Assembly (NCBI RefSeq): GCF_003018255.1
Contig: NZ_CP027440.1
Source of the DNA: Escherichia coli
GTDB taxonomy: Bacteria > Pseudomonadota > Gammaproteobacteria > Enterobacterales > Enterobacteriaceae
Direction: 5' to 3' (one strand)
Length of the DNA stretch: 64,000 nucleotides
The position numbers were made by a program, and so were the translations under genes. Shown one piece after another: positions 1 to 64,000 of this stretch. Below the pieces are notes generated by a model. That model ran no database searches and was not told where the DNA came from. It saw only the letters and a list, made by a program, of their open reading frames with translations. How positions within the stretch are numbered: the stretch's first letter is position 1; each line of letters starts with the position of its first letter.

Positions 1-2216
<2,216 letters not shown>

Positions 2217-2227
2217 ACTCTCCTTAC

Positions 2228-3742
2228 TCAGGCAACTGCCTGGCTGACTTTAGGCATCGCAAGGCTCAGTGCCTGACGCTCATCTGCCTGCTCGTGTAAC
2301 AATTCACCGGCGATTTCGCCTTCCCGCATCACCACAATCCGGTCGGCAACGCCGAGGACTTCAGGTAAGTCGCTGGAGGCAAACAGCACCGCCACACCCT
2401 GCGCCGCCAGCGCATAAATTACGTTATATATTTCGTGCTTAGCACCAACATCAATGCCGCGCGTAGGTTCATCCAGCAAAATGACCTTCATCTCTTCCGA
2501 TAACCAGCGGCCCAGAATGGCTTTTTGCTGATTTCCGCCTGAGAGATTCATGATCAGTTGATCAGCGCCCGGCGTTTTGATGTTGAGCGAACGAATGTGG
2601 TGATCGGCATTGTTTTCTTCCCAACCGTTGTTGATTACACAACCGCCGAGCACATGTGTACGTCTGGCACTGATGTTGATATTGTCGCGAACGGAGTGCA
2701 CGGGAATAATGCCTTCCGCTTTGCGATCTTCCGGGCAGAGCATCATGCCTGCGGCAATGGCGTGGCTCGGTTTACGAATATCGATCGGCTGTTGGTCGAT
2801 ATAAACCTGACCGGCGGTGATTTGCGTCCCGCCAAACATGCCTTTCATTAATTCGCTACGCCCTGCCCCGACCAGACCAAACAGACCGACAATTTCACCA
2901 CTGCGAACCGCCAGACTTATTGGCGTACGTACGCCTGGTGCTTTCACAGCATCAAGACGCAGCCGCTCCTCGCCATAACTACGCGGTTGCCAGCCGTAGA
3001 TATCGCCAATGTCTCGCCCGACCATCGCCTGCACCAGTGCGTCGTGGTCAACCTGCTGCATATCGGTAAAGGTTTTGACATAACGCCCATCTTTAAAGAC
3101 GGTGATGGCATCGCTGAGGGCAAATATTTCTTCCATACGGTGAGAAACGTATAAGATCACCCGCCCCTCTTTTCGCAGTTCACGAATAACGCGGAAAAGA
3201 TTGTCGATTTCGCGGGCAGAGAGGGAGCTGGTTGGCTCATCAAAGGCGATAATTTTGGCGTTACGCGCCAGCGCTTTGGCGATTTCAACCATCTGCCACT
3301 GACCAATGGAGAGATATTTCAGCGGCGTGTCCGGGTCAATATCCATACCAAGATGTTTAAGTTGTAAACCCGCCTCATAATTCAGCAATGAGCGATTCAC
3401 AATGCCGCCTTTATGCGGCAGCTGGCCGAGATAGATGTTTTCCGCGACGGTCATTTCCGGCACGAGATGCAGTTCCTGGTAAATAATCGCCACCCCCGCG
3501 TTAAGTGCTGCGGTCGTGTCGGAAAAGGACATTTCCTGCCCATTAATCACTACAGAACCCGTGGTTGGCGCATAGTTGCCGCTGAGGATTTTTAAGAGAG
3601 TTGATTTTCCTGCGCCATTTTCACCCATCAACGCATGAACCTGACCGGCATAGCAATCAAAACTAATATCCGTCAGCGCCTTAACGCCGGGAAACGTTTT
3701 ACCGATGCCGCGAAATGAGAGATACGGGGTAGACTGTTGCAT
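2228..3742 (-). CDS. araG: L-arabinose ABC transporter ATP-binding protein AraG
   Basis: ORF 2228..3787. Two ABC cassettes (Walker [10 protein letters not shown] and LSGGNQQK signature). Start trimmed to [17 protein letters not shown] (504 aa). Confidence 0.92.
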
Positions 3743-3811
3743 AACGTCTCCGTGAATCACTGGTCGTTCACACCCCCTCTGCATCATGCAGAGGGGAATT
3801 TTTCCGGCAAA

Positions 3812-4801
3812 TTACTTACCGCCTAAACCTTTTTTCTCCAGTTCTTCTTTAAAGTTGTCACGCGTGATCAATACCACGTCGGTAACTTCGGTAAATTTTG
3901 GCGGTTCAACGTCTTTTGCTACCCAGTTGTAAAGCATTTCGCTGGATTTATAGCCATGTACGTCCGGGCTTGGCAGCAGGGAACCGTAGAAGCCGGTTGC
4001 CTGTGCCTTAGACAGTTCGCTCACCGCATCCACACCGTTAATACCGATACCGATGATATCGGCCGCTTTAAAGCCCTGACCTTCCGTCGCGCGTACGCCG
4101 CCAAGTACGGTGCTGTCGTTCATACCGACGATCAGCCAATGTTTAACTTCCGGATGTTGAACCAGCATTGAGTTGGCAGCGTCAAATGCCCCCGGGATGT
4201 CGTTAGATTTGGTAGGTACCTGATAAATTTGTTTTTCCGGGAATCCTGCAGCTTTCAGCGCATCCATAGACCCCGTAGTACGGCGACGAGCCGTATCCAG
4301 TTCGTTGGCGGTAATCGCCATCACCGCGCTTTCTTTGACATCCCAGCCACGTTTCTGCATCTCTTTATACAGTTCCTGGCCCTGACGTTCGCCAATTTTG
4401 GTCGCTGCCATCATCACCAGCGGAACGGTATCCATTGGCTTGCCTTTGGCGTTAACAAACTGGTCATCCACGGCAATGACTTTCATATCGTAGCCACGCG
4501 CTTTCGCCACGATGGCAGAGCCGAGTTTCGGGTCCGGAGTACAAATAACGAAACCTTTTGCGCCACTGGCAGCCAGGCTGTCGATCGCGTTCAATGTTTT
4601 TTCGCCATCCGGCACGGCAATCTTAATAACTTCAAACCCTAAATCCTTCCCAGCTTTATCGGCAAACTTCCATTCGGTCTGGAACCACGGCTCTTCCGGT
4701 TGCTTCACCAGGAAACCGAGCTTCAGGTTCTCCGCCATAGCGGATTGTGACATAACGGCTGCCAGACCAATGGCTGCCAGGGCTTTAGTAAATTTGTGCA
4801 T
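3812..4801 (-). CDS. araF: L-arabinose-binding periplasmic protein AraF
   Basis: ORF 3812..4852. Start trimmed to MHKFTKALAAIGLAAVMSQSAMA signal peptide followed by ENLKLGFLVKQPEEPWFQTEWKFADKAG. Confidence 0.92.
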   Translation of the reverse strand: MHKFTKALAAIGLAAVMSQSAMAENLKLGFLVKQPEEPWFQTEWKFADKAGKDLGFEVIKIAVPDGEKTLNAIDSLAASGAKGFVICTPDPKLGSAIVAKARGYDMKVIAVDDQFVNAKGKPMDTVPLVMMAATKIGERQGQELYKEMQKRGWDVKESAVMAITANELDTARRRTTGSMDALKAAGFPEKQIYQVPTKSNDIPGAFDAANSMLVQHPEVKHWLIVGMNDSTVLGGVRATEGQGFKAADIIGIGINGVDAVSELSKAQATGFYGSLLPSPDVHGYKSSEMLYNWVAKDVEPPKFTEVTDVVLITRDNFKEELEKKGLGGK

Positions 4802-5597
4802 GGTTCTCTCCAGCTTTAGTGTCGTTTTGTGTAGGGCAAAAACGAATGACATTCGTTAAATTAATCGGAAAACAAAGCATTACCTTTTAACTAAAAGATA
4901 AGTGACTGTGTTGACATAGTTTTAGCGAGAAATTAATTCTCCATAGGAGAGCAATATCACATCGCAGAATTACAGTGAGAACGTGCATAAATTTAGCGGG
5001 AAAAGACATAAGGGAAAGCCAATTTGTCAGACAAATTGTCGAATGCACAGCAGATTAATCCATAAGATTAGCCTGGAAATCCTTGTTGTCTTTGGTACCC
5101 ATGCGGGATGTCTTCTTTTTAACCAGTCAATAGGCCGCATTACCTGGCGTTGAGTTTTTGAAATGGTGTAATAACCACAACTCAAAGATGTGGAAAATGC
5201 GCGTCATTCATTTCGCCATTAATTATCACTGTGCTCATTAATTAACAGAACACGTATAATGAGAGCCATCTCGCAAAAATGAAAAAACGTTTTATAAAAT
5301 CATTGCTTCATCATGAATTCAAACCCACCTATTAATATCAACAAGATACAAAAAGCATCATCATTAAAATTCATTGCAGTTACATTGATTTCATCAATGA
5401 AATGTAAAAATATATAAACTTGATGATTTAAGCATTTTCTTATACCCGTTCAGACGTTATTCTTATTTCAGATCATCGTCAGAATTGACTCCACGATCAC
5501 ATTTCGGACCGGCAGAAAGGAATTATTCTGCAAACAGTAATTATGGTGTTTTGATTTATCTTGCACCTTTCCACTTCTGGATATAAGGATATTAGGT

Positions 5598-6101
5598 ATG
5601 GCAACCGCTGGAATGCTTCTCAAACTCAACTCTCAAATGAACCGCGAGTTTTACGCATCCAATCTCTACCTTCACCTGAGTAACTGGTGTTCTGAACAGA
5701 GTCTGAACGGCACCGCCACTTTCCTTCGCGCCCAGGCACAGAGTAATGTGACCCAAATGATGCGCATGTTTAACTTTATGAAGAGTGTCGGCGCTACCCC
5801 AATCGTTAAAGCCATTGATGTTCCCGGTGAAAAACTGAACTCTCTGGAAGAACTGTTCCAAAAAACGATGGAAGAATACGAGCAACGTTCAAGCACGCTG
5901 GCGCAGTTAGCCGATGAAGCGAAAGAACTGAATGATGATTCAACCGTCAATTTCCTGCGCGATCTGGAAAAAGAACAGCAGCATGATGGCCTGTTGCTGC
6001 AAACCATTCTTGATGAAGTGCGCAGTGCGAAACTTGCGGGTATGTGCCCTGTGCAGACCGACCAACATGTTCTGAATGTCGTGTCGCATCAGCTGCATTG
6101 A
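5598..6101 (+). CDS. ftnB: ferritin-like protein FtnB
   Basis: 167-aa [34 protein letters not shown]..., ferritin fold; paralog of ftnA located 1.3 kb downstream. Confidence 0.9.
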
Positions 6102-6145
6102 TCATACATCGGCGCTAATGCATTGCGCCGATGAAGTTTTTGAGA

Positions 6146-6182
6146 AACCGCTGCCTCATCTTTTTGAAGCAGCGGTTTTTTT
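6146..6182 (+). terminator. rho-independent terminator downstream of ftnB
   Basis: Stem aaccgctgc (6146-6154) pairs with gcagcggtt (6169-6177), followed by a T7 run. Confidence 0.6.
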
Positions 6183-6432
6183 AATGGGATTCGCCCTGTG
6201 GGGTAAACTTGAGTTCAATCAGCGCGATGGCTTTTTGGATTGCCCGCATGGTGACCGGGTCTGCGGCGGCGGGATGGTTAGTAAAGTCGATATTCTTCAG
6301 CTGGCTGGACATTTTTTCACGAACTTCAACGGGCGCGATTACATCGAGAACATCCAGAATTTGTTTGATAACCAACTGGCAAGCAACCACATCAGAAACC
6401 AGTTCCTGATCGGCATTCAGCGGCTGGGACAT
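6181..6432 (-). CDS. yecJ: DUF2766 family protein YecJ
   Basis: 83-aa [32 protein letters not shown]..., matching the K-12 yecJ position between ftnB and azuC. Confidence 0.85.
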
Positions 6433-6518
6433 CGTAAACTCCTGATAGCATTTTGAAAGCCGTTATAGTAGCGGCTTCACATCTTCAGCGATAGTCACAT
6501 CCACCGTCATCAGGACAC

Positions 6519-6546
6519 AAAAAAACCTGCCGGAGCAGGTTTTTTG
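6519..6546 (-). terminator. rho-independent terminator downstream of azuC
   Basis: Hairpin aacctgc-cgga-gcaggtt flanked by an A7 run (5' side) and a T5 run (3' side) on the plus strand, so it can terminate in either direction. Confidence 0.6.
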
Positions 6547-6633
6547 TTATCGGAACATATTGCCTGGCGGTACGTCTTTGAACGTCTTGCAATAGTTATT
6601 GAACATACTTTTCAGGATTTTGCGCAGTTTCAT
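6547..6633 (-). CDS. azuC: small membrane-associated protein AzuC (28 aa)
   Basis: Minus-strand ORF atgaaactgcgcaaaatcctg... translates to MKLRKILKSMFNNYCKTFKDVPPGNMFR*. It is absent from the supplied ORF track because it is shorter than the track's minimum length. Confidence 0.8.
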   Translation of the reverse strand: MKLRKILKSMFNNYCKTFKDVPPGNMFR

Positions 6634-6895
6634 CGCGGCACTCCAACCATTTGTTATACATGTGTTATTGTCTTTGCGCTTATAATATGACAACCATCAC
6701 AAAAATCAATCTTTATGTGATGTAAATCACATAAATACCCCTTTAATGTTATAAAAATGATAATCAAAAAGCAGCTACCCCATTTCTGACACCTACAGAT
6801 GGCGAGAAATAGCGCCTGCCAGGCGTCTTTTCCGGCCATTGTCGCAGCGCTGTAACGCGTAAAATAGTGCTTTCTTTTACTCTTCTGGCTGGACC

Positions 6896-7219
6896 ATGAG
6901 ACTTCTGATTCTGACTCTTTCATTAATAACGCTGGCGGGGTGTACGGTTACTCGCCAGGCCCATGTGAGCGAAGTTGACGCGGCAACAGGTATTGTACGG
7001 TTGGTTTATGACCAGGCTTTTTTGCAGCATGCCTATACCGATCGTTATGTCAGTCGCGGGATCGCCGATCGCGCATGCCAGCAGGAAGGCTATACCCACG
7101 CTATCCCCTTTGGTCAGCCAGTAGGCAACTGTAGCCTCTTTGCGGGTTCCTTATGTTTGAATACGGAATTCACTTTGTCATATCAGTGCCATCATTCCGC
7201 CTTCCCTGTCTTTCTCTAA
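6896..7219 (+). CDS. yecR: lipoprotein YecR
   Basis: 107-aa ORF with lipoprotein signal MRLLILTLSLITLAGC. Confidence 0.85.
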   Translation: MRLLILTLSLITLAGCTVTRQAHVSEVDAATGIVRLVYDQAFLQHAYTDRYVSRGIADRACQQEGYTHAIPFGQPVGNCSLFAGSLCLNTEFTLSYQCHHSAFPVFL

Positions 7220-7390
7220 ATGTTTTAATCAGCGAGGGGGATCTTCGCTGATTAAATAAATAGCGGTAATGCGTTTTATTCCCATTCGTATTTTTAATAA
7301 ATGAAGTTTATATTTTACCTTTTGCAAATAATAAAATAACAAATTATAGTGACGCCACAGCAACAAATATAACCTTTGTGGAGCACTATC

Positions 7391-7888
7391 ATGCTGAAAC
7401 CAGAAATGATTGAAAAACTTAATGAGCAGATGAACCTGGAACTGTACTCTTCACTGCTTTATCAGCAAATGAGCGCCTGGTGCAGCTATCATACCTTCGA
7501 AGGTGCTGCCGCGTTCCTGCGCCGTCACGCCCAGGAAGAGATGACGCATATGCAGCGTCTGTTTGATTATCTGACTGATACCGGCAACTTACCGCGTATT
7601 AATACCGTTGAATCTCCGTTTGCTGAATATTCCTCACTTGATGAATTATTCCAGGAAACCTATAAACACGAACAATTAATCACGCAGAAAATTAACGAAC
7701 TGGCTCATGCTGCAATGACCAATCAGGATTACCCAACATTTAATTTCCTGCAATGGTATGTTTCTGAGCAACATGAAGAAGAGAAACTGTTCAAATCGAT
7801 TATTGATAAATTAAGTCTGGCAGGCAAAAGCGGCGAAGGTTTGTATTTTATCGACAAAGAACTCTCTACCCTCGACACACAAAACTAA
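7391..7888 (+). CDS. ftnA: ferritin FtnA (iron storage)
   Basis: ORF 7376..7888; start trimmed to [31 protein letters not shown] (165 aa). Confidence 0.93.
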
Positions 7889-7925
7889 TGTTCTCCGGCG
7901 GCAGGTTTACTGCCGCCGTTTCAAA

Positions 7926-8165
7926 TCAGTGACGGCAAATCTTACTCTGATCGGTCGAAAAACCTTCTTCCGAAGGTATAAATTTGCCTTTTGCTGCCAG
8001 AAACGCCACCAACTCTCCCGCAGTCATCCCTTCTGCCGAGCAGGTGCGAAAACGTGCCTGTTCACCAAAACGCGCTTTAATTGCTGCTTCCAGACTGGCA
8101 TGCGTATATTGCTCGCCTGATTCAATCATCATATTTAACACTTCATGACCGTGAATAGAGTCCAT
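7926..8165 (-). CDS. yecH: YecH family protein
   Basis: 79-aa ORF MDSIHGHEVLNMMIESGEQYTHASLEAAIKARFG...; conserved position between ftnA and tyrP. Confidence 0.85.
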   Translation of the reverse strand: MDSIHGHEVLNMMIESGEQYTHASLEAAIKARFGEQARFRTCSAEGMTAGELVAFLAAKGKFIPSEEGFSTDQSKICRH

Positions 8166-8246
8166 CGTTCCTCCTCAAAAAAAGCCTAGCGTAGCGATTG
8201 CCGCTTATGAAGACTTTGCGCCAGCGCAGAACTGAACGCTTTTTAT

Positions 8247-8264
8247 TGTACATTTATATTTACA
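8247..8264 (+). promoter_or_regulatory. candidate TyrR box upstream of tyrP
   Basis: TGTACATTTATATTTACA fits the TGTAAA-N6-TTTACA TyrR box pattern, ~90 bp upstream of the tyrP start. Confidence 0.5.
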
Positions 8265-8355
8265 CCATATGTAACGCCGGTTTGACGAATCAGCCGTTAT
8301 GCCTTAACCTGCGCCGCAGATATCACTCATAAAGATCGTCAGGACAGAAGAAAGC

Positions 8356-9567
8356 GTGAAAAACAGAACTCTGGGAAGTGTTTTTATCGTGGCGGGAACC
8401 ACAATTGGCGCAGGCATGCTGGCAATGCCGCTGGCTGCGGCAGGTGTTGGTTTTAGCGTCACGTTAATCTTGTTGATTGGGCTTTGGGCGTTGATGTGCT
8501 ACACGGCGCTATTACTACTGGAGGTGTACCAGCATGTCCCGGCAGATACCGGTCTGGGCACGCTGGCAAAACGCTATCTAGGACGCTACGGTCAGTGGCT
8601 GACGGGCTTCAGTATGATGTTCTTAATGTATGCTCTGACTGCGGCATACATCAGCGGTGCCGGTGAATTGTTGGCCTCCAGCATCAGCGACTGGACAGGT
8701 ATTTCAATGTCGGCAACCGCTGGCGTGCTGTTGTTCACTTTTGTTGCCGGTGGCGTGGTTTGTGTCGGGACATCGCTGGTCGATTTATTTAACCGTTTTC
8801 TGTTCAGCGCCAAAATTATTTTTCTGGTGGTGATGCTGGTATTGCTGCTACCGCATATTCACAAAGTGAATCTTTTAACCCTGCCGTTGCAACAGGGACT
8901 GGCACTGTCTGCAATCCCGGTGATTTTTACGTCGTTTGGTTTTCACGGTAGCGTGCCGAGTATTGTCAGCTATATGGATGGCAACATTCGTAAGCTACGC
9001 TGGGTGTTTATAATCGGTAGTGCGATCCCCCTGGTGGCATATATTTTCTGGCAGCTGGCGACCCTTGGCAGCATTGATTCAACAACCTTTATGGGATTGC
9101 TGGCTAATCATGCCGGATTAAACGGGCTGTTACAGGCGTTACGCGAAATGGTGGCCTCTCCGCATGTTGAGCTGGCAGTGCATTTATTTGCTGATTTAGC
9201 CCTCGCCACGTCCTTCCTCGGCGTAGCGTTAGGCTTATTTGATTATCTGGCAGATTTGTTTCAGCGTTCAAATACCGTTGGTGGACGATTGCAAACTGGT
9301 GCAATTACCTTTCTGCCGCCACTGGCGTTTGCACTGTTTTATCCACGAGGATTTGTGATGGCGCTGGGTTACGCCGGTGTGGCGCTGGCGGTACTGGCAT
9401 TGATTATCCCTTCGCTGTTGACCTGGCAAAGCAGGAAGCACAATCCTCAGGCGGGTTACCGGGTGAAAGGTGGTCGTCCGGCGCTGGTGGTGGTGTTTCT
9501 CTGTGGTATTGCTGTGATTGGCGTGCAATTTTTGATTGCGGCAGGCTTGTTACCAGAAGTGGGGTGA
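8356..9567 (+). CDS. tyrP: tyrosine-specific transport protein TyrP
   Basis: 403-aa multi-pass membrane [36 protein letters not shown]... Confidence 0.93.
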
Positions 9568-9617
9568 TTAGATTCTTATTGGGTGCCAGAATTAACGCTG
9601 ACACCCAATTTGACCTC

Positions 9618-10283
9618 TTAATGCAGGCAGCACTGCTTAAATTTCTTACCACTACCGCACGGACAAGGATCGTTACGCCCCGGTTTCTCTTCTGCTTTGA
9701 TAGGTTGCTGAACAGCTTTTTCCTGCGGATGCGCCATCCAGTATGCATGTAAATCAAGCGCCGCCAGTCGAATAGCATCTACGCTCTCTTCAAACGCTTC
9801 TGGCGACATCTTCTCTACCCGCTCGAAGTTTTCCTCAGTACCGTGCAGCGCAATCGCATCCAGCGCTGGTTTTAACGAATCGGGCAACGTTGACCAGTCA
9901 GAAAGTGCCACGCCCCGCATATAGCCAAAGCACCACTCCTCAACAATCGTCAGCTCGCTGCCATCGACTTCTCGCAAGCCGAATAACGGCTCAAACTGCT
10001 CCGGGAATTCGTTCAGACGCTCTGCGGTATCAGCCATATGTTGAAAAGCCAGGTTCATAAAGCGCGTCATCTCTTTCTCTGACGCCCAGCGCGGCACATA
10101 GTCAGCCCCACCCCACACGGCAACCAGCCACTGTGCCGGTTCAATCTCTTGCGGAGAACTCAACACCGCCGTCAATAAACCGTCCAGCTCCGCCACATCA
10201 AGAATGGCGTGGTCAGTGTTGTATTTGGTCAGAATATCGTCCAGCCATTCCAACTCACTTTCGTTTAACGGTCCCGTTTTCAT
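9618..10283 (-). CDS. yecA: UPF0149 protein YecA with C-terminal SEC-C metal-binding motif
   Basis: 221-aa ORF ending ...[20 protein letters not shown] (SecA-like zinc-binding C-terminus). Confidence 0.9.
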
Positions 10284-10478
10284 ACGCTTTTCCTTGTGGA
10301 TCTCAACTCGCCAGCACCTATCTTACATGCCGGTCCGTATCAGAGATACTTTTTGAGTGGCTTTGCCGGTGATTAAAAATTAAGGAGGGTGTAACGACAA
10401 GTTGCAGGCACAAAAAAACCACCCGAAGGTGGTTTCACGACACTGCTTATTGCTTTGATTTTATTCTTATCTTTCCCA

Positions 10479-10565
10479 TGGTACCCGGAGCGGGACTTGA
10501 ACCCGCACAGCGCGAACGCCGAGGGATTTTAAATCCCTTGTGTCTACCGATTCCACCATCCGGGC
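10479..10565 (-). tRNA. leuZ: tRNA-Leu (anticodon TAA)
   Basis: Reverse complement GCCCGGATGGTGGAATCGGTAGACACAAGGGATTTAAAATCCC...GGGTTCAAGTCCCGCTCCGGGTACCA; 87 nt with long variable arm and CCA end. Confidence 0.93.
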
Positions 10566-10577
10566 TCGGGAAGAAAG

Positions 10578-10651
10578 TGGAGGCGCGTTCCGGAGTCGAA
10601 CCGGACTAGACGGATTTGCAATCCGCTACATAACCGCTTTGTTAACGCGCC
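10578..10651 (-). tRNA. cysT: tRNA-Cys (anticodon GCA)
   Basis: Reverse complement GGCGCGTTAACAAAGCGGTTATGTAGCGGATTGCAAATCCGTCTAGTCCGGTTCGACTCCGGAACGCGCCTCCA; 74 nt. Confidence 0.93.
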
Positions 10652-10705
10652 AAATTCTTCAGGCCTTTCAGCCAGACATCCGCTTGACGCCGATGTCTTT
10701 TAAAC

Positions 10706-10781
<76 letters not shown>

Positions 10782-10932
10782 ATTCATCAAGCAATCAGTT
10801 AATCACTTGATTTTATTATCGTCTGGCAATCAGTGCCGCCGTTCGATGCGTTGCATTCTACTTACCTGGCGCGATGAGTCAACGATATTTTTCACCACTT
10901 TTGATCGTTTGCTGAAAATTGCGCCGAAACGA

Positions 10933-11481
10933 TCACTGATCAAGCAAATCTGCACGCGCAGCGCTCAAATATTGCAACATTGACCACAGAGTCAGTACCG
11001 CAGCCACAAAGAAAAGTGCAATACCGGCGTACTCAACCCAAATGTTCGGACGCCACAGCAGCCAGGCCAGCGCCACCATCTGGGCAGTGGTTTTCACTTT
11101 CCCAATCCAGGAGACAGCCACGCTACTGCGTTTACCCAACTCCGCCATCCATTCGCGTAACGCAGAAATAATAATTTCACGGGCGATCATCGTTGCTGCC
11201 GGTAAGGTCACCCACCAGCTGTGATAATGCTCGGTTACCAGCACCATGGCGATAGCCACGAGAACTTTATCTGCTACAGGGTCAAGGAAAGCACCAAACC
11301 GGGTACTCTGGTTCCAGCGGCGTGCCAGAAAACCATCGAACCAGTCAGTCACCGCCGCGACGCAGAAAATGAGCGCGGCGGCAAACGGCGACCAGGTGAC
11401 AGGCAGATAAAAGACCAATACAAAGAATGGGATAAGGATGACACGGAACAGTGTAAGCAACGTAGGGATATTAAATTGCAT
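10933..11481 (-). CDS. pgsA: CDP-diacylglycerol--glycerol-3-phosphate 3-phosphatidyltransferase PgsA
   Basis: 182-aa [28 protein letters not shown]... with the CDP-alcohol phosphatidyltransferase motif region DGFLAR...G...D...D. Confidence 0.93.
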
Positions 11482-11537
11482 AATGACGGGTAACTATCTG
11501 TTGTCAGTAAGATTACCCCTATGTTGCTACAGAGACA

Positions 11538-13370
11538 TCAATGTTTCAACGACCAGAAGATCTTTTCTGCCAGACCTTGCGAAATACCCGGCACTTTTGC
11601 AATTTCCTCGACGCTGGCGTTACGTAAACCTTGCAAACCGCCCATATATTTCAACAACATTTGCCGACGTTTTGGCCCGACGCCTTCAATGGTTTCCAGG
11701 GAACTGGTATTTTTGACCTTCGCCCGTTTTTTACGGTGCCCGCCAATCGCGTGATCGTGTGATTCATCGCGAATATGCTGGATAACATGCAGTGCGGGAG
11801 AATCTGGCGGCAAACTGAATCCCTCACCTTCCGGCTCAAAGAACAGCGTTTCCAGCCCAGCCTTACGATCTGCTCCTTTGGCAACGCCTAGTAGCAGCGG
11901 ATGATTTTTATCCCATGAGACATCCAGTTCGGCGAAAACATTTTTCGCCTGCGCAAGTTGGCCTTTGCCGCCGTCGATAAGGATCACATCCGGGATCTTA
12001 CTCTCGTCGATGGCTTTACCATAACGCCGACGCAGCACCTGATTCATCGCCGCATAATCATCGCCCGGCGTGATGCCAGTAATGTTATAGCGTCGATACT
12101 CCGCACGCAGCGGGCCGTTAGCATCAAACACCACACAGGAAGCGACGGTTTGTTCCCCCATGGTATGGCTGATGTCAAAGCATTCCATCCGCTTCACTTC
12201 CGGCAATTTCAACACGCTGGCAAGCGCGGTCAGTCGCTGGTGAACGGTAGATTGCTGCGAAAGTTTGCTGGTTAAGGCCGTCGCCGCATTGGTGCGCGCG
12301 AGTTTCAGATAACGCGCCCGATCGCCGCGAGGTTTGGTTTGAACATTAATCTTGCGTCCCGCCAGTTCTGAAAGGGAATCGGCGAGCAGCGTTTTATCGC
12401 TAAGATTAAAATCGAGCAGGATCTCACCCGGTAAGGTGCGCATCTGGCTGCCTTGTAAATAGAACTGACCTACGAAGGTTTCCACCACCTCGCTCAGTTC
12501 CGTACCGCCAGGCACTTTCGGGAAATAGCTGCGGCTGCCGAGCACTTTACCCTGACGAATGAACAATACGTGGACACAAGCCATGCCCGCATCGAACGCC
12601 ACACCAATAACGTCGAGGTCGTCGCCGGTATTGGACACAAACTGTTTTTCGGTGACGCGTCGCACCGCCTGAATTTGGTCGCGAATACGTGCCGCTTCTT
12701 CAAACTCCAGATTCTGGCTGGCAGTTTCCATACGACTAATGAGTTGCGTAAGCACCTGATCATCTTTGCCAGACAAAAACAGGCGCACATACTCGACCTG
12801 CTGAGCGTATTCTTCTTCACTCACCAGTCCTTCAACGCACGGTCCCAGACAGCGCCCTATCTGATATTGCAGACACGGACGCGAGCGATTGCGATAAACA
12901 CTATTTTCGCACTGGCGAATGGGGAATATCTTTTGCAGTAGCGCCAGTGTTTCACGTACGGCATAGCCATTCGGGAACGGGCCGAAATATTCACCTTTAG
13001 CATGCTTCGCACCACGATGCATCGCCAGACGCGGATGGGTATCGCCACTCAGGAAGATAAAGGGATAAGATTTATCATCGCGTAGCAAAACGTTGTAACG
13101 CGGCTGATAGAGTTTGATGTAGTTGTGTTCCAGCAACAGCGCTTCGGTTTCTGTATGAGTAACCGTTACATCAATTTGCTGGATCTGGGCGACCAGCGCT
13201 TCGGTTTTGCGCGAAGCGAGGTTGCTACGGAAATAGCTGGAAAGCCGTTTTTTCAGGTCTTTCGCTTTGCCGACATAGATAACCGTACCACCAGCATCGT
13301 ACATGCGATAAACGCCTGGCTGGCTGGTTACGGTTTTTAAAAACGCTTTTGCGTCAAACTGATCACTCAC
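11538..13370 (-). CDS. uvrC: excinuclease ABC subunit C UvrC
   Basis: 610-aa [50 protein letters not shown] (GIY-YIG N-terminal domain). Confidence 0.95.
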
Positions 13371-14023
13371 TGACTTGATAATGTCTCCGCATTACACAGA
13401 CCATGGCGAATTGCCAGGTGAGTCAGCTCAACATCGCCATGAATGTTTAGTTTACTGAACATACGATAGCGGTAGCTGTTCACCGTTTTCGGACTGAGAT
13501 TGAGCTGTTCTGAGATCTCATTGACCTTCTGGCCCTTGGTGATCATCAGCATAATCTGCAATTCACGTTCAGACAAACTGGCAAATGGGCTTTCTGTTTT
13601 TTCTGGTTCGATCTGGCTTAACGCCATTTGTTGAGCGATGTCAGAAGCAATGTAACGCTGCCCTGAATAGACAGAACGGATCGCACTCACAACTTCCTGC
13701 GGAGCCGCGCCTTTGCTGAGGTAGCCCGCAGCACCGGCCTGCATGACTTTCGCTGGTAAAGGGTTTTCTGTATGGACGGTAAGCATGATGATTTTAACAT
13801 CAGCTGTGGAACGCGCGATTTTACGCGTCGCCTCAAGGCCGCCAATGCCCGGCATACTCATGTCCATTAGCACCACGTCAACGGCATTTGCCCGGCACCA
13901 TTTAACGGCGTCTTCACCGCACGATGCCTCTCCGACGACTTTTATACCCTTTATATCTTCCAGAATGCGTCGTATCCCTGCGCGCACCAGTTCGTGGTCA
14001 TCAACAAGTAGAACGTTGATCAA
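13367..14023 (-). CDS. uvrY: response regulator UvrY (BarA/UvrY two-component system, LuxR/FixJ family)
   Basis: 218-aa [26 protein letters not shown]... with receiver domain and C-terminal HTH; overlaps the uvrC start by 4 bp. Confidence 0.93.
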
Positions 14024-14481
14024 AGGAATATCTCCAGAAATAGGGATAACGCTACTGATAGTTAGTCATTCGTATATTAGCGGTTTTTATTGCAACTTTG
14101 AAACGTTAAAAATGGTGGGTATTCGATTTTTCTCTCGTTTTTGTAAATTCGATTGTCCACAGTTATGGTCACGCCCGTCACCAACGGCTTCCGGGATCGT
14201 TTCACTGTAAGCCCTGCGATGAAATGTGACAAAAATTGACTTTATTCAGCAAAAATGAAAATCAGCCCGCTGAATATGTAACATTAATTAACCCGAACAA
14301 TACGGGCAAAAAACATTCATGATAAAAATATTTATTGGTCATTATATTAACGTATTTTATAGCACTGCCGATATCACGCTCAAAAAACAACCACTGCTAT
14401 TTTTAGCAAAGCTTATGGTATACTCCGCCGCCTTAACATTTTTCACCGCAAATTTTCATTGCAACATGACGAGGAAAATAA

Positions 14482-14706
14482 ATGAGTACGCCTGATTTTT
14501 CTACTGCCGAGAATAATCAAGAACTGGCAAATGAAGTCTCCTGCCTGAAAGCGATGCTGACGCTGATGCTGCAGGCGATGGGACAAGCTGACGCGGGCCG
14601 CGTGATGTTAAAGATGGAAAAACAGCTTGCGCTGATCGAAGACGAAACCCAGGCTGCAGTATTTTCCAAAACGGTTAAGCAAATTAAACAAGCCTACCGT
14701 CAGTAA
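14482..14706 (+). CDS. yecF: uncharacterised protein YecF
   Basis: 74-aa [42 protein letters not shown]... Confidence 0.8.
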
Positions 14707-14772
14707 TATAAAACCGGCTGAGAGCGTGCCTTTCAGCCGGTTTTTGCATCTGGCACGCAGAAAGAAAAGCGA

Positions 14773-15495
14773 TCAAATTAAGCCAGTAGCGGCCGCGTAA
14801 CAGGCCACCTGGGTCTTATTTGGTGCATTGATTTTTTTCTGCATGTTTTTCTGATGGAAATTGACCGTATTCTCAGAGATTGACAAAATCATCGCTATCT
14901 CTGCTGATGTCTTCCCTTCCGCCGTCCATTTCAGAATTTCTTTTTCGCGCTTGCTGAAATTCATCTCTGGCGTCATCACTATTTCATCATTTAAACGCAT
15001 CAGAGCCATCAGACTTTCGCGCACCAGTAACTGCATTTTTAATTGCAGTTCATCACTAAGAATGGGTATTTCGCGCGCAGTGCAACGGGAAAAGGACAAA
15101 AAGCCCAGCGCCCGGTTTGGCAGCATTAAATACTGAGTGACACCGCGGCGTAAACCATGCGCGCGCGCAGCTTCCCATAACGGCTGTGCTTCGCTGAATA
15201 AGTCATCATTCCACATTAAATGGCCCTGACTAAAGTTTTCAGGGTTCAGTACAGGATCAATTGCGAGAAAGTTTTTTGCCTGATAATAACTAACCCACGC
15301 CTCAGGGTAATTGGTGTAGAAAGCCACTTTAGGTCGCGTGAATGGTACCGGGTGGCGAACACATAACGAATAGTAATCGTACTCCAGCTGCTGAGCCTGA
15401 AGCTCTATTTCATGGTAGACCTCTTCTGCGGCCTCCATCCTCTGAAAACGCAACAGCATCGTGCGACGCCAGCTGAAAAAATCCGTATCCTGCAT
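14773..15495 (-). CDS. sdiA: LuxR-family quorum-sensing regulator SdiA
   Basis: ORF 14773..15507; start trimmed to MQDTDFFSWRRTMLLRFQRMEAAEEVYHEIELQAQQLEYDYYSL (240 aa). Confidence 0.92.
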   Translation of the reverse strand: MQDTDFFSWRRTMLLRFQRMEAAEEVYHEIELQAQQLEYDYYSLCVRHPVPFTRPKVAFYTNYPEAWVSYYQAKNFLAIDPVLNPENFSQGHLMWNDDLFSEAQPLWEAARAHGLRRGVTQYLMLPNRALGFLSFSRCTAREIPILSDELQLKMQLLVRESLMALMRLNDEIVMTPEMNFSKREKEILKWTAEGKTSAEIAMILSISENTVNFHQKNMQKKINAPNKTQVACYAAATGLI

Positions 15496-15724
15496 AGTAA
15501 ACCGCAACGCCCCTGAGAGTGAGTATCATTTATAATGATAATTCAAACTATCACATAAATAAGATTTATATATAATTTATATTATTCAGGCAATGAATTA
15601 CTTTTGCAAGCCATCGCATTCTCTTATGTTATTAATGAGTTATGCTGATTTGTTAAGCAGTTTTATCACGTTTGAAGTGGCGCACCGCCCCGACAGGTGA
15701 ATCGTCGGGGCTGATTTTTTCTTA

Positions 15725-16477
15725 TTATTGCAGCAGAAACTTCTCGAGGAACTGGCGGGTGCGAGGCTGCTCGGGATCGGCAAATAACGCTTTTGCGGCC
15801 CCCTGCTCGACTATCCGCCCCTGGTCCATAAAGATCGCCCGGTCCGCAACATCCCGGGCAAAGCTCATTTCGTGCGTCACAATCACCATCGTGCGCTTTT
15901 CCTGCGCCAGCTGGCGGATGGTGTTCAGGACTTCGCCCACCAGCTCTGGATCCAGCGCCGACGTTGGCTCGTCAAACAAAATCACTTCAGGACGCATAGC
16001 CAGCGCTCGCGCAATCGCGACACGCTGCTGTTGACCGCCAGACAAACGACGTGGATAGCTGGTTTCTTTACCTGCCAGCCCAACTTTCGCCAGCAGCTCG
16101 CGAGCGCGCGCCGTGGCCTCTTCTTTCGGTTCGCCTTTGACGATCACCGGCCCTTCAATAATGTTTTCCAGCACCGTACGATGCGGAAACAAATTAAAGT
16201 TCTGGAAGACAAACCCGACGTGCTGACGCAACTGGCGAATCAGCGATTTTTGCTGACTTAATGAACGTGCAGTATCAATGGTGATATCGCCAACGGTGAT
16301 GGTTCCCGCTTCCGGTTGTTCCAGCAGATTTATGCTGCGTAGCAACGTGGTTTTGCCGGAACCACTTGGACCGATAATTGCCACCACTTCGCCAGGCTTC
16401 ACCTCAAGGTCGATACCGTGCAGCACCGTCTGACCGTGGAATTTTTTCACCAGGTTCTTAACTTCAATGGCACTCAT
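15725..16477 (-). CDS. tcyN: L-cystine ABC transporter ATP-binding protein TcyN (YecC)
   Basis: 250-aa ABC ATPase with GPSGSGKTT Walker A and LSGGQQQRVAIARAL signature. Confidence 0.92.
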   Translation of the reverse strand: MSAIEVKNLVKKFHGQTVLHGIDLEVKPGEVVAIIGPSGSGKTTLLRSINLLEQPEAGTITVGDITIDTARSLSQQKSLIRQLRQHVGFVFQNFNLFPHRTVLENIIEGPVIVKGEPKEEATARARELLAKVGLAGKETSYPRRLSGGQQQRVAIARALAMRPEVILFDEPTSALDPELVGEVLNTIRQLAQEKRTMVIVTHEMSFARDVADRAIFMDQGRIVEQGAAKALFADPEQPRTRQFLEKFLLQ

Positions 16478-17142
16478 TTTGGTTCTCTCTCCTGGCGATT
16501 AAGTTGATTCTCAAAATGGTTCTGCAACGTCGATAATACTGTCGCCATGATCCAGTAGATGAGCGAAGCCGCCAGGTACATGGTGAACACCTCCAGCGTG
16601 CGCGAGGTAATCAACTGCGCCTGACGGAACAGCTCCGGCACCTGGATTGTCGCGGCCAGCGACGTATCTTTTACCAGGCTGATAAAGCTGTTCGACAGCG
16701 GCGGCAACGCCACACGCGCCGCCTGTGGCAAAATCGCGCGACGCATGGTCTGCCACGGCGTCATACCAATACTGGCAGCAGCTTCCCACTGACCTTTATC
16801 AATAGAAGAAATGGCGGCGCGCAGTGTTTCGGCGGCATAGGCGGCAGTGTTTAGCGACAGACCAATCATTGCTGACGGAATGGGATCTAATTCGATGCCA
16901 AACTGCGGCAGGCCGTAATAGATCATAAACAGTTGTGCGATGAGTGGCGTACCACGAAAAATAGAGATATAAAAACGCGCCAGCCAGCGCACGGGCCAGA
17001 TTGGCGAAAGGCGCATCAGCGCGAGAATAAACCCGAGCAGTAAGCCAAAAAACATGCCGCCGATACTGAGTTGCAGCGTATACCCAGCCCCTTTCAGCAG
17101 GAACGGCAAGGAATCAATAACCAGTTGTATACTTTCTTGCAT
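16474..17142 (-). CDS. tcyL: L-cystine ABC transporter permease TcyL (YecS)
   Basis: 222-aa polar-amino-acid ABC permease; 4-bp overlap with tcyN. Confidence 0.92.
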   Translation of the reverse strand: MQESIQLVIDSLPFLLKGAGYTLQLSIGGMFFGLLLGFILALMRLSPIWPVRWLARFYISIFRGTPLIAQLFMIYYGLPQFGIELDPIPSAMIGLSLNTAAYAAETLRAAISSIDKGQWEAAASIGMTPWQTMRRAILPQAARVALPPLSNSFISLVKDTSLAATIQVPELFRQAQLITSRTLEVFTMYLAASLIYWIMATVLSTLQNHFENQLNRQEREPK

Positions 17143-17156
17143 GAGCGTTTCCGGAG

Positions 17157-19048
<1,892 letters not shown>

Positions 19049-19135
19049 ATTTACCCCGAATGTTGTTATGTCTGTTTGCAGTGTAGAGCCATTGTTTGTA
19101 AACACAAAAACAACTCCGCTACATCTTATTCTTAT

Positions 19136-19687
19136 TTAATATATATCAGAAGCAGGCAGACTGGAGGATTTCTGCACAAGTCCGGTACACGTTTGACGCT
19201 GATAGTGTTGATACTTCCGTAACGCAATGCGGTAATTGTTGGTGCTGGTGGTGGGCAGCCACGGGGCGAGGATTTCATCAAGGAAACCGTCCTGCAGCTG
19301 ATCGAGGGAAATATTTTGCTCGTGTAGATGATTACCCAAACGGCGCAGACGAACGACATATTCACGCACCGTACCTGGGCTCATTTCAGTTTGCTCAAAA
19401 AGAAATTGCTTAAAGCCGATAATATCGAAAAAATCACTCTGCGTTTTGCAATGTAAATCACCGCAAAATCGGCACAATGCCGCCCATGATTTTTGTTCCA
19501 CTTGCCAGCCATTTTCATCAAGCAGCATGTCCAGGCGGGAAATCTCGATTTTATTCACTATTTTGCCGTCGCGAACGAGGGTAATGCGATCGAGTAATTT
19601 ACGGCAATGCGCGCAATGGGTCTGGCTGTGTTTAAAGTCTTTAAGATAGCGGCTTAATGGCCGTCTTTTCAGGTGCTGCACCATCAT
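19136..19687 (-). CDS. fliZ: flagellar regulator FliZ
   Basis: ORF 19136..19723; start trimmed to MMVQHLKRRPLSRYLKDFKHSQTHCAHCRKLLDRITLVRDGK (183 aa). Confidence 0.92.
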   Translation of the reverse strand: MMVQHLKRRPLSRYLKDFKHSQTHCAHCRKLLDRITLVRDGKIVNKIEISRLDMLLDENGWQVEQKSWAALCRFCGDLHCKTQSDFFDIIGFKQFLFEQTEMSPGTVREYVVRLRRLGNHLHEQNISLDQLQDGFLDEILAPWLPTTSTNNYRIALRKYQHYQRQTCTGLVQKSSSLPASDIY

Positions 19688-19732
19688 TAAGAACTCCTGG
19701 TAGTCAAAATTAAAGTGCGGCATTTACTGACG

Positions 19733-20452
19733 TTATAACTTACCCAGTTTAGTGCGTAACCGTTTAATGGCCTGGCTGTGTAACTGACTGACCCGCGATT
19801 CCCCGACCTCCAGCACCGCGCCAATCTCTTTGAGATTCAGCTCTTCCTGGTAATAGAGGGTTAATACCAGTTTTTCGCGCTCCGGCAACGTTTCGATAGC
19901 TTCCATCACCCGCTGGCGCAGATTACTGTCCAGCAGTTGTTGTAGCGGGTTTTCTCGCTGATGATCATCAGTAACCAGTTCGATGCTATCGCCGTGCTCT
20001 TCGCGCCACTCATCGTAGGAGAAGAGCTGGCTGTTATTGGTGTCGAGCAACATTTGGCGATAGTCGGCAATATCGATCCCTAAACGTTCCGCTACCTCAG
20101 TTTCCGTGGCGTTGCGGCCAAGTTCCTGCTCCAGTTGCCCTATTGCCTGTGCCACTTCACGCGCGTTGCGTCGCACGCTGCGCGGCACCCAGTCACGGCT
20201 GCGAAGTTCATCCAGCATAGCGCCACGGATACGCTGCACTGCGTAAGTTGTAAATGCCGTTCCTTGTAGGGCGTCATAGCGTTCGACGGCATTGAGTAAC
20301 CCAATGCCGCCCGCCTGTAGCAGATCGTCAAGTTCCACGCTCGCGGGCAGTCGAACCTGCAGGCGCAATGCTTCGTGACGCACCAGCGGGACATAACGCT
20401 GCCACAGCGAGTGTTTATCCATTACACCTTCAGCGGTATAGAGTGAATTCAC
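19733..20452 (-). CDS. fliA: flagellar sigma factor FliA (sigma-28)
   Basis: 239-aa ORF MNSLYTAEGVMDKHSLWQRYVPLVRHEALRLQVRLPASVELDDLLQAGGIGLLNAVERYD. Confidence 0.95.
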   Translation of the reverse strand: MNSLYTAEGVMDKHSLWQRYVPLVRHEALRLQVRLPASVELDDLLQAGGIGLLNAVERYDALQGTAFTTYAVQRIRGAMLDELRSRDWVPRSVRRNAREVAQAIGQLEQELGRNATETEVAERLGIDIADYRQMLLDTNNSQLFSYDEWREEHGDSIELVTDDHQRENPLQQLLDSNLRQRVMEAIETLPEREKLVLTLYYQEELNLKEIGAVLEVGESRVSQLHSQAIKRLRTKLGKL

Positions 20453-20573
20453 GATAAACAGCCCTGCGTTATATGAGTTATCGGCATGATTATCCGTTTC
20501 TGCAGGGTTTTTAATCGGACGATTAGTGGGTGAAATGAGGGGTTATTTGGGGGTTACCGGTAAATTGCGGGCA

Positions 20574-20597
20574 GAAAAAACCCCGCCGTTGGCGGGG
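20574..20597 (-). terminator. candidate rho-independent terminator about 175 nt downstream of fliC
   Basis: Plus strand aaaaaaa-ccccgcc-gtt-ggcgggg; on the minus strand this is a GC hairpin followed by a U7 run. Confidence 0.55.
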
Positions 20598-20629
20598 AAG
20601 CACGTTGCTGACAAATTACCATTCATGTT

Positions 20630-20663
<34 letters not shown>

Positions 20664-20698
20664 AAAATCCGCAAATTCAATAAATTGCAATTCACCTT

Positions 20699-20727
20699 GT
20701 AGGCCTGATAAGCGCAGCGCATCAGGC
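20699..20727. repeat. REP element, inverted partner (with the previous one forms a BIME-like pair)
   Basis: GTAGGCCTGATAAGCGCAGCGCATCAGGC, in inverted orientation relative to the REP at 20630. Confidence 0.85.
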
Positions 20728-20770
20728 AATTTGGCGTTGCCGTCAGTCTCAGTTAATCAGGTTACGACGA

Positions 20771-22510
20771 TTAACCCTGCAGCAGAGACAGAACCTGCTG
20801 CGGTACCTGGTTAGCTTTTGCCAGCACGGAGTTACCGGCCTGCTGGATGATCTGCGCTTTCGACATGTTGGACACTTCGGTCGCATAGTCGGCGTCCTGA
20901 ATACGGGACTGCGCTTCGGACAGGTTGGTAGTGGTGTTGTTCAGGTTGGTGACCGCGGAATCCAGACGGTTTTGCACCGCACCGAGGGAGGAGCGGAATT
21001 TGTCGATGGAGCTGATGGCTTCGTCCAGAGCTTTCAGTGGATCGGCGGTGGTTGCAGCTTTAGTTTCAGCGTCAGTAGTAAAATTACCATCCGCTGAAAC
21101 ATAGACTGCTTTACCTGAACCATTGGTCACAGTTCCGTCTTTTTGCAAAAACAGATTGGTTGTATTATCGGTAGTCAGTGAACCATCAGCTTTGGTGTAA
21201 GCGTCTTCAAAAACTGTACCTGTGTATTGTTGTACTATACCTTTACTATCAACTTTAATATCGCCTGCGCTGGTACCAGTAGCTCCAACATCAACTGTGA
21301 ATCCTGTGGACTTAGTTGCCGATTGAAGAGACTCAGCACTCATTCTTGCATTTGCTACAGTGATTGCACCAGAAGTAGTAGCATCAGTACCGCCATCCAG
21401 AGTGAAGGTTGTTTCATCTTCAGTTGTAATTACCGTAGATACGGCACCCGGTGTGCCTGTTGTATGCCAGTTTTTAGTCAGTGCATCAAGAGTGGCTGCT
21501 TTGACAGTCCCAGCATTGTTTTGAGTGAGGTTACCATCTACGTCAATAAATAGTTCTGAACCATCTTTCGCGGTAATTTTACCGTCGCTAGCCAATACAA
21601 CGTCAATTGACGTAGAACCAATTTTAACGTTTAAGTTAGCAGTATCGCCCGCTTTTGGTGTCAGGAAGGATTGTAACTGAGCACTGTTACTATCACCAGA
21701 ATTTGTACCAGCTGCAATAGTTGCACTATATGTAAAATCACCTGTAGCGCTGTTGTATGTATAATCTGTAGCTGTTGGCGATCCAAAACCATTTGCAATT
21801 GTGGCATTAACTTTTGCGTTATTAGCCAAACTCGCAATTACATCTGCAGCTGTAGATGTTTTCAGGCCTGCGCTAACAGTATAGGTAACTGTACCATTAG
21901 CATCAGCAGTACCTGGAGCCAAGAGTTGAGCTGCTGCCAAATCAGATTTAGTCGCTGCAGTATTAGCCACAGCCCCGCCACCATTCACATTAAACCCACT
22001 CAGCCCCAGCGTATCAGAGTCAATTTTCTTCAGATCAATAGTGATAGTCTGGCCGTCATTCGCACCAACCTGAATTTTCATTGAACCGTCTTTCGCCAGT
22101 ACGTTCACGCCGTTGAACTGGGTCTGGCCAGATACGCGGTCAATTTCGTCCAGACGGGATTTGATTTCGTCCTGAATGGAGTCCAGATCCGAATCGGAGT
22201 TAGTCCCGGTAGAAGCCTGAACCGTCAGTTCACGGATACGCTGTAAGTTGTTGTTGATTTCGGACAGCGCGCCTTCGGTGGTCTGTGCAACGGAGATACC
22301 GTCGTTGGCGTTACGTGCAGCTTGAGTCAGACCTTTAATGTTAGAAGTAAAACGGTTAGCAATCGCCTGACCTGCGGCGTCATCCTTCGCGCTGTTAATA
22401 CGCAAGCCAGAAGACAGACGCTCGATAGAACTCGACAGCGCAGACTGGTTCTTGTTGATATTATTTTGAGTGATCAGCGAGAGGCTGTTGGTATTAATGA
22501 CTTGTGCCAT
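20771..22510 (-). CDS. fliC: flagellin FliC (579 aa; conserved termini, hypervariable central domain; not the K-12 allele)
   Basis: N-terminus MAQVINTNSLSLITQNNINKNQSALSSSIERLSSGLRINSAKDDAAGQAIANRF and C-terminus ...QVPQQVLSLLQG; T/S/A/G-rich central region. Confidence 0.95.
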   Translation of the reverse strand: MAQVINTNSLSLITQNNINKNQSALSSSIERLSSGLRINSAKDDAAGQAIANRFTSNIKGLTQAARNANDGISVAQTTEGALSEINNNLQRIRELTVQASTGTNSDSDLDSIQDEIKSRLDEIDRVSGQTQFNGVNVLAKDGSMKIQVGANDGQTITIDLKKIDSDTLGLSGFNVNGGGAVANTAATKSDLAAAQLLAPGTADANGTVTYTVSAGLKTSTAADVIASLANNAKVNATIANGFGSPTATDYTYNSATGDFTYSATIAAGTNSGDSNSAQLQSFLTPKAGDTANLNVKIGSTSIDVVLASDGKITAKDGSELFIDVDGNLTQNNAGTVKAATLDALTKNWHTTGTPGAVSTVITTEDETTFTLDGGTDATTSGAITVANARMSAESLQSATKSTGFTVDVGATGTSAGDIKVDSKGIVQQYTGTVFEDAYTKADGSLTTDNTTNLFLQKDGTVTNGSGKAVYVSADGNFTTDAETKAATTADPLKALDEAISSIDKFRSSLGAVQNRLDSAVTNLNNTTTNLSEAQSRIQDADYATEVSNMSKAQIIQQAGNSVLAKANQVPQQVLSLLQG

Positions 22511-22586
22511 GATTCGTTATCCTATATTGCAAGTCGTTGATTACGTATTGGGTTTCCACCCGTCGGCTCAATCGCCGTCAACCCTG

Positions 22587-22613
22587 TTATCGTCTGTCGT
22601 AAAACAACCTTTA
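22587..22613 (-). promoter_or_regulatory. sigma-28 (FliA) class 3 promoter of fliC
   Basis: Minus strand reads TAAAGGTT-N11-GACGATAA, fitting the sigma-28 consensus TAAAGTTT-N11-GCCGATAA. Confidence 0.75.
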
Positions 22614-22704
22614 GAATTTTTTTCACAAACAGCCATTTTTTGTTAGTCGCCGAAATACTCTTTTCTCTGCCCCTTATTCCCGCTATTAAAAAAAACAATT
22701 AAAC

Positions 22705-22731
22705 GTAAACTTTGCGCAATTCAGGCCGATA
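22705..22731 (+). promoter_or_regulatory. sigma-28 (FliA) promoter of fliDST
   Basis: TAAACTTT-N11-GCCGATAA, a near-perfect sigma-28 consensus 45 bp upstream of the fliD start. Confidence 0.75.
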
Positions 22732-22775
22732 ACCCCGGTATTCGTTTTACGTGTCGAAAGATAAAAGGAAATCGC

Positions 22776-24182
22776 ATGGCAAGTATTTCATCGCTGGGAG
22801 TCGGGTCAGGTCTGGATTTAAGTTCAATCCTTGATAGCCTCACCGCCGCGCAAAAAGCGACGCTAACCCCTATTTCAAATCAGCAATCGTCGTTTACCGC
22901 TAAACTTAGCGCCTACGGTACGCTGAAAAGCGCGCTGACGACTTTCCAGACCGCCAATACTGCATTGTCTAAAGCCGATCTTTTTTCCGCCACCAGCACT
23001 ACCAGCAGCACCACCGCGTTCAGTGCCACCACTGCGGGTAACGCCATCGCCGGGAAATACACCATCAGCGTCACCCATCTGGCGCAGGCGCAAACCCTGA
23101 CCACGCGCACCACCAGAGACGATACGAAAACGGCGATCGCCACCAGCGACAGTAAACTCATCATTCAACAAGGCGGCGACAAAGATCCGATTACCATTGA
23201 TATCAGCGCGGCTAACTCATCGTTAAGCGGGATCCGTGATGCTATCAACAACGCAAAAGCGGGCGTAAGCGCAAGCATCATTAACGTGGGTAACGGTGAA
23301 TATCGTCTGTCAGTCACATCAAATGACACCGGCCTTGATAATGCGATGACACTCTCGGTCAGCGGTGATGATGCGCTACAAAGTTTTATGGGCTATGACG
23401 CCAGTGCCAGCAGCAACGGCATGGAGGTCTCGGTCGCCGCCCAGAATGCGCAGCTGACGGTCAACAACGTCGCCATTGAGAACAGCAGCAACACCATCAG
23501 CGACGCGCTGGAAAACATCACCCTGAACCTGAACGATGTCACCACGGGCAACCAGACGCTAACCATCACTCAGGACACCTCCAAAGCGCAAACGGCGATT
23601 AAAGACTGGGTGAATGCCTATAACTCGCTAATAGATACCTTCAGCAGCCTGACCAAATACACCGCCGTAGATGCGGGAGCTGATAGCCAGAGTTCTAGCA
23701 ATGGCGCACTGCTCGGCGACTCCACGTTGCGGACGATTCAGACGCAGTTGAAATCGATGCTGAGTAATACCGTTAGTTCTTCCAACTATAAAACGTTGGC
23801 GCAGATTGGTATCACGACCGATCCCAGCGATGGCAAACTGGAACTGGATGCCGACAAACTCACCGCTGCACTGAAAAAAGATGCCAGCGGCGTAGGTGCA
23901 TTGATTGTTGGCGATGGTAAAAAAACCGGCATCACGACCACCATCGGCAGCAACCTGACCAGTTGGCTTTCGACAACAGGCATTATTAAAGCCGCTACCG
24001 ATGGCGTTAGTAAGACCCTGAATAAGTTAACCAAAGACTACAACGCCGCCAGCGATCGCATTGATGCGCAGGTCGCGCGCTACAAAGAGCAATTTACCCA
24101 ACTGGACGTTTTAATGACCTCGTTAAACAGCACCAGCAGCTACTTAACGCAGCAGTTCGAAAACAACAGTAATTCCAAGTAA
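22776..24182 (+). CDS. fliD: flagellar filament capping protein FliD
   Basis: 468-aa ORF MASISSLGVGSGLDLSSILDSLTAAQKATLTPISNQQSSFTAKLSAYGTLKSAL. Confidence 0.95.
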   Translation: MASISSLGVGSGLDLSSILDSLTAAQKATLTPISNQQSSFTAKLSAYGTLKSALTTFQTANTALSKADLFSATSTTSSTTAFSATTAGNAIAGKYTISVTHLAQAQTLTTRTTRDDTKTAIATSDSKLIIQQGGDKDPITIDISAANSSLSGIRDAINNAKAGVSASIINVGNGEYRLSVTSNDTGLDNAMTLSVSGDDALQSFMGYDASASSNGMEVSVAAQNAQLTVNNVAIENSSNTISDALENITLNLNDVTTGNQTLTITQDTSKAQTAIKDWVNAYNSLIDTFSSLTKYTAVDAGADSQSSSNGALLGDSTLRTIQTQLKSMLSNTVSSSNYKTLAQIGITTDPSDGKLELDADKLTAALKKDASGVGALIVGDGKKTGITTTIGSNLTSWLSTTGIIKAATDGVSKTLNKLTKDYNAASDRIDAQVARYKEQFTQLDVLMTSLNSTSSYLTQQFENNSNSK

Positions 24183-24206
24183 TCAATATTCATCGGGAGA
24201 CAGGTC

Positions 24207-24617
24207 ATGTACGCGGCAAAAGGCACCCAGGCCTATGCACAAATTGGCGTCGAAAGCGCCGTAATGAGCGCCAGCCAGCAACAGCTGGTCACCATGCTAT
24301 TTGATGGAGTGCTGAGCGCACTGGTTAGAGCGCGCCTGTTTATGCAGGACAACAATCAGCAAGGCAAAGGCGTCTCTTTGTCAAAAGCGATCAACATCAT
24401 TGAGAACGGGCTGCGGGTGAGTCTTGATGAAGAGAGCAAAGACGAACTAACCCAAAACTTGATTGCTCTTTATAGCTATATGGTCAGGCGCTTGCTGCAA
24501 GCCAATTTACGCAACGATGTCTCCGCAGTCGAAGAAGTGGAAGCATTAATGCGCAATATTGCCGATGCCTGGAAAGAGTCTTTACTCTCCCCTTCTTTGA
24601 TTCAGGACCCAGACTGA
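24207..24617 (+). CDS. fliS: flagellin-specific export chaperone FliS
   Basis: 136-aa [37 protein letters not shown]. Confidence 0.93.
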
Positions 24618-24982
24618 TGAACAATGCACCGCATTTGTATTTCGCCTGGCAACAACTCGTCGAAAAAAGTCAGCTCATGTTACGCCTGGCGACAGAAGAA
24701 CAATGGGACGAACTCATCGCCAGCGAAATGGCGTATGTGAATGCGGTGCAGGAGATCGCACACCTGACTGAAGAGGTTGCCCCGTCCACCACGATGCAGG
24801 AGCAGCTCCGCCCGATGCTGCGCCTGATTCTCGACAACGAAAGCAAGGTAAAGCAGTTATTACAGATTCGGATGGATGAACTGGCGAAACTGGTCGGTCA
24901 GTCATCGGTGCAAAAATCGGTGTTAAGTGCCTATGGCGATCAGGGTGGCTTTGTGCTGGCTCCGCAGGATAACCTCTTTTGA
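24617..24982 (+). CDS. fliT: flagellar chaperone and anti-FlhDC factor FliT
   Basis: 121-aa ORF directly following fliS (ATGA overlap). Confidence 0.9.
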
Positions 24983-25059
24983 ATCTTAAAGAGCCAATGG
25001 CTCGCGAATAATCTGATTACGGCTACGCTTCTAATGTTCCCCTTGAATGGAGTCGAAGA

Positions 25060-26547
25060 ATGCGTAATCCCACGCTGTTACAATGTTTTCACTGGTATTA
25101 CCCGGAAGGCGGTAAGCTCTGGCCTGAACTGGCCGAGCGCGCCGACGGTTTTAATGATATTGGTATCAATATGGTCTGGTTGCCGCCCGCCTATAAAGGC
25201 GCATCGGGCGGGTACTCGGTCGGCTACGACTCCTATGATTTATTTGATTTAGGCGAGTTTGATCAGAAAGGCAGCATCCCTACTAAATATGGCGATAAAG
25301 CACAACTGCTGGCCGCCATTGACGCCCTGAAACGTAATGACATTGCGGTGCTGCTGGACGTGGTAGTCAACCACAAAATGGGCGCGGATGAAAAAGAAGC
25401 TATTCGCGTGCAACGTGTAAATGCTGATGACCGTACGCAAATTGACGAAGAAATCATTGAGTGCGAAGGCTGGACGCGTTACACCTTCCCCGCGCGTGCC
25501 GGGCAATACTCGCAGTTTATCTGGGATTTCAAATGTTTTAGCGGTATCGACCATATCGAAAACCCTGATGAAGATGGCATTTTTAAAATTGTTAACGACT
25601 ATACCGGAGAAGGCTGGAACGATCAGGTTGATGATGAACTCGGTAATTTCGATTATCTGATGGGTGAGAATATCGATTTTCGCAATCATGCCGTGACGGA
25701 AGAGATTAAATACTGGGCGCGCTGGGTGATGGAACAAACGCAATGCGACGGCTTTCGTCTTGATGCGGTCAAACATATTCCGGCATGGTTTTATAAAGAG
25801 TGGATCGAACACGTACAGGAAGTTGCGCCAAAGCCGCTGTTTATTGTGGCTGAATACTGGTCGCATGAAGTCGATAAACTGCAAACGTATATTGATCAGG
25901 TGGAAGGCAAAACCATGCTGTTTGATGCGCCGCTGCAGATGAAATTCCATGAAGCATCGCGCATGGGTCGCGACTACGACATGACGCAGATCTTCACTGG
26001 GACGCTGGTGGAAGCCGATCCTTTTCACGCCGTAACCCTCGTTGCCAACCACGACACCCAACCGTTGCAAGCCCTCGAAGCACCGGTCGAACCGTGGTTT
26101 AAACCGCTGGCGTATGCCTTAATTTTGTTGCGGGAAAATGGCGTTCCTTCGGTGTTCTATCCGGACCTCTACGGTGCACATTACGAAGATGTCGGTGGTG
26201 ACGGGCAAACCTATCCGATAGATATGCCAATAATCGAACAGCTTGATGAGTTAATTCTCGCCCGTCAGCGTTTCGCCCACGGTGTACAGACGTTATTTTT
26301 CGACCATCCGAACTGCATTGCCTTTAGCCGCAGTGGCACCGACGAATATCCCGGCTGCGTGGTGGTCATGTCGAACGGGGATGATGGCGAAAAAACCATT
26401 CATCTGGGAGAGAATTACGGCAATAAAACCTGGCGTGATTTTCTGGGGAATCGGCAAGAGAGCGTAGTGACCGACGAAAACGGCGAAGCGACCTTCTTTT
26501 GCAACGGCGGCAGCGTCAGCGTGTGGGTTATCGAAGAGGTGATTTAA
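25060..26547 (+). CDS. amyA: cytoplasmic alpha-amylase AmyA (GH13)
   Basis: 495-aa [50 protein letters not shown] with GH13 motifs ([15 protein letters not shown]). Confidence 0.93.
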
Positions 26548-26553
26548 ATTCAT

Positions 26554-26572
26554 CCCCGGCGGCAAGCCGGGG
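26554..26572. terminator. candidate bidirectional terminator hairpin between convergent amyA and yedD
   Basis: ccccggc-ggcaa-gccgggg perfect 7-bp GC stem; the flanking U-run is weak. Confidence 0.4.
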
Positions 26573-26580
26573 AGATTTCA

Positions 26581-26994
26581 TTACGGCAGTGGCGTCGGTA
26601 ACGGCGCTTTATCCAGCGCGGCGGCACACTCTGCCGTCGGGCGATCCACACGCTCCATCGTCATACCATCGTACTCAATGGTGTTACCGTCACGCTCAAC
26701 CTCGTACAGCTCACGTTTCACGGTAACGTTAGTGAGATCATCAGACATCAATGTCAACTTACCCGGCACGGCAATCACCCGCTGCCACTGACGGCAATCC
26801 AGGGTATCGCCCTCTTTAGTGACAATCAGGCTGCCTATCGCTTCCGGACTGACCAGCGCACTTTGCGGCCCTTTGGTCTGCCAGTAGCCCGCCAGCCAGT
26901 CCGGCGCGGGGGTTTTCACGACATTGTTATAGTTTTCGACTTCGGCACAGCCCGCCAGCAACATGAGCGCGCCTGCAATTGCGAGTTTTTTCAT
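26581..26994 (-). CDS. yedD: lipoprotein YedD
   Basis: Lipoprotein signal MKKLAIAGALMLLAGC; ORF 26581..26997. Confidence 0.85.
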   Translation of the reverse strand: MKKLAIAGALMLLAGCAEVENYNNVVKTPAPDWLAGYWQTKGPQSALVSPEAIGSLIVTKEGDTLDCRQWQRVIAVPGKLTLMSDDLTNVTVKRELYEVERDGNTIEYDGMTMERVDRPTAECAAALDKAPLPTPLP

Positions 26995-27180
26995 CATTCG
27001 TCCTGCATGAGAAGAAAAGAGGATTGTGGCATTAAAGCCCTGATGTCGCCAGCCTTTCCAGGTTCAGAGAGAAATTTGATCTAACTATTATTTTTGTGAA
27101 TTATTACCCCGAAAATAAATTTGCTTGATGTATGATTCGCAACTCTTGTTTCAAACCTTCTGAGTTCAGAGGCTACATAC

Positions 27181-28386
27181 ATGTCATGGCAGCAATTCAA
27201 ACACGCCTGGTTGATTAAATTCTGGGCCCCCATCCCTGCGGTCATCGCGGCGGGTATTCTCTCCACTTACTACTTTGGCATCACTGGCACCTTTTGGGCT
27301 GTCACGGGTGAATTTACCCGCTGGGGCGGTCAGCTTCTGCAGCTGTTCGGCGTCCATGCTGAAGAGTGGGGTTATTTTAAAATTATCCATCTGGAAGGAT
27401 CGCCATTAACCCGCATCGACGGCATGATGATCCTCGGTATGTTTGGCGGCTGCTTTGCTGCAGCGCTGTGGGCCAACAATGTCAAACTACGCATGCCACG
27501 CAGCCGTATCCGCATTATGCAGGCCATTATTGGCGGCATTATCGCTGGTTTTGGCGCGCGTCTGGCAATGGGCTGTAACCTGGCGGCGTTCTTTACCGGC
27601 ATTCCTCAGTTCTCGCTGCATGCCTGGTTCTTTGCCATCGCCACTGCCATTGGTTCATGGTTTGGCGCGCGCTTTACCCTGCTGCCCATCTTCCGTATTC
27701 CCGTGAAAATGCAGAAAGTTTCTGCCGCCTCACCGCTGACGCAAAAACCGGATCAGGCGCGGCGTCGTTTTCGTCTCGGGATGCTGGTCTTTTTCGGCAT
27801 GCTGGGCTGGGCGCTGCTCACGGCGATGAACCAACCAAAACTGGGGCTGGCAATGCTGTTTGGCGTCGGCTTTGGTTTACTGATTGAACGTGCGCAAATC
27901 TGCTTTACTTCGGCGTTCCGCGATATGTGGATCACCGGACGTACCCATATGGCGAAAGCAATCATTATCGGTATGGCGGTGAGTGCCATCGGGATCTTCA
28001 GTTACGTACAGTTAGGCGTTGAACCTAAAATCATGTGGGCGGGACCAAATGCGGTAATTGGTGGTTTACTTTTTGGTTTTGGCATCGTGCTGGCAGGCGG
28101 CTGCGAAACCGGCTGGATGTACCGCGCGGTAGAAGGCCAGGTGCACTACTGGTGGGTCGGTCTGGGCAACGTGATCGGCTCAACGATTCTGGCGTATTAC
28201 TGGGATGATTTCGCTCCGGCGCTGGCCACCGACTGGGACAAAATCAACCTGCTGAAAACCTTTGGTCCGATGGGTGGCCTGCTGGTGACATATTTGCTGT
28301 TGTTTGCAGCTCTAATGTTGATTATCGGCTGGGAAAAACGCTTCTTCCGCCGTGCGGCACCGCAGATTGCTAAGGAGATCGCATGA
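27181..28386 (+). CDS. yedE: YedE/YeeE family membrane protein (putative selenium/thiosulfate-related transporter)
   Basis: 401-aa multi-pass ORF MSWQQFKHAWLIKFWAPIPAVIAAGILSTYYFGITG...; paired with the TusA-like yedF. Confidence 0.88.
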   Translation: MSWQQFKHAWLIKFWAPIPAVIAAGILSTYYFGITGTFWAVTGEFTRWGGQLLQLFGVHAEEWGYFKIIHLEGSPLTRIDGMMILGMFGGCFAAALWANNVKLRMPRSRIRIMQAIIGGIIAGFGARLAMGCNLAAFFTGIPQFSLHAWFFAIATAIGSWFGARFTLLPIFRIPVKMQKVSAASPLTQKPDQARRRFRLGMLVFFGMLGWALLTAMNQPKLGLAMLFGVGFGLLIERAQICFTSAFRDMWITGRTHMAKAIIIGMAVSAIGIFSYVQLGVEPKIMWAGPNAVIGGLLFGFGIVLAGGCETGWMYRAVEGQVHYWWVGLGNVIGSTILAYYWDDFAPALATDWDKINLLKTFGPMGGLLVTYLLLFAALMLIIGWEKRFFRRAAPQIAKEIA

Positions 28387-28616
28387 AAAATATCGTTCCT
28401 GATTACCGTCTTGATATGGTGGGTGAACCCTGCCCTTATCCGGCTGTCGCAACCCTTGAGGCGATGCCGCAGTTAAAAAAAGGGGAGATCCTGGAAGTGG
28501 TGAGCGACTGTCCGCAGTCGATCAATAATATTCCACTGGATGCGCGTAATCACGGCTATACGGTGCTGGATATTCAGCAAGACGGGCCGACCATTCGTTA
28601 TTTAATTCAGAAGTAA
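28383..28616 (+). CDS. yedF: TusA-like sulfurtransferase-family protein YedF
   Basis: 77-aa ORF with the conserved CPxP motif (GEPCPYPAV); 4-bp overlap with yedE. Confidence 0.88.
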   Translation: MKNIVPDYRLDMVGEPCPYPAVATLEAMPQLKKGEILEVVSDCPQSINNIPLDARNHGYTVLDIQQDGPTIRYLIQK

Positions 28617-28724
28617 TCCCTCATTCCCGCTGTGGCCCACAGCGGGAACATCGTTACCACTCTATCACATAGATTTTACCCGCCCCCTCTCCTATTCTTT
28701 TCAGTGTGCTCTCAGGAGGTTTCT

Positions 28725-29393
28725 ATGTGTGGACGCTTTGCCCAATCCCAAACGCGTGAAGATTACCTCGCGTTTCTCGCGGAAGATATTGAACGCGATA
28801 TTCCCTACGATCCCGAACCTATTGGCAGATACAACGTCGCGCCGGGAACCAAAGTCCTTCTGCTCAGTGAACGTGATGAACACCTTCATCTGGATCCGGT
28901 TTTCTGGGGATATGCTCCCGGATGGTGGGATAAACCGCCGCTGATTAACGCCCGCGTAGAAACTGCCGCAACCAGTCGCATGTTTAAACCGCTCTGGCAA
29001 CACGGTCGGGCAATCTGTTTTGCCGATGGCTGGTTTGAGTGGAAAAAAGAAGGCGACAAAAAACAGCCTTATTTTATCTATCGCGCTGACGGACAACCTG
29101 TTTTTATGGCCGCGATAGGTAGCACACCGTTTGAGCGTGGTGACGAAGCCGAAGGATTTTTGATCGTCACTGCGGCGGCAGATCAAGGTCTGGTAGATAT
29201 TCATGACCGCCGCCCGCTGGTTCTGTCGCCAGAAGCTGTACGGGAATGGATGCGGCAAGAGGTTGGCGGTAAAGAAGCCTCAGAAATTGCTGCCAGTGGC
29301 TGTGTGCCAGCAAACCAGTTCACCTGGCACCCGGTATCGTGCGCGGTGGGTAATGTTAAAAACCAGGGAGCGGCGTTAATTCAACCTGTTTGA
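28725..29393 (+). CDS. yedK: SOS-response-associated peptidase (SRAP) YedK, abasic-site-processing protein
   Basis: ORF 28632..29393; start trimmed to MCGRFAQSQTREDYLAFLAE (Met-Cys2 N-terminus typical of SRAP proteins; 222 aa). Confidence 0.88.
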   Translation: MCGRFAQSQTREDYLAFLAEDIERDIPYDPEPIGRYNVAPGTKVLLLSERDEHLHLDPVFWGYAPGWWDKPPLINARVETAATSRMFKPLWQHGRAICFADGWFEWKKEGDKKQPYFIYRADGQPVFMAAIGSTPFERGDEAEGFLIVTAAADQGLVDIHDRRPLVLSPEAVREWMRQEVGGKEASEIAASGCVPANQFTWHPVSCAVGNVKNQGAALIQPV

Positions 29394-29503
29394 TAAGCCT
29401 GGAGATTATTGATCAACAATACTGCGTCATAAGAAATCTCTATTAGACAAAGATTTCAGTACCTGTTGGCATATTGCAAAAATAACACCAATACGGAATC
29501 GTC

Positions 29504-29983
29504 ATGTTCACGATTAAAACAGATGATCTCACCCATCCAGCAGTGCAAGCATTAGTGGCTTACCATATTTCCGGCATGCTGCAGCAGTCTCCCCCCGAAA
29601 GTAGTCATGCTTTAGATGTGCAAAAATTACGTAACCCGAAAGTGACATTCTGGTCAGTATGGGAAGGCGAACAACTCGCAGGAATTGGTGCGCTGAAGTT
29701 GCTGGATGATAAACATGGCGAACTGAAATCAATGCGTACCGCGCCAAATTATTTACGTCGGGGTGTCGCCAGTCTGATTTTACGCCACATTTTGCAGGTC
29801 GCCCATGACAGATGCCTTCATCGCCTGAGCTTAGAAACGGGTACACAGGCTGGATTTACGGCCTGCCATCAACTTTATTTGAAACATGGATTCGTTGATT
29901 GCGAACCGTTTGCTGATTATCAACTTGATCCGCACAGTCGATTTTTGTCATTGACGCTATGCGAAAATAATGAATTGCCATGA
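29504..29983 (+). CDS. yedL: GNAT-family N-acetyltransferase YedL
   Basis: 159-aa ORF MFTIKTDDLTHPAVQALVAYHISGMLQQSPPESSHALDV... with acetyl-CoA-binding-like region RRGVASLIL. Confidence 0.85.
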   Translation: MFTIKTDDLTHPAVQALVAYHISGMLQQSPPESSHALDVQKLRNPKVTFWSVWEGEQLAGIGALKLLDDKHGELKSMRTAPNYLRRGVASLILRHILQVAHDRCLHRLSLETGTQAGFTACHQLYLKHGFVDCEPFADYQLDPHSRFLSLTLCENNELP

Positions 29984-30387
29984 GCCAGACGCAGCACATT
30001 CTTGCATTCGACGTGCTGCGCCTTTATTTATTATCAGCCGCAAATGTCTTGTCCTTAGACGCTCTTTCCACATGCGCCACAAGAAACCTCTATTCCAGTG
30101 ACACAATTATGCCTGATTATTTCCCTAGCCCGGAATATGAATAAAAACATCAAATAAGATGAAATTATCAAAATATTAATGTTGCGTCTGAGGTCGTAAC
30201 AACATCCGACGTGGTGATATGTCAAATGAGACACTCTGATGGTCAAAGGGTTTATCGCGTTTACAGATCGTGGATGGCAGAAAACTTTCAGAATCAGGTT
30301 TCCATTTTAAACCAGAAATTAAGTGAGTTTGTCCCATCCATGCCCCACGCGGTGAGATCGGATGTAATCAACAACAGGTTACAAAAC

Positions 30388-30702
30388 CTACACCTGCATG
30401 CTCATCACTTCCTGATACGCCGCCACCAGCTTATTACGCACCTGAATCCCCATTTGCATTGAAACTGAGGCTTTTTGCATATCGGTCATCACATCGTTTA
30501 ACGCCACGCCGGGTTCACCGAGAGTGAATTTTTCTGCCTGCGTGCGGGCGGCTGTTTGTGTATCGCTTATGCGATCGAGCGCGGCGTGCAGCTGCCCGGC
30601 AAAACTAATGGTCGGTTGTGGCAGTGATTCCTGTGTACGCGCACTCATCGCCGTAGCCTGTAACTGGCTGATAACCCCTTCAATCCCCTGTATCGCTGAC
30701 AT
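30388..30702 (-). CDS. fliE: flagellar hook-basal body complex protein FliE
   Basis: ORF 30388..30732; start trimmed to [22 protein letters not shown] (104 aa). Confidence 0.92.
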
Positions 30703-30916
30703 TTTCATCTCCCGGATAATTTCTGGCAGCAAAGCCTACCAGTAAGTCAATAAGACAAAGGCGCTAAATAGCAACAAAAAAACGGGTTTATTGGCGGATA
30801 GAAAAAAACGAAAGCACAAATAATGGGAGCGTCAATTTTTCGAGTTTGCTGACCCGGGAGTGAGTCTTGTTCCACTTTGCCAATAACGCCGTCCATAATC
30901 AGCCACGAGGTGCGCG

Positions 30917-34241
<3,325 letters not shown>

Positions 34242-34242
<1 letters not shown>

Positions 34243-35615
34243 TGACCACGCGCCTGACTCGCTGGCTAACCACGCTGGATAACTTTGAAGCCAAAATGGC
34301 GCAGTTGCCTGCGGTACGTCGCTACGGGCGATTAACCCGCGCTACCGGGCTGGTGCTGGAAGCCACCGGATTACAATTGCCGCTCGGCGCAACCTGTGTC
34401 ATTGAGCGCCAGAACGGCAGCGAAACGCACGAAGTAGAAAGCGAAGTCGTTGGCTTTAACGGTCAACGGCTGTTTTTAATGCCGCTGGAGGAAGTCGAAG
34501 GTGTCCTGCCCGGCGCGCGTGTTTATGCCAAAAACATTTCGGCTGAAGGGCTGCAAAGCGGCAAGCAGTTGCCGCTCGGTTCGGCGTTATTAGGTCGCGT
34601 TCTGGACGGCAGCGGTAAACCGCTTGATGGCCTCCCCTCCCCCGATACGACGGAAACCGGTGCGCTGATTACCCCGCCATTTAACCCGTTGCAACGTACA
34701 CCGATTGAACATGTGCTGGACACCGGCGTGCGCCCAATCAATGCCCTGCTTACCGTCGGGCGCGGGCAGCGTATGGGGCTGTTTGCCGGGTCCGGCGTTG
34801 GTAAAAGTGTGCTGCTGGGGATGATGGCACGTTACACCCGCGCCGATGTCATTGTCGTGGGTTTGATTGGTGAACGAGGGCGCGAAGTAAAAGATTTTAT
34901 TGAGAATATCCTCGGTGCCGAAGGACGTGCACGCTCCGTGGTGATTGCCGCTCCGGCGGATGTTTCTCCGCTCCTGCGAATGCAGGGTGCCGCCTATGCC
35001 ACGCGCATTGCCGAAGATTTTCGCGATCGTGGTCAGCATGTGTTGCTGATTATGGACTCCCTCACCCGCTACGCGATGGCCCAGCGTGAAATTGCGCTGG
35101 CGATTGGCGAACCACCTGCCACTAAAGGTTATCCACCGTCGGTGTTTGCCAAATTACCGGCACTGGTCGAGCGTGCCGGAAATGGCATTAGCGGCGGCGG
35201 CTCGATTACCGCGTTTTATACCGTGCTCACCGAAGGCGATGACCAGCAGGACCCCATTGCCGACTCCGCGCGGGCAATCCTCGACGGTCACATTGTGCTG
35301 TCTCGCCGACTGGCGGAAGCCGGGCACTATCCGGCTATCGATATTGAAGCGTCGATCAGTCGCGCAATGACGGCGTTGATCAGTGAGCAACATTACGCGC
35401 GAGTGCGCACCTTCAAACAGCTGTTGTCGAGTTTTCAGCGTAACCGCGATCTGGTTAGCGTCGGCGCGTATGCCAAAGGCAGCGATCCGATGCTCGACAA
35501 AGCCATCGCCCTGTGGCCGCAGCTGGAGGGCTATTTGCAACAAGGCATTTTTGAACGCGCGGACTGGGAAGCGTCTCTCCAGGGGCTGGAGCGTATTTTC
35601 CCGACAGTATCATAA
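34242..35615 (+). CDS. fliI: flagellum-specific ATPase FliI
   Basis: 457-aa ORF with Walker A GSGVGKS; F1-ATPase-like. Confidence 0.95.
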
Positions 35616-35633
35616 CCCAGGAGATAACGGCAG

Positions 35634-36077
35634 ATGACAGAACATGGCGCGCTGGCGACCCTGAAAGATCTGGCAGAAAAAGAGGTAGAGGATGCCGCGC
35701 GCCTGCTGGGTGAAATGCGTCGGGGATGTCAGCAGGCGGAAGAACAGCTCAAAATGCTGATCGATTATCAGAATGAATATCGCAATAACCTCAATAGCGA
35801 TATGAGTGCCGGGATGACCAGCAACCGCTGGATCAACTATCAGCAGTTTATCCAGACGCTGGAAAAAGCCATTACTCAGCATCGCCAGCAACTTAATCAG
35901 TGGACGCAGAAAGTAGACATTGCCCTGAACAGCTGGCGAGAAAAGAAACAACGTTTGCAGGCTTGGCAGACACTGCAGGAACGGCAATCCACGGCGGCAC
36001 TGCTTGCAGAAAACCGCCTCGATCAGAAAAAGATGGATGAGTTCGCCCAGCGCGCCGCCATGAGGAAACCTGAATGA
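35634..36077 (+). CDS. fliJ: flagellar export protein FliJ
   Basis: 147-aa coiled-coil [34 protein letters not shown]. Confidence 0.92.
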
Positions 36078-37201
36078 TTCGCATAGCGCCCTTGATTACC
36101 GCTGACGTTGATAACGCCACATTGCCTGGCGGCAAAGCCAGCGATGCTGCACAAGATTTTCTCGCGTTGTTGAGCGAAGCATTAGCAGGCGAGACAACAA
36201 CCGACAAAGCGGCCCCCCAGTTGCTGGTGGCAACAGATAAGCCCACGACAAAAGGCGAGCCGCTGGTCAGCGATATTGTTTCCGATGCGCAACAAGCAGA
36301 TTTACTGATCCCTGTGGATGAAACACCGCCTGTCATCAACGACAAACAATCCACATCAACATCGTTAACCACCGCTCAGACGATAACGTTGGCTGCGGCG
36401 GCTGACAACAATACGGCAAAAGACGAAAAAGCGGATGATCTGAATGAAGACGTCACCGCAAGCCTGAGCGCCCTTTTTGCGATGTTGCCGGGTTTTGACA
36501 ATACGCCCAAAGTGACTGATGCACCGTCAACCGTGTTACCGACAGAGAAACCAACGCTTTTCACAAAACTGACTTCTGCGCAACTCACTACAGCACAGCC
36601 TGATGACGCCCCCGGCACACCAGCTCAGCCATTAACACCGCTGGTAGCAGAAGCCCAGAGTAAAGCGGAAGTCATCAGCACGCCTTCGTCGGTGACCGCT
36701 GCCGCCAGCCCGCTAATCACTCCACACCAGACACAGCCACTGCCCACCGTCGCCGCGCCTGTTTTGAGTGCACCGCTGGGTTCTCACGAATGGCAACAAT
36801 CATTAAGCCAGCATATTTCGCTGTTCACCCGCCAGGGGCAACAAAGTGCAGAGTTGCGTCTGCACCCACAGGATTTAGGTGAAGTGCAAATTTCCCTCAA
36901 AGTGGATGATAACCAGGCGCAAATCCAGATGGTTTCACCGCATCAGCACGTACGCGCCGCCCTGGAAGCAGCGCTGCCGGTACTGCGTACGCAGCTGGCC
37001 GAAAGTGGCATTCAGTTAGGGCAAAGCAACATCAGTGGCGAAAGCTTTAGTGGTCAGCAGCAGGCCGCTTCCCAACAACAGCAAAGCCAACGCACAGCAA
37101 ACCATGAACCTCTGGCGGGGGAAGACGACGATACGCTTCCGGTTCCCGTCTCTTTACAAGGGCGTGTAACAGGCAACAGCGGCGTTGATATTTTCGCCTA
37201 A
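36074..37201 (+). CDS. fliK: flagellar hook-length control protein FliK
   Basis: 375-aa Pro/Thr/Ala-rich [36 protein letters not shown]. Confidence 0.92.
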
Positions 37202-37305
37202 CGTCAGAGGTAGCACCGTAATCCGCGTCTTTTCCCCGCTTTGTTGCGCTCAAGACGCAGGATAATTAGCCGATAAGCAGTAGCGACACAGGAAGACCGC
37301 AACAC

Positions 37306-37770
37306 ATGACTGATTACGCGATAAGCAAGAAAAGCAAGCGATCGCTTTGGATCCCGATTCTGGTATTCATTACCCTCGCGGCCTGTGCCAGCGCAGGTTA
37401 CAGCTACTGGCATTCGCATCAGGTTGCCGCTGAAGACAAAGCGCAGCAACGCGTCGTGCCCTCCCCGGTCTTCTATGCGCTGGATACCTTTACGGTCAAT
37501 CTGGGCGATGCGGATCGCGTACTTTATATCGGCATAACCCTGCGACTCAAAGATGAAGCTACCCGCTCGCGGCTGAGTGAGTATTTGCCGGAAGTCCGTA
37601 GCCGTTTGCTGTTACTGTTTTCGCGTCAGGATGCTGCCGTACTGGCGACAGAAGAAGGTAAGAAAAACCTGATTGCCGAGATTAAAACCACACTTTCCAC
37701 CCCGCTTGTTGCCGGGCAACCGAAACAGGATGTCACCGACGTGCTGTATACCGCTTTTATTCTGCGATAA
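37306..37770 (+). CDS. fliL: flagellar basal body-associated protein FliL
   Basis: 154-aa [38 protein letters not shown]. Confidence 0.92.
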
Positions 37771-37774
37771 CGAC

Positions 37775-38779
37775 ATGGGCGATAGTATTCTTTCTCAAGC
37801 TGAAATTGATGCGCTGTTGAATGGTGACAGCGAAGTCAAAGACGAACCGACAGCCAGTGTTAGCGGCGAAAGTGACATTCGTCCGTACGATCCGAATACC
37901 CAACGACGGGTTGTGCGCGAACGTTTGCAGGCGCTGGAAATCATTAATGAGCGCTTTGCCCGCCATTTTCGTATGGGGCTGTTCAACCTGCTGCGCCGTA
38001 GCCCGGACATTACCGTCGGGGCCATCCGCATTCAGCCGTACCATGAATTTGCCCGCAACTTGCCGGTGCCGACCAACCTGAACCTTATCCACCTTAAACC
38101 GCTGCGCGGCACAGGGCTGGTGGTGTTCTCACCGAGTCTGGTGTTTATCGCCGTGGATAACCTGTTTGGCGGCGATGGACGCTTCCCGACCAAAGTGGAA
38201 GGTCGCGAGTTTACCCATACAGAACAGCGCGTCATCAACCGCATGTTAAAGCTGGCGCTTGAAGGCTATAGCGACGCCTGGAAGGCGATTAATCCGCTGG
38301 AAGTTGAGTACGTACGTTCGGAAATGCAGGTGAAATTTACCAATATCACCACCTCACCGAACGACATCGTGGTTAACACGCCGTTCCATGTGGAGATTGG
38401 CAACCTGACCGGCGAATTTAATATCTGTCTGCCATTCAGCATGATCGAGCCGCTACGGGAATTGTTGGTTAACCCGCCGCTGGAAAACTCGCGTAATGAA
38501 GATCAGAACTGGCGCGATAACCTGGTGCGCCAGGTGCAGCATTCACAGCTGGAGCTGGTCGCCAACTTTGCCGATATATCGCTACGCCTGTCGCAGATTT
38601 TAAAACTGAAACCCGGTGACGTCCTGCCGATAGAAAAACCCGACCGCATCATCGCCCATGTTGACGGTGTCCCGGTGCTGACCAGTCAGTACGGCACCCT
38701 CAACGGTCAGTATGCGTTACGGATAGAACATTTGATTAACCCGATTTTAAATTCTCTGAACGAGGAACAGCCCAAATGA
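37775..38779 (+). CDS. fliM: flagellar motor switch protein FliM
   Basis: ORF 37673..38779; start trimmed to MGDSILSQAEIDALLNGDSE (334 aa), immediately after the fliL stop. Confidence 0.93.
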   Translation: MGDSILSQAEIDALLNGDSEVKDEPTASVSGESDIRPYDPNTQRRVVRERLQALEIINERFARHFRMGLFNLLRRSPDITVGAIRIQPYHEFARNLPVPTNLNLIHLKPLRGTGLVVFSPSLVFIAVDNLFGGDGRFPTKVEGREFTHTEQRVINRMLKLALEGYSDAWKAINPLEVEYVRSEMQVKFTNITTSPNDIVVNTPFHVEIGNLTGEFNICLPFSMIEPLRELLVNPPLENSRNEDQNWRDNLVRQVQHSQLELVANFADISLRLSQILKLKPGDVLPIEKPDRIIAHVDGVPVLTSQYGTLNGQYALRIEHLINPILNSLNEEQPK

Positions 38780-39189
38780 GTGACATGAATAATCCGGCCG
38801 ATGACAACAACGGCGCAATGGACGATCTGTGGGCTGAAGCGTTGAGCGAACAAAAATCAACCAGCGGCAAAAGCGCTGCCGACGCGGTGTTCCAGCAATT
38901 TGGCGGTGGTGATGTCAGCGGAACGTTGCAGGATATCGACCTGATTATGGATATTCCGGTCAAGCTGACCGTCGAGCTGGGCCGCACACGAATGACCATC
39001 AAAGAGTTATTGCGTCTGACGCAAGGGTCCGTCGTGGCGCTGGACGGCCTGGCGGGCGAACCGCTGGATATTCTGATCAACGGTTATTTAATTGCTCAGG
39101 GCGAAGTTGTCGTAGTCGCTGATAAATATGGCGTGCGGATCACCGATATCATTACTCCGTCTGAGCGAATGCGTCGCCTGAGCCGTTAG
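38776..39189 (+). CDS. fliN: flagellar motor switch protein FliN
   Basis: 137-aa ORF MSDMNNPADDNNGAMDDLWAEALSEQK... with C-terminal SpoA domain. Confidence 0.93.
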   Translation: MSDMNNPADDNNGAMDDLWAEALSEQKSTSGKSAADAVFQQFGGGDVSGTLQDIDLIMDIPVKLTVELGRTRMTIKELLRLTQGSVVALDGLAGEPLDILINGYLIAQGEVVVVADKYGVRITDIITPSERMRRLSR

Positions 39190-39557
39190 TGATGAATAAC
39201 CATGCTACTGTGCAATCTTCCGCGCCGGTTTCTACTGCGCCACTGCTGCAGGTGAGCGGCGCACTCATCGCCATTATTGCCCTGATCCTCGCTGCTGCCT
39301 GGCTGGTAAAACGGCTGGGATTTGCCCCGAAACGCACTGGCGTTAACGGTCTGAAAATTAGCGCCAGTGCTTCGCTGGGCGCGCGTGAACGGGTCGTGGT
39401 GGTCGATGTGGAAGATGCACGGCTGGTGCTCGGCGTTACCGCAGGGCAAATCAATCTGCTGCATAAACTTCCCCCTTCAGCACCAACGGAAGAGATACCG
39501 CAGACCGATTTTCAGTCGGTCATGAAAAATTTGCTTAAGCGTAGCGGGAGATCCTGA
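39189..39557 (+). CDS. fliO: flagellar biosynthesis protein FliO
   Basis: 122-aa [47 protein letters not shown]. Confidence 0.9.
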
Positions 39558-39770
39558 TGCGTCGTTTGTTGTCTGTCGCACCTGTCCTTCTCTGGCTGGT
39601 TACGCCCCTCGCCTTCGCGCAACTGCCGGGTATCACCAGCCAGCCGCTGCCTGGCGGTGGACAAAGCTGGTCGCTCCCGGTGCAGACGCTGGTGTTCATT
39701 ACCTCGTTGACGTTTATCCCGGCAATTTTACTGATGATGACCAGTTTCACCCGCATCATCATTGTTTTTG

Positions 39771-40000
39771 GTTTATTGCGTAACGCACTGGGAACACCCT
39801 CCGCGCCACCTAACCAGGTATTGCTGGGGCTGGCACTGTTTTTGACCTTTTTTATTATGTCGCCGGTGATCGACAAAATTTATGTCGATGCGTACCAGCC
39901 ATTTAGCGAAGAGAAAATATCAATGCAGGAGGCGCTGGAAAAAGGGGCGCAGCCGCTGCGTGAGTTTATGCTGCGTCAGACCCGTGAGGCAGATTTAGGG
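39771..40000. repeat. direct repeat copy 1 (native fliP sequence)
   Basis: 230 bp, identical apart from a 1-bp G deletion to 40106..40334. Confidence 0.9.
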
Positions 40001-40069
40001 GTCCATGCGCTGTTGTCTTGACTGTTACGTCTTCGCGCAACTTTCAACCTGCTGCTGACGCTGTTTGCA

Positions 40070-40105
40070 TTTTTTTTTTTTTTTTTTTTTTTTTCATTTT
40101 TTTTT
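40070..40105. repeat. homopolymeric T tract (T25-CA-T9) at the duplication junction
   Basis: 25 consecutive T, then CA, then 9 T, read directly from the sequence. Confidence 0.95.
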
Positions 40106-40334
40106 GTTTATTGCGTAACGCACTGGAACACCCTCCGCGCCACCTAACCAGGTATTGCTGGGGCTGGCACTGTTTTTGACCTTTTTTATTATGTCGCCGG
40201 TGATCGACAAAATTTATGTCGATGCGTACCAGCCATTTAGCGAAGAGAAAATATCAATGCAGGAGGCGCTGGAAAAAGGGGCGCAGCCGCTGCGTGAGTT
40301 TATGCTGCGTCAGACCCGTGAGGCAGATTTAGGG
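40106..40334. repeat. direct repeat copy 2 (duplicated fliP sequence)
   Basis: Repeats 39771..40000 with a single G deletion (cactgggaac becomes cactggaac). Confidence 0.9.
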
Positions 40335-40637
40335 TTGTTTGCCAGACTGGCGAATACCGGCCCGTTGCAGGGACCTGAAGCCGTGCCGATGCGCATTTTG
40401 CTCCCGGCTTACGTGACCAGCGAGTTGAAAACCGCATTTCAGATAGGCTTCACGATTTTCATTCCTTTTTTGATTATCGACCTGGTGATTGCCAGCGTGT
40501 TGATGGCATTGGGGATGATGATGGTTCCCCCAGCCACCATTGCTCTGCCCTTTAAACTGATGCTGTTTGTACTGGTGGATGGCTGGCAATTGCTGGTCGG
40601 TTCGCTGGCGCAGAGCTTTTACAGCTAGAGAGGCAAA

Positions 40638-40907
40638 ATGACACCTGAATCGGTCATGATGATGGGGACTGAAGCGATGAAAGTCGCGCTGGCACTGGCT
40701 GCCCCACTGTTGCTGGTGGCGCTGGTCACGGGTCTTATCATCAGTATTTTGCAGGCCGCCACGCAGATCAACGAAATGACGCTGTCGTTTATTCCAAAAA
40801 TCATCGCCGTATTTATCGCCATTATTATTGCCGGACCGTGGATGCTCAATCTGTTGCTGGATTACGTCCGCACCTTGTTCACTAACCTGCCGTATATCAT
40901 CGGGTAG
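40638..40907 (+). CDS. fliQ: flagellar export apparatus protein FliQ
   Basis: 89-aa [57 protein letters not shown]. Confidence 0.93.
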
Positions 40908-40915
40908 GCCGTACA

Positions 40916-41701
40916 ATGATGCAGGTAACAAGCGATCAATGGCTTTCCTGGTTAAGCCTGTACTTCTGGCCGTTACTGCGCGTGCTGGCGCTCATTTCTA
41001 CCGCACCAATTCTGAGCGAACGCAGCGTGCCGAAACGGGTAAAACTGGGTCTGGCAATGATGATCACGTTCGCTATTGCCCCATCATTACCTGCCAACGA
41101 TGTTCCTGTTTTTTCGTTCTTTGCTCTGTGGCTGGCCGTGCAGCAGATCCTGATCGGCATTGCGCTTGGTTTTACCATGCAATTTGCCTTTGCCGCGGTG
41201 CGAACCGCTGGTGAAATTATCGGTCTGCAAATGGGGCTGTCATTTGCGACGTTTGTCGATCCGGCCAGCCATCTCAATATGCCCGTTCTAGCGCGTATCA
41301 TGGATATGCTGGCGTTATTGCTGTTCCTGACATTTAACGGTCATTTATGGTTGATTTCACTGCTAGTCGATACCTTTCACACCCTGCCAATTGGTGGCGA
41401 ACCGTTGAACAGCAATGCGTTTCTGGCACTCACCAAAGCAGGGAGTTTGATTTTCCTTAACGGGCTGATGCTGGCATTACCGCTCATTACTCTGCTGCTG
41501 ACCCTGAATCTGGCATTAGGTTTACTGAATCGTATGGCCCCGCAATTATCCATTTTTGTTATTGGATTTCCATTAACTCTGACTGTCGGTATCTCTTTAA
41601 TGGCGGCATTAATGCCGTTAATTGCGCCTTTTTGCGAACATTTATTCAGTGAGATGTTTAATTTGCTGGCTGATATTATTAGTGAATTGCCATTAATATA
41701 A
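40916..41701 (+). CDS. fliR: flagellar export apparatus protein FliR
   Basis: 261-aa multi-pass [59 protein letters not shown]. Confidence 0.93.
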
Positions 41702-41990
41702 TTCCGTAACGTTTATCATGTTATCCTAAGGATTATCCGAAAAATAATACCTACGAACATCTTCCAGGATACTCCTGCGGCGAAATATTTGTTTTAAGCT
41801 CACTCACATATCGCAACATTTACTTTACTTTAAGACAATTCCAGGCAAATTATACAACACTTTACGGGATAGTAAGTCCGCCTGAAAAATCGCGAGAGTG
41901 GCGCATTAGGTGACCCATGTTGTTCCGTTTAGTCATGATGAAATATTCAGGTAAGGGGAATTATCGTTACGCATTGAGTGAGGGTATGCC

Positions 41991-42614
41991 ATGTCAACGA
42001 TTATTATGGATTTATGTAGTTACACCCGACTAGGTTTAACCGGGTATCTGTTGAGTAGAGGGGTTAAAAAAAGAGAAATCAACGACATTGAAACCGTTGA
42101 TGACCTTGCCATAGCTTGTGATTCACAGCGCCCTTCAGTGGTGTTTATTAATGAGGACTGTTTCATCCACGATGCTTCTAACAGTCAGCGCATCAAGCAC
42201 ATCATTAATCAACATCCCAATACGTTATTTATCGTTTTTATGGCAATTGCCAATGTTCATTTTGATGAATATCTATTGGTCAGAAAAAATTTATTGATCA
42301 GTTCTAAATCGATTAAACCGGAATCTCTCGATGATATCCTTGGCGATATTCTGAAAAAAGAGACAACGATAACCTCGTTTTTAAATATGCCGACGTTATC
42401 ATTGAGCCGAACCGAATCGAGTATGTTGCGAATGTGGATGGCAGGTCAGGGAACCATTCAAATCTCCGACCAAATGAATATCAAAGCCAAGACCGTTTCA
42501 TCGCATAAAGGTAATATTAAACGTAAGATCAAAACGCATAATAAACAGGTTATCTACCATGTCGTCCGACTGACGGATAATGTGACTAATGGTATTTTTG
42601 TCAACATGCGCTAA
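41991..42614 (+). CDS. rcsA: colanic acid capsule regulator RcsA (LuxR-type HTH)
   Basis: 207-aa [61 protein letters not shown]. Confidence 0.93.
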
Positions 42615-42657
42615 CACATTCTGACTGGTGGTTTCCCACCAGTCAGGCTGAATTAGA

Positions 42658-42936
<279 letters not shown>

Positions 42937-43008
42937 CTATACTTAAGAGATGCCAGGCGGACTTAACGACTGGCGGCAACAACAGAGTAACGGTTGCGAG
43001 GAAAGATG

Positions 43009-43236
43009 ATGAAAACCGCAAAAGAGTACAGCGATACCGCAAAACGTGAGGTCAGCGTCGATGTCGATGCCCTGCTGGCGGCGATCAATGAAATTAGCGA
43101 AAGCGAAGTTCATCGCAGCCAGAACGATTCTGAACACGTTAGTGTCGATGGACGTGAATATCATACATGGCGTGAATTGGCGGATGCCTTCGAACTGGAT
43201 ATTCATGACTTCAGCGTCTCTGAAGTGAATCGTTGA
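43009..43236 (+). CDS. yodD: stress-induced protein YodD
   Basis: ORF 42994..43236; start trimmed to MKTAKEYSDTAKREVSVDVDALLAAINEISESEVHRS (75 aa). Confidence 0.85.
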   Translation: MKTAKEYSDTAKREVSVDVDALLAAINEISESEVHRSQNDSEHVSVDGREYHTWRELADAFELDIHDFSVSEVNR

Positions 43237-43250
43237 ATGCACAATAAAAA

Positions 43251-43337
43251 AAATCCCGACCCTGAGGGGGTCGGGATGAAACTTGCTTAAGCAAGAAGCA
43301 CTTAAAAAATTCGTTACACCAGGAAATCTGATGTGTT
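43251..43337 (-). ncRNA. dsrA: DsrA small regulatory RNA (Hfq-dependent; activates rpoS translation, represses hns)
   Basis: Minus strand reads AACACATCAGATTTCCTGGTGTAACGAATTTTTTAAGTGCTTCTTGCTTAAGCAAGTTTCATCCCGACCCCCTCAGGGTCGGGATTT; the 3' stem-loop CCCGACCCCCTCAGGGTCGGG plus U-run is its intrinsic terminator. Confidence 0.93.
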
Positions 43338-43516
43338 CATCACCTTATCCGCAATTTTTTTCGCTGACAAGAAAATATTCGTGATATGAATGATTAACGC
43401 TACTTATGAATAGAAATGTGACGCGCGTCACCCCTTGGTGGCTCTGGCGTCAACGGGATCGCTCCCAAAAAAATCATCTTTGATAATTTGTGCTGTTTTG
43501 AGAATCATCCTGGTAA

Positions 43517-46041
<2,525 letters not shown>

Positions 46042-46211
46042 CCTGACGACTCCCAACCTGCTTTTTTATGATTCTGGCATAACCCGGCGATAACGTACCG
46101 CAAAACAGCGATAATTTTATAATGGTGGCATGATAAGACGCGACTATCATTCATTGCAGGCATTGGCACACCAGGCCGGATGTGATCCGGCCTGGTGTTA
46201 ATGATACCCTT

Positions 46212-46394
46212 TCAAACTTCTTCCGCAGAACGACTCCCCTCCCCCGGAACAAGATCGGTTTCATGAAAAGCTTCCCGCTTGACCCCGTAACCGTCATACC
46301 AACGACACTCAACCATACCGCTGGAGTATCCAGTGACAATCATCCGCGGGCCGCCCTCTTTAACCGTAACTTCCTCACTAACCATAAAGCTCAT
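46212..46394 (-). CDS. yodC: uncharacterised protein YodC
   Basis: 60-aa ORF MSFMVSEEVTVKEGGPRMIVTGYSSGMVECRWYDGYGVKREAFHETDLVPGEGSRSAEEV. Confidence 0.85.
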   Translation of the reverse strand: MSFMVSEEVTVKEGGPRMIVTGYSSGMVECRWYDGYGVKREAFHETDLVPGEGSRSAEEV

Positions 46395-46472
46395 ACTCGC
46401 CTCCTTTTTTCGAGTGAAACTTGTTCACCTTAGTTGAAGATGGCGAATTTTGCATAATAGCCAGTGCGAGTA

Positions 46473-47390
46473 TTAATGTGCCTGACCGCGCATTTTCGCT
46501 ACTGCTTTCACTCCCAGCACCACGATGCCGCCGATGATAAAACCAAGAATCAGATTTAAAACAGTCGGTAATATCATCGCCACCACTGCACTTTGCTGCC
46601 CGGCGAAATGTTCAATGGCGTGATGCAGCGGCGCAATACCATGTACCACAATCCCGCCGCCGACGAGGAACATCGCCAGCGTGCCGACAATCGATAACGC
46701 CTTCATCAACCAGGGCGCAATGATCAATAACCCTTTACCTAATGCCTGCATCAGCGCGCTGGATTTTTCCGCCAACCAATACCCCAGGTCATCAATCTTA
46801 ACGATAACCCCTACCAGACCGTAGACGCCCACGGTCACTACCAGCGCGATGCCTGAAAGCACCAGCACCTGATTAAGCAACGGCGCTTCTGCCACAATCC
46901 CCAGCGTGATGGCGACGATTTCCGCAGACAAAATAAAATCGGTACGAATCGCCCCTTTAATTTTGTCCTTTTCAAACTTCAGCGGATCCTGCGCCGCCAG
47001 CTTCTCCAGACGCTGCTGGCTCTGCGCTGGATCTTCTTTATGTTTACGCGCCTCCAGCATATGCAGCACTTTCTCTACCCCTTCAAAGCAGAGAAACGCG
47101 CCACCAATCATCAACAGTGGCGTAATCGCCCACGGGATAAACGCACTGATGATCAGCGCCAGCGGCACCAGAATCACTTTATTGATCAGCGATCCTTTCG
47201 CCACGCCCCAGACCACGGGAAGTTCCCGGTTGGCCCGCACGCCCGAAACTTGTTGCGCATTGAGCGATAAATCATCCCCTAATACACCGGCGGTTTTCTT
47301 CGCCGCCAGTTTGCCCATCACGGAGATATCGTCCAGCAGTGTGGCGATATCATCGAGCAACGTCAGTAAACTACTCCCGGCCAAAAGCAT
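46473..47390 (-). CDS. yedI: DUF808 family inner membrane protein YedI
   Basis: 305-aa [54 protein letters not shown]. Confidence 0.9.
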
Positions 47391-47562
47391 TCCCTCTCAT
47401 TTTTATTGTTGAAGGGTGTAAGTATGAAGCAAAAACGGCAGCTCTGATACTTGCTTCACAGGTCAACATTTATTTAACAATCAAGTGCAATTATATCTCT
47501 CGCCAGCAGAATGATTTTCACGTTTACTATGAACCACCTTTTTATTTCCGCCGTGAGGGATT

Positions 47563-48483
47563 ATGCGTTTCCGCCAGTTGTTACCGCTTTTTGGCGCGCT
47601 GTTTGCGTTGTATATCATTTGGGGCTCAACCTATTTTGTCATTCGGATTGGCGTGGAAAGCTGGCCTCCGTTAATGATGGCGGGCGTTCGATTCCTGGCA
47701 GCCGGTATTTTATTGCTGGCATTTTTGCTACTGCGCGGACACAAACTTCCCCCGCTACGTCCGCTGCTCAATGCCGCGCTGATTGGCCTGTTATTGCTGG
47801 CTGTCGGTAATGGCATGGTGACGGTTGCCGAACATCAAAATGTTCCTTCCGGCATCGCCGCCGTAGTGGTTGCAACCGTGCCCCTCTTTACCCTGTGCTT
47901 CAGCCGCCTGTTTGGCATTAAAACGCGCAAACTGGAATGGGTGGGTATCGCCATTGGGCTTGCCGGAATCATCATGCTCAATAGCGGTGGAAATTTAAGC
48001 GGCAATCCGTGGGGCGCGATTCTGATTTTAATCGGCTCGATTAGCTGGGCGTTTGGCTCGGTTTATGGCTCGCGCATTACCTTACCTGTAGGGATGATGG
48101 CGGGTGCGATTGAGATGCTGGCGGCAGGCGTGGTGTTAATGATTGCGTCGATGATTGCGGGTGAAAAACTGACGGCGCTCCCTTCCCTTTCAGGCTTCCT
48201 TGCGGTCGGCTATCTGGCGCTGTTTGGTTCGATTATCGCCATTAACGCTTATATGTATTTAATCCGCAACGTCAGTCCGGCTCTCGCCACCAGCTACGCC
48301 TACGTTAACCCGGTGGTCGCGGTCTTACTGGGTACGGGACTGGGTGGCGAAACGCTGTCGAAGATTGAATGGCTGGCGCTCGGCGTGATTGTCTTCGCGG
48401 TGGTACTGGTCACGTTGGGAAAATATCTCTTCCCGGCAAAACCCGTAGTTGCGCCAGTTATTCAGGACGCATCAAGCGAGTAA
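47563..48483 (+). CDS. yedA: EamA/DMT-family transporter YedA
   Basis: 306-aa ORF with 10 predicted TM segments, MRFRQLLPLFGALFALYIIWGSTYFVIRIG. Confidence 0.9.
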   Translation: MRFRQLLPLFGALFALYIIWGSTYFVIRIGVESWPPLMMAGVRFLAAGILLLAFLLLRGHKLPPLRPLLNAALIGLLLLAVGNGMVTVAEHQNVPSGIAAVVVATVPLFTLCFSRLFGIKTRKLEWVGIAIGLAGIIMLNSGGNLSGNPWGAILILIGSISWAFGSVYGSRITLPVGMMAGAIEMLAAGVVLMIASMIAGEKLTALPSLSGFLAVGYLALFGSIIAINAYMYLIRNVSPALATSYAYVNPVVAVLLGTGLGGETLSKIEWLALGVIVFAVVLVTLGKYLFPAKPVVAPVIQDASSE

Positions 48484-48942
48484 ATGAATCCCCTGCGTGT
48501 CGATCTGCGCGCTGGCACCTTCGCCGCAGATCCACTCTTCCAGACGCTCGGTAAGCGCCGCATCCGTAAGCTTCTCGCGCCCACGTAACGCACACTCCCA
48601 GACAATCAGTACGCGCCAGCCGAGTTCCTGCAAGCGACTGATATCGCGGCGATCGCGTTCAACATTTTTACCTATCTTCTCCAGCCAGAACTCGGTTCGA
48701 GTCGCAGGCACTTTAAACAGATAGCAGTGATGATGATGCCAGAAGCAGCCGTGGGTAAATATCACGCAGCGATATTCATCAACGACAAAATCCGGGCGTC
48801 CGGGCAGACTGGCGTCCTGAACGCGAAACGCCAGGCCCTGCCCGGTTAACAAACTGGCGAGGCGCTTCTCAATCGCCGTATTACGCGTGGCAATTGCGCG
48901 CATATTTTTGCTGCGGGTGGCCTTATCGTGAACGTCGACCAT
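48472..48942 (-). CDS. vsr: very-short-patch-repair endonuclease Vsr
   Basis: ORF 48472..49104; start trimmed to [32 protein letters not shown] (156 aa); overlaps the dcm 3' end in a different frame. Confidence 0.9.
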
Positions 48943-50341
48943 GTTGTGCCTCTTGCTGACGCAACGCCACCGCCTGTTTGATTTTTGGCTCAAGCAGTTT
49001 TGCCACCGCGGCAAAGACCGGCACGACCACCGAGTTACCGAACTGGCGATAGGCCTGAGTGTCCGAAACCGGAATGCGGAATTTCGCTTCTCCCGGCGCT
49101 TCAAAACCCATTAAGCGCGCGCATTCCCGAGGCGTTAACCGACGTGGACGATGTTGCTGATTCAGCGGATCGTCAAAGTCTTTCTCACCCGTGGCCATAT
49201 CCCAGCCGCGATCGATTAGAATTTCCGCGCCATCTTTGTAATAACGCGCAGACAGCGTACGCGTGACGCTTTGCGGATTGTTCGGATAAACCATTCCATA
49301 ACCGAAGCCGTTACCGCGCGCCTGATGTTTTTTCGCATAACGATAGAGGTACTTCCACAGCACCGACGTCAGGATATATTTCGCCTCGACCATCGGGTCC
49401 AGCAGCTGCGCCAGCGTCACTCGCTGTGCAGGGAAACATTTGCTGATATCACGCAGAGTAAAATCGGCTTTCAGATTCAGATCGCGACGAAAACCCACCA
49501 GCACGATGCGTTCACGGTGCTGCGGCAGAAAATGTTTGCCGTCGATGATTTTCGGATCGTCTGGCCCGTTATCTTCTGCATCAGCCACGTCATAGCCCAG
49601 TTCGTCCAGCGTCTGCATGATGATGCGGAACGTTTTACCCTGGTCGTGACTTTTCAGGTTTTTGACGTTTTCGAGCACAAACATCGCCGGACGACGCGCG
49701 TCGATAATGCGCACCACATCAAAGAACAGCGTGCCCTGGGTATCGCAGGCAAAACCGTGCGCCCGCCCGAGCGAGTTCTTTTTCGATACGCCAGCCAGCG
49801 AAAATGGCTGACAAGGAAAACCCGCCAGTAATACATCGTGTTCAGGAATGTGTTGACGAATATGTTCCGCCGCCGCCTCATCACTCACGCCTTCTTTATG
49901 GCTGAGGGTGATGTCGCGGATATCTTCATTAAAATGATGCGTCGCCGGGTCGCAATAATGATTGGCTTTATAAGTGCGTACCGCATGTTTGTTCCATTCG
50001 CTGGTAAAGACGCACTGTCCGCCAATCGATTCAAAACCGCGACGGATGCCGCCAATTCCGGCAAATAGATCGATAAAGCGAAACGCATAATGCGGATGAT
50101 GTGCCGGTGGTTTGGGTAACAACGTTTGCAGATGGGCGAACTCTTTCTCACTTAAACGGTGCCATGCCGAGTCATTCGCCAGCGCACGTTTTAAAATTGC
50201 CGCGCTCCAGTGATTCTCACCCACACCATTAAGCTGCGCCACCAGCGTTTTAACATCATAAATTTGCAGCAGTTTCTCCAGCATTGCCTGAACGACATTC
50301 CCGGTGCTGTATGAATCGGTTACTGATATATTTTCCTGCAT
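48923..50341 (-). CDS. dcm: DNA-cytosine C5 methyltransferase Dcm (CCWGG)
   Basis: 472-aa [40 protein letters not shown]... with C5-MTase motifs FAGIGG, PCQPFS, ENV. Confidence 0.93.
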
Positions 50342-50407
50342 AGATTTAACCGGCCATCTGAGATGGCCGACAGGTTAACATAATTACTGCCGTTTAGGGC
50401 CACGCGC

Positions 50408-51103
50408 TCAGCCCGCGGGTGAAAACGCATCTATCACCTTGTGATCGACACCTTCATTCTCCCCCGCCAGTTCGGCACTGAGCTTCGCCATAAACTCGAC
50501 TAAAAATTGCGCGTTGTGCTGCGCCAGCTGCTTGCCTCTTGCGGTTTGCATGGTTTGCGGTAGCTTCAGCAACTTAGTCTGGAAATGATCCAGCGCGTAG
50601 CGTTTATCATCAAGCGGGCGATGCTGTGCGAACGGATCTTCGCCATCAAACAGCGCCACGCCCAATGCCCCTGAAACAGCAAACACGCGCGCCAGGCCAA
50701 TCGCCCCCAGGGCTTCCAGCCGATCCGCATCCTGGACGATTTTAGCTTCCGTTGTTAAGGGGGCGATTTGCGCGCTGAAACTGTGCGCGGCAATGGCATG
50801 ACAAACGGCCTCGATTTTCTCCGCCGGAAATTGCACGAACTCTTCACGGAGCAGGCGACGCGTCTCTTCTGCCGCCAGGATTGAAGAATGCTGCCGTTGC
50901 GGATGATCTTTCGCCAGGCTCACAATATCGTGAAAATAACAGGCGGATAAAATCACCAGCATATCGACATCGTCATCTGCCGCCAGCTTCTGTGCCGTAG
51001 CCCAGACGCGGCGAAAATGACACACGTCATGGGCCGCGTCCTGGTGCTGATGATGGTTTTTCAACCAGTTTTCGAACTGTGCCTGCCAGTGTTGTAAGTC
51101 CAT
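50408..51103 (-). CDS. yedJ: HD-domain phosphohydrolase YedJ
   Basis: ORF 50408..51130; start trimmed to [34 protein letters not shown] (231 aa; HD motif ...HD...D). Confidence 0.88.
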
Positions 51104-51142
51104 ACGCGCTCCGTTGCCAAAGAGTCGCAACCTTAGCAGTTT

Positions 51143-51526
51143 TTATTCATAGCGTCTGCTACGTGCGGGACGAGGTCGGGTGTACCAGGCAATGCTGCCT
51201 AACAATGCCCCGACCAGAGCCATAAATAAAAATCCGACCAGTGCCCCTAACCACTTTCCCGCGGTAGAGCCTAAATCGCTTTCAAATCCCGACACCGGGG
51301 CATCAGGGATCCGGCTCATCACCCAGATGTAACGCGCCATTGCCCAGACGAAATAGCCACACCATGTATAGAAAGCCCACAAAGCCAATTTGCCGCCAGG
51401 GCTGCGAGAGAGTCTCTCTTCCATCTTTGTCGAACCGTATTCCATTTTGAGATAACCCGGAAAATTCAGACTTAGTACTATTATGTGATAAAAGTCACAT
51501 TTTTCCACATTGGATGAGCCAGTCAA
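51143..51526 (-). CDS. yedR: inner membrane protein YedR (start codon uncertain)
   Basis: ORF with two TM helices (...LALWAFYTWCGYFVWAMARYIWV... and ...WLGALVGFLFMALVGALLGSIAWY...); the true start may be an internal Met (MEYGSTK or MEERL). Confidence 0.65.
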   Translation of the reverse strand: MTGSSNVEKCDFYHIIVLSLNFPGYLKMEYGSTKMEERLSRSPGGKLALWAFYTWCGYFVWAMARYIWVMSRIPDAPVSGFESDLGSTAGKWLGALVGFLFMALVGALLGSIAWYTRPRPARSRRYE

Positions 51527-52070
51527 GACTCAATCATTTTTTGAACAAATAGATAAATTTTGCGCAACGGCGGTGAATACAGGAAAATTCGATTTGAACG
51601 ATGTTATTTATCTTTGATTTCGGCTTTATTAATTCACTCAATCAATATATTGGCACTGATTACAATTATACCTTTTTATTTTTCTGTGTCATCATGCCTC
51701 CGTTATTAGCCTTTTATCGTCTTGTTTATATTTTTTTGGCCGGCATGATGCCGGCTTTTTTTATGCCTTCATTAATGTGCGCGAGATCACACCAGCCGTT
51801 TAGCACACAATCATTGATACTCCCTATCTTTTCGATCAACTCATAACATATTGATATACATCCATAATGTTCGTGAATATTTATATTCAGAATTCATAGC
51901 CACGAATTATATTAAATAGATTAGAAACATTTTGAAATCTTTTAAATACATTTGTTACATGTAATCTTTAAAATAAAATGAACTTCATAGAATAGTATCC
52001 AAATGTGCTTTTTTTGGATAACAGCACTTATTGATATATTCATGAAGATTATAATCACAAGGGAATACAT

Positions 52071-52172
52071 AATGAAAAGAAAAGTTCTGGCAATGCTGGT
52101 CCCGGCGTTATTAGTTGCTGGCGCAGCAAATGCGGCTGAAATTTATAATAAAAATGGGTTTTTTGTTGCCTG
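52071..52172 (+). pseudogene. yedS: 5' remnant of an OmpC-family porin gene (yedS-like), truncated after about 30 codons
   Basis: atgaaaagaaaagttctggcaatgctggtc... translates to [29 protein letters not shown] then FFVA-stop. This is the porin signal peptide plus mature N-terminus (AEIYNK[DN]G); homology ends where the prophage begins. Confidence 0.8.
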
Positions 52173-52244
52173 AAATTTATGCTCTTTAAAATCATGATGT
52201 TAGAAGCACTGTTTTTTAACGATGGCGACAAAATGGCGGCAGCG

Positions 52245-52463
52245 TCAAAGAGAGAGCGCCACCTGTCCTGATTTCATTGGATGCGGCTGAACCGGATTTG
52301 ACTCTTTTGGCGTTGCAATCGAACGAACAAAAGTTTCATGAGTAACAAAAGTATGGCTGCAGTTAATGTTCTGGCACTGGTTGTAACGCTCTTTGGTCAA
52401 TGAAGATACCTGAAAACTGCTGCGAGTATGGGCGGCACTTCCACACAGTGGGCAAATCATCAT
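52245..52463 (-). CDS. ogr: P2 Ogr-like zinc-finger late-gene transcription activator
   Basis: ORF 52245..52496; MICPLCGSAAHTRSSFQVSSLTKERYNQCQNINCSHTFVTHETF contains the CxxC...CxxxxC Ogr/Delta zinc finger. Confidence 0.85.
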   Translation of the reverse strand: MMICPLCGSAAHTRSSFQVSSLTKERYNQCQNINCSHTFVTHETFVRSIATPKESNPVQPHPMKSGQVALSL

Positions 52464-52553
52464 TTTTCGAGTTCTCCCCATTTTTGCTAAATTCACAATA
52501 ATGATACCGCATTATTCCATTTTGAAAACTTAAAAGTTCTCCATTGCGAAGAA

Positions 52554-53654
52554 TCATTCCATTTCGAAATCATCAATCTTCACTTCAAGCTCCAGACTGG
52601 TCGTAAAACCGTTATCCGGGCTGACAGTATGCGTCAGGGTGGTAATAGTCCATTCCGCATCATCTATCGGCTGTTTAAAGCCACTGACTTTCACTGGCAT
52701 TTCCGTGTAGAGATCTGCCCGCCCTTCCGCCAGTTGTAGCGAGAATGACGCAACGCCGCGTTGCAGGCGTTCCCACTGCATTTTCGCCGCTCGTTCGGCG
52801 TTGCTCCGGTTGGCATAAGTGCGATTAAGTACCAGCACGTTTTCATCCGTACCCACCAGGTAATCGCCCTGCTTCGCTTCCGGCTCTTTCTTCTGCTTCT
52901 TAGTTCTGCGCTTACGCTTCACCGTGGTGCTTTCTTTCTTCGCGGGTTCGCGGGTATGCAACCAGCTGGCAATTACGCCCGTGTAAGCTCCGCGATCTGC
53001 CAGGGTAAAGCGGTGACTGTCGCCGTCCTTACGTGTGATAGTGATAACCGGTAGTGGTTTACCACTGGCGCTTTTACCCTGCCCCTGCCTGATGAATAAC
53101 AGATTGCCATTTTTCACCGACGCAATAGCACCGTACTGGCGCGCCAGCCGCATCAGAAAACTGCCGTCACTCTCATTGGTCTGGTCTATATGTTCCACGG
53201 GTTTATCTGACAGGTCTTTACCCAATGCCATCTTCAGTTTGTGCCGCGCAGCTATTTCCTTCACCACTTCCCCAACGGTGGTCTTGTGCCACGACTTTTC
53301 ACGGCGGGTATTCAGTGTTTCACGAAAATCAGCACTTCGCGCCCGGATAGTCAGGCGGTCCGGTGCGCCAGTGTGTTCAATCTCGTCCACTGTGAATGCC
53401 CCTTTCGGGAAAAGCGGCTGCCCCTTCCAGCCTAGCGCCAGCGTAATGACCGCACCACGGCGCGGCAGCGCTATTTTTCCATCGGCGTCATCCAGGTCCA
53501 GATCAAGCTGGTCCGCTTCAAAGCCCCGGTTATCCGTCAGCGTCAGACTCATCAGGCGGTTATCCAGCACAGTGGTGATATCCCTGCCCTCAATACTGAT
53601 ACTGAATGCCGGAGTTTTGTTGCCTTTGTTAAGCAGTTCAGAGCTGAAATTCAC
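52554..53654 (-). CDS. P2 gpD-like tail protein (late control gene D)
   Basis: 366-aa ORF MNFSSELLNKGNKTPAFSISIEGRDITTVLDNRLMSLTLTDNRGFEADQLDLDLDDADG..., gpD family; position between ogr and U. Confidence 0.85.
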   Translation of the reverse strand: MNFSSELLNKGNKTPAFSISIEGRDITTVLDNRLMSLTLTDNRGFEADQLDLDLDDADGKIALPRRGAVITLALGWKGQPLFPKGAFTVDEIEHTGAPDRLTIRARSADFRETLNTRREKSWHKTTVGEVVKEIAARHKLKMALGKDLSDKPVEHIDQTNESDGSFLMRLARQYGAIASVKNGNLLFIRQGQGKSASGKPLPVITITRKDGDSHRFTLADRGAYTGVIASWLHTREPAKKESTTVKRKRRTKKQKKEPEAKQGDYLVGTDENVLVLNRTYANRSNAERAAKMQWERLQRGVASFSLQLAEGRADLYTEMPVKVSGFKQPIDDAEWTITTLTHTVSPDNGFTTSLELEVKIDDFEME

Positions 53655-54136
53655 GACAGAAGCCCTCCCACCGTTTTACTGATATCGCTTAAGGCAGATG
53701 TTGCCGTTCCCTGCAGATTATTCAGCTGCGCACTGAGATCACCGAACATATCGGACAGGGATTCATCCACCCGTTTGAGCGACAGGGTGAACTCAATCCG
53801 GCGCGGCATACCGTTGCGGAAAAACTCCGTTTTAGTCTGATTCAGTCCCTCAATCACATACATGCCGTAAATCGTGCCGCTGCCTTCAATCAGAGGCCAT
53901 GCTTTCCCCTGTTCTGCCATCTGCTCAAGTGCCAGCAACGACAGCCTGCCGCCTGTTATCTCCGGCATAAGAACACCGGAAAGCGTCAGCATGTCGTTGT
54001 CTGGTCCCAGAAACTGCGTGGACGGACGACGATTTACCCGGCTGTTAACCGCATGTCGCCAGCTGCGTTGATACTGCAGTTCCTGATACGGCACGGTGCG
54101 CAGCATAAACACGTACAATCCCAGCACCATCATCAT
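53651..54136 (-). CDS. P2 gpU-like tail protein
   Basis: 161-aa ORF; position between D and the tape-measure gene; 4-bp overlaps on both sides. Confidence 0.8.
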   Translation of the reverse strand: MMMVLGLYVFMLRTVPYQELQYQRSWRHAVNSRVNRRPSTQFLGPDNDMLTLSGVLMPEITGGRLSLLALEQMAEQGKAWPLIEGSGTIYGMYVIEGLNQTKTEFFRNGMPRRIEFTLSLKRVDESLSDMFGDLSAQLNNLQGTATSALSDISKTVGGLLS

Positions 54137-57100
54137 GCGTCGTATCCCCCCTGATCGCTGTAGTTACTCCTGGCTTTTGCCTTCAGCCTGCGTTCACGTT
54201 CATCAAGCTGGCGTGCCACCTCCCGCGCAATATCCTGCGCACTTTGTCCTGGCTGCGTCTGAATGATGATCTGCGTCGGTGCCTCAATCCGTTGAACGAG
54301 CGGCACAGTGGCTGCGCGACTCACAATTGCTTCTCCACCTTTCGCGGGAAGTGCCAAAGGGTGCAACGGTGGAAGCTCTGCTGGCGCGGCAGCAACGCCC
54401 ATCATTCCGGCAACAACGGCAGCCAGTGCAGCTGTATTTCTCCGGCTGGTCACATTTGCCGGGCCGTTAACAATTTCCGGCCCGTTTTCACCGACGATGC
54501 CAAACTGCCCGCGCGGGATATACCCGCCGCTGTCATACATCCCCGCAAAGCCATATCCCCATGATGGAAAACCACCCGATGGCATCATCACTTTACCGTC
54601 TGCATTCACCGTCGCAGGTTGCTGACGCGTCACGCTTTCCGGCAGTTTTGCCTTTGCGGCCTCTTTACTGACAATGCCGAGCTTCTCCAGCAACCAGGAA
54701 ACGCCGGATTTCAGGGAGTCCAGCGGATGCATGACCATATTCAGCCCTTCCACCAGTGCCTCCCCGAATCGCCGCCCCATTGCCGCTGCGCTCTGCAGTT
54801 CGGCAGAGGTCGACTTAACGGGCGTCAGCAGATCAGTAAACCAGCCCCACAGCGCCTGCACTTTGTCGCCAATCCACTGGAACACGGGCTTAAGCGGTTC
54901 GAACGCTGCACTGATGGGACCTGCCGCCGCTTTGAATCCTTCCACCACGCCACCGAGAAATGCGGTGATGGGTTGCCAGTATTTCCAGACAACCAGCGCC
55001 ACGCCCGCCAGTGCAGTAACCACAAGACCTATCGGACTGAGCAGAGCACCTAACAGACCAGATATGGCATACAGGGCAACGCGCAGCATCGCCAGTGGAC
55101 CAGATGCCAGTACTCGCAGCACCGTGCCTGCGGCGGCCAGTCCACCGCGCAGTACCGACAGAGGATTCATAAACATCACAGCAACAGCACGTAAACCGGA
55201 TAATCCAGACCGCAAAAGTGCAACCGGCGCACCTGCTACAGTTTTCAGGACATTTCCCGTCAGTGATGCCGTGCGGCGCAAAGACGACAACGGCGCAGTA
55301 AGTAAACCTGCGGCGTTGCCCGATGAAGCAAGCCCGCGTCGCAGCAGTGCCAGTGGTGCGCCAGCCAGCCAGGACAACGCGCTGCTGGTTCGAGTTACTG
55401 CTGCCGTAACGAAAGATAACGTTTTGATACCCAGCACAGAGAATCCCAGACGGATCACTGCCAGCGGCCCCAGCACTGCAGCCAGCGCCACCGCTAAGGT
55501 GCCGAGGCCGACGGTAACCGCAGCCACAACAGCCGATGCTTTCATCAGTGTGCCTGTCAGTTCCGGGTTAGCTTCCACCCAGCGACGCAACGCCCCCGTG
55601 ACGCTTTTCACCGTGTACAGAATATCCATCAGCGGCTGGCGCAGCGTTTCGCCCAGGCTGCTGAAGGTGTTCTGCGCTCCGGTTTTGACCAGCAACCACT
55701 GCGCAGAAAGTGAATCCTTGTTAATGTCGGATTCTTTCTGCATGGAGCCGAGCGCATCATTGCCCGCTGTCAGTTTTAACTGACGCTGCAGTTCCGGCAG
55801 GTTGTTTGCCAGTTTCGCCGCGTCATCGCCAAACTCTTTACCAAACAACATAGTCATGGCAGACAGGCGCTTGTCCTGCGGCAGCGCGTTTACCTTCTCC
55901 AGCACGCGCTGGATGGTTCCCATCGCATCCTTCGTCATCTGCTTTTCAATCACTTCAGGATTGAGTTTCAGCAAATTCATCCCTTCAAAGAAACTTTTGC
56001 TTTGCATGGTGGCAATGGACAATTCACGCACCATCGCGTTTGCTGCACTGGCTGCAACCTCTGGCGCAGCGCCCAGTGTCAGGAAGGTGGAACCCAGCGC
56101 CGCCGCTTTACGATAATCCAGACGGTCAGCCACACCGCCCAGACGTTGCATCACATCAATGATGTCTGCCCCTTTCGACATGGCGTTATCATCCAGATAG
56201 TTCAGCGCATCACCGAGCTGTTCAATATTGCGGGTGGGGATTTTGTAGAGCTGGGCGATTTTCCCCAGACTTTCTGACAGTTCATCCGCTGGCAGCTCAA
56301 AGGCTGTTGCCGCCTTTGCTGCCGTACTGGCGAAGGCCAGCAGGTCACGTTTCTGATCTTCCCAACTGTCGTCAGGGTTTGCGACGTTCATGCGCGCACC
56401 ACCTTCAACCAGTGCAGCGAAATCCACCGCACCGTTTTCCATCGGCAACTGTTCGCTGGCAGCCTTGATGGCATCCTGCATTTCATAAAAACGTGCAGTG
56501 CGGTTGCCATTATCGTCACGCAGACCATTGACCTGCTTTGCCACACCTTTCATGGCATCTTCCATGCTGGTATAGCTTTTTACTGCCGCCATCACTGGTG
56601 CGCCCATTGCCAGCCCTGCAGCCGTGGTGGTGGCTCCGGCACCTGCAATACGATCACGCACCTCCAGCGAACGGGCATAACTGGCACGCGCTGCATTCAT
56701 CCTGCGCTGAGCTTCCCCCAGTCGCTTCAGCCGCGCCTCCTGTTTCGAAAGTTCCTGGTTATAACGTGATGTTTCACGGGCTAAACGGGCAGTTGCTCCC
56801 GCATCGTCTTTCGCAGAAATTCCCGCCCGGTACAGTTCAGCACGCACAAGCGCCGTCTGCTGCTGCAGCTTTTTCTGGCGTTCTTCCAGGCGCTGAACAG
56901 CCAGCCGTTGACGGCCCAGAGCAACAACCTGACGTTGCGAAGGCGGCCCCATCGCTCCCAGTTCCTGACTGAGCAAATTTGCACGCTGGCGGGCATAGTT
57001 CAGCCTGTCGCCTAATTTCTGATTTTCTGCCTGCAGCTTTCGGAAGCTGTCCAGACTGCTCCCGGCCTGATCAAGCTGCTTTATTGCATCGCGGGATTTT

Positions 57101-57210
57101 TTGACAGCAGCAGCCAGTTCTCTTGAACTGGCCTGCGCAGATCGAAATGGGCGGGTGAGCTTGTCAACCGCATTAAGAATGACCTGCAGACGCAGGTTGT
57201 TATCACTCAT
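54133..57210 (-). CDS. tail tape-measure protein (P2 gpT-like)
   Basis: 1025-aa ORF with Ala/Leu-rich coiled-coil N-terminal half and Gly/Ala-rich segments, typical of tape-measure proteins. Confidence 0.88.
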   Translation of the reverse strand: MSDNNLRLQVILNAVDKLTRPFRSAQASSRELAAAVKKSRDAIKQLDQAGSSLDSFRKLQAENQKLGDRLNYARQRANLLSQELGAMGPPSQRQVVALGRQRLAVQRLEERQKKLQQQTALVRAELYRAGISAKDDAGATARLARETSRYNQELSKQEARLKRLGEAQRRMNAARASYARSLEVRDRIAGAGATTTAAGLAMGAPVMAAVKSYTSMEDAMKGVAKQVNGLRDDNGNRTARFYEMQDAIKAASEQLPMENGAVDFAALVEGGARMNVANPDDSWEDQKRDLLAFASTAAKAATAFELPADELSESLGKIAQLYKIPTRNIEQLGDALNYLDDNAMSKGADIIDVMQRLGGVADRLDYRKAAALGSTFLTLGAAPEVAASAANAMVRELSIATMQSKSFFEGMNLLKLNPEVIEKQMTKDAMGTIQRVLEKVNALPQDKRLSAMTMLFGKEFGDDAAKLANNLPELQRQLKLTAGNDALGSMQKESDINKDSLSAQWLLVKTGAQNTFSSLGETLRQPLMDILYTVKSVTGALRRWVEANPELTGTLMKASAVVAAVTVGLGTLAVALAAVLGPLAVIRLGFSVLGIKTLSFVTAAVTRTSSALSWLAGAPLALLRRGLASSGNAAGLLTAPLSSLRRTASLTGNVLKTVAGAPVALLRSGLSGLRAVAVMFMNPLSVLRGGLAAAGTVLRVLASGPLAMLRVALYAISGLLGALLSPIGLVVTALAGVALVVWKYWQPITAFLGGVVEGFKAAAGPISAAFEPLKPVFQWIGDKVQALWGWFTDLLTPVKSTSAELQSAAAMGRRFGEALVEGLNMVMHPLDSLKSGVSWLLEKLGIVSKEAAKAKLPESVTRQQPATVNADGKVMMPSGGFPSWGYGFAGMYDSGGYIPRGQFGIVGENGPEIVNGPANVTSRRNTAALAAVVAGMMGVAAAPAELPPLHPLALPAKGGEAIVSRAATVPLVQRIEAPTQIIIQTQPGQSAQDIAREVARQLDERERRLKAKARSNYSDQGGYDA

Positions 57211-57336
57211 CGTTGGCCCCGCTTCTCTGAATCGCTTTATACCGCCATTCCAGCACTTCGGTCAGCGGCATAACGTCAGTAACGGATGGCGGCCAGTGAA
57301 AAATGGTGGCGATATCTGCCACCAGATCGTCAACCG

Positions 57337-57639
57337 TCAGGCTGTCGGTAAACCGGCAAGCACCGACTTCTTCAACAAAAAAGTGACAACCTCAACCGAC
57401 ATGGCAGTGAGATCTGCCGGGTCCATCTCTGCAATTTCCTGTGCAGTCAGTGCCGGACTGGAGATGCGGGGGATCACGATCATCATCGCGTTTACATCCA
57501 TATCCATAATGGCCTGCAGGCGTGTACCGCGCAGCGCACCGGACTGCGGTTTACGCAGCACAATTTCGGTGATTTCTGTTTTACCGCGCTTGATGGGGGT
57601 ATCCAGTTGAATGGTCTTTTCAGTCTGCTTATCGCTCAT
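57337..57639 (-). CDS. P2 gpE-like tail assembly chaperone (0-frame product; E+E' made by -1 frameshift extends to about 57203)
   Basis: 100-aa ORF MSDKQTEKTIQLDTPIKRGKTEITEIVLRKPQSGALRGTRLQAIMDMD...; a slippery site lies near its 3' end. Confidence 0.8.
   Translation of the reverse strand: MSDKQTEKTIQLDTPIKRGKTEITEIVLRKPQSGALRGTRLQAIMDMDVNAMMIVIPRISSPALTAQEIAEMDPADLTAMSVEVVTFLLKKSVLAGLPTA
57376..57382 (-). promoter_or_regulatory. programmed -1 ribosomal frameshift slippery heptamer T-TTT-TTG (E to E+E')
   Basis: Minus strand reads ACT TTT TTG in the E frame. The -1 frame stays open for about 59 further codons, stopping at TGA overlapping the first codons of the tape-measure gene. Confidence 0.7.
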
Positions 57640-57693
57640 TTTGCTGTCCTGTCAATTGGGTTCTGGCGCGGTATCCCGCGCCGTTCAGATATA

Positions 57694-58209
57694 TCAGAGG
57701 CCGAGGGCGTTGCGGTGCGCTTCCATCAGGTCCACACCGTCCACAATTTCCACCATGTTGATAAGGTCCACTTCATAGAGCACCTCACCATTGATGGTCA
57801 GCTTCGCGTAGCTGTTGGTACTGGTCACTTTGGTGGTGTTGCTTTCGCCCGTCTTCCACTCGCCGGAATCCACTTCTTTGTGACGTCCACGCACGACAAG
57901 CTCCACAGCCTGCACTTCCCCGGTATCGTCACGCTGAATAGAGCCGGTAAAGCGCAGCTGGATGCCATCCACCGTGGCTTTACCCATCTGTTTAAACAGC
58001 AGCAATTCAGTACCACCAATGGAAAATTCTGTGTCCAGCGCACTGTCATCAAGCCCCAGATCCACATCCACCGCACCCGGCATTCCGCCGCCGCGATACT
58101 TCTCATATTTGCGGGTGAATTTCGGCAGCGTCAGCGACTCAACGATCCCCTGCCAGTTGTTCCCGTCGTTAAACAGGTTCAGGTGTTTTAATTTGCGTGG
58201 TAAAGCCAT
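57694..58209 (-). CDS. tail tube protein (P2 FII-like)
   Basis: 171-aa ORF MALPRKLKHLNLFNDGNNWQGIVESLTLPKFTRKYEKYRGGGMPGAVDVDLGLDDSALD. Confidence 0.88.
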   Translation of the reverse strand: MALPRKLKHLNLFNDGNNWQGIVESLTLPKFTRKYEKYRGGGMPGAVDVDLGLDDSALDTEFSIGGTELLLFKQMGKATVDGIQLRFTGSIQRDDTGEVQAVELVVRGRHKEVDSGEWKTGESNTTKVTSTNSYAKLTINGEVLYEVDLINMVEIVDGVDLMEAHRNALGL

Positions 58210-58218
58210 GTTGTCCCC

Positions 58219-59391
58219 TTACGCGCTGACCTGGCTGGCGAAATTCACCAGGTACTGATCGGTGATGCGCTGACGCAGCATCAGGTTTTCAAGTGGCGGC
58301 ACTGGCGTGTAGTCGTAGTCGATGGTGAGTTTTCCGGCTTTCAGCGTGTCTTTGTCGTTCACCGACTCATCCAGCCAGCAATCACCACCAATGAGATAGC
58401 CCTGACTGACCAGGCTGCGCATTTTGGCGCGGATACCTTCGATAATGTCGCGGGCCAGCGACGGGTTAAGCGGTTTATCCACCGCCCACATGTGTGCTTC
58501 TGCCATCGTGTCCATCAGCACCTGCGCCGTGCGGGTGTAGTTTTCGAAGGCAAAGAGCGGGTCATCACTCAGGCAGCGGGAACCCCAGAAGCGGAAACCG
58601 TCTTTACGCACAAGCGTGGTGACGTCGTTCTGGTTCAGCAGACCTGCATCGGTTGCCGGGTCCTGCAGATCCCAGAACACATCTGCAGAAATTCCGGTGA
58701 CACCGTTCACGCCCACGTTGGACAGGCTTTTGTGCCATCCGGTCTGCTCGTCAATTTTGGCGCGCAGACCAAGCGCACGGGCGGTGGCATATGCCGTTGC
58801 TTCGGCATTCAGCACCGTGTCCCAGCCAGTAAAGTCAGGCCAGATCAGCATCCCTTCGCGCTGGCTGAAGTTTTCGCGGTAAGTGATCGCCTCCTGCACT
58901 GTCTTGCAGCCATACGCTGACAGGTAAGCAAATCCACGCAGGCTTTGCGCCACGCTCAGCAACTCAGTAGCTACCGCCTTGGTGTCGTGGCCTGGCACGC
59001 CGAGAATGCGCGGTTTAACGCCGAGCTGTGACTGGGCAGATAACAGGGCTTTCATACCTGTTTTTTTACCTTCAGCAGTCACTGCGCCGATGATATTGGT
59101 CGTGGTTTCGTCTTCCGTTTCACCCTGCGGCACACGCACAACAATGGTCACGGGTTTTGCCTGGTCAGCGATGGCATCCAGCGAACGGGCCAGAGTACCG
59201 GACTCACCCGCTTTACCGCTGGCAGTCAGCACATCAGTGATCAGCACGGGTTTATTAAGAGGAAACATTTTTGCATCGGCATCATCGCCCGTGCAGACCA
59301 TACCCACGATGGCGGTGCTCACCGTGGTAATAGATCGGGTGCCTTCGTTGACTTCAACAACGCGCACCCCGTGGTGGTAATCCTGAGCCAT
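58219..59391 (-). CDS. contractile tail sheath protein (P2 FI-like)
   Basis: 390-aa [56 protein letters not shown]. Confidence 0.9.
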
Positions 59392-59533
59392 AGTGGCGAA
59401 CCTCCTGATTGGATTAGGCTTCGCCCTATGTTGAAGTGATTGTGCCTGACAAACAGCTAAGCGCAGTTGTGTCGTTATTCACACAAAATAACGGTATTTG
59501 TCTGCTTGCAGGGATAATCAACATAATGCTGAT

Positions 59534-60100
59534 TCAGGGGGATTCATTGATCTTATTTGCCGGAAATTTTCTATAAATGGTAGAAACGCCTACATCAAAA
59601 ATCAGTGCAATACGCTGTCTTGATTCTCCGGCCTCGAGTAAACGCCCAATCTGTGCCCACTGTTCGGTGGTCAACTTAGGACGGCGTCCACCTACTCTGC
59701 CTTTGGCACGAGCTGCAGCCAGCCCTGCCCTGGTACGTTCAACTATCAGTTCGCGTTCCATTTCAGCCAGGGCACCCATGACATGAAAAAAGAAACGGCC
59801 CATTGGGGTACTGGTATCAATACTGTCAGTCAGGCTTCTGAAATTCACACCACGCTGGCGCAACTCTTCTATCAGCGTAACAAGATGCCGCATACTGCGC
59901 CCCAACCTGTCCAGCTTCCAGACAACCAGCGTGTCTCCTGCCGATAGTGTCCTGAGTAGTTTTTTCAGCCCCGGTCTGTCGGACTTAGTGCCACTGATTT
60001 TGTCCTCAAAAATCCGCTCACATCCCGCGCAGTTCAGTGCATTACGTTGCAAATCGGTGTTCTGGTCATTTGTTGACACGCGTACATAGCCAATAAGCAT
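59534..60100 (-). CDS. pin: serine-recombinase DNA invertase (Pin/Gin/Cin/Hin family)
   Basis: ORF 59534..60106; MLIGYVRVSTNDQNTDLQRNAL... with catalytic Ser in the YVRVST motif and C-terminal HTH (GVSTIYRKF); very close to e14 Pin. Confidence 0.9.
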   Translation of the reverse strand: MLIGYVRVSTNDQNTDLQRNALNCAGCERIFEDKISGTKSDRPGLKKLLRTLSAGDTLVVWKLDRLGRSMRHLVTLIEELRQRGVNFRSLTDSIDTSTPMGRFFFHVMGALAEMERELIVERTRAGLAAARAKGRVGGRRPKLTTEQWAQIGRLLEAGESRQRIALIFDVGVSTIYRKFPANKINESP

Positions 60101-60155
60101 GATCATCCCCCTGAATAAAAACCGGAGATGATGCCAGTTAGCTGTTACCTCTGCA

Positions 60156-60181
60156 TTTTCTTAAACGTTGGTTTGGGAGAA
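60156..60181. repeat. invertase crossover site, left (pix/gix/cix-like)
   Basis: ttttcttaaacgttggtttgggagaa; inverted repeat of the site at 62124..62149. Confidence 0.75.
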
Positions 60182-60664
60182 GGTTCAGCATTACCTGTTG
60201 GTGCGCCTGTTCCGTGGCCTTCAGAGACACCTCCAACAGGCTGGCTGAAATGCAACGGGGCGGCTTTTTCTGCTGAAGAATACCCGGAACTGGCAAAGGC
60301 TTACCCGACAAATAAATTGCCTGATTTACGAGGTGAATTTATTCGTGGCTGGGATGATGAACGTGGTGTGGATAGTGGGCGAACTCTGCTTTCAGCGCAA
60401 GGAGATGCTATTCGAAACATTACTGGCGGTTTTGGTCAGTTGCGCGTAAACAGCGAAATTAATGCAATTGTCGATGTTCAAAGTGTGAGTGGGGCTTTTT
60501 ACGGAGGTACCTCAGTCCGGAATAACATCAATGTGTCTATGACATACGCTAATGACCGAAAAATCCGACAAGATGTTCACTTCTCGGCGGCAAATGTTGT
60601 TCCAACAGCAAATGAAAATCGTCCACGTAACATCGCCTTTAATTATATTGTGAGGGCCGCATGA
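60156..60664 (+). CDS. alternative tail-fibre C-terminal segment (Sv'-like), silent in this orientation and lacking its own start
   Basis: The frame is open through the crossover site (..LGE-GSALPVGAPVPWPSETPPTGWLKCNGAAFSAEEYPELAKAYPTNKLPDLRGEFIRGWDDERG...), so inversion would fuse it to the H constant part at the conserved GLGE junction. The track's ATG at 60128 is probably not a real start. Confidence 0.7.
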
Positions 60665-61265
60665 TGAATAAAGCTGTATTAAATAGCAAACTCATTGCCA
60701 TAAAAGCGGGAGACATTATCATTTATAATTATGATGGTGAAACGCGGGAATATATTTCTACATCAACTGAATATCTCGCTGTCGGCGTCGGTATCCGGCA
60801 TGTTCTTGTTTGGATGCACCAGGTACACATAAAGCTGGTTATGCAATTTGTCGTTCTGTAGATTTAAACTCATGGGAATATGTGCCAGACCATCGCGGTG
60901 AAGTTGTCTATAACACCGAAACGGGAGAATCAAAAGAAATCACAGCTCCGGGTGATTACCCTGAAAATACAACCACTATCGCCCCATTAACGCCATACGA
61001 TAAATGGGATGGCGAGAAATGGGTGACGGATACCGAGGCACAGCATAGCGCCGCAGTAGATGCAGCGGAAGCACAGCGCCAGTCGCTGATTGATACTGCA
61101 ATGGCTTCCATCAGTCTGATTCAACTGAAATTGCATGCCGGACGTAAACTGACGCAGGCAGAAACAACCCGGCTTAACGCTGTGCTGGATTACATTGACA
61201 CGGTGACGGCAACAGATACCAGCACCGCGCCGGATGTCATCTGGCCTGAACTACCGGAGGCGTAG
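60661..61265 (+). pseudogene. tail-fibre assembly protein gene (Tfa', partner of Sv') with an apparent 1-bp frameshift
   Basis: N-terminal part in frame 1 (60661..60861, MMNKAVLNSKLIAIKAGDIIIYNYDGETREYISTSTEYLAVGVGI) and C-terminal part in another frame (60810..61265, ...DAPGTHKAGYAICRSV...TDTSTAPDVIWPELPEA). The frames join if one C is added in ggtatc-cggca around 60795. Confidence 0.6.
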
Positions 61266-61680
61266 GCCATTCAATATCTGGAGCACTGGAGGTATCAACC
61301 AGTTCCAGTGCGTCCAGATAATCCAGCCATAAATTATATTGTTCCAGTTCGTCACCTTTCAGACGACCAATAGCAGCTTTGCCAGGCCACTGATGGGTGT
61401 TGATGTAGGTATTGGCTTCTGAAACCAAAGATATTTTTTTCATTTCAGCCATCAACACCTCATCCTCTTTTGAAGGCGGTGGGGAATTAATCCATATTGG
61501 CCGTCCTGAACTGTCAGCGCCAATTTCTTTCCCTTCTGGATGCAGCCCAAGAAATTGCTCATATCTTTCTCTGGTAATTTCAATAACATCATCAGGAAGC
61601 GTTCCCGCATCCTCATATTCTGGAAACAATTCTTGCAGATAAAAACTTTTACTTCCGGGTGAAAAGAATACTGAGTTCAT
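61237..61680 (-). CDS. tail-fibre assembly protein (Tfa / P2 gpG-like), active orientation
   Basis: 147-aa ORF directly downstream of H; C-terminus ...DTSSAPDIEWPTPPVVQAR resembles the Tfa family C-terminal motif. Confidence 0.8.
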   Translation of the reverse strand: MNSVFFSPGSKSFYLQELFPEYEDAGTLPDDVIEITRERYEQFLGLHPEGKEIGADSSGRPIWINSPPPSKEDEVLMAEMKKISLVSEANTYINTHQWPGKAAIGRLKGDELEQYNLWLDYLDALELVDTSSAPDIEWPTPPVVQAR

Positions 61681-61682
61681 TC

Positions 61683-63185
61683 TTACCGTCCAATGATTAA
61701 GGCTGAGACGCTGGTATCTGAAGGAAAGGCTGCATTCAGTGGTTTGTCGACTTTGAATACAATCGTATTATTCCCCCTGACAGCGGCAAAAGAACAAACC
61801 GCAGTCGCGTATGAACCTGTAATATTACTGGATACACCACCATAAGCTGTTGTTGATACCAGAGGGATAACGCCCAGCACCTTATTAGGAAATACAAAGG
61901 GCAATGTGGCTGTGGCAATATAAGACTTATTAGAACCTGTGATGGAATAAGCATTATCAGTCATTCCATTCATCGCCACTGGGCCGCTTATACTTACAGT
62001 AACCATCTGAATGATTAGCCCGTCAGGTTGACGAATCACAAAATTTCCATTGCCACCAGTAACCGTCCAGAAAGACATATCAGGGATTTGGTTTTCCCCG
62101 TTGCCCACATTCCGTTTTGCCGCTTCTCCCAAACCAAGGTATGTGAGAAGACCAGCTACATCCTTTCCACTCAAATTGGTAAGCGTATTGTCCAGCGGTT
62201 GTTTACCTGCCAGCGCATTAAGCATTGTCGTGGCAAAGTTCGGATCATTCCCCAGTGCCGCCGCCAGTTCGTTCAGTGTATCCAGTGCAGCAGGTGCAGA
62301 ACCCACCATTCCTGCAATCGCCGATTTCACAAAAGCCGTAGTGGCAATCTGTGTATTGTTGACCGACTGCGCCGCCGTGGGGGCTGTTGGCGTTCCGGTG
62401 AGTGCCGGACTCGACAACGGTGCTTTTAGTGCCAGCGCATTGTTAATGGTGGTACTGAAATTCGGATCATTGTTAATGGCTGCGGCTATTTCTTTCAGCG
62501 TGTCCAGCGTGGCTGGCGCACCATTAATAAGGGCCGTCAGTGCCGCCTGTACAAACGCAGTGGTCGCAACCTGCGTGGTATTATTCCCCGCCGCTGGCGT
62601 TGGCGCTTTGGGGGTTCCGGTAAATGTCGGGCTGGCTTTTGGCGCGTACTGTGAATGCGGGTCCGGTGCGGCAAGATGTTTTGCCATCTGATCATCCGCG
62701 TACACCTTCAGCTCCAGTGCCTTGTCATCCACATACTTGCGGGTTGCCAGCACTACAGCAGGGTCGATTTTCAGGGTGATATTGTCCGTGCTGCTGGTAA
62801 TCAGCACCATGCGCACGGTCTGAGTGCGCCCGCTACCTTCAGCCAGTTGCGGCTTATAGCTTTCCGGGCAGTTGCCCACGGCAATCAATGCCCCGGACTC
62901 ATCAAACAAGCCCACTTCACGTATCCACCAACCGCCCTCGTTTTCAGGGATCACCTGTTCGGCAATAATCTGGCTGCTGTTCTGCGGGTCGATATAAAGC
63001 ATATTCAGCGCAGCCCGGCGTTTCTCATTTACCAGTGCCGTCTGCTTTGCGTCCGGCGTTGGCAATACTCCACCGCCATCGCCCACCGCCATATGGGTAA
63101 TTTTTAGCGGCACACCGAGCGCGGCGGCGCTGGCAAGTTTCGCCGCGCCAATATCCGTCAGCAGGGTATAAAATTTTGTGCTCAT
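61683..63185 (-). CDS. tail fibre protein (P2 gpH-like); C-terminal part (61683..62123) lies inside the invertible segment
   Basis: 500-aa ORF; N-terminus MSTKFYTLLTDIGAAKLASAAALGVPLKITHMAVGDGGG... resembles P2 gpH; repeated motif TAFV...ALDTLNELAAALGNDPNF. Confidence 0.88.
   Translation of the reverse strand: MSTKFYTLLTDIGAAKLASAAALGVPLKITHMAVGDGGGVLPTPDAKQTALVNEKRRAALNMLYIDPQNSSQIIAEQVIPENEGGWWIREVGLFDESGALIAVGNCPESYKPQLAEGSGRTQTVRMVLITSSTDNITLKIDPAVVLATRKYVDDKALELKVYADDQMAKHLAAPDPHSQYAPKASPTFTGTPKAPTPAAGNNTTQVATTAFVQAALTALINGAPATLDTLKEIAAAINNDPNFSTTINNALALKAPLSSPALTGTPTAPTAAQSVNNTQIATTAFVKSAIAGMVGSAPAALDTLNELAAALGNDPNFATTMLNALAGKQPLDNTLTNLSGKDVAGLLTYLGLGEAAKRNVGNGENQIPDMSFWTVTGGNGNFVIRQPDGLIIQMVTVSISGPVAMNGMTDNAYSITGSNKSYIATATLPFVFPNKVLGVIPLVSTTAYGGVSSNITGSYATAVCSFAAVRGNNTIVFKVDKPLNAAFPSDTSVSALIIGR
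62124..62149. repeat. invertase crossover site, right (pix/gix/cix-like)
   Basis: ttctcccaaaccaaggtatgtgagaa; lies inside the H coding sequence at codons ~346-354 (LTYLGLGEA). Confidence 0.75.
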
Positions 63186-63787
63186 GGATTCACTCTCATT
63201 GTGTCAATAACATGGACCGCCCCGCCTTCATGCGCGGTGCCACCGGAAATAATCGTTTCGTTGATATACGGATAGATCGTGATTTCTTCGCCAAGATAGC
63301 TGGCGGCTCCCACCCAATGCGGGCCGCTGGTCTGCAGATTGATGGACATGCCGATCATGTGGCGGCTACATGGTTTGGCATCGCTTATCAGTCGCTCAAG
63401 TTCCAGATAGGTATCTTCAGTGATGCCCTGGTCCTGCACGCCGATATCCAGGCGAAACGTGCCCGGTGTTTCTCCGGTCTGCCACCACTCAATAATGCGG
63501 ATCAGGAATCCGAACGGTTCCACCGCCCGCCGCACGGCACTGGTGGTTCCTTTATGCTGATGAATATAAAAAGCATCCTTCACTACCTGGCGTTTGACGC
63601 TTTCTGTCCAGCCCTCGTCCCAGCGATCCACAGAGAACGCCCAGGCGAGATAAGGCAGGAAGCTGACCGGACAGGTAGCCGGATTCCACAAGTCACGCAG
63701 CGGCACCTGCAAATCAGAAATCCCGCTACAGGTTTGCGCCAGTCGGCGCTCCAGTGAAGTTGAACCCGGTGGCAGCAGACTATTCAT
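63182..63787 (-). CDS. baseplate protein (P2 gpI-like)
   Basis: 201-aa ORF with RDLWNPATCPVSFLPYLAWAFSVDRWDE... matching my memory of P2 gpI (RELWNPDTCPANLLPWLAWAFSVDRWDE). Confidence 0.85.
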   Translation of the reverse strand: MNSLLPPGSTSLERRLAQTCSGISDLQVPLRDLWNPATCPVSFLPYLAWAFSVDRWDEGWTESVKRQVVKDAFYIHQHKGTTSAVRRAVEPFGFLIRIIEWWQTGETPGTFRLDIGVQDQGITEDTYLELERLISDAKPCSRHMIGMSINLQTSGPHWVGAASYLGEEITIYPYINETIISGGTAHEGGAVHVIDTMRVNP

Positions 63788-64000
63788 CCGTTCCTCCGTT
63801 GGTTACGCTCCACTGCGTACATGATGCCGCCTGTGTTTTGTTCAGGACCACATCCGCCAGCGGAGAAGCCAGTTCCACACGTTGAACACCCTCAACATGC
63901 AGAGCAGCAAAGATGGCGCTACGGCGAATATCCCGACCAAGCCTCGTCTGGCTGGCAATGTACTTCTGCAGACTGGCTTTTGCCGCTGCCATTACCGGCT
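63780..64000 (-). CDS. baseplate assembly protein (P2 gpJ-like), C-terminal part only (5' end beyond window)
   Basis: ORF fragment ...LQKYIASQTRLGRDIRRSAIFAALHVEGVQRVELASPLADVVLNKTQAASCTQWSVTNGGTDE; overlaps the gpI start. Confidence 0.75.
   Translation of the reverse strand, partial: PVMAAAKASLQKYIASQTRLGRDIRRSAIFAALHVEGVQRVELASPLADVVLNKTQAASCTQWSVTNGGTDE

Follow-up and report, generated by a model that had tools for sequence, protein, structure and literature searches.

Does a 28-codon open reading frame that is missing from a six-frame ORF track represent a real gene, and are further genes of this size hidden in its neighbourhood? We addressed this question in a stretch of 64,000 nucleotides from Escherichia coli (assembly GCF_003018255.1, contig NZ_CP027440.1), which is referred to as the window throughout. 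Based on the nucleotide sequence, an initial annotation had placed the small protein gene azuC, together with a terminator hairpin of its own, at positions 6519..6633. It had further proposed that other genes of less than 60 amino acids might be hidden in two long AT-rich intergenic regions (4853..5597 and 51527..52070).

Identity of the 28-codon reading frame

The minus strand of the window reads ATG AAA CTG ... CGA TAA from 6633 to 6547, and its translation is exactly the one given by the initial annotation. The coding sequence comprises 87 nt including the stop codon (28 codons plus TAA) and is thus intact as claimed. If the frame is extended mechanically to TTG 6693, the first such codon following the preceding stop, the ORF reaches 48 amino acids. 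Its absence from the six-frame track is explained by the 60-amino-acid default of the ORF tool, as had been suggested.

At the nucleotide level, the coding sequence is 100% identical to b4663 of E. coli K-12 (K-12 1987873..1987959). The intergenic gap between yecJ and yecR, in which it is located, has a length of 463 nt and differs from the gap in K-12 MG1655 by 12 substitutions and 0 indels, with 0 changes in the CDS. This gap was matched in 5419/5426 complete E. coli genomes, and the matched feature is annotated as "azuC: stress response protein AzuC". The K-12 annotation lists two features at this locus, namely the CDS azuC b4663 and the ncRNA azuR b4434 (1987843..1988001), which correspond to 6547..6633 and 6517..6675 of the window. 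In addition, the gene order araF-ftnB-yecJ-azuC-yecR-ftnA-yecH-tyrP, with azuC on the same strand as yecJ, is common to the window, strain 104 and K-12. The peptide passes the NCBIfam equivalog NF033642 "stress_AzuC" with 75.9 bits at a cut-off of 30 (E = 1.3e-21); a search of Pfam gave no family for it.

Altogether, K-12 identity, synteny and the NCBIfam equivalog agree with the Shine-Dalgarno sequence, terminator and purifying selection described below, and the original naming of the frame as azuC holds. We put the probability that the feature is E. coli azuC, carried on the dual-function RNA AzuCR (IsrB/IS092), at about 0.97; no result spoke against it. Its identity, anatomy, conservation and coding signature were established in this analysis; translation, GlpD binding, sRNA targets and regulators are drawn from the literature. 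As a discovery the gene carries little weight, being already known in detail: the report of azuC dates from 2008, that of its regulation from 2010 and that of its dual function from 2022.

Transcript, promoter and terminator

The elements of the locus are arranged on the minus strand as follows, in the direction of transcription:

6716..6731 (-), distal CRP-type palindrome TGTGATTTACATCACA, a perfect TGTGA-N6-TCACA centred at -48.5, upstream of the -35 (direct reading)
6682..6709 (-), sigma-70 promoter with TTGATT (6709..6704), 16 nt and TATTAT (6687..6682) (promoter scan)
6686..6701 (-), proximal CRP-like site TGTGATGGTTGTCATA, TGTGA-N6-TCATA, overlapping the -35/-10 spacer and the -10 (direct reading)
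6512..6675 (-), AzuCR (IsrB/IS092) transcript of 164 nt (K-12 start mapped via the indel-free alignment; RefSeq azuR b4434 maps to 6517..6675)
6644..6641 (-), Shine-Dalgarno sequence GGAG, 7 nt before ATG 6633 (direct reading and SD scan)
6547..6633 (-), azuC coding sequence, product MKLRKILKSMFNNYCKTFKDVPPGNMFR
6545..6519 (-), intrinsic terminator AAAAAACCUGC-UCCG-GCAGGUUUUUUU, directly after the stop codon (fold)

For the window strain, the transcript ends were placed by homology to K-12, where the 164-nt AzuCR RNA starts at 1988001 (Raina 2022, Fig. 1 legend; PMC8915982), corresponding to window position 6675. The promoter was found independently by the scan; its TATTAT ends 7 nt before this published start, and it is near-invariant in an alignment of 60 sequences. 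Both the GGAG and the ATG at 6633 are located downstream of the transcription start, and the SD scan scored the former at -5.9 kcal/mol with a 6-nt spacing. The interval 6519..6633 proposed initially covers the coding sequence and the terminator but omits the 42-nt 5' leader and the promoter (6634..6731).

Across species and genera, the half-sites of the distal CRP palindrome are conserved and its spacer is free to vary. Likewise, TGTGA and TCATA of the proximal site are conserved across species, and from the consensus we infer that 6686..6701 is a further, putative CRP site. Two CRP-type sites at this promoter fit the published repression of azuCR by CRP, for which predicted CRP sites were also reported (PMC8915982). 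More recently, operators of FNR, PhoP and NarP were described at K-12 1988039-1988076, equivalent to window 6713..6750, with the reported FNR site mapping to 6713..6732 (PMC12266141, 2025).

The terminator hairpin (AAAAAACCUGC-UCCG-GCAGGUUUUUU, 6545..6520) consists of a 5-bp GC core, CCUGC/GCAGG, extended by A-U pairs and closed by a UCCG loop, and is followed by seven U, the last of them at 6519. With a folding energy of -16 kcal/mol (z = -4.9), it was more stable than all shuffled versions (0/200 shuffles as stable), which substantiates the claim that azuC has a terminator of its own at 6519..6545. It stands 115 nt upstream of yecJ. It went undetected in a consensus terminator scan, apparently owing to pairing between the A-tract and the U-run. 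The fold of the whole AzuCR RNA is unremarkable in its stability (z = -1.2), as expected of a translated leader plus ORF. Searching 4000..9000 against Rfam with E <= 1 gave no family at threshold; the only matches, STnc370 and rsmX, were terminator-driven and below the gathering score. These matches are uninformative, and the missing Rfam match says nothing further on AzuCR/IsrB membership.

Conservation and coding signature of azuC

Next, we analyzed the distribution of azuC in 80 loci, one per species, which were anchored on yecJ instead of azuC so that absence of the gene could be detected. An intact azuC frame of 27-29 codons was found in 58/80 loci, 65-122 nt upstream of yecJ. These belong to Escherichia, part of Citrobacter, Enterobacter, Lelliottia, Leclercia, Kosakonia, Silvania, Huaxiibacter, Pseudescherichia, Pseudenterobacter and Pseudocitrobacter. 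Frames of 28 codons occur in Escherichia and in one Citrobacter amalonaticus, and frames of 29 codons in Pseudocitrobacter; all others have 27. An SD-like purine motif precedes the start codon by 5-9 nt in all 58 intact loci (GGAG in 57, GGGG in 1), and a terminator hairpin follows the frame in 58/58, with variation in the loop and at some stem positions. The gene is absent where synteny upstream of yecJ is broken, namely in Salmonella, Buttiauxella and the other Citrobacter loci (including C. braakii, C. youngae, C. werkmanii, C. portucalensis, C. gillenii and C. koseri). In Escherichia sp. MOD1-EC7003, azuC and yecR were apparently deleted, with a degraded remnant of the azuC terminator left upstream of yecJ (locus L004, ~2380..2430).

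The start codon is ATG in 51 of the 58 loci and GTG in the remaining 7, all of the latter from species of Enterobacter and Lelliottia (L022, L035-L037, L042, L045 and L046). The same seven loci, together with L039, which kept its ATG, have a diverged leader at the site of pairing with the sRNA FnrS, reading AAAGUUGUAUAAC instead of AACACCUGCAUAAC. This suggests, from the leader and start codons, that the control of AzuC translation may differ in the GTG-start Enterobacter/Lelliottia clade.

A 28-codon ORF by itself is within chance: the surrounding 4.5 kb contains 74 ORFs of at least 20 amino acids, and the yecJ-yecR gap holds 24 starts of ORFs with 10 or more codons. We therefore compared codon positions among 54 distinct azuC coding sequences. 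Third positions are variable in 26/27 codons, compared to 10/27 for first and 11/27 for second positions. The pN/pS ratio is 0.16 in the annotated frame. For the remaining sense frames it is 3.5 and 1.0, and for the antisense mirror frame 2.17. None of the 54 sequences carries a stop in the annotated frame, whereas 41-52 of them do in the other two sense frames. Together, ATG, SD, promoter, terminator and cross-species coding signature exceed chance. Judged by this codon pattern, the azuC ORF is a real protein-coding gene under purifying selection. The initial annotation had named an SD and conservation in related genomes as the points on which its reading depended, and both were found.

Competing readings of the frame

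The RNA could in principle be solely a non-coding sRNA, IsrB, with the 28-codon frame being a chance ORF that has experienced no selection at the protein level. It was indeed first described as the sRNA candidate IS092/IsrB (PMC8915982), and short ORFs are plentiful by chance around azuC. A chance frame is, however, at odds with the low in-frame pN/pS, with variation at nearly every third position, with the stops that interrupt the two other sense frames of most sequences and not this one, and with the purine motif kept at every intact locus. Furthermore, translation in K-12 is supported by the published detection of an SPA-tagged protein and by ribosome binding (PMC8915982). We therefore give almost no credence to a purely non-coding RNA.

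The true product could also be one of two longer frames of 48 amino acids each, both listed as mechanical ORFs: the extension of the azuC frame from TTG 6693 (MSYYKRKDNN...MKLRK...) or an antisense frame at 6544..6690 (+), whose mirror position is stop-free in 53/54 sequences. The start of the former lies within the promoter spacer and precedes position 6675, to which the start of transcription was mapped, and 36/58 species have in-frame stops within 60 nt upstream of the azuC start codon. As for the antisense frame, its pN/pS exceeds 2, as given above, and the sequence scored as its 'SD' belongs to the terminator stem. On the grounds of start position, upstream stops and pN/pS, both frames were rejected, and we consider them practically untenable as the true product.

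Properties of the AzuC peptide

The AzuC peptide is strongly basic, with a net charge of +6. Among 59 sequences, residues I6, L7, Y14, C15, T17-G24, M26 and F27 are invariant. Residues 1-20 are amphipathic with a hydrophobic moment of 0.53, a value matched by 1.3% of shuffles. Previous work located AzuC at the inner membrane (PMC8915982), and an I6L7-to-EE mutant is published to lose membrane localisation; the computed amphipathicity and the invariance of I6 and L7 agree with the published amphipathic helix and with this mutant. AzuC was also found to co-purify with GlpD and to raise glycerol-3-phosphate dehydrogenase activity (PMC8915982). The evidence for K-12 comprises the SPA tag and ribosome binding for translation, and co-purification and enzyme assays for GlpD (PMC8915982).

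Dual function of the AzuCR RNA

The initial annotation had treated azuC as a plain small-protein gene. The protein gene stands, but what had been overlooked is that the 164-nt transcript carrying it doubles as AzuR/IsrB, an sRNA that acts by base pairing. In K-12, the AzuR RNA represses cadA and galE by base pairing via sequence inside the azuC CDS, and translation and base pairing of AzuCR interfere mutually (PMC8915982). [quoted passage not shown] Since the azuC CDS of the window is identical to that of K-12, the bases validated for pairing with cadA and galE are necessarily present. We mapped the following pairing regions:

6562..6605 (-), predicted AzuR-cadA pairing region inside the azuC CDS, AzuCR nt 71-114 (windowed duplex scan)
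6658..6664 (-), FnrS pairing site, AzuCR nt 12-18 (position defined in PMC8915982)

The windowed duplex scan predicted pairing of AzuCR nt 71-114 with cadA from -15 to +25, covering its RBS and start codon, at -21 to -24 kcal/mol. This predicted site is consistent with the published placing of the pairing region within the CDS (PMC8915982). For galE, the same scan gave ambiguous sites. Duplexes of the whole-length AzuCR with cadA and galE were discarded as unrealistic 100-nt duplexes. Because third codon positions vary across genera, the base-pairing function of AzuR need not be conserved outside Escherichia.

Based on these data, the locus most probably operates in the window strain as follows. 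Transcription from the sigma-70 promoter with its two CRP-type sites would yield the ~164-nt RNA and stop at the intrinsic terminator. Ribosomes would initiate at the GGAG-led AUG and produce the 28-residue, strongly basic and amphipathic AzuC, which would activate GlpD. The same RNA, via its coding-region sequence, would pair with the cadA and galE mRNAs and cause their repression, and translation and base pairing would be in competition. At the level of transcription, azuCR would be repressed by CRP and additionally by FNR, NarP and PhoP according to the 2025 study (PMC12266141). Finally, pairing of the FnrS sRNA with the 5' leader would repress AzuC translation.

A rare variant in the FnrS pairing site

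Compared to AzuCR of K-12, the window has an identical CDS, -35 and -10 hexamers, SD core, terminator and flanking genes. It differs by two substitutions in the spacer of the distal CRP palindrome and by two in the 5' leader, namely C to A at 6661 and C to U just before the GGAG. The first leader substitution falls on AzuCR nt 15, in the middle of the 7-bp FnrS seed that was validated by experiment. Here, the window reads CACAUGU, K-12 CACCUGU and most other genera CACCUGC. The exact 32-nt leader stretch with the A occurs in 68/5426 complete E. coli genomes, the K-12 version in 4827.

The duplex predicted for the 5'-end seed of FnrS is weakened from -11.5 kcal/mol in K-12 to -4.9 kcal/mol with the variant. 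A second, discontinuous FnrS duplex over the SD and AUG was predicted in both strains (-11.4 and -13.9 kcal/mol), and owing to this alternative the net effect of the C to A change on FnrS control is uncertain. The substitution also creates an out-of-frame AUG at 6661, which opens a 21-codon frame (6661..6596) that overlaps azuC and has no SD. Judging from these predictions, the FnrS step may not operate in the window strain as published. If the change matters, the anaerobic restraint that FnrS places on AzuC synthesis would be lost or rewired in this lineage, a speculative and rather doubtful proposition. The rare FnrS-site variant represents a minor lead on natural variation in sRNA-on-sRNA regulation.

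Comparison with known dual-function RNAs

In its organization, AzuCR resembles SgrS/SgrT of E. coli, where likewise one RNA pairs with mRNAs and encodes a small protein for carbon metabolism (PMC8915982). The base-pairing region of SgrS, however, is separate from its coding region, and a single pathway is the target of both arms, whereas in AzuCR the two regions overlap and compete, and the pathways are partly different (PMC8915982). SgrS/SgrT has no sequence relationship to AzuCR.

Spot 42/SpfP and the Vibrio system VcdRP/VcdP are also dual-function RNAs of carbon metabolism that encode peptides of 15-29 amino acids (PMC8916003, PMC8672173). Spot 42 is CRP-repressed, as is AzuCR, and VcdP, like AzuC, activates an enzyme (PMC8915982). 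Both systems differ from AzuCR in their unrelated sequences, their targets (CRP protein, citrate synthase) and their genomic contexts.

Other small genes and the two AT-rich gaps

As a next step, we investigated whether the window contains further genes below the 60-amino-acid filter, as the initial annotation had proposed. Two features outside the azuC locus are relevant here:

14319..14495 (+), yecU, 58 amino acids, between uvrY and yecF and overlapping the yecF start; intact and identical to K-12 YecU
51673..51762 (+), rseX sRNA gene, Rfam RF01401 with 92.5 bits at a gathering score of 50; same position in K-12

In the K-12 stretch matching the window, yecU is the sole other annotated CDS of less than 60 amino acids; YecU was reported by VanOrsdel et al. 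2018 (PMC6001520). The general expectation of other small genes in the window was thus borne out by yecU, but neither of the two regions named for them contributed one.

The first of these regions is part of the araF-ftnB gap, the true extent of which is 4802..5597, with araF starting at 4801 as in K-12. The second is flanked by drpB and by the 5' end of yedS, a porin gene. At first sight, both offer room for unannotated small-protein genes: they are long (796 and about 625 nt), have a GC content of 30-40% and hold 47 (araF-ftnB) and 30 (drpB-yedS) ORF starts of at least 10 codons, and azuC and yecU prove that such small genes occur in the window. The scan for SD-led short ORFs suggested by the initial annotation was run on the intergenic regions. 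Within the gaps it covered frames of at least 10 codons, which were filtered for an SD. It recovered the SD of azuC and revealed no conserved SD-led ORF in either gap. Across both, the SD filter was passed by one ORF only, which has 13 codons, starts with TTG (5024..5065) and is intact in 1/25 aligned species, and K-12 RefSeq lists no CDS in either gap. Ribosome-profiling catalogues were compared indirectly via this current K-12 annotation; the preprint text of Weaver 2019 names none of the flanking genes. SD scan and ORF alignment accordingly left 4853..5597 with no hidden gene of less than 60 amino acids that combines a usable SD with conservation; the araF-ftnB gap as a whole contains no ORF with excess third-position variation. 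Within 51527..52070, no SD-led ORF was found, and the gap is occupied by rseX. We therefore regard further unannotated small-protein genes in the two gaps as highly improbable.

In this respect, azuC can be taken as a positive control: this real gene of 28 codons is invisible to a 60-amino-acid ORF filter but was cleanly recovered by three tests jointly, namely start codon with SD, terminator, and the pattern of variation at codon positions across species. Both AT-rich gaps are rejected by these tests, which point to rseX there and to yecU elsewhere in the window.

Conserved non-coding DNA upstream of araF

Two sub-blocks of the araF-ftnB gap are conserved beyond Escherichia, one adjoining araF (4802..5087) and one adjoining ftnB (~5394..5540). 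Upstream of araF, a non-coding block (4917..5087; 170-286 nt) retains 72-80% identity out to Citrobacter, Kosakonia and Pseudocitrobacter, and contains a near-invariant core of ~39 nt at 4922..4960. The best preserved frame of the gap, a 12-codon GTG frame at 4960..4922, was rejected as coding, the block being invariant at all three codon positions. By its substitution pattern, the 4922..4960 block is of the kind seen in protein-binding DNA rather than in coding sequence. The conserved block next to araF is presumably the araFGH promoter/operator region.

A P2-like prophage in yedS

Besides these elements, the window contains a P2-like prophage (~52158..64000), which is inserted ~85 nt into the yedS porin gene starting at 52072. 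It carries an ogr zinc-finger gene (52245..52496) and late control gene D (52554..53654), followed by tail genes. The prophage region shares 96% identity with P2-like phages of E. coli and Klebsiella, and the prophage-yedS junction is shared over its full length by 1/5426 complete E. coli genomes.

Follow-up and report, generated by a model that had tools for sequence, protein, structure and literature searches.

The fliC gene considered here lies in a 64,000-nt stretch of Escherichia coli DNA (contig NZ_CP027440.1), which was analysed at its full length and is referred to as the window. It raises the questions of which H antigen is encoded, how the hypervariable centre of the gene was acquired and if an interrupted fliP gene located ~17 kb away keeps the flagellin from being made.

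The open reading frame at 20771–22510 on the minus strand starts with ATG and encodes 579 aa plus a stop codon, amounting to 1740 bp. A Pfam scan of the translation revealed Flagellin_N at aa 5–140, PF12445 ‘FliC’ at aa 349–483 and Flagellin_C at aa 492–577, with PF00669 at 158 bits (cutoff 26.6) and PF00700 at 110 bits (cutoff 23) both passing the curated cut-offs. The NCBIfam model NF005953 ‘FliC/FljB family flagellin’ was matched from end to end with 791 bits against a cutoff of 619. The locus shows the order fliZ-fliA-fliC / fliD-S-T, with fliZ-fliA following fliC on its own strand and fliD-fliS-fliT diverging from it upstream. By its domains, the NF005953 match, the locus and a sigma-28 promoter, the protein is a bacterial flagellin of the FliC/FljB family, confirming the position, length and gene identity given in a first-pass annotation of this DNA. 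The E. coli flagellins compared in this study span 498 to 670 aa, with 579 aa lying well inside this range, and an H28 fliC allele of 579 aa, which the gene proved to be on nucleotide identity (see below), is not unusual, H28 being a common, catalogued H type.

The first-pass annotation had described canonical N- and C-terminal D0/D1 regions flanking a centre unrelated to the K-12 flagellin, and both statements were borne out using MG1655 FliC (498 aa, from NC_000913.3) as the K-12 reference. BLASTP analysis showed 94% amino acid identity over aa 1–175 (21986–22510, minus strand; D0/D1 helices and beta-hairpin) and 96% over aa 488–579 (20771–21049, minus strand, including the stop codon; D1/D0 helices). 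For aa 176–487 (21050–21985, minus strand), which comprise the outer domains and the H28-specific part of the protein, no alignment to MG1655 FliC was returned by BLASTP; the centre is, hence, not identical to the K-12 allele. The families differ as well. The centre of K-12 FliC matches PF08884 Flagellin_D3 and PF21504 FLIC_barrel, that is, D2/D3 domains of the Salmonella type, whereas a Pfam scan of the window FliC revealed neither PF08884 nor PF21504 and PF12445 instead, which places it outside the K-12/Salmonella-type D2-D3 group. A reading of the centre as a mere diverged version of the K-12 domains was rejected on this Pfam content.

In comparison with K-12 H48 FliC and Salmonella FliC (1UCU), the window FliC is, thus, alike in D0/D1 (94–96% identical) and in locus, promoter and 3′ UTR, but different in the Pfam families of the outer domains and in a centre that cannot be aligned by BLASTP, with the K-12 protein being 81 aa shorter. 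The protein is a standard flagellin, in which the conserved D0/D1 helices polymerise into the filament core, the D0/D1 ends also bear the surfaces for export, FliS binding and TLR5 recognition, and the central 312 residues form surface-exposed outer domains setting H serospecificity.

The centre had also been described as rich in Thr, Ser, Ala and Gly, which holds for the sum of these residues, making up 51.9% of the central 312 aa (T 17.6, A 15.4, G 10.6, S 8.3) versus ~35% in the termini. It does not hold for Ser, which amounts to 12% in the termini versus 8.3% in the centre, nor does it set the allele apart. As the central region of K-12 FliC has the same bias (T+S+A+G 50.6%), a T/A/G-rich centre is generic for flagellin outer domains rather than allele-specific.

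To identify the allele, a set of 5,426 complete E. coli genomes was searched by megablast. The gene was found to be 100% identical over 1740/1740 nt in the genomes of JNE23-011 and JNE112863 and 99.0–99.4% identical at the nucleotide level in a group including ‘O8:H28 strain BMH-17-0027’, SE11 and B7A. The encoded protein shares 577 of its 579 aa (99.65%) with WP_000079707.1 of the latter three strains, the changes being A372D and N413T. A search with the central 936 nt gave identities of at least 99% in 68 of the 5,426 genomes and of 86% in about 27 (O145:H28 strains), and other matches were weak or partial; relative to the alleles of O8:H28 and SE11 (O152:H28), this part is 99.8% identical, with two differences that are both non-synonymous. 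By near-identity to alleles of serotyped strains (577/579 aa; 99.8% of the central nucleotides), the gene defines the H antigen as had been claimed, and this antigen is predicted to be H28.

SE11 has been described as O152:H28 with a fliC-H28 of 1740 bp (Beutin et al. 2015, PMC4441469). Genetically, H28 forms two clusters, a reference type (O132, O152) and an O145/O28 type of 1743 bp, which are separable by PCR (PMC4441469). A possible assignment of the window fliC to the EHEC-associated fliC-H28[O145] subtype, marking an O145:H28 or O28:H28 lineage, was considered, since the H type name is shared and the length is near-equal (580 versus 579 aa). The centre, however, is only 86.3% identical at the nucleotide level to O145:H28 strain RM12761 and its relatives versus 99.3–100% to the SE11/O8:H28 cluster, and the gene measures 1740 bp and not 1743 bp. 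The central identity of 86% refutes this subtype, and we attach next to no probability to it. Both forms of the gene carry the H28 name and the arrangement Flagellin_N/PF12445/Flagellin_C, with 93% overall amino acid identity; they differ in the centre (86% nucleotide identity), in one additional codon of the O145 allele (580 aa in RM12761) and in belonging to separate genetic clusters.

With central 936-nt identities of at least 99% to the SE11/O8:H28 cluster and of 86% to O145:H28, the window fliC was assigned, on sequence, to the reference type; we conclude that the chromosomal fliC is of H28 genotype and falls into the reference-type cluster (SE11 / O132 / O8:H28), not into the O145:H28 EHEC subtype. 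It agrees with the reference-type alleles of SE11, BMH-17-0027 and B7A in length (1740 bp / 579 aa) and in the locus between fliD and fliA, and differs from them in A372D and N413T as well as in synonymous changes within the conserved parts, dealt with below.

Being located in the outer domains, A372D and N413T could in principle alter some epitopes. Taken further, the window allele would represent a new variant of the H antigen that differs serologically from H28, in line with both changes being non-synonymous and situated in the surface-exposed centre, which was modelled with high confidence. Yet the protein is 99.65% identical to that of serotyped H28 strains, and even the far more divergent O145:H28 allele (86% central nucleotide identity) belongs serologically to H28. 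Moreover, the exact protein is widespread and already named in RefSeq, so that a new variant is considered highly improbable. This protein has the RefSeq accession WP_001563518.1, and 1,238 public-assembly blocks contain it, so that the window allele is neither new nor rare. It is an already known, ordinary, catalogued H28 allele of E. coli.

Horizontal replacement of the centre, as had been suggested in the first-pass annotation, was supported by the surroundings of the gene. The best matches to the flanking chromosome were several genomes of other H types, such as JNE120442, reported as O183:H18 (PMC10793325). Comparison of the window with JNE120442 revealed ~99% identity up to position 21027 and again from 21981, but 39–66% in between (~21028–21980). 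With flanks of ~99% identity enclosing a divergent core of ~950 bp, the exchanged part is the fliC centre, and the crossovers fall within its conserved flanks. The reciprocal pattern was found against mainstream H28 alleles, to which the window allele shows 9–11 synonymous differences in nt 180–495 of the conserved 5′ part, two differences in the 936-nt centre and 0–6, again synonymous, in the 3′ end; these 5′ and 3′ differences are explained by the different chromosomal background. The GC content of the central coding region is 0.432 (whole window, 0.509). Homologous recombination, with both crossover points within the conserved fliC ends, would have brought the central cassette into this chromosomal background.

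Mosaicism extends beyond fliC. Positions 10771–32510 are 100% identical to a contig of GCA_016773825.1, and positions 20917–39999 are 99.95% identical to GCA_001902655.1. None of the complete RefSeq E. coli genomes matches the whole window, the best ones reaching 99.2–99.5% over the flanks. A sharp change of relatedness was observed with JNE23-011, with pgsA-yedL (10933–29983) being 100% and fliE-fliR (30388–41701) 96–99% identical; fliE-fliO are identical to GCA_033688435.1, with identity ending just upstream of fliP. From these comparisons, the fli region reads as a patchwork of recombined segments, which is ordinary for E. coli.

Two further sites were noted along the window. The gap between yedL and fliE (~29984–30388) is a variable spot, where a short integrase remnant is present in the window and in JNE23-011, and this position is taken in other strains sharing this FliF by one or two DUF5503/LRR genes or by an element of the IS200/IS605 family. 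At ~52150–64000, beyond drpB/yedJ/dcm/vsr, a P2-like prophage is represented by its tail/late region (ogr, gpD, tape measure, tail tube and sheath, tail fibres, baseplate), in which a recombinase adjoins the tail-fibre genes; at this site, the prophage region occurs with ~97% identity in few complete genomes only.

To place the central cassette among known outer domains, it was compared with flagellins in the PDB. The central 311 aa matched the flagellin of EPEC O127:H6 (PDB 7SN7/7SQJ) with E=2.4e-14 over 309/311 aa, and with the central region as query, H6 chains were the sole PDB matches at E≤1. The full-length window FliC aligned also with EHEC H7 flagellin (7SN4). An AlphaFold2 model of the monomer, built from a 14-sequence alignment, showed a pLDDT of mostly 80–93 across aa ~180–480 and low values in D0, as is expected for a monomer. 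Foldseek comparison of the model with the PDB ranked 7SN4, 9N59, 7SN7 and 7SQD (H7, Azotobacter, H6 and Achromobacter filaments) at the top, ahead of Salmonella FliC. The full-length TM-scores to H6/H7 were low (0.35–0.39), because the orientation of the domains towards each other differs in the monomer model; the fold-level assignment, therefore, rests on the Foldseek ranking, the E-values and sequence homology. By sequence and model, the central cassette is assigned to the PF12445 / H6-H7-like outer-domain family, with homology to the H6/H7 outer domains.

In H6/H7-type flagellins, outer domains D2–D4 dimerise into a sheath (Kreutzberger et al. 2022, PMC8931119), and mutation of two conserved Asn residues of the D4 interface (H7 N319, N323) impairs motility (PMC8931119). 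In the alignment, the interface motif GNLTxNNAG is present in all three types (H28 DGNLTQNNAG, H7 AGNLTTNNAG, H6 TGNLTKNNAG), with N327/N331 of H28 aligning with N319/N323 of H7. Conservation of this D4 motif makes an outer layer like that of H6/H7 plausible in H28; by analogy, H28 filaments may carry an H6/H7-like sheath of dimerised outer domains. The H28 protein, thus, resembles the flagellins of EPEC O127:H6 and EHEC O157:H7 in an outer region homologous to H6, in having them as best structural neighbours and in the D4 motif with both Asn residues. It differs from H6 in a highly diverged outer region with extra segments (579 versus 548 aa).

Relatives of the central domain were also seen in Kluyvera with 64% identity, as judged from the matches listed (at least 21) in a word-indexed homologue search, a list in which the H28 cluster itself did not appear and from which little can be read on distribution. 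Related flagellins at loci L012–L015 measure 555–576 aa. In E. coli BS-01 (NZ_CP172816.1; locus L016), an H28-related fliC is annotated as a pseudogene with a frameshift and an internal stop, representing a case of genuine fliC decay, unlike the intact gene of the window.

The elements required for fliC expression were traced in the window. The sigma-28 consensus is TAAAGTTT-N11-GCCGATAA. A FliA (sigma-28) class 3 promoter of fliC, TAAAGGTT-N11-GACGATAA, was read from the sequence at 22587–22613 on the minus strand, and a sigma-28 promoter of fliD-fliS-fliT, TAAACTTT-N11-GCCGATAA, at 22706–22732 on the plus strand. Between fliC and fliD, the 265-nt intergenic region with its sigma-28 boxes matches motile-type strains exactly, there being no difference from SE11 and O145:H28; the 2 nt differing from K-12 both lie outside the fliC sigma-28 boxes. 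A sigma-70 promoter scan returned nothing relevant at fliC, as is expected for a sigma-28 promoter.

Downstream of the gene, a 3′ UTR with REP-type palindromes (20598–20770, minus strand) was recognised from sub-threshold Rfam matches and alignment with K-12. It is followed by an intrinsic terminator at 20581–20597 on the minus strand, a GC-rich hairpin, CCCCGCCAACGGCGGGG, and then a T-run, which was detected by a terminator scan and is conserved with K-12. The 3′ UTR is homologous to the K-12 region annotated as FliX sRNA, in which the terminator is likewise conserved. Scanning of the fliC region with Rfam yielded nothing above threshold; the sub-threshold REP-derived matches at 20610–20706 were naRNA4 (41.9 bits) and ES036 (27.6 bits). 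Several positions at ~20620–20670 of the 3′ UTR differ from K-12 and SE11. Transcription would start from the FliA class 3 promoter and end at the intrinsic terminator past the REP-containing 3′ UTR.

The genes serving fliC were found to be in order. fliA (sigma-28; 19733–20452, minus strand) is intact, and so is the fliD-fliS-fliT operon (22776–24982, plus strand), encoding the filament cap, the FliC chaperone and a regulator; both are 100% identical to JNE23-011 and have no internal stops. Altogether, fliA, fliZ, fliD, fliS, fliT, fliE, fliF-fliO, fliQ and fliR are full length, with neither stops nor frameshifts. Allele identity, domain content, mosaic structure and the intactness of the local regulatory and accessory genes are, thus, direct observations on the window. 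The fliC allele itself is intact and apparently expressible, as judged from the sequence; the window contains neither flhDC nor the flg/flh/mot/che genes, and a second flagellin locus or a repressor would be situated outside it.

This left fliP, reported as disrupted in the first-pass annotation, in which a possible lack of H-antigen expression was suggested on this ground. fliP occupies 39557–40628 on the plus strand and contains an insert of 334 bp at 40001–40334 (plus strand), delimited by a repeat finder and local alignment. Nucleotides 1–444 of the gene correspond to 39557–40000, followed by the insert and by the remainder of fliP ending at 40628. The interrupted gene encodes a truncated product of 154 aa, and the 3′ part forms a separate ORF. 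Deleting the 334 bp restores a perfect FliP of 245 aa.

The insert is of uneven quality. Its last 210 nt (40125–40334) are 100% identical to 39791–40000, with the repeat finder giving a duplicate of at least 210 nt. Its first ~93 nt are a degraded copy of fliP nt ~123–200, located immediately upstream of the duplicated block, with substitutions, indels and a poly-T run of 26 nt; local alignment of this part with upstream fliP scored 49, compared with 25.6 ± 4.0 for shuffled sequences. As it is error-ridden at one end and perfect elsewhere, the insert resembles an unmerged low-quality read or contig overlap.

The distribution of the insert was determined in other genomes. Among the 5,185 complete E. 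coli genomes having the fliP region, not one contained it, and an exact look-up of the 154-aa truncated FliP returned no record. All relatives that were retrieved with the FliK, FliR or FliF of the window, GCA_001902655.1 included, encode a FliP of 245 aa. On these grounds, the 334-bp insert is probably an assembly or sequencing artefact.

A real insert would have consequences for fliC. Without the export gate, FlgM stays inside the cell, FliA is kept inhibited and transcription of fliC does not occur. If the insert was real, silencing of fliC would follow via this checkpoint, which is established knowledge: the frameshift after residue ~148 of FliP would abolish the export gate, no hook-basal body would be formed, FlgM would be retained, FliA inhibited and fliC neither transcribed nor exported, and an intact but cryptic fliC-H28 would reside in a non-motile ‘H-’ [H28] strain. 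The insert is physically present in the sequence, along with the 154-aa truncated FliP and the separate 3′ ORF, and non-motile E. coli strains with intact fliC are common; non-motile strains have been typed as H28 by PCR (PMC4441469). The structure of the insert does not fit, however, since a real tandem duplication is expected to be either uniformly identical or uniformly diverged, while here ~93 noisy nucleotides with a 26-nt poly-T run precede at least 210 exact ones. The insert is absent from all other complete genomes with the region (0/5,185), genomes that are 99.95–100% identical over the neighbouring ~20 kb have the 245-aa FliP, and no decay is seen in other fli genes. We regard a cryptic fliC as unlikely, if not negligibly so.

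An artefact in fliP, as favoured here, leaves of the reported disruption the 334-bp insert and the 154-aa truncation in the sequence as given, and these probably do not reflect the strain, the insert being unique and consisting of an error-ridden followed by an exact copy. As the insert is probably an artefact, non-expression of the H antigen is not supported, the local expression set of fliC being intact and the insert being unique among ~5,185 complete genomes. We infer that H28 flagellin is made and assembled. The account as a whole, according to which a reference-type H28 fliC has a recombined PF12445 cassette and is not silenced, with the fliP insert ~17 kb away being most likely an artefact, is held with high confidence.

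A more far-reaching proposal is that a sheath formed via GNLTxNNAG aids motility in viscous mucus and, separately, that a non-motile lineage arose by a fresh 334-bp duplication in fliP. We consider this proposal possible but rather doubtful. If true, the H28 sheath would add a further H type to those with this published mechanism, and silencing via fliP would be an isolated loss-of-function event.

In practice, no conclusion on motility or H-antigen expression should be based on the disrupted fliP before it has been considered as a probable assembly error. Beyond annotation, the finding of an H28 allele is of little consequence. The strain is typable as H28 of the reference type and not of the EHEC O145 subtype, an assignment of use in predicting serotypes and in epidemiology, and with flanks of ~99% identity around an unalignable core of ~950 bp in comparison with an O183:H18 relative, the locus provides a clean worked example of the replacement of the central fliC cassette.

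Follow-up and report, generated by a model that had tools for sequence, protein, structure and literature searches.

The closest described counterpart of this locus is in Escherichia coli K-12. The yedL-fliE interval of strain MG1655 (2011080-2012699; 1,620 bp) is annotated with two pseudogenes: yedN (b4495; 1,129 bp, minus strand) and intG (b1936; 279 bp). The latter is assigned to 'cryptic prophage PR-G' and overlaps the end of fliE. yedN is an EspR-type (LRR/DUF5503) effector gene that is pseudogenised in K-12. In E. coli O157:H7, a 1,958-bp tandem duplication (yedL' - espR - int') yields two intact genes of this type, in the order yedL - espR3 - int' - yedL' - espR4 - int' - fliE. Their products are 379 aa long, and EspR4 contains DUF5503 plus LRR. 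RefSeq product names describe the EspR proteins as T3SS effectors, which they reportedly are. The two copies of the duplication in the O157:H7 strain F6321 (L003, 3675-5616 and 5633-7573) are 95% identical, and the duplication also leaves this strain with an additional integrase stub and with a second copy of yedL truncated at its 5' end.

Other strains have a lambdoid (DLP12-like) remnant, emrE-ybcL-ybcM, abutting fliE. An example is the ST131 strain EC958 (L088, 8532-12146); in K-12 these genes are part of prophage DLP12. The emrE remnant of strain 2018-10-1CC contains a Tn10-like tet(B) element with ISVsa5 on its flanks. Integrases related to the one described below are present in Enterobacter phage vB_EclS_CobraSix and Escherichia phage IdasGreatGrand, and in both phages an excisionase gene precedes int. 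Our search of the literature on yedN, yedL, EspR3/4 and fliE found no paper on the yedL-fliE junction.

We found a shorter version of this locus in the window, the 64,000-nucleotide stretch of E. coli DNA analysed here. yedL and fliE are convergent and are separated by 404 bp, from the end of yedL at 29983 to the fliE stop codon, which begins at 30388. The features of the region are:

28648-30387, no strand: variable slot from the yedF terminator to the fliE stop codon, holding yedK, yedL and the integrase remnant.
29504-29983, plus strand: yedL, GNAT N-acetyltransferase, 159 aa (ORF; Pfam Acetyltransf_1, E = 9e-14).
29987-30034, plus strand: putative intrinsic terminator of yedL, made up of a GC-rich 8-bp stem (29990-29997 / 30013-30020) and, after it, a T-rich tail.
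30056-30122, no strand: linker, 67 bp, kept in all non-emrE structural types and containing repeat D1R.
30119-30123, no strand: indel junction, from the ends of the blastn blocks; K-12 has 1,212 bp here and O157:H7 has espR3/espR4.
30123-30222, no strand: AT-rich segment, 100 bp, 36% GC, common to K-12, O157 and the yedL-less type.
30223-30372, plus strand: intG remnant, corresponding to the final ~47-50 codons of a gene for a phage tyrosine integrase (DNA homology, tblastn and C-terminal alignment).
30372-30400, no strand: att region, 29 nt that recur unchanged immediately 3' of int in the free phage IdasGreatGrand.
30388-30705, minus strand: fliE, flagellar hook-basal body protein, 104 aa (ORF; Pfam FliE, E = 5e-27).

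The annotation of the nearest genomes carries the yedL label on the same gene.

We compared the window with K-12 by pairwise blastn and obtained two collinear blocks. Window 29400-30122 matches K-12 2010496-2011218 (96.4% identity), and window 30119-30900 matches K-12 2012431-2013212 (95.4% identity), the second block taking in intG. The two genomes therefore differ in length here by a single segment of 1,212 bp, present in K-12. Four base pairs at the junction (30119-30122) can be assigned to either flank. The extra segment has a GC content of 33.7% and runs from the yedN stop codon to ~75 bp upstream of the yedN start. No EspR or YedN homolog was found anywhere in the window by tblastn with EspR3 and EspR4 as queries. 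The position, yedL, the 67-bp linker, the 100-bp segment and the integrase stub overlapping the end of fliE are the same in the window and K-12, with flanks 95-96% identical. Thus, of the two features that mark PR-G, the window has an intG abutting or overlapping the fliE 3' end and lacks a yedN between yedL and intG. The O157:H7 locus also has the same flanks and integrase stub as the window; it differs in its duplication and two effector genes, of which the window has none.

These measurements bear out part of the original prediction, which had placed yedL and fliE ~400 bp apart, with yedN missing relative to K-12 and the K-12 interval longer than that of the window. Other parts need correction. 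The K-12 interval was put at several kilobases, and it is 1,620 bp. yedM, which was thought to lie within it, is missing from the current K-12 annotation. A multi-kilobase yedN-yedM-intG island was proposed to be absent from the window, and only one 1.2-kb gene is missing. The spacer was also described as AT-rich and non-coding. It is mildly AT-rich (41.8% GC versus 50.9% window-wide), but it is not featureless non-coding DNA because it contains an integrase remnant at 30223-30363/30372, so that intG, said to be absent, is still represented.

The remainder of the spacer has few recognizable features. The yedL-proximal hairpin (-16.3 kcal/mol as RNA; z = -0.97) folds no better than shuffled sequence, and neither does the fliE-proximal hairpin. 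Both are plausible terminators, the yedL hairpin by virtue of its position. A promoter and terminator consensus scan of the spacer gave no more than shuffled sequences did, and an Rfam scan of 29400-31000 gave no family at threshold. A CssrB match on the yedL terminator hairpin was rejected (20.8 bits, against a gathering score of 76). An 18-codon ORF (30002-30058; LHSTCCAFIYYQPQMSCP followed by a stop codon) overlaps the same hairpin. In some genomes PGAP labels the matching ORF (L005, 5983-6039) a 'cyclic lactone autoinducer peptide', which is probably a spurious annotation. In K-12, O157 and the yedL-less type, the 100-bp AT-rich segment runs on into the espR upstream region. Among 50,697 phage records, neither espR nor this segment had a DNA match; the integrase part alone was matched.

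We found that the integrase remnant is the 3' end of a phage gene. DNA homology to four integrase genes begins sharply at 30223; two of these are the longer remnants of other Escherichia lineages (L009 and L012), and two are in loci with a full-length gene (L010 and L035). The stub translation, QMRHSDGQRVYRVYRSWMAENFQNQVSILNQKLSEFVPSMPHAVRSDVIN, aligns with the C-terminus of the IdasGreatGrand integrase, QMGHSDAQMVYRVYGSWMAENNQDQVSILNQKLSEFAPSMPHAVGSDVIKQA followed by the stop codon, and corresponds to residues ~383-431 of 431. The catalytic-Tyr region is kept and all N-terminal parts are missing, so that the stub has neither a complete catalytic domain (R-K-H-R-H/W-Y) nor the arm-binding N-terminal domain. 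With only the last ~50 of 431 codons left, it cannot be functional. A Pfam search with the 47-aa stub gave no match, whereas a full-length Citrobacter homolog matched both domains. In JNE120442, the nearest complete genome (99.7-99.9% identical to the window here), the PGAP annotation likewise has a partial integrase at this place, between yedL and fliE. For window 1-25000, identity over the 25 kb rises no higher than 99.6% in the set of 5,426 complete genomes, a value reached by JNE23-011 and JNE112863. At 30370-30372, where the att hairpin follows the integrase stop region, the window lacks 11 bp (ACTATGCTTGT-like). They are present in Escherichia sp. E1V33 (L009), in EC958 and in phage IdasGreatGrand (L090).

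Full-length versions of this integrase are found beside fliE in related genera. By scanning one genome per species with FliE, we found six loci, in several Citrobacter species and in Enterobacter soli, in which a full 431-aa integrase gene is convergent with fliE and its stop codon is ~30 bp from that of fliE. The protein has the domains Arm-DNA-bind_2 (PF12167) and Phage_integrase (PF00589). It is 95% identical to the integrase of CobraSix, 87% identical to that of IdasGreatGrand, and ~70% identical to the integrases of Fels-1, Gifsy-2 and phiP27.

The phage sequence next to int identifies the attachment site. Directly 3' of int, IdasGreatGrand reads CAACAGGTTACAAAACCTACACCTGCATG, the same as window 30372-30400. 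These 29 nt take in a small hairpin (AGGTT-ACAA-AACCT) as well as the terminal 13 nt of fliE, so the fliE 3' end is a phage attachment site. Beyond the 29 nt, IdasGreatGrand goes on to encode the final residues of fliE (MMSMQV and stop) with synonymous codons. The identity and the synonymous end codons together indicate that the phage carries a replacement fliE terminus along with the small hairpin. The hairpin now sits at the position expected for a fliE terminator and may act as one. Empty and occupied sites diverge right after the fliE stop codon, and the Citrobacter empty sites share only CTACACCTGCATG. We found a single copy of the att core within the window, and no second copy (attR) between yedF and the integrase stub. 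The far prophage end therefore cannot be placed, and yedK, yedL and espR are putative cargo on account of their position. Unlike the two phages, the window is left with ~50 of 431 int codons and lacks both an excisionase and a second att copy; it is a dead scar.

Based on these results we think it very probable that the 404-bp spacer is an espR/yedN-less variant of the old, decayed lambdoid prophage remnant known in K-12 as PR-G. A phage with an integrase of the CobraSix/IdasGreatGrand type would have integrated at the fliE 3' end, exchanging the last fliE codons and the terminator hairpin for its own copy. Nearly all of the prophage DNA would then have been deleted. The leftovers in the window would be the ~50 integrase codons, the 100 bp of orphan DNA, the 67-bp linker and, judging by position, yedL and yedK. 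In a further step in the window's lineage, espR/yedN (1,212 bp) would most likely have been lost by simple deletion. The loss was probably without phenotype, since yedN is already a pseudogene in K-12.

Deletions demonstrably operate at this locus, as yedL has been lost through two different junctions. yedL is flanked by a 22-nt direct repeat, D1 (TGCGYCAYAAGAAAYCTCTATT), with one copy upstream (D1L, 29423-29444) and the other at 30073-30094 (D1R); the window copies read TGCGTCATAAGAAATCTCTATT and TGCGCCACAAGAAACCTCTATT. One group of yedL-less genomes has a 603-bp gap and keeps both D1 copies. The other has a 650-bp gap with one D1 left, the outcome that D1 x D1 recombination would give. Strains 1223, CUWW06 and F8704 have a single D1 copy and no full yedL. 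A D1-related copy is also present upstream of yedL in the divergent lineage L012. The type with the 603-bp gap has the same espR-less junction as the window and appears to have arisen from the window type by another deletion.

These yedL deletions are one reason to think that the window lost espR and that the indel is, somewhat more probably, a simple deletion. Another is that the type without yedL and espR keeps both D1 repeats together with the espR-less junction of the window. A third is the lack of mobility features that could explain a later insertion into a dead scar: at espR there is no transposase or mobility gene, no inverted repeat and no clean target duplication. In addition, K-12 yedN and O157 espR4 are ~85% identical and their flanks ~95%, and the lower identity of the gene suggests that espR has long been resident.

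The main alternative is that the prophage scar is shared, that the junction in the window is the older state, and that espR plus ~75 bp was inserted later in an ancestor of the K-12/O157 type. We consider this possible, though rather unlikely. The left boundary of the indel coincides exactly with the espR stop codon, which is tidy for a random deletion and counts against one, and the segment has the size of a gene. The junction signature TTTCCCT is common to two otherwise divergent espR-less haplotypes, which indicates an old event. In lineage L012, which has yedL and in which the integrase remnant is longer, a gene for a 204-aa membrane protein takes the espR position and espR is missing, so the slot has been remodelled more than once. 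Against a later insertion are the missing mechanism and the deletions seen at the locus, and effector genes of the espR kind are said normally to arrive as prophage cargo. Two further points speak against deletion. The espR-less junction, GATTATTTCCCT|AGCCC, cannot be obtained by simply joining the present-day occupied flanks, from which it departs at 3-4 of 20 positions. The two espR-less types are 97% identical in the linker and 89.8% identical in the right flank; this mismatch points to recombination (mosaic haplotypes), and no polarity can be read from it. As to microhomology or a target duplication, the picture is ambiguous: the flanking 11-mers match at 6 of 11 positions, and both flanks agree equally well with the empty junction. 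Deletion of espR is the reading that we favor.

It could also be imagined that yedL (a 603-650-bp unit) and espR (a 1,212-bp unit) are independently exchangeable modules, gained and lost beside the fliE att site by a site-specific, cassette-like process. All four combinations of presence and absence of the two genes exist, the segments have sharp, gene-sized boundaries and segregate independently, and yedL has the D1 repeat on either side. However, the neighbouring recombinase is a phage-type stub and not an integron integrase, no repeat flanks espR, and the differing yedL-less junctions fit ordinary deletions better than a cassette array. We regard such a process as very improbable.

We also compared the window with sites that are actually empty. 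At nine Citrobacter loci, yedF and fliE converge as direct neighbours, with a terminator hairpin in the 50-200 bp between them. In the window, 1,740 bp (28648-30387) lie between the yedF terminator and the fliE stop codon. Homology to five other Escherichia lineages (L009, L011, L012, L013 and L025) stops at 28647-28652, just past the yedF terminator hairpin, and resumes at 30223-30372. This gap indicates that the whole of 28648-30387 is variable DNA, located where the prophage would be. Both yedK, which encodes an SRAP peptidase, and yedL lie inside it. yedK is missing from all five of the other lineages. The slot contains unrelated genes in several of them (L012, 7206-7820; L011/L013, 6895-8066; L009, 7027-10456), and its contents elsewhere include the 204-aa membrane protein, a 133-aa secreted protein and, beside yedF, a conserved 134-aa ORF beginning MDQVAIFQKMFEQV.

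The site in the window is thus not unoccupied. According to the original prediction, the window shows a hotspot in its unoccupied state; a hotspot that had never been occupied, with the yedN-yedM-intG island gained by K-12, would account for the 1,212-bp difference in length and for the lack of an EspR homolog. We consider this highly improbable. It is refuted by the integrase 3' end at 30223-30372, which together with the phage-derived att arm still lies beside fliE, where a virgin att site would have no integrase or phage DNA between the core genes. Moreover, the real empty state is yedF abutting fliE, and yedK and yedL are themselves inside the inserted slot.

We determined how common each structure is by running junction-specific queries against 5,426 complete E. 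coli genomes. The final counts are from longer queries, as shorter ones (1,166 and 151) were slightly inflated by joining non-collinear pieces in genomes of the duplication type. The window type (yedL - int' - fliE) was found in 132 genomes (2.4%), including E2348/69, IAI39 and CE10. A type with neither yedL nor espR (yedK - 392 bp - fliE, for example Ecol_224) accounts for ~1,013 genomes (1,145 - 132; 18.7%). The yedN/espR segment is present in 1,541 (28.4%), among them 448 (8.3% of all genomes) with the O157-type duplication junction. The commonest type, with 2,597 genomes (47.9%), has the emrE-ybcL-ybcM remnant abutting fliE. It has the same attachment end as the window, with homology from window 30252 through fliE, and differs in that int-proximal lambdoid genes are kept, yedK is truncated, and there is no yedL or espR. 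Together these classes make up 97% of the genomes. Two window-type genomes (WP8-S18-CRE-02 and GSH8M-2) have an IS1 insertion (~776 bp) in the region matched by window 29400-30900. With at least five structural types among the 5,426 genomes, the locus is an insertion hotspot, as had been proposed.

An assembly artefact, either a collapsed repeat or a mis-join, could in principle produce a short spacer, but the same structure is unbroken in the 132 complete window-type genomes, including the three strains named above, and we give this explanation virtually no weight.

The finding itself is ordinary and of a kind already known: the strain-specific absence of a pseudogene-sized segment from an annotated cryptic-prophage scar. 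The earlier account of the K-12 annotation is corrected, in that the interval is 1.6 kb and yedN is the sole difference. Two points are mildly new. One is that the intG stub can be linked to a living phage family with the fliE terminus in its attP, by which the fliE 3' end is the attachment site of the CobraSix/IdasGreatGrand integrase family. The other is the structural census, whose five types could help those who use espR3/espR4 as virulence markers. Among E. coli strains, differences of this kind within a decaying prophage scar are common, and the junction matters little.

Follow-up and report, generated by a model that had tools for sequence, protein, structure and literature searches.

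An interrupted fliP gene in an Escherichia coli chromosome very probably reflects an unrecognised overlap at an assembly or finishing join

We analyzed a 64,000-nt stretch (hereafter, the window) of an Escherichia coli chromosome (NCBI RefSeq assembly GCF_003018255.1, contig NZ_CP027440.1, one strand) in which the flagellar gene fliP is split in two, and we conclude that the split is very probably an artefact of assembly or finishing, produced at a contig-end or finishing join where a 321-bp overlap went unrecognised. The true genome most likely carries a normal 738-bp fliP and a normal flagellar export gate. A preliminary description of this locus implied a real duplication that had later degenerated and left the strain non-motile, and named an assembly or consensus artefact as the outcome that would overturn this reading; the evidence points to the artefact, through an error gradient in the second copy, the identity of the surrounding sequence to that of clone-mates, and the exact restoration of fliP when the second copy is removed.

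The window covers E. coli flagellar region III and its surroundings, including araFGH, ftnB, ftnA, tyrP, uvrC, fliA–fliR, rcsA, dsrB, dcm, vsr, and, last, a prophage. Within it, fliP spans 39557–40628, with 334 extra nucleotides at 40001–40334 that follow codon 148 and give way to a normal continuation to 40628; the flanking parts, 39557–40000 and 40335–40628, together make exactly 738 nt (Table 1). Candidate products were scored with TIGR01103, the profile of FliP (family PF00813), a component of the flagellar type III export gate; its curated equivalog cut-off is 217.45 bits. The sequence as deposited holds no single uninterrupted fliP ORF: against TIGR01103, a 154-aa ORF scored 152.1 bits over profile positions 1–103 and a 157-aa ORF scored 247.7 bits over positions 43–197. 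The 245-aa protein rebuilt by removing 40001–40334 scored 314.4 bits, covered profile positions 1–197, and equaled the FliP of a clone-mate, L013, that is introduced below. The two incomplete ORFs of the preliminary description, FliP 1-148 plus six junk residues and a 157-aa C-terminal product, are thus present, except that the second starts at a TTG codon and not at an internal ATG. Both ORFs (39557–40021 and 40155–40628) are spurious. All flagellar genes adjoining fliP are intact, so the neighborhood is without any sign of regulon decay.

Table 1 Coordinates of fliP segments, spurious reading frames, and other features of the window.
Feature	Position	Strand	Evidence or remark
fliP 5′ part, genuine (codons 1–148)	39557..40000	+	0/3,800 differences from clone-mate L013 over 36201–40000; TIGR01103 profile 1–103 matched
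Twice-represented 321-nt segment	39680..40000	+	Collinear end to end with 40001–40334 (global alignment)
69-mer, read as a badly base-called copy of fliP 39680–39755	40001..40069	+	Gapped alignment against 1000 shuffles
T25-CA-T9, read as ~21 surplus T's inside the collinear copy plus G>T at 40099 and 40105	40070..40105	+	Alignment
Well-called part of redundant copy of fliP 39771–40000	40106..40334	+	One G missing from a GGG run, at 40125–40126
fliP 3′ part, genuine (codons 149–245 and stop)	40335..40628	+	Joined to 39557–40000 gives 738 nt
ORF, 154 aa, FliP 1–148 with junk tail VHALLS	39557..40021	+	Open reading frame in the deposited sequence
ORF, 157 aa, TTG start, FliP residues 89–245	40155..40628	+	Open reading frame in the deposited sequence
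Three tRNAs	10482–10781	-	Correspond to Leu, Cys, and Gly tRNAs annotated in the nearest complete genome (L001)
DsrA small RNA	43251–43337	-	102.5 bits
RseX small RNA	51673–51762	+	92.5 bits
Tape-measure protein, prophage	54133–57210		TIGR01760, 310 bits
Serine invertase, Pin/Gin type, prophage	59534–60106		
Tail-fibre gene, 500 aa, prophage	61683–63185		Exact protein on only 4 draft contigs

The extra nucleotides are made of fliP itself. The block at 39771–40000 comes again at 40106–40334 with the loss of one G (GGG at 39790–39792, GG at 40125–40126), as had been described, and self-BLAST showed that the repeat reaches 12 nt further left, to 39759, pairing 39759–40000 with 40094–40334 over 242 nt at 98.8% identity as the sole repeat within the 64-kb window. 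Between the two blocks lie the 69-mer (40001–40069) and the tract T25-CA-T9 (40070–40105), also as described. It had been suspected that the 69-mer is a mutated copy of upstream fliP and the whole event a ~320-bp duplication in which the 5′ third is degenerate, and alignment bore this out: with gaps allowed, the 69-mer was collinear with fliP 39680–39747 at a score of 19, compared to 8.6 ± 1.6 for shuffled sequences, none of which (0/1000) equaled the observed value, and a test on the whole of fliP and both strands gave P ~0.002. Without gaps, at an offset of 335, 19 of 69 positions matched, which is chance level; the 69-mer has no BLAST match to fliP because the likeness vanishes when gaps are disallowed. 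Global alignment placed 40001–40334 in collinearity with 39680–40000 over the full length of both, including the T run, with the second copy beginning right after the first. Since the collinearity continues across the T run, the T's belong inside the copy and are not foreign DNA. The whole insert, 40001–40334, is a second copy of fliP 39680–40000 (hereafter, copy 2).

Other origins for the filler between the blocks were considered and rejected. The search for another source of the 69-mer, suggested in the preliminary description, returned only chance-level matches of 22–37 nt among 20,395 E. coli records, 72,556 plasmids, and 50,697 phage records (BLAST, word size 11, E ≤ 10), which argues against a foreign origin. 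None of 21 adapter or primer sequences of the ONT, PacBio, Illumina, 454, and Ion platforms aligned to it above the shuffled null (lowest shuffle fraction 0.06), and an adapter or primer origin was rejected on that basis for the set compared, which leaves room for an oligonucleotide outside it. The filler and T run folded no better than shuffled sequences (z = 0.14) and had no Rfam match, speaking against a structured RNA or terminator, and poly(A)-retroposition was rejected on the grounds that the A/T run is internal to the collinear copy rather than at the end of an element.

The differences between copy 2 and its template are distributed as a gradient. The first 35 nt (40001–40035) align with 27 matches, 8 substitutions, and 5 deletions, and the next 34 (40036–40069) with 26 matches, 4 substitutions, 6 deletions, and 4 insertions, giving for the 69-mer as a whole about 70% identity (53 matches, 12 substitutions, and ~15 indel columns, of which 11 are deleted and 4 inserted). 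These are followed by ~21 surplus T's at 40070–40093, and then, at 40094–40127, by two G>T changes (40099 and 40105) and the G lost from the GGG run; from 40128 rightward there are zero differences, and the next 11,223 nt are identical to the clone-mate L013. All differences in copy 2 thus fall within its first 127 nt and worsen toward its first base, one-sidedly and monotonically. Changes to T account for 7 of the 16 substitutions. Apart from T25 and T9, both in the junk sequence, no homopolymer of the window exceeds 8 nt; runs in 306 kb of other E. coli loci likewise reach 8 at most, which makes T25 alien to the composition of this species. This pattern is a quality gradient and not evolutionary divergence. 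Mutations accumulating after a duplication would fall evenly along the copy, whereas copy 2 is uneven, and the reading as a degenerated duplication in a non-motile strain is therefore unsupported. Copy 2 shows neither the clean junction nor the even divergence of a genuine tandem duplication; its error density rises toward the inferred end of a piece, and the sequence elsewhere is accurate, as expected of a join artefact.

Comparison with two near-clonal relatives of the strain, both of them independent draft assemblies, provided a measure of that accuracy. L013 (GCA_051323065.1) was found through the window's exact YedP protein and L018 (GCA_012175695.1) through its exact FliD protein; these proteins occur on 657 and 730 contigs, respectively, the longest in each case being the window's own contig (4,892,666 bp). 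L013 had no differences from the window over the 3,800 nt of 36201–40000, and over 40094–51350 it differed only at 40099, at 40105, and in the missing G, while L018 was identical to the window over 21,407 nt (12776–34182). Pooled, the clone-mates gave 0 differences in 36,430 nt, compared to ~33 differing columns, and 21 surplus T's besides, within 127 nt of copy 2 (Poisson, ~1e-102). We also rejected the possibility that the assembly is a generally noisy long-read product, given that its alignment to the nearest complete genome is gap-free over 18,020 bp and that it is identical to the clone-mates.

When 40001–40334 is deleted, the resulting fliP has 0/738 differences from that of L013; removal of one copy thus restores the sequence of a close relative at 738/738 bases. 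An intact 245-aa FliP is encoded by L013 and by nine other related contigs, and the duplication is absent from all ten, near-clonal L013 included. More widely, fliP spans 738 bp and lacks the insert in each of the 5,185 complete E. coli genomes that matched it, and a literature search found no fliP tandem duplication described in E. coli among the ten best-ranked papers. The exact 154-aa product with the VHALLS tail was found on a single contig among ~15 billion proteins. The 157-aa ORF is present on other contigs, yet behind unrelated junctions, and we rejected it as independent confirmation of the split because the junctions differ, being next to an AraC-family neighbor in contigs L002–L004 and at an apparent small inversion in L005.

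We propose that two pieces truly overlapping by 321 bp, corresponding to fliP 39680–40000, were put end to end. Piece A would be clean and stop at 40000. Piece B would start at 40001 with the poor-quality end of a read or contig that had escaped trimming, only about 70% correct and with many bases dropped over the initial ~69 nt; a base-calling failure would then have emitted the ~21 surplus T's, to be followed by a few residual errors and by perfect sequence from 40128 onward. The overlap was probably left undetected or untrimmed, which we attribute to the start of piece B being too noisy, and subsequent polishing would have failed there, since accurate reads do not map to such sequence. By this reasoning the step between 40000 and 40001 would correspond to a contig or read boundary. 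The join could have been a long-read bridge, a gap-closing read pasted in, or the remaining start–end overlap of a long-read contig that had been circularised and then rotated; the deletion-rich noise with its homopolymer burst suggests a raw long read.

The closest known system is the duplication left by start–end overlaps and contig joins in long-read or hybrid bacterial assemblies (Wick & Holt 2019/2021, PMC6966772; Hunt et al. 2015, Circlator, PMC4699355). The fliP repeat resembles contig-join duplications in being direct, adjacent, and single-copy in relatives, in having one low-quality side with the rest accurate, and in yielding the expected sequence once removed. Unlike start–end overlaps, it lies inside the record and not at its ends, so that a later rotation or a join of two contigs would be needed, and at only 321 bp it is short for a typical assembler, the start–end overlaps of long-read contigs being typically kilobases. 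An untrimmed read start pasted during manual finishing or gap closure would share the steep gain in quality over the first ~100–130 bases, the early burst of T's, and the clean sequence afterwards. The ~21 surplus bases exceed the usual addition in a dye artefact of a finishing read, but such a read is indistinguishable here from the raw end of a long read.

Intact fliP genes in clone-mates alone leave room for a mutation private to this isolate, and the most serious alternative is of that kind: a true, clean, recent 321-bp tandem duplication of fliP 39680–40000 that abolished motility and of which only the first ~127 nt of copy 2 were badly called. Spontaneous short tandem duplications are common, and motility loss is often selected in culture. 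Genuine duplications of this type, made by slipped-strand events or unequal recombination, would share with the window a head-to-tail repeat of a few hundred base pairs that breaks the frame, and the well-called parts of the two copies are indeed identical but for one homopolymer G; short reads might also have favored the clean first copy, so that the noisy start of copy 2 stayed unpolished. Set against this, genuine duplications have a clean junction and evenly diverging copies, whereas the fliP case has an error gradient from ~30% to 0% together with T25. About 30% error with ~21 extra T's is the quality of a raw single read, unlike the consensus of a normally covered internal region, and the remainder of the assembly compared is base-perfect against the clone-mates (0/36,430). 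The noise sets in exactly at the first base of copy 2, as expected of a piece boundary but not of a real internal repeat, and the duplication is seen in no other assembly of the lineage. We therefore consider a private duplication improbable.

Still less probable, in our judgment, is an event in vivo, a template switch or repair synthesis in which fliP was copied anew from 39680 by a polymerase or reverse transcriptase of very low fidelity, so that early errors and slippage in a T-rich stretch generated the filler and the T25 tract. The filler is templated by adjacent sequence, as this would require, and the T run falls where the native sequence is itself rich in T (TCATTGTTTTTGGTTTATT) and a polymerase could conceivably slip. 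We know of no bacterial polymerase or reverse transcriptase, however, that makes ~30% errors with ~15 indel columns in 69 nt and is error-free thereafter. The substitutions are mixed and T-biased and carry no enzyme signature such as adenine-specific change, a T25 tract would be unstable in a species whose sampled loci have no run above 8, and the event is confined to one assembly. Were it true, the flagellar export gate would have been inactivated in a lineage whose other members are intact. Least credible, to the point of being negligible, is the insertion of a small foreign or mobile element (the 69-mer and T tract) flanked by a ~230-bp target-site duplication, which is superficially suggested by the repeat–insert–repeat layout: the "insert" is itself a noisy copy of adjoining fliP, searches of E. 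coli genomes, plasmids, and phages found no homologue of it, it lacks inverted repeats, coding capacity, an Rfam match, and a fold (z = 0.14), and the target duplication would be 230–320 bp, compared to the few to ~14 bp of known bacterial elements.

As biology, the fliP split is unimportant; its value lies in quality control of assemblies. The deposited chromosome was the sole chromosome-scale assembly that we found for a lineage otherwise represented by hundreds of draft contigs, and it carries the 334-nt insertion that we regard as spurious. The insertion breaks an essential flagellar gene in two, so that annotation would give a pseudogene or a pair of partial proteins and non-motility could be wrongly predicted; the junk-tailed 154-aa protein is already in protein collections. 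The join artefact that we favor leaves a signature that can easily be screened for, namely a tandem repeat whose second copy opens with errors that die away along its length and with a homopolymer atypical of the genome, and further joins of the same kind may lie elsewhere in this genome.

Several other E. coli assemblies carry fliP variants of other kinds. A 157-aa fliP 3′ fragment abuts unrelated DNA beside an AraC-family regulator gene in L002 (3001–3474), L003 (1141–1614), and L004 (129–602), and this arrangement, found on 8 contigs, is a genuine recurrent lesion. These lesions leave the same TTG-started C-terminal ORF as the window; their junction recurs in independent assemblies, whereas that of the window occurs in one. 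L002 has IS605-family genes upstream and yedK directly after, and the interval from fliE to the 5′ part of fliP appears to be deleted. The 736-bp contig L005 (GCA_030237635.1) has at positions 1–99 the reverse complement of fliP 39693–39767 (73/75 identical) immediately 5′ of a fliP 3′ fragment, which is either a small inversion within fliP or a misassembly in a short contig. L008 (GCA_033688435.1) is a mosaic relative to window positions 31074–42536, with 10 mismatches in the 8,926 bp upstream of the junction and 40 in the 2,443 bp downstream, a pattern suggesting that natural recombination in that relative had a breakpoint within or close to fliP; since L013 equals the window on both sides, this mosaic has nothing to do with the artefact.

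Relative to JNE120442, the nearest complete genome, the window (43247–43256) lacks an IS200C insertion that separates yodD from yedP there (L001 33923–34624). The dgcQ of JNE120442 has an internal stop and is listed as a pseudogene, whereas a long ORF is open in the window at 44347–46056. The window's fliC (20771–22510, minus strand) encodes a 579-aa flagellin found as an exact protein on 775 contigs, and its center is the sole stretch of the flagellar locus that did not align to JNE120442 (gap at 21027–21981), as expected for H-antigen variation. The end of the window (52554–64000) is a prophage tail module that includes a VgrG-related or baseplate protein besides the genes in Table 1. In locus L022, the tail-fibre-assembly genes on the two flanks point in opposite directions, suggesting that the tail-fibre segment is invertible.

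Follow-up and report, generated by a model that had tools for sequence, protein, structure and literature searches.

The dcm-vsr locus and its chromosomal context

The window, meaning the whole stretch of 64,000 nucleotides that was analysed, is a piece of the Escherichia coli chromosome that carries uvrC, the flagellar region, dgcQ, yedI, yedA, vsr, dcm, yedJ, drpB and rseX and, beyond these, a P2-like prophage. [quoted passage not shown] The order yedI - yedA - vsr - dcm - yedJ - drpB - rseX, established from open reading frames (ORFs), annotation transfer and Rfam matches, is that of K-12, and the neighbors yedI, yedA, yedJ and drpB are those found in both K-12 MG1655 and E. coli DETEC-S792. 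The convergent overlap between the 3' ends of vsr and yedA is annotated likewise in K-12 (locus coordinates: yedA 1040..1960, vsr 1949..2419).

Table 1. Coordinates, in the numbering of the window, of the dcm-vsr operon and of other features
Feature	Position	Strand	Basis or remark
dcm, DNA-cytosine (C5) methyltransferase, 472 aa	48923..50341	-	ORF list, profile matches, motifs
vsr, very-short-patch repair T:G mismatch endonuclease, 156 aa	48472..48942	-	translation, profiles, PDB match
dcm/vsr overlap, 20 nt	48923..48942	-	vsr in +1 frame relative to dcm
Sole difference from K-12 inside the overlap	48938	-	Dcm G468 GGC to GGT, synonymous; Vsr A2V GCC to GTC
Shine-Dalgarno-like AAGAGG for vsr	48949..48954	-	6 nt upstream of vsr ATG, within dcm codons Q-E-A
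Convergent 3'-end overlap of vsr (-) with yedA (+, 47563..48483)	48472..48483	.	12 nt
RseX sRNA	51673..51762	+	Rfam gathering threshold
DsrA sRNA	43251..43337	-	Rfam gathering threshold
tRNA-Leu(taa)/Cys(gca)/Gly(gcc) cluster	10479..10781	-	Rfam gathering thresholds/ARAGORN

Over 1870 nt, the operon is 97.9% identical to that of K-12 at the nucleotide level, with 39 differences. The junction between the two genes is matched at 90% identity or more in 5367 of the 5426 complete E. coli genomes, although none of the complete genomes in the collection is identical to it over the 140 nt from 48873 to 49012 (best match 99.3%). The whole operon finds its best matches among them at 98.7-98.9%, which is lower than the 99.1-99.6% of the flanking 25-kb blocks, whose best-matching strains differ from one block to the other. 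This pattern suggests a local mosaic or recombinant history around dcm-vsr.

At the right end of the window, coverage of at least 80% of positions 50001..64000 is reached in only 18 of the 5426 complete genomes. The P2-like prophage occupies approximately 52150..64000 and includes ogr, gpD, tail, tape measure, sheath, tube and baseplate genes, as well as a recombinase gene adjoining those for the tail fibre. Just before it lies a remnant of about 90 nt, for which OkiPb01675 annotates only an incomplete hypothetical protein, and at whose site K-12 and DETEC-S792 carry the yedS/porin gene.

The dcm gene and its product

The dcm frame holds 472 sense codons without a single internal stop and closes with a TAA at 48925..48923. 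Its product scores well above the curated cut-offs of the NCBIfam profiles PRK10458 (947.7 bits against 710) and TIGR00675 (351.3 against 100.65) and of the Pfam profile PF00145 (261.7 against 22), and also matches PF18284, the Pfam model of the Dcm N-terminal domain. All of the C5-methylase motifs looked for are present: motif I (FxGxG, F93-G97), motif IV (PCQ, P176-C177-Q178), motif VI (ENV, at 224), motif VIII (QxRxR, Q274) and motif X (GNSV, G435). Motif I binds AdoMet, and the cysteine of motif IV acts as the nucleophile.

The protein is identical to K-12 Dcm in 468 of 472 residues, the differences being A16V, A17V, E301K and P326S. The last two fall in the variable region between motifs VIII and X, which holds the target-recognition function in this enzyme family. 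Because of its identity to the K-12 enzyme, Dcm is expected here to methylate the inner C of CCWGG. Exactly the same protein has already been deposited for E. coli, where it is found on 59 contigs. The protein cluster at 90% identity that contains it also includes a 610-aa UvrC from Klebsiella, presumably an artefact of the database clustering or of its read-out.

Upstream of dcm there is no obvious Shine-Dalgarno sequence of its own, the best anti-Shine-Dalgarno duplex reaching -3.3 kcal/mol, and a simple scan of 48200..50700 for sigma-70 promoters found no promoter-like site. The 66-nt spacer between yedJ and dcm differs from K-12 at three positions, with two more in the 3' end of yedJ (126 nt compared). 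This spacer holds a perfect 9-bp palindrome, CGGCCATCT-C-AGATGGCCG, at 50351..50369 on the minus strand, with 9 nt between it and the dcm ATG. The palindrome is kept in K-12, and could be a terminator or attenuator for yedJ, or else a regulator of dcm translation.

The vsr gene and its product

The vsr gene runs from an ATG at 48942..48940 to a TGA at 48474..48472, with 156 codons and no internal stop. The protein matches TIGR00632 with 182 bits against a cut-off of 97.85 (protein residues 1-118 to profile positions 1-119), PF03852 with 132.4 bits against 27, and the solved chain of E. coli Vsr in PDB entry 1CW0 with an E-value of 1e-104. All 14 of the residues checked are in place: M14, I17, D51, T63, H64, C66, F67, W68, H69, H71, C73, W86, D97 and C117. 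In structure work on 1CW0, D51, T63, H64, H69 and D97 are reported to be the catalytic and metal-binding residues, C66, H71, C73 and C117 the zinc ligands, and F67, W68, W86, M14 and I17 the DNA-intercalating residues.

Vsr is identical to its K-12 counterpart in 153 of 156 residues (A2V, D21N and E128A) and, being nearly the same as the characterized enzyme, should nick 5' of the T in T:G mismatches within CTWGG/CCWGG. The idea that D21N might be damaging is rejected, as asparagine is the second commonest residue at position 21 among 121 homologues (38 N vs. 67 D); within E. coli it is rare there. The exact protein has been deposited for E. coli on 93 contigs, and the deposited E. coli proteins identical to the Dcm and Vsr described here come from draft genomes and have consecutive accession numbers.

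The overlap between dcm and vsr

The sequence-only reading had placed the vsr start 20 bp inside the 3' end of dcm, in a different frame, and both parts of that claim are borne out, with the coordinates given for the overlap exact to the nucleotide. Translation of both frames across the junction (48800..49060) has dcm ending at its TAA and the ATG of vsr opening upstream of it. On the minus strand, the dcm frame reads ...CAG CAA GAG GCA CAA CAT GGT CGA CGT TCA CGA TAA, and the vsr frame ATG GTC GAC GTT CAC GAT AAG..., that is, MVDVHDK.... On the dcm side, the shared stretch comprises the last two nucleotides of codon H467, codons G468 to R472 and the stop (17 sense nucleotides plus the TAA); on the vsr side, codons M1 to D6 and the first two nucleotides of codon K7. 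The stop codon of dcm is made from Vsr codons 6 and 7. As vsr starts at position 1400 of the operon and (1400-1) mod 3 equals 1, it is read in the +1 frame with respect to dcm. The further claim that the strain has an intact dcm-vsr pair also holds, given profile scores far above the cut-offs, the finding of every residue checked and the lack of internal stops. The one substitution in the overlap that separates this strain from K-12 (Table 1) is an allele shared with DETEC-S792.

In the program-made ORF list, the vsr frame opens farther upstream, with a TTG at 49104, for a protein of 210 aa. This longer ORF is rejected, as its 54-residue extension is dcm read out of frame and the profiles begin at the ATG. 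TIGR00632 and PF03852 align from residues 1-3 of the ATG-started protein, and the 155-residue chain of 1CW0 aligns from query residue 3, which corresponds to chain residue 2. The N-terminus of Vsr is therefore placed at ATG 48942. Among orthologues, moreover, the first 14 residues of Vsr are kept from genus to genus although the DNA varies. These alignments, the conserved N-terminus and a Shine-Dalgarno-like site just upstream of the ATG all argue against a start at the TTG.

That site, AAGAGG, probably acts as the Shine-Dalgarno sequence of vsr. It forms a duplex of -5.8 kcal/mol with the 3' end of the 16S rRNA, a value equalled by only 4.6% of the 12-mers in the operon, and purine runs resembling GAG or GGAG occupy the same position in enteric orthologs.

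Junctions between methylase and vsr genes in other bacteria

The comparison was extended to 120 vsr loci from species-representative genomes, picked out by a degenerate nucleotide pattern that encodes the Vsr motif F-x-H-G-C-F-W-H, in which the Vsr and C5-methylase ORFs were located with phmmer and hmmsearch. A methylase gene is adjacent to vsr on the same strand in 42 of the 120 loci, lying immediately upstream in 26 and immediately downstream in 16. Junctions in the 26 upstream cases range from a gap of 139 nt to an overlap of 49 nt: in 15 of them the methylase gene overlaps vsr by 1-49 nt, and the others are gapped by up to 139 nt. No methylase match was found in 34 vsr loci for which 1.2 kb or more of upstream sequence was available.

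In this sample, the 20-nt class of overlap belongs to enteric orthologues only, namely those of Escherichia albertii, Citrobacter werkmanii and Enterobacter cloacae. All three share with the window an overlap of precisely this length and a TAA drawn from Vsr codons 6 and 7 (GAT or AAT followed by AAR), a geometry that is kept despite many substitutions nearby. They differ from the window in the C-terminal tail of Dcm, which has diverged. Among the enteric orthologues, the part of Dcm within the overlap is poorly conserved and the N-terminus of Vsr, MADVH(D/N)KATRSKNM, is conserved.

More distant relatives depart from this arrangement. In Superficieibacter electus (L123, 736..835), the ATG has become CAG and the next GTG is apparently the start, leaving an overlap of 14 nt. 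In Enterobacter sp. Ag1 (L060, about 2675..2774), residue 6 of Vsr is Ser, so that no TAA is formed, and a shorter dcm stops 12 nt short of the vsr ATG, with a gap instead of an overlap. Enterobacter sp. Bisph1 (L103, 6692..7897) carries a close vsr orthologue (282 bits) in a yedI-yedA-vsr-yedJ slot without dcm, where vsr starts 12 nt past the yedJ stop, and may hold an orphan Vsr. Within E. coli itself, strain CM13 (L124, 3000..3522) has dcm cut to a 72-nt 3' remnant directly before an intact vsr, which has the look of a dcm deletion, whether engineered or natural, that spares the ribosome-binding site and start of vsr.

The survey also returned vsr genes of other kinds. E. albertii (L092) and C. 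werkmanii (L072) each have, on another contig, a second vsr paralogue that has diverged, scoring about 95-103 bits against E. coli Vsr, and the DNA fetched around these paralogues gave no C5-methylase match to the E. coli Dcm query. A metagenome-assembled genome (MAG) of the Acetobacteraceae (L045, 9866..11791) contains a stop-to-stop segment of 642 codons with Vsr (43-162) followed by a C5 methylase (203-573), which may represent either a fusion of Vsr to a methylase or a pair of genes that share a frame with no stop between them.

The occurrence of a gap in Enterobacter sp. Ag1 and of a syntenic vsr lacking dcm in Enterobacter sp. Bisph1 raises the idea that vsr is a stable resident of the yedA-yedJ slot in Enterobacteriaceae and dcm is dispensable, the 20-nt overlap having arisen by capture of the stop within Vsr codons 6 and 7. 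This idea is unlikely; were it true, Vsr would have a role independent of the adjacent methylase. It is in any case not specific to the window, where the pair is entirely standard.

Probable coupling of expression and mismatch repair

In K-12, Dcm methylates CCWGG and Vsr nicks the T:G mismatches that result from deamination of 5-methylcytosine (PMC4444293; PMC12907096). They form one operon with a shared transcript (PMC12907096). Part of dcm overlaps vsr, and in dcm-6, where a nonsense mutation interrupts dcm at codon 45, the activity of vsr is lost too (PMC4444293, citing Dar and Bhagwat 1993). By analogy with this literature, a promoter upstream of dcm would drive a single transcript, expression of vsr would depend on the translation of dcm, and coupling of the K-12 type probably operates in this strain.

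The sequence of events would be as follows. Dcm would methylate the inner cytosine of CCWGG, and spontaneous deamination of the resulting 5-methylcytosine would leave a T:G mismatch. Vsr would then nick on the 5' side of the T, allowing a short patch to be resynthesized and the C restored. Both steps are established for the K-12 proteins, with which Dcm and Vsr of this strain share about 98-99% of their residues. Because the ribosome-binding site and start of vsr are embedded in the last codons of dcm, Vsr would be made from the dcm transcript and depend on reading through dcm. Its translation may benefit from, or even require, ribosomes traversing dcm, and the output of the repair nuclease would thereby be tied to that of the mutagenic methylase.

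The sequence-only reading had called this the classic arrangement coupling methylation with repair. The K-12 literature supports that description, with a refinement: what is coupled is expression, through a shared transcript and the dependence of vsr on upstream dcm translation, and the overlap as such does not appear to be obligatory, since the genes are separated by 12 nt in a related enteric species and vsr occurs without dcm in a different one. Nor are the activities of Dcm and Vsr simply locked together, because VSP repair reportedly works for the most part in stationary phase (PMC2715241).

A hairpin in the RNA that masks the Shine-Dalgarno sequence and AUG of vsr would, if true, offer a simple mechanism for the dependence of vsr on dcm translation. 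This candidate is rejected for want of statistical or covariation support. The predicted 70-nt hairpin has a minimum free energy (MFE) of -22.3 kcal/mol with a z-score of -1.58, which becomes -0.30 in a 130-nt context. RNAalifold on seven enteric orthologues, a set of low power, did not recover the hairpin at the vsr ribosome-binding site and gave a covariation term of +0.04. Counting pairs in seven orthologues gave 72.1% paired vs. 72.5% in shuffles, with one compensatory pair. A literature search on translational coupling of vsr and dcm found nothing.

Alternative readings of the overlap

Taken together, the locus is read as the chromosomal dcm-vsr operon of an ordinary E. coli, intact and arranged as in K-12, with the expression of vsr tied to that of dcm (probability about 0.96). 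Within this reading, the length of the overlap can be seen as a neutral by-product, where selection acts on the linkage of the operon and on the N-terminus of Vsr but not on the overlap. Dcm would simply run to the first in-frame stop, which Vsr codons 6 and 7 (GAT or AAT plus AAR) supply as TAA, and the 20 nt would have no function beyond the close packing of co-translated genes. The poor conservation of the overlapped Dcm tail next to a conserved Vsr N-terminus favors such a view, as do the 12-nt gap of Enterobacter sp. Ag1, the 14-nt overlap with a GTG start in Superficieibacter, the wide variation among the 26 upstream-methylase junctions together with the 16 downstream cases (n = 120) and the absence of covariation in the predicted hairpin at the vsr ribosome-binding site. 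Against it stands the persistence of the exact 20-nt geometry in Escherichia, Citrobacter and Enterobacter despite nearby substitutions. The activity of vsr reportedly needs upstream translation of dcm, which would also speak for a functional overlap, but closely abutting genes would do likewise. Neutrality is a credible possibility that falls somewhat short of an even chance, and it concerns only why the length is 20 nt and not the identity of the genes.

Two further proposals would change the reading of the junction itself. One is that there is no true overlap and Vsr starts downstream, past the dcm stop, for instance at Met14 (ATG 48903..48901). Codon 14 is indeed an in-frame ATG, and a protease-resistant core of Vsr lacking about 20 N-terminal residues has been crystallized (1VSR and 1ODG align from residues 22-23). 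However, the Vsr profiles align from residue 1, 1CW0 carries the upstream N-terminus, and synonymous changes in the DNA leave residues 1-13 conserved from genus to genus. R10, S11 and M14 hardly vary among 121 homologues, a Shine-Dalgarno-like site lies 6 nt before ATG 48942, and removal of the first 14 residues weakens both the endonuclease and the repair activity of Vsr (PMC2715241). A downstream start is accordingly very improbable. Still harder to credit is a programmed +1 frameshift within the overlap, leading to a Dcm-Vsr fusion. The frame of vsr is +1 and stays open for 54 codons upstream, and the Acetobacteraceae segment, which matches both Vsr and C5-methylase profiles, indicates that fused forms may exist; yet the order in that segment, Vsr and then methylase, is the reverse of dcm-vsr. 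Inspection by eye of the 17 shared sense nucleotides revealed neither a slippery nor a stop-stimulated +1 site of any known kind, an ATG and a Shine-Dalgarno-like sequence serve vsr separately, and the solved Vsr is a free-standing protein of 155-156 residues. Dcm and Vsr are reportedly made as separate proteins.

Implications for the strain

The overlap described here is real, the gene pair is intact, and the arrangement was known in detail beforehand. What is new is confined to the comparative picture of how variable the junction is, including a syntenic vsr without dcm, and it comes from other genomes and not from the window. The overlap matters little beyond annotation, and the survey of junctions opens no new question.

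In practical terms, the strain should be Dcm+ and Vsr+. A Dcm+ strain would yield DNA methylated at CCWGG, which bears on cloning and on methyl-sensitive restriction, and in a Vsr+ strain VSP repair should limit C-to-T mutation at the CCWGG hotspots. Deletions of dcm must spare its last ~70 nt or else vsr loses its ribosome-binding site and start, a design illustrated by CM13.

Comparison with known systems

The closest known system is the dcm (b1961)-vsr (b1960) pair of K-12 MG1655, which has the same order and strand, the same 20-nt overlap with vsr in the +1 frame and the same protein lengths of 472 and 156 aa. Its RefSeq annotation, with vsr at 2030448..2030918 and dcm at 2030899..2032317, gives this overlap directly, and the record of DETEC-S792 annotates it likewise. 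Together with the junction matches throughout E. coli and the conservation in three further enteric species, the K-12 annotation shows that the overlap is no chance occurrence. Other pairs of an m5C-methyltransferase and Vsr, such as those of Neisseria, where Vsr is found beside methylase genes, are alike in the functional tie between the two enzymes but differ in gene order, junction and targets. In Caulobacter, the Vsr-family nuclease VsrA is functionally tied to the C5 methylase ScmA although their genes are unlinked (PMC12907096).

Follow-up and report, generated by a model that had tools for sequence, protein, structure and literature searches.

What cuts a porin gene short after 28 codons, directly beside the end of a P2-family prophage, and is the gene thereby lost? 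The question is raised by the window, as we call the whole stretch of 64,000 nt of Escherichia coli DNA (contig NZ_CP027440.1) that was analysed. The initial annotation had described a porin signal peptide and N-terminus that are abruptly cut off by unrelated sequence, and had taken the prophage to be P2-like and its end to be an attR junction.

The ogr-side junction and the prophage

The features on the two sides of the break are the following:

before yedS, minus strand: vsr, dcm, yedJ and drpB (yedR), from ORFs and annotated homologues
51673-51762: rseX sRNA gene (Rfam, 92.5 bits)
52072..52157, plus strand: host-derived 5' fragment of yedS, contiguous with intact porin genes in >5000 E. coli genomes
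52072..52173, plus strand: hybrid stub ORF of 33 codons and a stop, from translation
52158..64000, no strand assigned: part of the prophage inside the window, the rest running on to int beyond it
52245..52463, minus strand: late-gene activator of the Ogr/Delta (186 B) zinc-finger family, 72 aa
52554..53654, minus strand: gpD-type tail protein ('late control D', PF05954)

By position (synteny) the interrupted gene is yedS, with drpB and rseX on one side and hchA-hprS-hprR on the other; the K-12 gene order in this region served as reference. The porin-like region had been given as starting at 52071, but the ATG lies at 52072. From there the host fragment encodes a 21-residue signal peptide and residues 1-7 of the mature protein, and ends with bases 1-2 of codon 29. 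The break falls inside this codon (GG/C, the slash marking the break here and below), between 52157 and 52158: the host side ends ...AAAAATGG at 52157, the first prophage base is 52158, and the window at the ogr end reads ...AAAAATGG/GTTTTTT. The stub ORF accordingly begins with 28 codons of yedS and a Gly codon that is split between host and phage, and closes with FFVA and the stop codon (52171-52173) from phage DNA. The stop codon of ogr lies 71 bp beyond that of the stub, in agreement with the ~70 bp given initially.

A 1.3-kb query spanning the junction was run against 5426 complete E. coli genomes, 5052 of which gave a match. In all of these except one the match either stops at 52157, within a full-length porin gene beside drpB, or starts at 52154, in an ogr end located elsewhere. 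Host homology stops at 52157 and homology to the ends of P2-family prophages starts at 52154-52158. When the intact yedS of strain E302 was aligned, the break was found after ...GAAATTTATAATAAAAATGG, where E302 goes on with CAATAAAGTTGAT and the window with GTTTTTTGTTGCCTGAAATTTATGC. A discontinuity of this precision against thousands of intact copies is no chance resemblance. In >5000 complete E. coli genomes the gene that begins with this 5' sequence is a porin gene of full length, located between drpB (yedR) and hchA. With host DNA up to 52157 and the end of a P2-family prophage beyond, the position of ogr directly beside host DNA is indeed that of an attR-type junction.

Regarding the phage, the genes present in the window are ogr, D, U, T, E/E', tube, sheath, an invertase, an invertible fibre segment, fibre and baseplate I. 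Beyond gpD the minus strand carries gpU, the tape-measure gene and more tail genes of P2 type, as far as the window reaches. The late gene order of P2-type phages, which ends in ...T-U-D followed by the Ogr/Delta activator beside att, is found in the ORFs at 52245-57210. Identical genes in a public contig (L008) carry the Pfam domains GPD, GpU, PhageMin_Tail and Ogr_Delta, the last (PF04606) on the Ogr-like gene; in NCBIfam this gene reaches 98.5 bits with PRK09678, below the cut-off of 116 bits, and its homologue in strain OkiPb01675 (Oki in the following) is annotated in RefSeq. At the opposite att end, outside the window, the lysis-lysogeny region of contig L012 carries Phage_CI_repr, Phage_CP76 and Phage_186_Fil in addition to Phage_integrase. 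Of the P2-like assignment the family is correct, but CI/CII/Fil and arm sites of the 186 type (see below) do not agree with P2 itself; judged by these features, the phage is a member of the 186/Fels-2-type branch of the P2 family (Peduoviridae) and not P2 proper. Further along, again beyond the window, the cargo position of the prophage beside the portal gene is taken up by a type I-C retron gene, which encodes an RT-Toprim protein of 586 aa. In the lineage of the window a 574-bp insertion with a 161-aa gene is present between int and attP, and no match to this gene was found in Pfam, NCBIfam or PADLOC.

The far prophage end, attP and the crossover point

The window carries one junction and ends ~23 kb short of the other, and the far end was read in near-identical public assemblies, reached from the window by an outward walk with exact-protein look-ups. 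L008 (GCA_031303755.3) is 99.99% identical to positions 51684-64000 of the window, with no mismatch and one gap; L010 and L012 (GCA_029307295.1) overlap L008 and one another at 100% and reach the integrase. Here int is followed by ...CATAAATGG/CAATAAAG, that is yedS from codon 29 on (L012 and L022). A longer reading of this junction in the window lineage is ...CCCATTTACATAAATGG/CAATAAAGTTGAG..., and as walked through L010 and L012 it is ...CTAACCCATTTACATAAATGG/CAATAAAGTTGAGCTATACGGC.... The remaining 3' part of the porin gene, which the initial annotation had proposed to look for beyond int, is present in the window lineage (L012 and L022) as well as in OkiPb01675. It comprises the remaining 323 codons in a frame that is open to its stop, and hchA and hprS come next. 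Coordinate arithmetic over the window and the assemblies gives a prophage length of ~34.6 kb. When the 86 host bases of the window are rejoined with the 3' fragment, an uninterrupted OmpC-family porin of 352 aa results, with no yedS bases lost or gained. The protein aligns end to end with the NCBIfam models of OmpF, PhoE and OmpC (388-411 bits, in no case reaching the equivalog cut-off); its identity with the allele of strain E302, which has 371 aa, is 65%. As the rejoined frame is uninterrupted, yedS was intact when it was hit and has not decayed since.

The elements of the attachment site in the window are:

52136..52146, plus strand: host copy of the 11-bp sequence CTGAAATTTAT, found again as the final 11 bp of the phage core (52170-52180)
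52152..52157, no strand assigned: crossover hexamer AAATGG, the sole sequence duplicated at both prophage ends
52154..52180, no strand assigned: 27-bp copy of the primary-site core, ATGGGTTTTTTGTTGCCTGAAATTTAT, phage-derived from 52158 on
52158..52244, no strand assigned: P' arm of attP, from the crossover to the ogr stop codon
52220..52241, plus strand: tandem arm-type integrase sites CGATGGCGACA and AAATGGCGGCA, matching the 186-type consensus

Between the ogr end in the window and that of the E. coli B prophage the identity is 99.8%. In the free phage KP12 (Klebsiella) the int-side and ogr-side arms are contiguous (97.6% identity) and lie between the integrase and OGR, where attP had been assumed to be. 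A matching arm pair, AAGTGGCGACA and AAGTGGCGGCA, is located on the int side, 99-121 bp from the crossover. Both pairs fit the 186-type arm consensus of P2-like phages, tgccGCCActt (PMC3448106), the pair at 52220..52241 on the reverse strand.

The same int end is present in ~1070 complete E. coli genomes, every one of them ending ...CATAAATGG. In 1068 of the 5426 complete genomes (~20%) it is joined to rcdA and the ogr end lies beside ybjL, as in E. coli B. A comparison of occupied junctions with the unoccupied locus of K-12, EDL933 and other strains defines the primary site as a 27-bp core in the ybjL terminator adjoining rcdA, made up of the 3' half and the T-tract of the terminator hairpin. 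The core copy at 52154-52180 agrees base for base with the primary-site junctions and with the empty ybjL/rcdA site in EDL933, and empty primary sites match 23-27 of the 27 core positions.

The two junctions, the unoccupied site, an intact attP and the primary site with its occupancy can be read directly from these genomes. What they record is very probably an insertion into codon 29 of yedS, used as a secondary attB by the tyrosine integrase of a 186/Fels-2-type P2-family prophage that is of the PhiECO1 integration type and has a type I-C retron. The attP crossover point ...CATAAATGG/GTTTTTTG... would have recombined with yedS ...AAAAATGG/CAATAAAG..., the two having only AAATGG in common there, in a reaction that we assume to have been catalysed by Int. 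The window holds the B-O-P' junction (the ogr side, attR by P2 convention), and the P-O-B' junction with int and the 323 yedS codons follows ~34.6 kb on.

Judged from the two prophage ends, strand exchange must have taken place within AAATGG or at its edges. A duplicated core had been expected near 52150..52175, and a duplication is found there, but it is restricted to the hexamer at 52152-52157 and no long core is repeated. The 11-bp repeat CTGAAATTTAT was considered as such a long core and rejected: its two copies, one host and one phage, are found at the same prophage side and do not constitute an att duplication. The presence of this repeat on both sides of the junction, together with a crossover homology of only 6 bp, could be taken to indicate illegitimate or short-homology recombination, or a rearranged primary-site prophage, with no part played by the integrase. 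We consider such an origin barely credible, because the break at either end falls exactly on the crossover point of attP used in the 1068 primary-site lysogens, the exchange is reciprocal, with yedS bases neither lost nor gained, and a crossover at the 11-bp repeat would give other junctions.

For an integrase-directed insertion, the differences between host and phage sequence at yedS place the exchange between -7 and +1 of the junction in the window lineage. In Oki it falls between -5 and +1 if the attB of this strain was AAAGATGG, the sequence read at its ogr end. The sequence common to yedS and attP at the crossover is 6 bp in the window lineage and, with AAAGATGG as attB, 4 bp (ATGG) in Oki. 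In E. coli B, the ogr end of the primary-site prophage has phage alleles (GC..G..T) and the int end has those of the host (AT..A..C), a distribution that puts the exchange left of core position 15. The overlap would be located at or beside ATGG, at the left edge of the core. Tyrosine integrases usually need a fully matching overlap of 6-8 bp; an overlap of this kind cannot fit both sites, so that some heterology must be tolerated.

yedS as an integration site

Among the 5426 complete E. coli genomes the yedS junction was found in one, OkiPb01675, with the same arrangement at both ends. Contig L024 (GCA_021167355.1) has, at the rcdA/ybjL site, an int-attP end which over 4605 bp differs from its counterpart in the window lineage by a single base (99.98% identity). 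The same phage can therefore use both sites, and yedS is the secondary one. Of 24 contigs read that carry the 161-aa gene, 23 show the yedS/hchA context; two of them, L022 and L023, are 100% identical over 8.5 kb, for which reason the 23 look clonal. This prevalence of the yedS/hchA context, together with an Int of the window lineage that is only 93% identical to that of Oki, would also be compatible with a shifted integrase specificity, yedS being the primary site of this particular phage. A shift of this kind is highly improbable in view of the nearly identical int-attP segment at rcdA/ybjL in L024, of the full 27-bp ybjL-terminator core (52154-52180) kept in attP, of the apparent origin of the 23 contigs from one clone and of the fact that both Int variants, that of the window lineage and that of Oki, used yedS. 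In a search of public genome contigs the pattern CGTTTACATAAATGGCAAYAAA gave 0 matches; the pattern contains CCCGTTTACA where the window lineage has CCCATTTACA and is hence blind to this lineage. Metagenome contigs also gave 0 matches to the ogr-side junction; both results say little on the rarity of the junction.

Regarding the choice of yedS as a secondary site, we considered an occupied primary site as the reason and rejected it for OkiPb01675, in which the rcdA/ybjL site is empty. This empty site has GTGG in place of ATGG at the core edge, an allele that may or may not have mattered in diverting the phage. Aligned in register, yedS shares AAATGG and scattered bases with the primary core, 12/27 over the core by our own count. 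Its flanks match attP at 5/14 and 7/25 positions, and 30% of 140 random AAATGG sites taken from ~170 kb of host DNA score as well. Extended in-register similarity between yedS and attP is hence not above the background of these 140 sites and does not account for the choice of the yedS site. By extrapolation several thousand AAATGG sites are expected per E. coli genome, so the reuse of the yedS site implies further recognition. The sequence CTGAAATTTAT occurs only twice in the window, with 0.06 copies expected; the host copy lies 11-22 bp host-side of the crossover, and Oki shares 8 bp of it. It was the one candidate found for a displaced recognition element and, given the many possible word pairs, is no more than suggestive. 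Codon 29 of yedS might be a genuine and reused secondary attB that is chosen via the displaced CTGAAATTTAT or another structural cue and not via the in-register core, the insertion serving as a reversible switch of a carbapenem-permeable porin. We regard this as unlikely; if true, the displaced cue would represent an unrecognised recognition rule for 186-type integrases. A core model of the form ACAWAA-N7-TTTTGT (inverted repeat) and an alignment of yedS with the core in reverse orientation were post hoc, had been made by eye and were dropped.

The crossover nucleotide is identical in the prophages of Oki and of the window lineage, which raises the question of one event or two. The 5' host flanks of the two differ by 2.4% and their yedS 3' alleles diverge 12 bp past the junction. 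Their int genes are 86% identical at the nucleotide and 93% at the protein level, and the Oki prophage is devoid of the 574-bp insert and carries a TIR-domain gene in place of the retron. The tail genes are 92-98% identical, with 98% over 8.2 kb of the tail region. Two different prophages at the same nucleotide of two yedS alleles argue for independent, integrase-directed events, and independent integrations at this nucleotide are the simpler reading. The shared junction nucleotide and the 98% identity over 8.2 kb of tail genes would equally follow from a single ancestral integration in yedS, from which descent or transfer of the whole yedS::prophage segment gave both the window lineage and OkiPb01675, the more so as P2-family prophages are described as mosaic and readily recombining (PMC3448106). 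A single origin nevertheless appears quite improbable to us. The distance between the 5' flanks, the divergence of the 3' alleles, the 86% identity of the int regions and the extra gene in one of the two stand against it, recombination that replaced the allele as far as the junction would have to end within 12 bp, and the junction is present in just 1 of 5426 complete genomes.

Fate of the porin and comparison with known prophages

The loss of the porin had been predicted unless the phage end should make the reading frame whole again, and no such restoration is found. At the ogr end the yedS frame stops after 4 phage codons, and what the 5' end of the gene now encodes is the signal peptide and 12 further residues. 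On the int side the sequence leading into the frame is TAA CCC ATT TAC ATA AAT GGC, its in-frame TAA being 5 codons ahead of the junction. The 3' fragment has no in-frame ATG before Met37 of the precursor, which is inside the mature protein, and the fragment is without a signal peptide. Phage DNA gives no in-frame replacement of the kind that characterises target-preserving integration, as at tRNA sites. Owing to the upstream in-frame TAA and the missing signal peptide the porin is not rebuilt, and yedS is inactivated by the prophage insertion.

As AAATGG is present at both ends, precise excision would restore yedS exactly; mediated by Int and Apl, it would give intact yedS ...AAAAATGGCAATAAAG... 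and attP ...CATAAATGGGTTTTTTG.... The prophage looks complete, with int, a gene in the Apl position, cI and cII. Together with the duplicated hexamer, which permits exact restoration, and the still intact frame of the yedS 3' part, this could point to active lysogeny, with regulated precise excision restoring yedS when the porin is needed. We think this very unlikely, as the insertion is rare, a recent insertion equally explains the intact 3' part, and yedS is dispensable and a pseudogene in K-12.

Compared with known systems, a lasting insertion at a secondary site by a 186-type integrase has parallels as well as differences. PhiECO1, PhiECO2, PhiECO3 and PhiSEN1 (Fels-2 group with a 186-type regulatory region; Nilsson et al. 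2011, PMC3448106) share with our prophage the CI/CII/Fil switch, the arm repeats and the gene order. PhiECO1-3 are mapped to positions at ~0.9 Mb in HS and CFT073 (PMC3448106), in agreement with the ybjL/rcdA locus that relatives of our phage occupy, and the core of PhiECO1 fits the 27-bp core described here as far as map positions, and these only, can tell. In contrast to the PhiECO1-type prophages at the ~0.9 Mb locus, the prophage in our case lies inside yedS. For P2 (locII, locH and others) and lambda, secondary sites are known at which an integrase with a preferred site sometimes uses partial core identity. As in these phages, the crossover is at the normal attP position with short homology at one side of the overlap, whereas integrase and core are others, the identity is unusually low (6 bp, 12/27) and the site is inside a coding region. 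Negative-conversion prophages such as the S. aureus phi13-type phages in hlb and Listeria phi10403S in comK have an intragenic primary site that is commonly occupied. Here as there, insertion splits an ORF in a way that inactivates it and that precise excision would reverse, but yedS is a rare secondary site. The retronphage phiR67 with retron Ec67 is a 186-related prophage that carries a 586-aa RT, like the prophage described here.

The searchable literature contains no mention of a prophage in yedS, and codon 29 of this gene does not seem to be described as a prophage site in the literature searched. A link between this gene and the entry of carbapenems has been reported (Warner et al. 2013, as cited in PMC4048246). 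Taken as a whole, a very common 186-type prophage has integrated at a secondary site that it rarely uses, an event of an ordinary kind; no concept is changed by it, since both integration at secondary sites and the disruption of genes by prophages are textbook matter. It offers a natural data set of what would be two events, in which the crossover of the integrase of a very common E. coli prophage is mapped to ≤6 bp. That this integrase can work with very little homology matters for integrase tools and for the prediction of prophage sites. For annotation and strain biology the value lies in yedS itself, which in the window lineage is knocked out by a prophage and in K-12 by point mutations.

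Inversion of the tail-fibre segment

The prophage carries an invertible tail-fibre segment in the window:

59534-62149: invertible tail-fibre segment together with the invertase region
59534-60106, minus strand: resolvase-family invertase gene, adjoining the invertible segment

The segment is about 2 kb in length, is limited by 27-nt inverted repeats at 60156-60182 and 62123-62149, and contains the 3' end of the fibre gene as well as alternative fibre and assembly genes. Comparison of two assemblies of the window lineage, L008 (GCA_031303755.3) and L010 (GCA_029307295.1), showed the segment in opposite orientations, yielding a fibre of either 500 or 514 aa. Because the segment has flipped between two assemblies that are otherwise 100% identical, the inversion switch is active.

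Cargo and other genes of the prophage

Further genes of the same prophage lie beyond the window, in two window-lineage assemblies that reach the int end (L012 and L022):

L012 4111-4596, minus strand (L022 4001-4486): 161-aa orphan gene of the window-lineage phage
L012 10001-11011: PAPS-reductase-fold gene, adjoining the phage dam methylase gene
L012 14497-16257: reverse transcriptase gene, 586 aa (PADLOC RT-Toprim retron type I-C, 718 bits)

The reverse transcriptase, which we take to be similar to retron Ec67 from retronphage phiR67, occupies a cargo position between a DinI-like gene and the portal gene. In relatives the same position holds other defence-like genes (GmrSD/HEPN, PDDEXK, DndB), and in the prophage of OkiPb01675, which shares the yedS junction, a TIR-domain gene. 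The 161-aa gene, for which no match was found in Pfam, NCBIfam or PADLOC, is inserted after the int stop codon and before the attP arm sites. Since another small gene takes this place in E. coli B, the spot looks like a second cargo position. In PADLOC the PAPS-reductase-fold gene matches SspD, BrxP and DndC weakly (best E = 2e-23); it is kept in many prophages of the same type.

The yedS locus and the primary site

The following host sites were considered:

Window 51673-51762, plus strand: rseX (Rfam RF01401, 92.5 bits), encoding an Hfq-binding sRNA
L002 4675-5790, L001 36679-37671 and L012 ~3050-3990: yedS alleles compared
L027-L030 and L003 2940-3030, as examples: ybjL/rcdA intergenic region with the 27-bp core
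L026 ~23495-23500: empty rcdA/ybjL site of OkiPb01675

The rseX gene, flanked by drpB and yedS and ending in a terminator hairpin at 51738-51756, is left whole and untouched by the insertion in yedS. Alleles of yedS itself are highly diverse: the one rejoined from the window lineage (352 aa) shares only 65% identity with that of strain E302 (371 aa), even though the first 30 codons are almost invariant.

At the primary site, where ~20% of the complete E. coli genomes are lysogenic (1068 of 5426), the 27-bp core of the phage family overlies the ybjL terminator hairpin, coinciding with its 3' half and T-tract, and the phage end restores the hairpin upon integration. At the left edge of the core, to which the crossover maps, the empty site of OkiPb01675, the sole complete genome with a lysogen in yedS, reads GTGG rather than ATGG. 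GTGG is also present in EC21Z-144; K-12, EDL933 and SMN013SH2 carry ATGG. The variant in OkiPb01675 is possibly linked to use of the secondary site in yedS.

Follow-up and report, generated by a model that had tools for sequence, protein, structure and literature searches.

A P2 E/E′-type programmed −1 frameshift site is very probably present in the tail operon of a P2-like prophage of Escherichia coli

Results

A P2-like tail operon on the minus strand

The window, by which we mean the whole stretch of 64,000 nt of E. coli DNA that was analysed, carries on one strand a series of tail genes in the order FI-FII-E/E′-T-U-D-ogr, which corresponds to the FETUD arrangement of phage P2. As judged by ORF and Pfam inspection, all these genes lie on the minus strand. 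The sheath gene FI (59391..58219) is followed by an FII-like tail tube gene (57694..58209; Pfam PF04985 Phage_tube, 8.8e-60) that is located immediately upstream of gene E, and the E/E′ region is followed by a gpT-like tape measure gene of 1025 aa (54133..57210; Pfam PF10145 PhageMin_Tail, 2e-18), by the genes for gpU (54136..53651) and gpD (53654..52554) and by ogr (52496..52245). The tape measure label, which is also found on identical E. coli and phage records, designates the presumed client of the chaperones discussed below. A preliminary description of this DNA, made from its letters, had anticipated the arrangement expected of tape-measure chaperones, and this is what the location of E/E′ between the tube gene FII and the tape-measure gene T, in FETUD order, corresponds to. 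Inspection of ORFs and Pfam matches revealed no inactivating mutations in FI, FII, T, U and D of this copy.

The prophage appears to be inserted in a porin gene, since the match with the chromosome (yedJ-drpB-porin) stops at around 52157, inside the 5′ part of the porin ORF 52003..52173, and ogr comes next; the end of the prophage is thus placed at approximately 52003..52245. Among 5426 complete E. coli genomes, this porin/prophage junction is found in a single one, and in strain H1 the same tail module adjoins ybjL. At the other side of the operon, the sheath gene is separated from oppositely oriented ORFs for tail fibres and fibre assembly (60128..61265 on the plus strand and 61237..63185 on the minus strand) by the gene of a serine recombinase of 190 aa, which matches Pfam Resolvase (2e-53) and HTH_7. 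The segment 59534..63185 looks like an invertible host-range segment of the Mu Gin or P1 Cin type, in contrast to classical P2, which lacks such a segment.

Two overlapping reading frames at the end of gene E

Gene E occupies positions 57337..57639 of the minus strand, to which all the coordinates in this section refer. It begins at ATG 57639, ends at TGA 57339..57337 and encodes 100 aa in the zero frame. Near its 3′ end, codons 86–88 read ACT TTT TTG, as the preliminary description had reported for a gpE-like ORF, and contain the heptamer T TTT TTG (57376..57382) in the X XXY YYZ phase of a slippery site. In the −1 frame, the open stretch starts at 57391, three codons ahead of the heptamer and directly after a −1 TGA (57394..57392), and translation of both frames revealed no −1 stop right after the heptamer. 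From the heptamer onwards the −1 frame reads FFVEEVGACRFTDSLTVDDLVADIATIFHWPPSVTDVMPLTEVLEWRYKAIQRSGANDE, 59 codons up to TGA 57205..57203, so that the open frame of about 59 codons announced in the preliminary description, ending at a TGA that overlaps the tape-measure gene, is indeed there. The E′ segment after the slip (57203..57376) consists of 57 residues, VEEVGA...GANDE, plus this TGA. Both the C-terminus of E and the N-terminus of E′ are open between 57337 and 57391, which makes this stretch a dual-coding overlap zone, and the start codon of the tape-measure gene (ATG 57210..57208) overlaps the E′ stop codon within the junction ATGAGTGA (57203..57210).

Under a tandem slippage model, UUG would be read as Leu before the slip, and the predicted product is a fusion of 145 aa with the junction peptide ...SVEVVTFLVEEVGACR..., that is, ...VVTFLVEEVGA..., in which the Leu stands between ...VVTF and VEEVGA.... 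The 'FF' given for the junction in the preliminary description holds as a conceptual −1 translation, whereas tandem slippage gives F-L at this point.

How discriminating is the heptamer itself? The window contains 27 copies of TTTTTTG, and shuffled sequences 23 ± 4, so the heptamer alone is not above chance. Mechanical calling gave 143 ORFs of 90 aa or more, with 86 X XXY YYZ heptamers in phase. Five of the 86 lie no more than 30 codons from the end of the ORF and have a −1 frame that extends beyond the stop by 30 codons or more; the four others that share this position with the E/E′ heptamer are not part of the E/E′ feature, and one of them is at the overlap of genes T and U. There, the tape-measure gene has an in-phase G GGG GGA (54145..54151, minus strand) 5 codons from its end, and the −1 frame of this heptamer is that of gene U (164 codons). 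This is most likely an ordinary gene overlap rather than a recoding site, because gene U has its own ATG at 54136 overlapping the T stop. Neither the heptamer count nor the geometry is therefore discriminating, and the case rests on homology and conservation.

Both frames encode P2-type tail protein domains

The zero-frame E product matches Pfam PF10109 Phage_TAC_7 (E 1e-18, residues 9–88), a family described as 'tail assembly chaperone proteins E, or 41 or 14', and PHROG 103 'tail protein' (1.6e-43), with PHROGs giving corresponding 'tail' families. The −1 extension matches Pfam PF06528 Phage_P2_GpE with an E of 4e-19 over 37 of the 37 model positions, and the conceptual E+E′ fusion matches both PF10109 and PF06528. 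An NCBIfam scan of E, E′ and the fusion returned no family. AlphaFold2 modelled the 145-aa fusion confidently (pLDDT 88.7, pTM 0.80), with a helix (residues 74–92) that spans the junction at residue 87/88. A PDB sequence search with the fusion gave no match at E ≤ 1, and a Foldseek comparison of the fusion model with the PDB gave nothing significant, the weak scores agreeing in direction with the Pfam label.

According to PMC3091744 and PMC3931495, which summarise Christie et al. 2002, a −1 shift at TTTTTTG yields the P2 proteins E (91 aa) and E+E′ (142 aa). In P2 the shift has been demonstrated by experiment; the two proteins are reported to share a single start, with the fusion as the lesser product, and E′ to be indispensable. 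The preliminary description had claimed that the window uses the same heptamer as P2 E/E′ and had proposed to compare the −1 extension with P2 E′. On both counts the likeness is close: P2 has TTTTTTG in the same phase and in the same alignment column as the window, and, besides the PF06528 match of the extension, BLASTP aligns the E+E′ fusions of the window and P2 without gaps across the junction, at 49% identity and an E of 6e-51. The −1 ORF of P2 comprises 62 codons and ends in ATGAGTAA, overlapping T. The two systems thus share the heptamer, its phase and column, the PF10109 and PF06528 domains, the location between FII and T and the overlap of the E′ stop with the T start. They differ in the lengths of E and of the fusion (91 and 142 aa in P2; 100 and 145 aa in the window) and in the zero-frame tail after the slip, which has 6 codons with a 34-nt overlap in P2 and 13 codons with a 52-nt overlap in the window. 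The clade of the window also differs from P2 at the genus level, being close to the Wadgaonvirus phage 500465-1 and the Felsduovirus RE2010.

Heptamer, phase and −1 frame are conserved in diverged Peduoviridae

We fetched 22 further diverged loci, 21 of which were analysable and, together with the window, make up the 22 lineages counted here; the counts do not include a GC-rich unannotated Ralstonia locus (L100), for which an automatic choice of the E ORF took the wrong frame. Inside the E/E′ overlap, 22 of these 22 Peduoviridae lineages have an X XXY YYZ heptamer in phase. It is TTTTTTG in 16 of them, TTTTTTT in ST79 and TTTTTTC in VP58.5 and Aliivibrio H905, and in distant relatives the same place is taken by GGGAAAG (Mannheimia phage 1127AP1; locus L011, 694..700), AAATTTT (P88_4B11; locus L013, 655..661) or CCCTTTC (Kp4847-1). 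The G GGA AAG of the Mannheimia phage is the heptamer of lambda G/GT. Across the family, then, the slippery site itself turns over and the two-frame architecture is kept. In an alignment of the fusions of 13 lineages the slip site falls in a single column, and the A-D-x-A-x-x-F-x-W and W-R motifs of the E′ extension are invariant. A tblastn search with the fused protein retrieved 419 phage records, 386 of which cover at least 80% of the query, in two pieces that lie in two frames.

Codon-position variability changes frame at the heptamer

A region of 651 bp around the site shares 99.8% identity with the genome of Escherichia phage 500465-1 (Wadgaonvirus, Peduoviridae) and 100% with many E. coli chromosomes, the segment being carried by 998 of 5426 complete E. 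coli genomes. Selection was examined in 80 close relatives from IMG/VR with 81–97% protein identity, which together with the window give 72 unique sequences. The six T's of the heptamer are invariant in all 72, three of which end in A (TTTTTTA, still slippery), and its two wobble T's never vary, compared with 86% of upstream wobble sites that do. Upstream of the heptamer, the mean minor-allele fractions at zero-frame codon positions 1, 2 and 3 are 0.039, 0.024 and 0.208, and downstream of the E stop they become 0.014, 0.112 and 0.033. The variable position thus moves with the frame across the site, because position 2 of a zero-frame codon serves as wobble position in the −1 frame. Within the E/E′ overlap the values are 0.010, 0.017 and 0.033, so all three codon positions are constrained. 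A change of frame by the ribosome at the heptamer would be expected to leave such a switch.

Discussion

In this study, we describe an E. coli prophage of the P2-like (Peduoviridae) type whose tail operon very probably contains a programmed −1 frameshift site of the P2 E/E′ type. The anatomy of the locus, the P2 homology of its two domains and the evolutionary constancy of heptamer, phase and −1 ORF are shown here, and the homology of the −1 extension, the constancy of heptamer and phase and the switch in wobble variability establish that the E/E′ feature is real. Shifting in this prophage, its frequency and the chaperone mechanism are what we infer from there. Most ribosomes translating gene E would stop at 57337 and release the 100-aa chaperone E as the majority product. 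A minority would pause with tRNA-Phe on UUU in the P site and tRNA-Leu on UUG in the A site, both tRNAs would slip back one base onto UUU UUU, and these ribosomes would read on in the −1 frame as far as the TGA at 57203, producing the 145-aa E+E′ protein, which would have the N-terminus of E but another C-terminal domain. If lambda G/GT is a guide, the tape-measure protein might be coated by the E domain common to both products, and tube subunits might be recruited by the E′ domain of the rarer fusion; a fixed shift frequency would set the E : E+E′ ratio, and neither product would end up in the virion. In P2, the frequency of the shift was reportedly about 10% in the 2002 work of Christie et al.

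The lambda G/GT class is defined by overlapping ORFs that lie between the major tail or tube gene and the tape-measure gene and are joined by a −1 shift (PMC5009743), an architecture that E/E′ has as well, since its overlapping ORFs lie between the tube and tape-measure genes and would be joined in the same way. Beyond this shared organization there are differences: lambda is a siphovirus and uses a different heptamer, whereas the window encodes a contractile-tail (myovirus) system, and the Pfam search, which returned P2-type families only, detected no sequence similarity between the two. Frameshifted tail assembly chaperones of this kind are said to be a general pattern of dsDNA phages, a view attributed to Xu, Hendrix and Duda in 2004.

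Why is the fusion protein missing from the databases? In RefSeq/PGAP and in most GenBank phage records, the minus strand carries a CDS of 39 aa called 'GpE family phage tail protein' that begins at GTG 57322 and covers 57203..57322, without a slippage join (for example WP_000763311.1, or the counterpart at 6929..7048 of locus L095). Only a few records, among them those of KS14, KL3 and FLC5, contain a joined E+E′ CDS. E′ is listed as a free-standing gene of 39 aa and therefore the 145-aa product is absent from protein databases, which concerns roughly a fifth of the complete E. coli genomes (998 of 5426). Taken at face value, the annotation means that E′ is an independent small gene, initiated at GTG 57322 and translated into a free-standing 39-aa protein with no frameshift, and a start-type codon (GTG or ATG) does occupy this column in many lineages, including P2. 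We consider this very improbable. The GTG is preceded by GACGGTTGACGATCTG, with no SD-like sequence; VP58.5 has TGG (Trp) in this column and the Mannheimia and KpE16 lineages have ATT or ATC (Ile), and initiation at the next start-type codon of these three would remove the conserved ADIAxxFHW motif. Across the lineages we found no conserved start codon or ribosome-binding site for a separate E′, GTG 57322 being the sole candidate. Moreover, the 19 residues encoded between the slip site and the GTG are conserved with P2 (VxExGA...L[ST]VDDL), and the −1 type of wobble variation begins right after the E stop, upstream of the GTG. In P2 itself, according to the summary of Christie et al. 2002 in PMC3931495, E′ has no ribosome-binding site and arises by extension of E. 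The 39-aa GpE CDS is thus most likely an annotation artefact that truncates E′, as judged from these comparisons. The E/E′ site as such is already known, because its family is well characterised and identical copies exist in hundreds of sequenced genomes; as a piece of textbook phage biology, it adds little that is new. Its practical value lies in the reminder that this frameshift product is systematically misannotated. It also shows that a genuine recoding site can be recognised in raw sequence.

A change of frame could also arise before translation, if RNA polymerase stuttered on the T6 run and an extra U in some transcripts placed E+E′ in a single frame. The homopolymeric run would suit this process, as would the T7 variants found in ST11-OXA245phi3.1 and ST79, the T7G that PMC3931495 gives for Smp131, and the poor performance of the heptamer as a ribosomal shifter in reporters (PMC4066793). 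The relatives speak against it, and we regard polymerase slippage as a most unlikely source of E+E′. The reading phase is kept in 22 of 22 lineages, and phase matters for the re-pairing of tRNAs and not for polymerase slippage. Likewise, the G GGA AAG, A AAT TTT and C CCT TTC of the distant relatives fit tandem tRNA slippage, and polymerase stuttering is impossible on such non-homopolymeric heptamers. Besides, efficient transcriptional slippage in bacteria uses runs longer than six T's. That the heptamer arose by chance in a decaying prophage, with the −1 ORF a relic whose second product is neither made nor needed, is hardly credible: TTTTTTG is at chance frequency in the window, four other heptamers are similarly placed and only part of the prophage lies within the window, but the region is nearly identical to the same segment of the phage 500465-1 genome, the heptamer, phase and −1 ORF are conserved across families down to about 40% protein identity, and the −1 frame bears signatures of purifying selection.

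Returning to programmed frameshifting on the ribosome, which remains the reading we favour, a minor puzzle is that the heptamer is poor in E. coli reporters, as opposed to the useful shift frequency that it would need in its native context. In the reporters of Sharma et al. (PMC4066793, Table S3), U_UUU_UUG was weak, at 0.118% without a stimulator, 0.247% with that of IS911 and 0.765% with that of IS3, compared with 39–54% for the best motifs of the same study. A downstream stimulatory hairpin or pseudoknot was considered and rejected, as the folds are not significantly stabler than shuffles in 13 lineages and the window. The 60 nt past the heptamer gave z values from −1.5 to +1.2 in the 13 lineages, with no common structure, and the 97 nt downstream in the window gave a fold z of −1.9, not significantly stabler than shuffles. 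An Rfam scan of 57000..57800 at E ≤ 1 had no match, and, according to PMC3091744, P2 and three Burkholderia phages lack a downstream hairpin.

Upstream of the heptamer there is a candidate of another kind. Of all sites in gene E of the window, GAGGT (57393..57389, minus strand), which lies 7–11 nt ahead of the heptamer, pairs most strongly with the anti-SD, and in 12 of the 16 TTTTTTG lineages the strongest pairing of gene E with the 16S 3′ end is found just upstream of the heptamer. The candidate stretches (GAGGT, AAGGTGGT, AGGTGATC and GGGGGT) end 4–13 nt before it. When synonymous codons were permuted within the genes, a null model in which protein sequence and codon usage are held fixed, the pairing was mostly within expectation: the p values of single lineages were mostly 0.1–0.7, with 0.016–0.08 reached only in Burkholderia phages, and Fisher's combined p was 0.065, for lineages that are non-independent. 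The SD-like stretch would be accounted for about as well by the conserved E/K-V-V/I peptide encoded there. That the weak U_UUU_UUG, which Peduoviridae nevertheless conserve, relies on a conserved upstream pairing with the anti-SD as a dnaX-like stimulator, and that the E/K-V-V/I peptide is partly a consequence of it, is a tentative and rather doubtful idea. In E. coli dnaX, an SD-like element precedes A AAA AAG and a hairpin follows it. Both systems have a tandem-slippage heptamer in a bacterial host, and the window likewise has a stretch complementary to the anti-SD upstream of it; the window differs in having no downstream hairpin and in an SD-like stretch that lies nearer to the heptamer. 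They differ too in outcome, since the dnaX shift truncates the protein, whereas that of the window would extend it.

Follow-up and report, generated by a model that had tools for sequence, protein, structure and literature searches.

The interval at positions 59392-60155 very probably marks the junction of two ordinary modules of P2-like phages (Peduoviridae), the pin tail-fibre switch and the late promoter pF, with no cargo or defence gene between them. It lies in a P2-like prophage within a 64,000-nucleotide stretch of Escherichia coli DNA, referred to as the window, and it extends between the start of FI (59391) and the first base of the left inverted repeat of an invertible segment (60156). 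The corresponding place in P2, with the tail-fibre assembly gene G on one side and the FI promoter pF on the other, is the Z/fun hotspot. The G-to-FI gap of P2 carries fun(Z), a 528-aa gene on the opposite strand annotated as blocking growth of T5, together with the terminator of the V operon; neither a fun(Z) homologue nor any cargo gene is present here. Half of the invertible segment plus pin occupy the fun(Z) site, which leaves this hotspot of the prophage without cargo or defence genes. We found no evidence that contradicts this two-module reading.

The visible part of the prophage (52.2-64 kb) is the right arm of a P2-like prophage, and its minus-strand order, I-H-G-[segment]-pin-FI-FII-E-T-U-D-ogr, agrees with that of P2. 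The right boundary of the slot is FI (58219..59391, minus strand), which heads the late F operon and encodes the tail sheath; it has Phage_sheath_1 (E=8e-33), Phage_sheath_1C and Gp18_domIII_N domains and is annotated as a tail sheath protein in relatives. Gene I (63182-63787, minus strand) matched Tail_P2_I in Pfam, and the remaining genes returned an FII tube domain, Phage_TAC_7, a tape-measure domain, GpU, GPD and Ogr_Delta. The late-gene activator gene ogr (52245..52496, minus strand) encodes an Ogr_Delta zinc finger (E=7e-22), is called ogr/Delta-like in a relative integrated at the same site, and no other prophage gene separates it from the chromosome junction; homology confined to prophages starts at ~52154, just past it. 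Because the prophage ends there, at ~52.1 kb, the int and old/tin hotspots lie beyond position 64000. The content beyond 64000 as deduced from relatives was discarded, these phages being mosaic.

Most of the interval is taken up by pin (59534..60100, minus strand; stop codon at 59534-59536), which encodes a 188-aa serine DNA invertase of the Gin/Hin/Cin/Pin family. The protein has Resolvase (PF00239, E=2e-53) and HTH_7 (PF02796, E=1.5e-15) domains in Pfam and is 74% identical over 184 residues to Mu Gin in structure 3UJ3 (E=1e-92), with the catalytic Ser9 present; relatives annotate its counterpart as a DNA invertase. It has both the N-terminal catalytic domain with Ser9/10 and the C-terminal HTH that mark a small serine recombinase. 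The open reading frame as listed starts at 60106, two codons earlier; translation likely starts at the ATG at 60100 (MLIGYVRVS...), which lies 6 nt after a GGGGGA Shine-Dalgarno sequence and agrees with Gin and with how RefSeq annotates relatives. Inversion by Pin would presumably require Fis. The recombinational enhancer of such switches comprises two Fis sites about 48 bp apart in the 5' part of the invertase gene. A scan of pin for a Fis enhancer, using a loose G-N13-C motif at ~48-bp spacing, returned many candidates, some at gene positions 103-137, and no convincing pair, the motif being too degenerate.

Within 59300-63400, the best inverted repeat is formed by 60156-60182 and 62123-62149, the latter inside the tail-fibre gene H; it contains two 26-bp crossover sites. 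The site beside pin (60157..60182, minus strand) reads TTCTCCCAAACC-AA-CGTTTAAGAAAA with its central dinucleotide at 60168-60169, and the site within H (62124..62149, plus strand) reads TTCTCCCAAACC-AA-GGTATGTGAGAA with its central dinucleotide at 62136-62137. Their left half-sites and central AA are identical, their orientation is inverted and one of them adjoins pin, which is the layout of the hix, gix, cix and pix sites of the Hin/Gin family.

Between the two sites lies a segment of ~2 kb with two gene pairs, the H tip and G on the minus strand and an alternative tip and chaperone on the plus strand. H (61683..63185, minus strand; Phage_tail_fib N-terminal domain, E=4.5e-65) encodes 500 aa in the present orientation and contains the crossover site, which separates a constant part (63185 to ~62137) from a variable tip (62136-61683). 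G (61237..61680, minus strand; Caudo_TAP, E=5e-28) is the tail-fibre assembly gene now in the expressed orientation. On the plus strand, Hv' (60128..60664; Collar PF07484, E=3e-16) is an alternative tail-fibre C-terminus, silent in the present orientation, and tfa' (60661..61265) is an alternative tail-fibre assembly gene with a Caudo_TAP match (E=1e-32) in its second open reading frame. Together, tfa', Hv', pin and the promoter described below wholly explain the gap from the stop of G (61237) to the start of FI (59391).

In-silico inversion, with the exchange placed at the central dinucleotides, fused the constant part of H in frame to Hv', with the junction after ...LTYLGLGE, and gave an intact 514-aa H' with Collar at its end. 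We propose that Pin would recombine the inverted 26-bp sites and flip the ~2-kb segment, joining the constant part of H either to Hv and G, the present state, or to Hv' and tfa'; the resulting exchange of the H tip would switch host range. Switching within the population is a prediction from a single assembled sequence. A 1-nt deletion (CCC to CC, at ~60795-60796) splits tfa' into open reading frames of 66 and 151 aa. By alignment, the gene is intact, at 606 nt, in E. coli OkiPb01678, and CCC is kept in three IMG/VR relatives (L005, L016 and L018) with the same flanks. The frameshift may truly inactivate the flipped state, or it may be a sequencing or assembly error in the C-run. Because tfa' is frameshifted, the flipped state may yield a fibre without its chaperone; the switch may therefore be partly decayed, unless the sequence is in error.

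The same components are found in the G segment/Gin system of Mu, the C segment/Cin system of P1 and the P segment/Pin system of e14, which use Fis-dependent serine invertases of the Din family. In common with these systems are the serine recombinase, an inverted pair of 26-bp sites with a ...AAACC-AA-... core, the ~2-kb segment, two divergent pairs of tip and chaperone genes, a constant fibre part outside the segment and an invertase gene that abuts one site. Unlike in Mu, P1 and e14, the switch here is built into a tail module of the P2 type, flanked by G and FI, and its alternative chaperone gene tfa' is frameshifted.

Close counterparts exist among the Peduoviridae. Escherichia phage 500465-1 (Wadgaonvirus) has the same succession of FI, 142 bp, DNA invertase, inverted fibre and chaperone genes, G and H; identity is 99.8% over a stretch that begins in the 5' part of FI, takes in pin and stops at the crossover site, beyond which the segment contents differ, the usual fibre-tip mosaicism. 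Other invertase-carrying members of the family with the same order are Klebsiella phage KP12, Escherichia phages Cartapus and pro483, and Salmonella phage SEN8, in all of which, as in 500465-1, the FI-pin-segment layout is annotated. At a coverage of at least 80%, this layout occurs in 187 complete E. coli genomes. An invertase in the Z/fun slot is thus a common and already described arrangement: Z/fun is one of two classical P2 hotspots, is mixed-purpose and often encodes a DNA invertase (Egorov & Atkinson, bioRxiv 10.1101/2024.10.15.618418). Rousset et al. 2022 (PMC9122126) treat old/tin as the P2 hotspot and a 2026 bioRxiv preprint (10.64898/2026.02.27.708500) adds only one among the late genes, 'downstream of GpL'; neither mentions fun or an invertase. 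The arrangement is ordinary, and finding it here matters little in itself.

The second module lies in the 142 bp between pin and FI (59392..59533, minus strand), which most likely hold the Ogr-dependent late promoter of the FI operon, an assignment drawn from its position, from its conservation and from ogr being encoded in this prophage. AGGAGG at 59398-59403 is the FI ribosome-binding site. At 59468..59485 there is an exact match to the TGT-N12-ACA dyad, a motif that in P2-type Ogr-dependent late promoters is centred about 55 bp before the transcription start; here it is probably where the Ogr/Delta activator of pF binds. From the centre of the dyad to the FI ATG is 85 bp. The corresponding distance in the P2 reference is 83 bp, measured from the feature annotated 'activator binding site; activation of pF promoter', and transcription there has been mapped to start 25 bp ahead of FI. 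The conserved block AACATAG (59426..59432, minus strand), nearly invariant, is a candidate -10 element of pF, and its P2 counterpart, AAAATA, lies at the corresponding distance from the mapped start.

To compare the region upstream of FI, we aligned 12 relatives and P2, picked for differing upstream content (pin, nothing, acyltransferase or membrane protein). The P2 pF was too diverged in a 4-sequence MAFFT alignment, and we used a direct reading of P2 together with the 13-sequence alignment. The TTGT and CA of the dyad are invariant in all 13 sequences, and little or no variation is seen in the ACA half-site, AACATAG or the ribosome-binding site, whereas 5' of the dyad the sequence is unrelated between cargo classes. 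Against the acyltransferase-carrying relative L037, homology of the window runs from the FI ATG to 59489, 4 bp beyond the dyad, and then ends. The dyad is the right-hand edge of the variable slot and, defining that edge at base resolution, can serve as an anchor for mining the hotspot in other P2-like prophages.

TGT-N12-ACA turns up 17 times in the window against 15 expected, which is no enrichment, and we therefore based the promoter call on where the dyad lies and how well it is conserved. Shared with P2 pF are a dyad of this type at the same distance from FI to within 2 bp, the -10-like block and an ogr gene in the same prophage; the sequence between these conserved elements has diverged here. 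We expect the product of ogr, a late-gene activator, to work through this dyad, and pF, once activated, would drive FI-FII-E-T-U-D.

We searched 20 open reading frames of the visible prophage with PADLOC, among them FI and pin, short plus-strand frames within pin or opposite it, all genes of the segment, H, G, I, FII, E, U, D, ogr and a partial J. No defence family emerged beyond chance-level matches, which were those of tfa' (E=0.014) and the tape measure (E=0.009); P2 Fun(Z) itself likewise gave one at chance level (E=0.003). The absence of defence genes is read against the PADLOC v2 models (2023), which do not cover all known defence families and in which P2 Fun(Z) has no real match; by tblastn, the window contains no homologue of P2 Fun(Z). 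There is no non-structural cargo gene between G and pF/FI and no homology to Fun(Z) or a defence family, the features by which defence cargo at Z/fun would be recognized.

These results bear out much of the preliminary description of this DNA. Its statement that the Z/fun position holds the invertase rather than a defence gene agrees with the exact coordinates, the Resolvase and HTH_7 domains and the lack of any meaningful PADLOC match, and its view that the visible prophage contains no candidate defence system is upheld by the PADLOC search over the visible arm and by the tblastn search for Fun(Z). The defence-domain protein overlapping 59392-60155 that would have spoken against it did not appear in the profile search of the visible part. 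The edge of an invertible segment, which it places at this locus, is found where the left inverted repeat begins at 60156, and the int and old/tin hotspots do lie outside the window, both of them beyond 64000. The description also gave ~140 bp of non-coding DNA between FI and pin: the length was right, at exactly 142 bp, but the stretch is not empty, as it contains the conserved dyad and with it the probable pF promoter. As annotation, the result is useful in that the prophage adds no defence gene at the Z/fun slot, which shifts the search for defence genes to the int and old/tin ends beyond the window. Of P2-like prophages, 49% carry a complete known defence system.

We asked what occupies the slot in relatives, using 80 IMG/VR loci with an FI at least 90% identical, a sample that was not dereplicated and is biased to close relatives of this FI. 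Slot content was evaluable in 58 loci. In 31 of these 58, G is followed directly by pF/FI with nothing in between, and 22 of the 58 have a Pin homologue beside FI, always co-directional with it and 96-146 bp from its ATG (2 are truncated). A membrane acyltransferase of the Acyl_transf_3 family (Pfam E ~1e-26) fills the slot in 4/58 loci and a 244-aa membrane protein in 1/58. Non-invertase cargo among the sampled close relatives is therefore mostly O-antigen-type acyltransferases and not classical defence systems. This refines the preliminary description, which had presented the slot as a common home of variable superinfection-exclusion or defence cargo.

Crossover sites accompany the invertase in these relatives. 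In the 80-locus sample, at least two sites occur in 21 of the 24 loci with a full-length pin, and in 19 of those 21 one site adjoins pin. A site stands exactly 790 bp upstream of the FI ATG, the same distance as here, in 17 of the 24; L078 has a site at 752 bp and L082 has sites at 752 and 1190 bp. The second site of pin-carrying relatives is within H at a variable distance, and tfa'-type genes occur on either strand among them. Where a full-length pin is lacking, there is at most one site, an orphan; L060 alone differs, with a truncated pin and two sites. Orphan sites inside H were seen in the pin-less loci L023, L029, L049 and L068, which suggests frozen fibres. The pin-carrying loci L077 and L082 each have three crossover sites, which suggests, by analogy with Min of p15B, that inversion there may be multi-segment and shufflon-like.

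Two loci with an acyltransferase show what look like traces of the switch. In L017 (IMGVR_UViG_2802429224_000012, 7765-8001), one of the four loci with an acyltransferase in the slot, it contains a 403-aa Acyl_transf_3 acyltransferase, and ~150 nt of the pin 3' end, with an internal deletion, remain directly upstream of pF; this remnant is the footprint of the replacement of pin by lysogenic-conversion cargo. In L064 (IMGVR_UViG_2913091994_000002, 5075-7850), an acyltransferase lies between two opposed copies of the same tail-fibre assembly gene, along with a reversed fibre tip and no invertase, which looks like cargo inserted in a former invertible segment.

The invertase and its crossover sites could themselves drive turnover of the hotspot, if Pin, by recombining them with foreign sites, were to bring in or lock fibre tips and make room for cargo in the slot. 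We consider this doubtful, and raise it because breakpoints fall near the crossover, because orphan sites persist in fixed fibres and because the acyltransferase of L017 has replaced all but the 3' end of pin. In the pin-less loci L024 and L037, homology to the H of the window ends at 62130 and 62134, respectively, 2-7 bp from the crossover at 62136/7. Turnover by crossover sites is not a new idea; Nilsson and colleagues reportedly proposed in 2004 that site-specific recombination shaped this region in P2-like coliphages.

Relatives also bear on whether the switch still works. The private 1-nt deletion in tfa', together with a decay series that includes truncated pins (L053 and L060), the 3' remnant of L017 and the orphan sites of the four pin-less loci, would fit a pin that is itself a decaying remnant, leaving a frozen segment and an invertase relic in the slot rather than a working host-range switch. 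We think this unlikely, as pin is full length here with Ser9 and the HTH, both crossover sites are intact with matching central dinucleotides, H' is intact after inversion and the frameshift could be a sequencing error in the C-run. The pF promoter can also be questioned. Pin and FI are co-directional and the RNA fold of the 142 bp is slightly more stable than that of shuffled sequences (z = -1.95), as might be expected if the stretch were mainly a pin terminator or spacer and FI were transcribed by read-through rather than from its own activator-dependent promoter. Neither a consensus scan nor folding revealed an intrinsic terminator between pin and FI, and there is no GC-rich stem with a U-run. 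Moreover, the dyad and the -10-like block are kept in relatives in which the upstream gene is absent, different or on the opposite strand, and are also present in P2, where both the site and the start are annotated, which makes the read-through explanation very unlikely.

We regard as extremely unlikely that the interval conceals a small or unrecognized defence or superinfection-exclusion determinant, which might be a 46-aa open reading frame (59436-59576, plus strand), an antisense frame in pin or a small RNA. Short plus-strand frames are indeed present, and PADLOC coverage is incomplete enough to miss P2 Fun(Z) itself. These frames, however, are shadows of pin or overlap the conserved promoter, and the interval gave no Pfam, PADLOC or Rfam match: the 46-aa frame of the intergenic region matched nothing in Pfam or PADLOC, and an Rfam search of 51.5-64 kb at a permissive threshold returned only the chromosomal rseX. 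From the pin stop to the dyad, only 48 bp lack an assignment, and in L078 and L082 the distance from the end of pin to the FI ATG is just 96 bp, too short to house such a determinant.

Just past ogr, the prophage adjoins the E. coli chromosomal genes dcm-yedJ-drpB-rseX, being inserted beside drpB/rseX and downstream of dcm-yedJ; the relative integrated at the same site has a truncated hypothetical coding sequence at the prophage-chromosome junction. A few hundred bases separate the prophage end from the Hfq-binding small RNA rseX (51673-51762, plus strand; Rfam 92.5 bits, E=6e-12). Close to the prophage but belonging to the host, the open reading frames at 48472-50341 (minus strand) correspond to dcm, for a cytosine methyltransferase, and vsr, for a very-short-patch repair endonuclease, as found in a related E. 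coli genome. Elsewhere in the chromosomal part of the window, we observed a cluster of tRNA-Leu(taa), tRNA-Cys(gca) and tRNA-Gly(gcc) genes (10479-10781, minus strand) and an 18-mer, TGTCGCCGGTGATCGACA, in two identical copies 334 bp apart (39858-39875 and 40192-40209).
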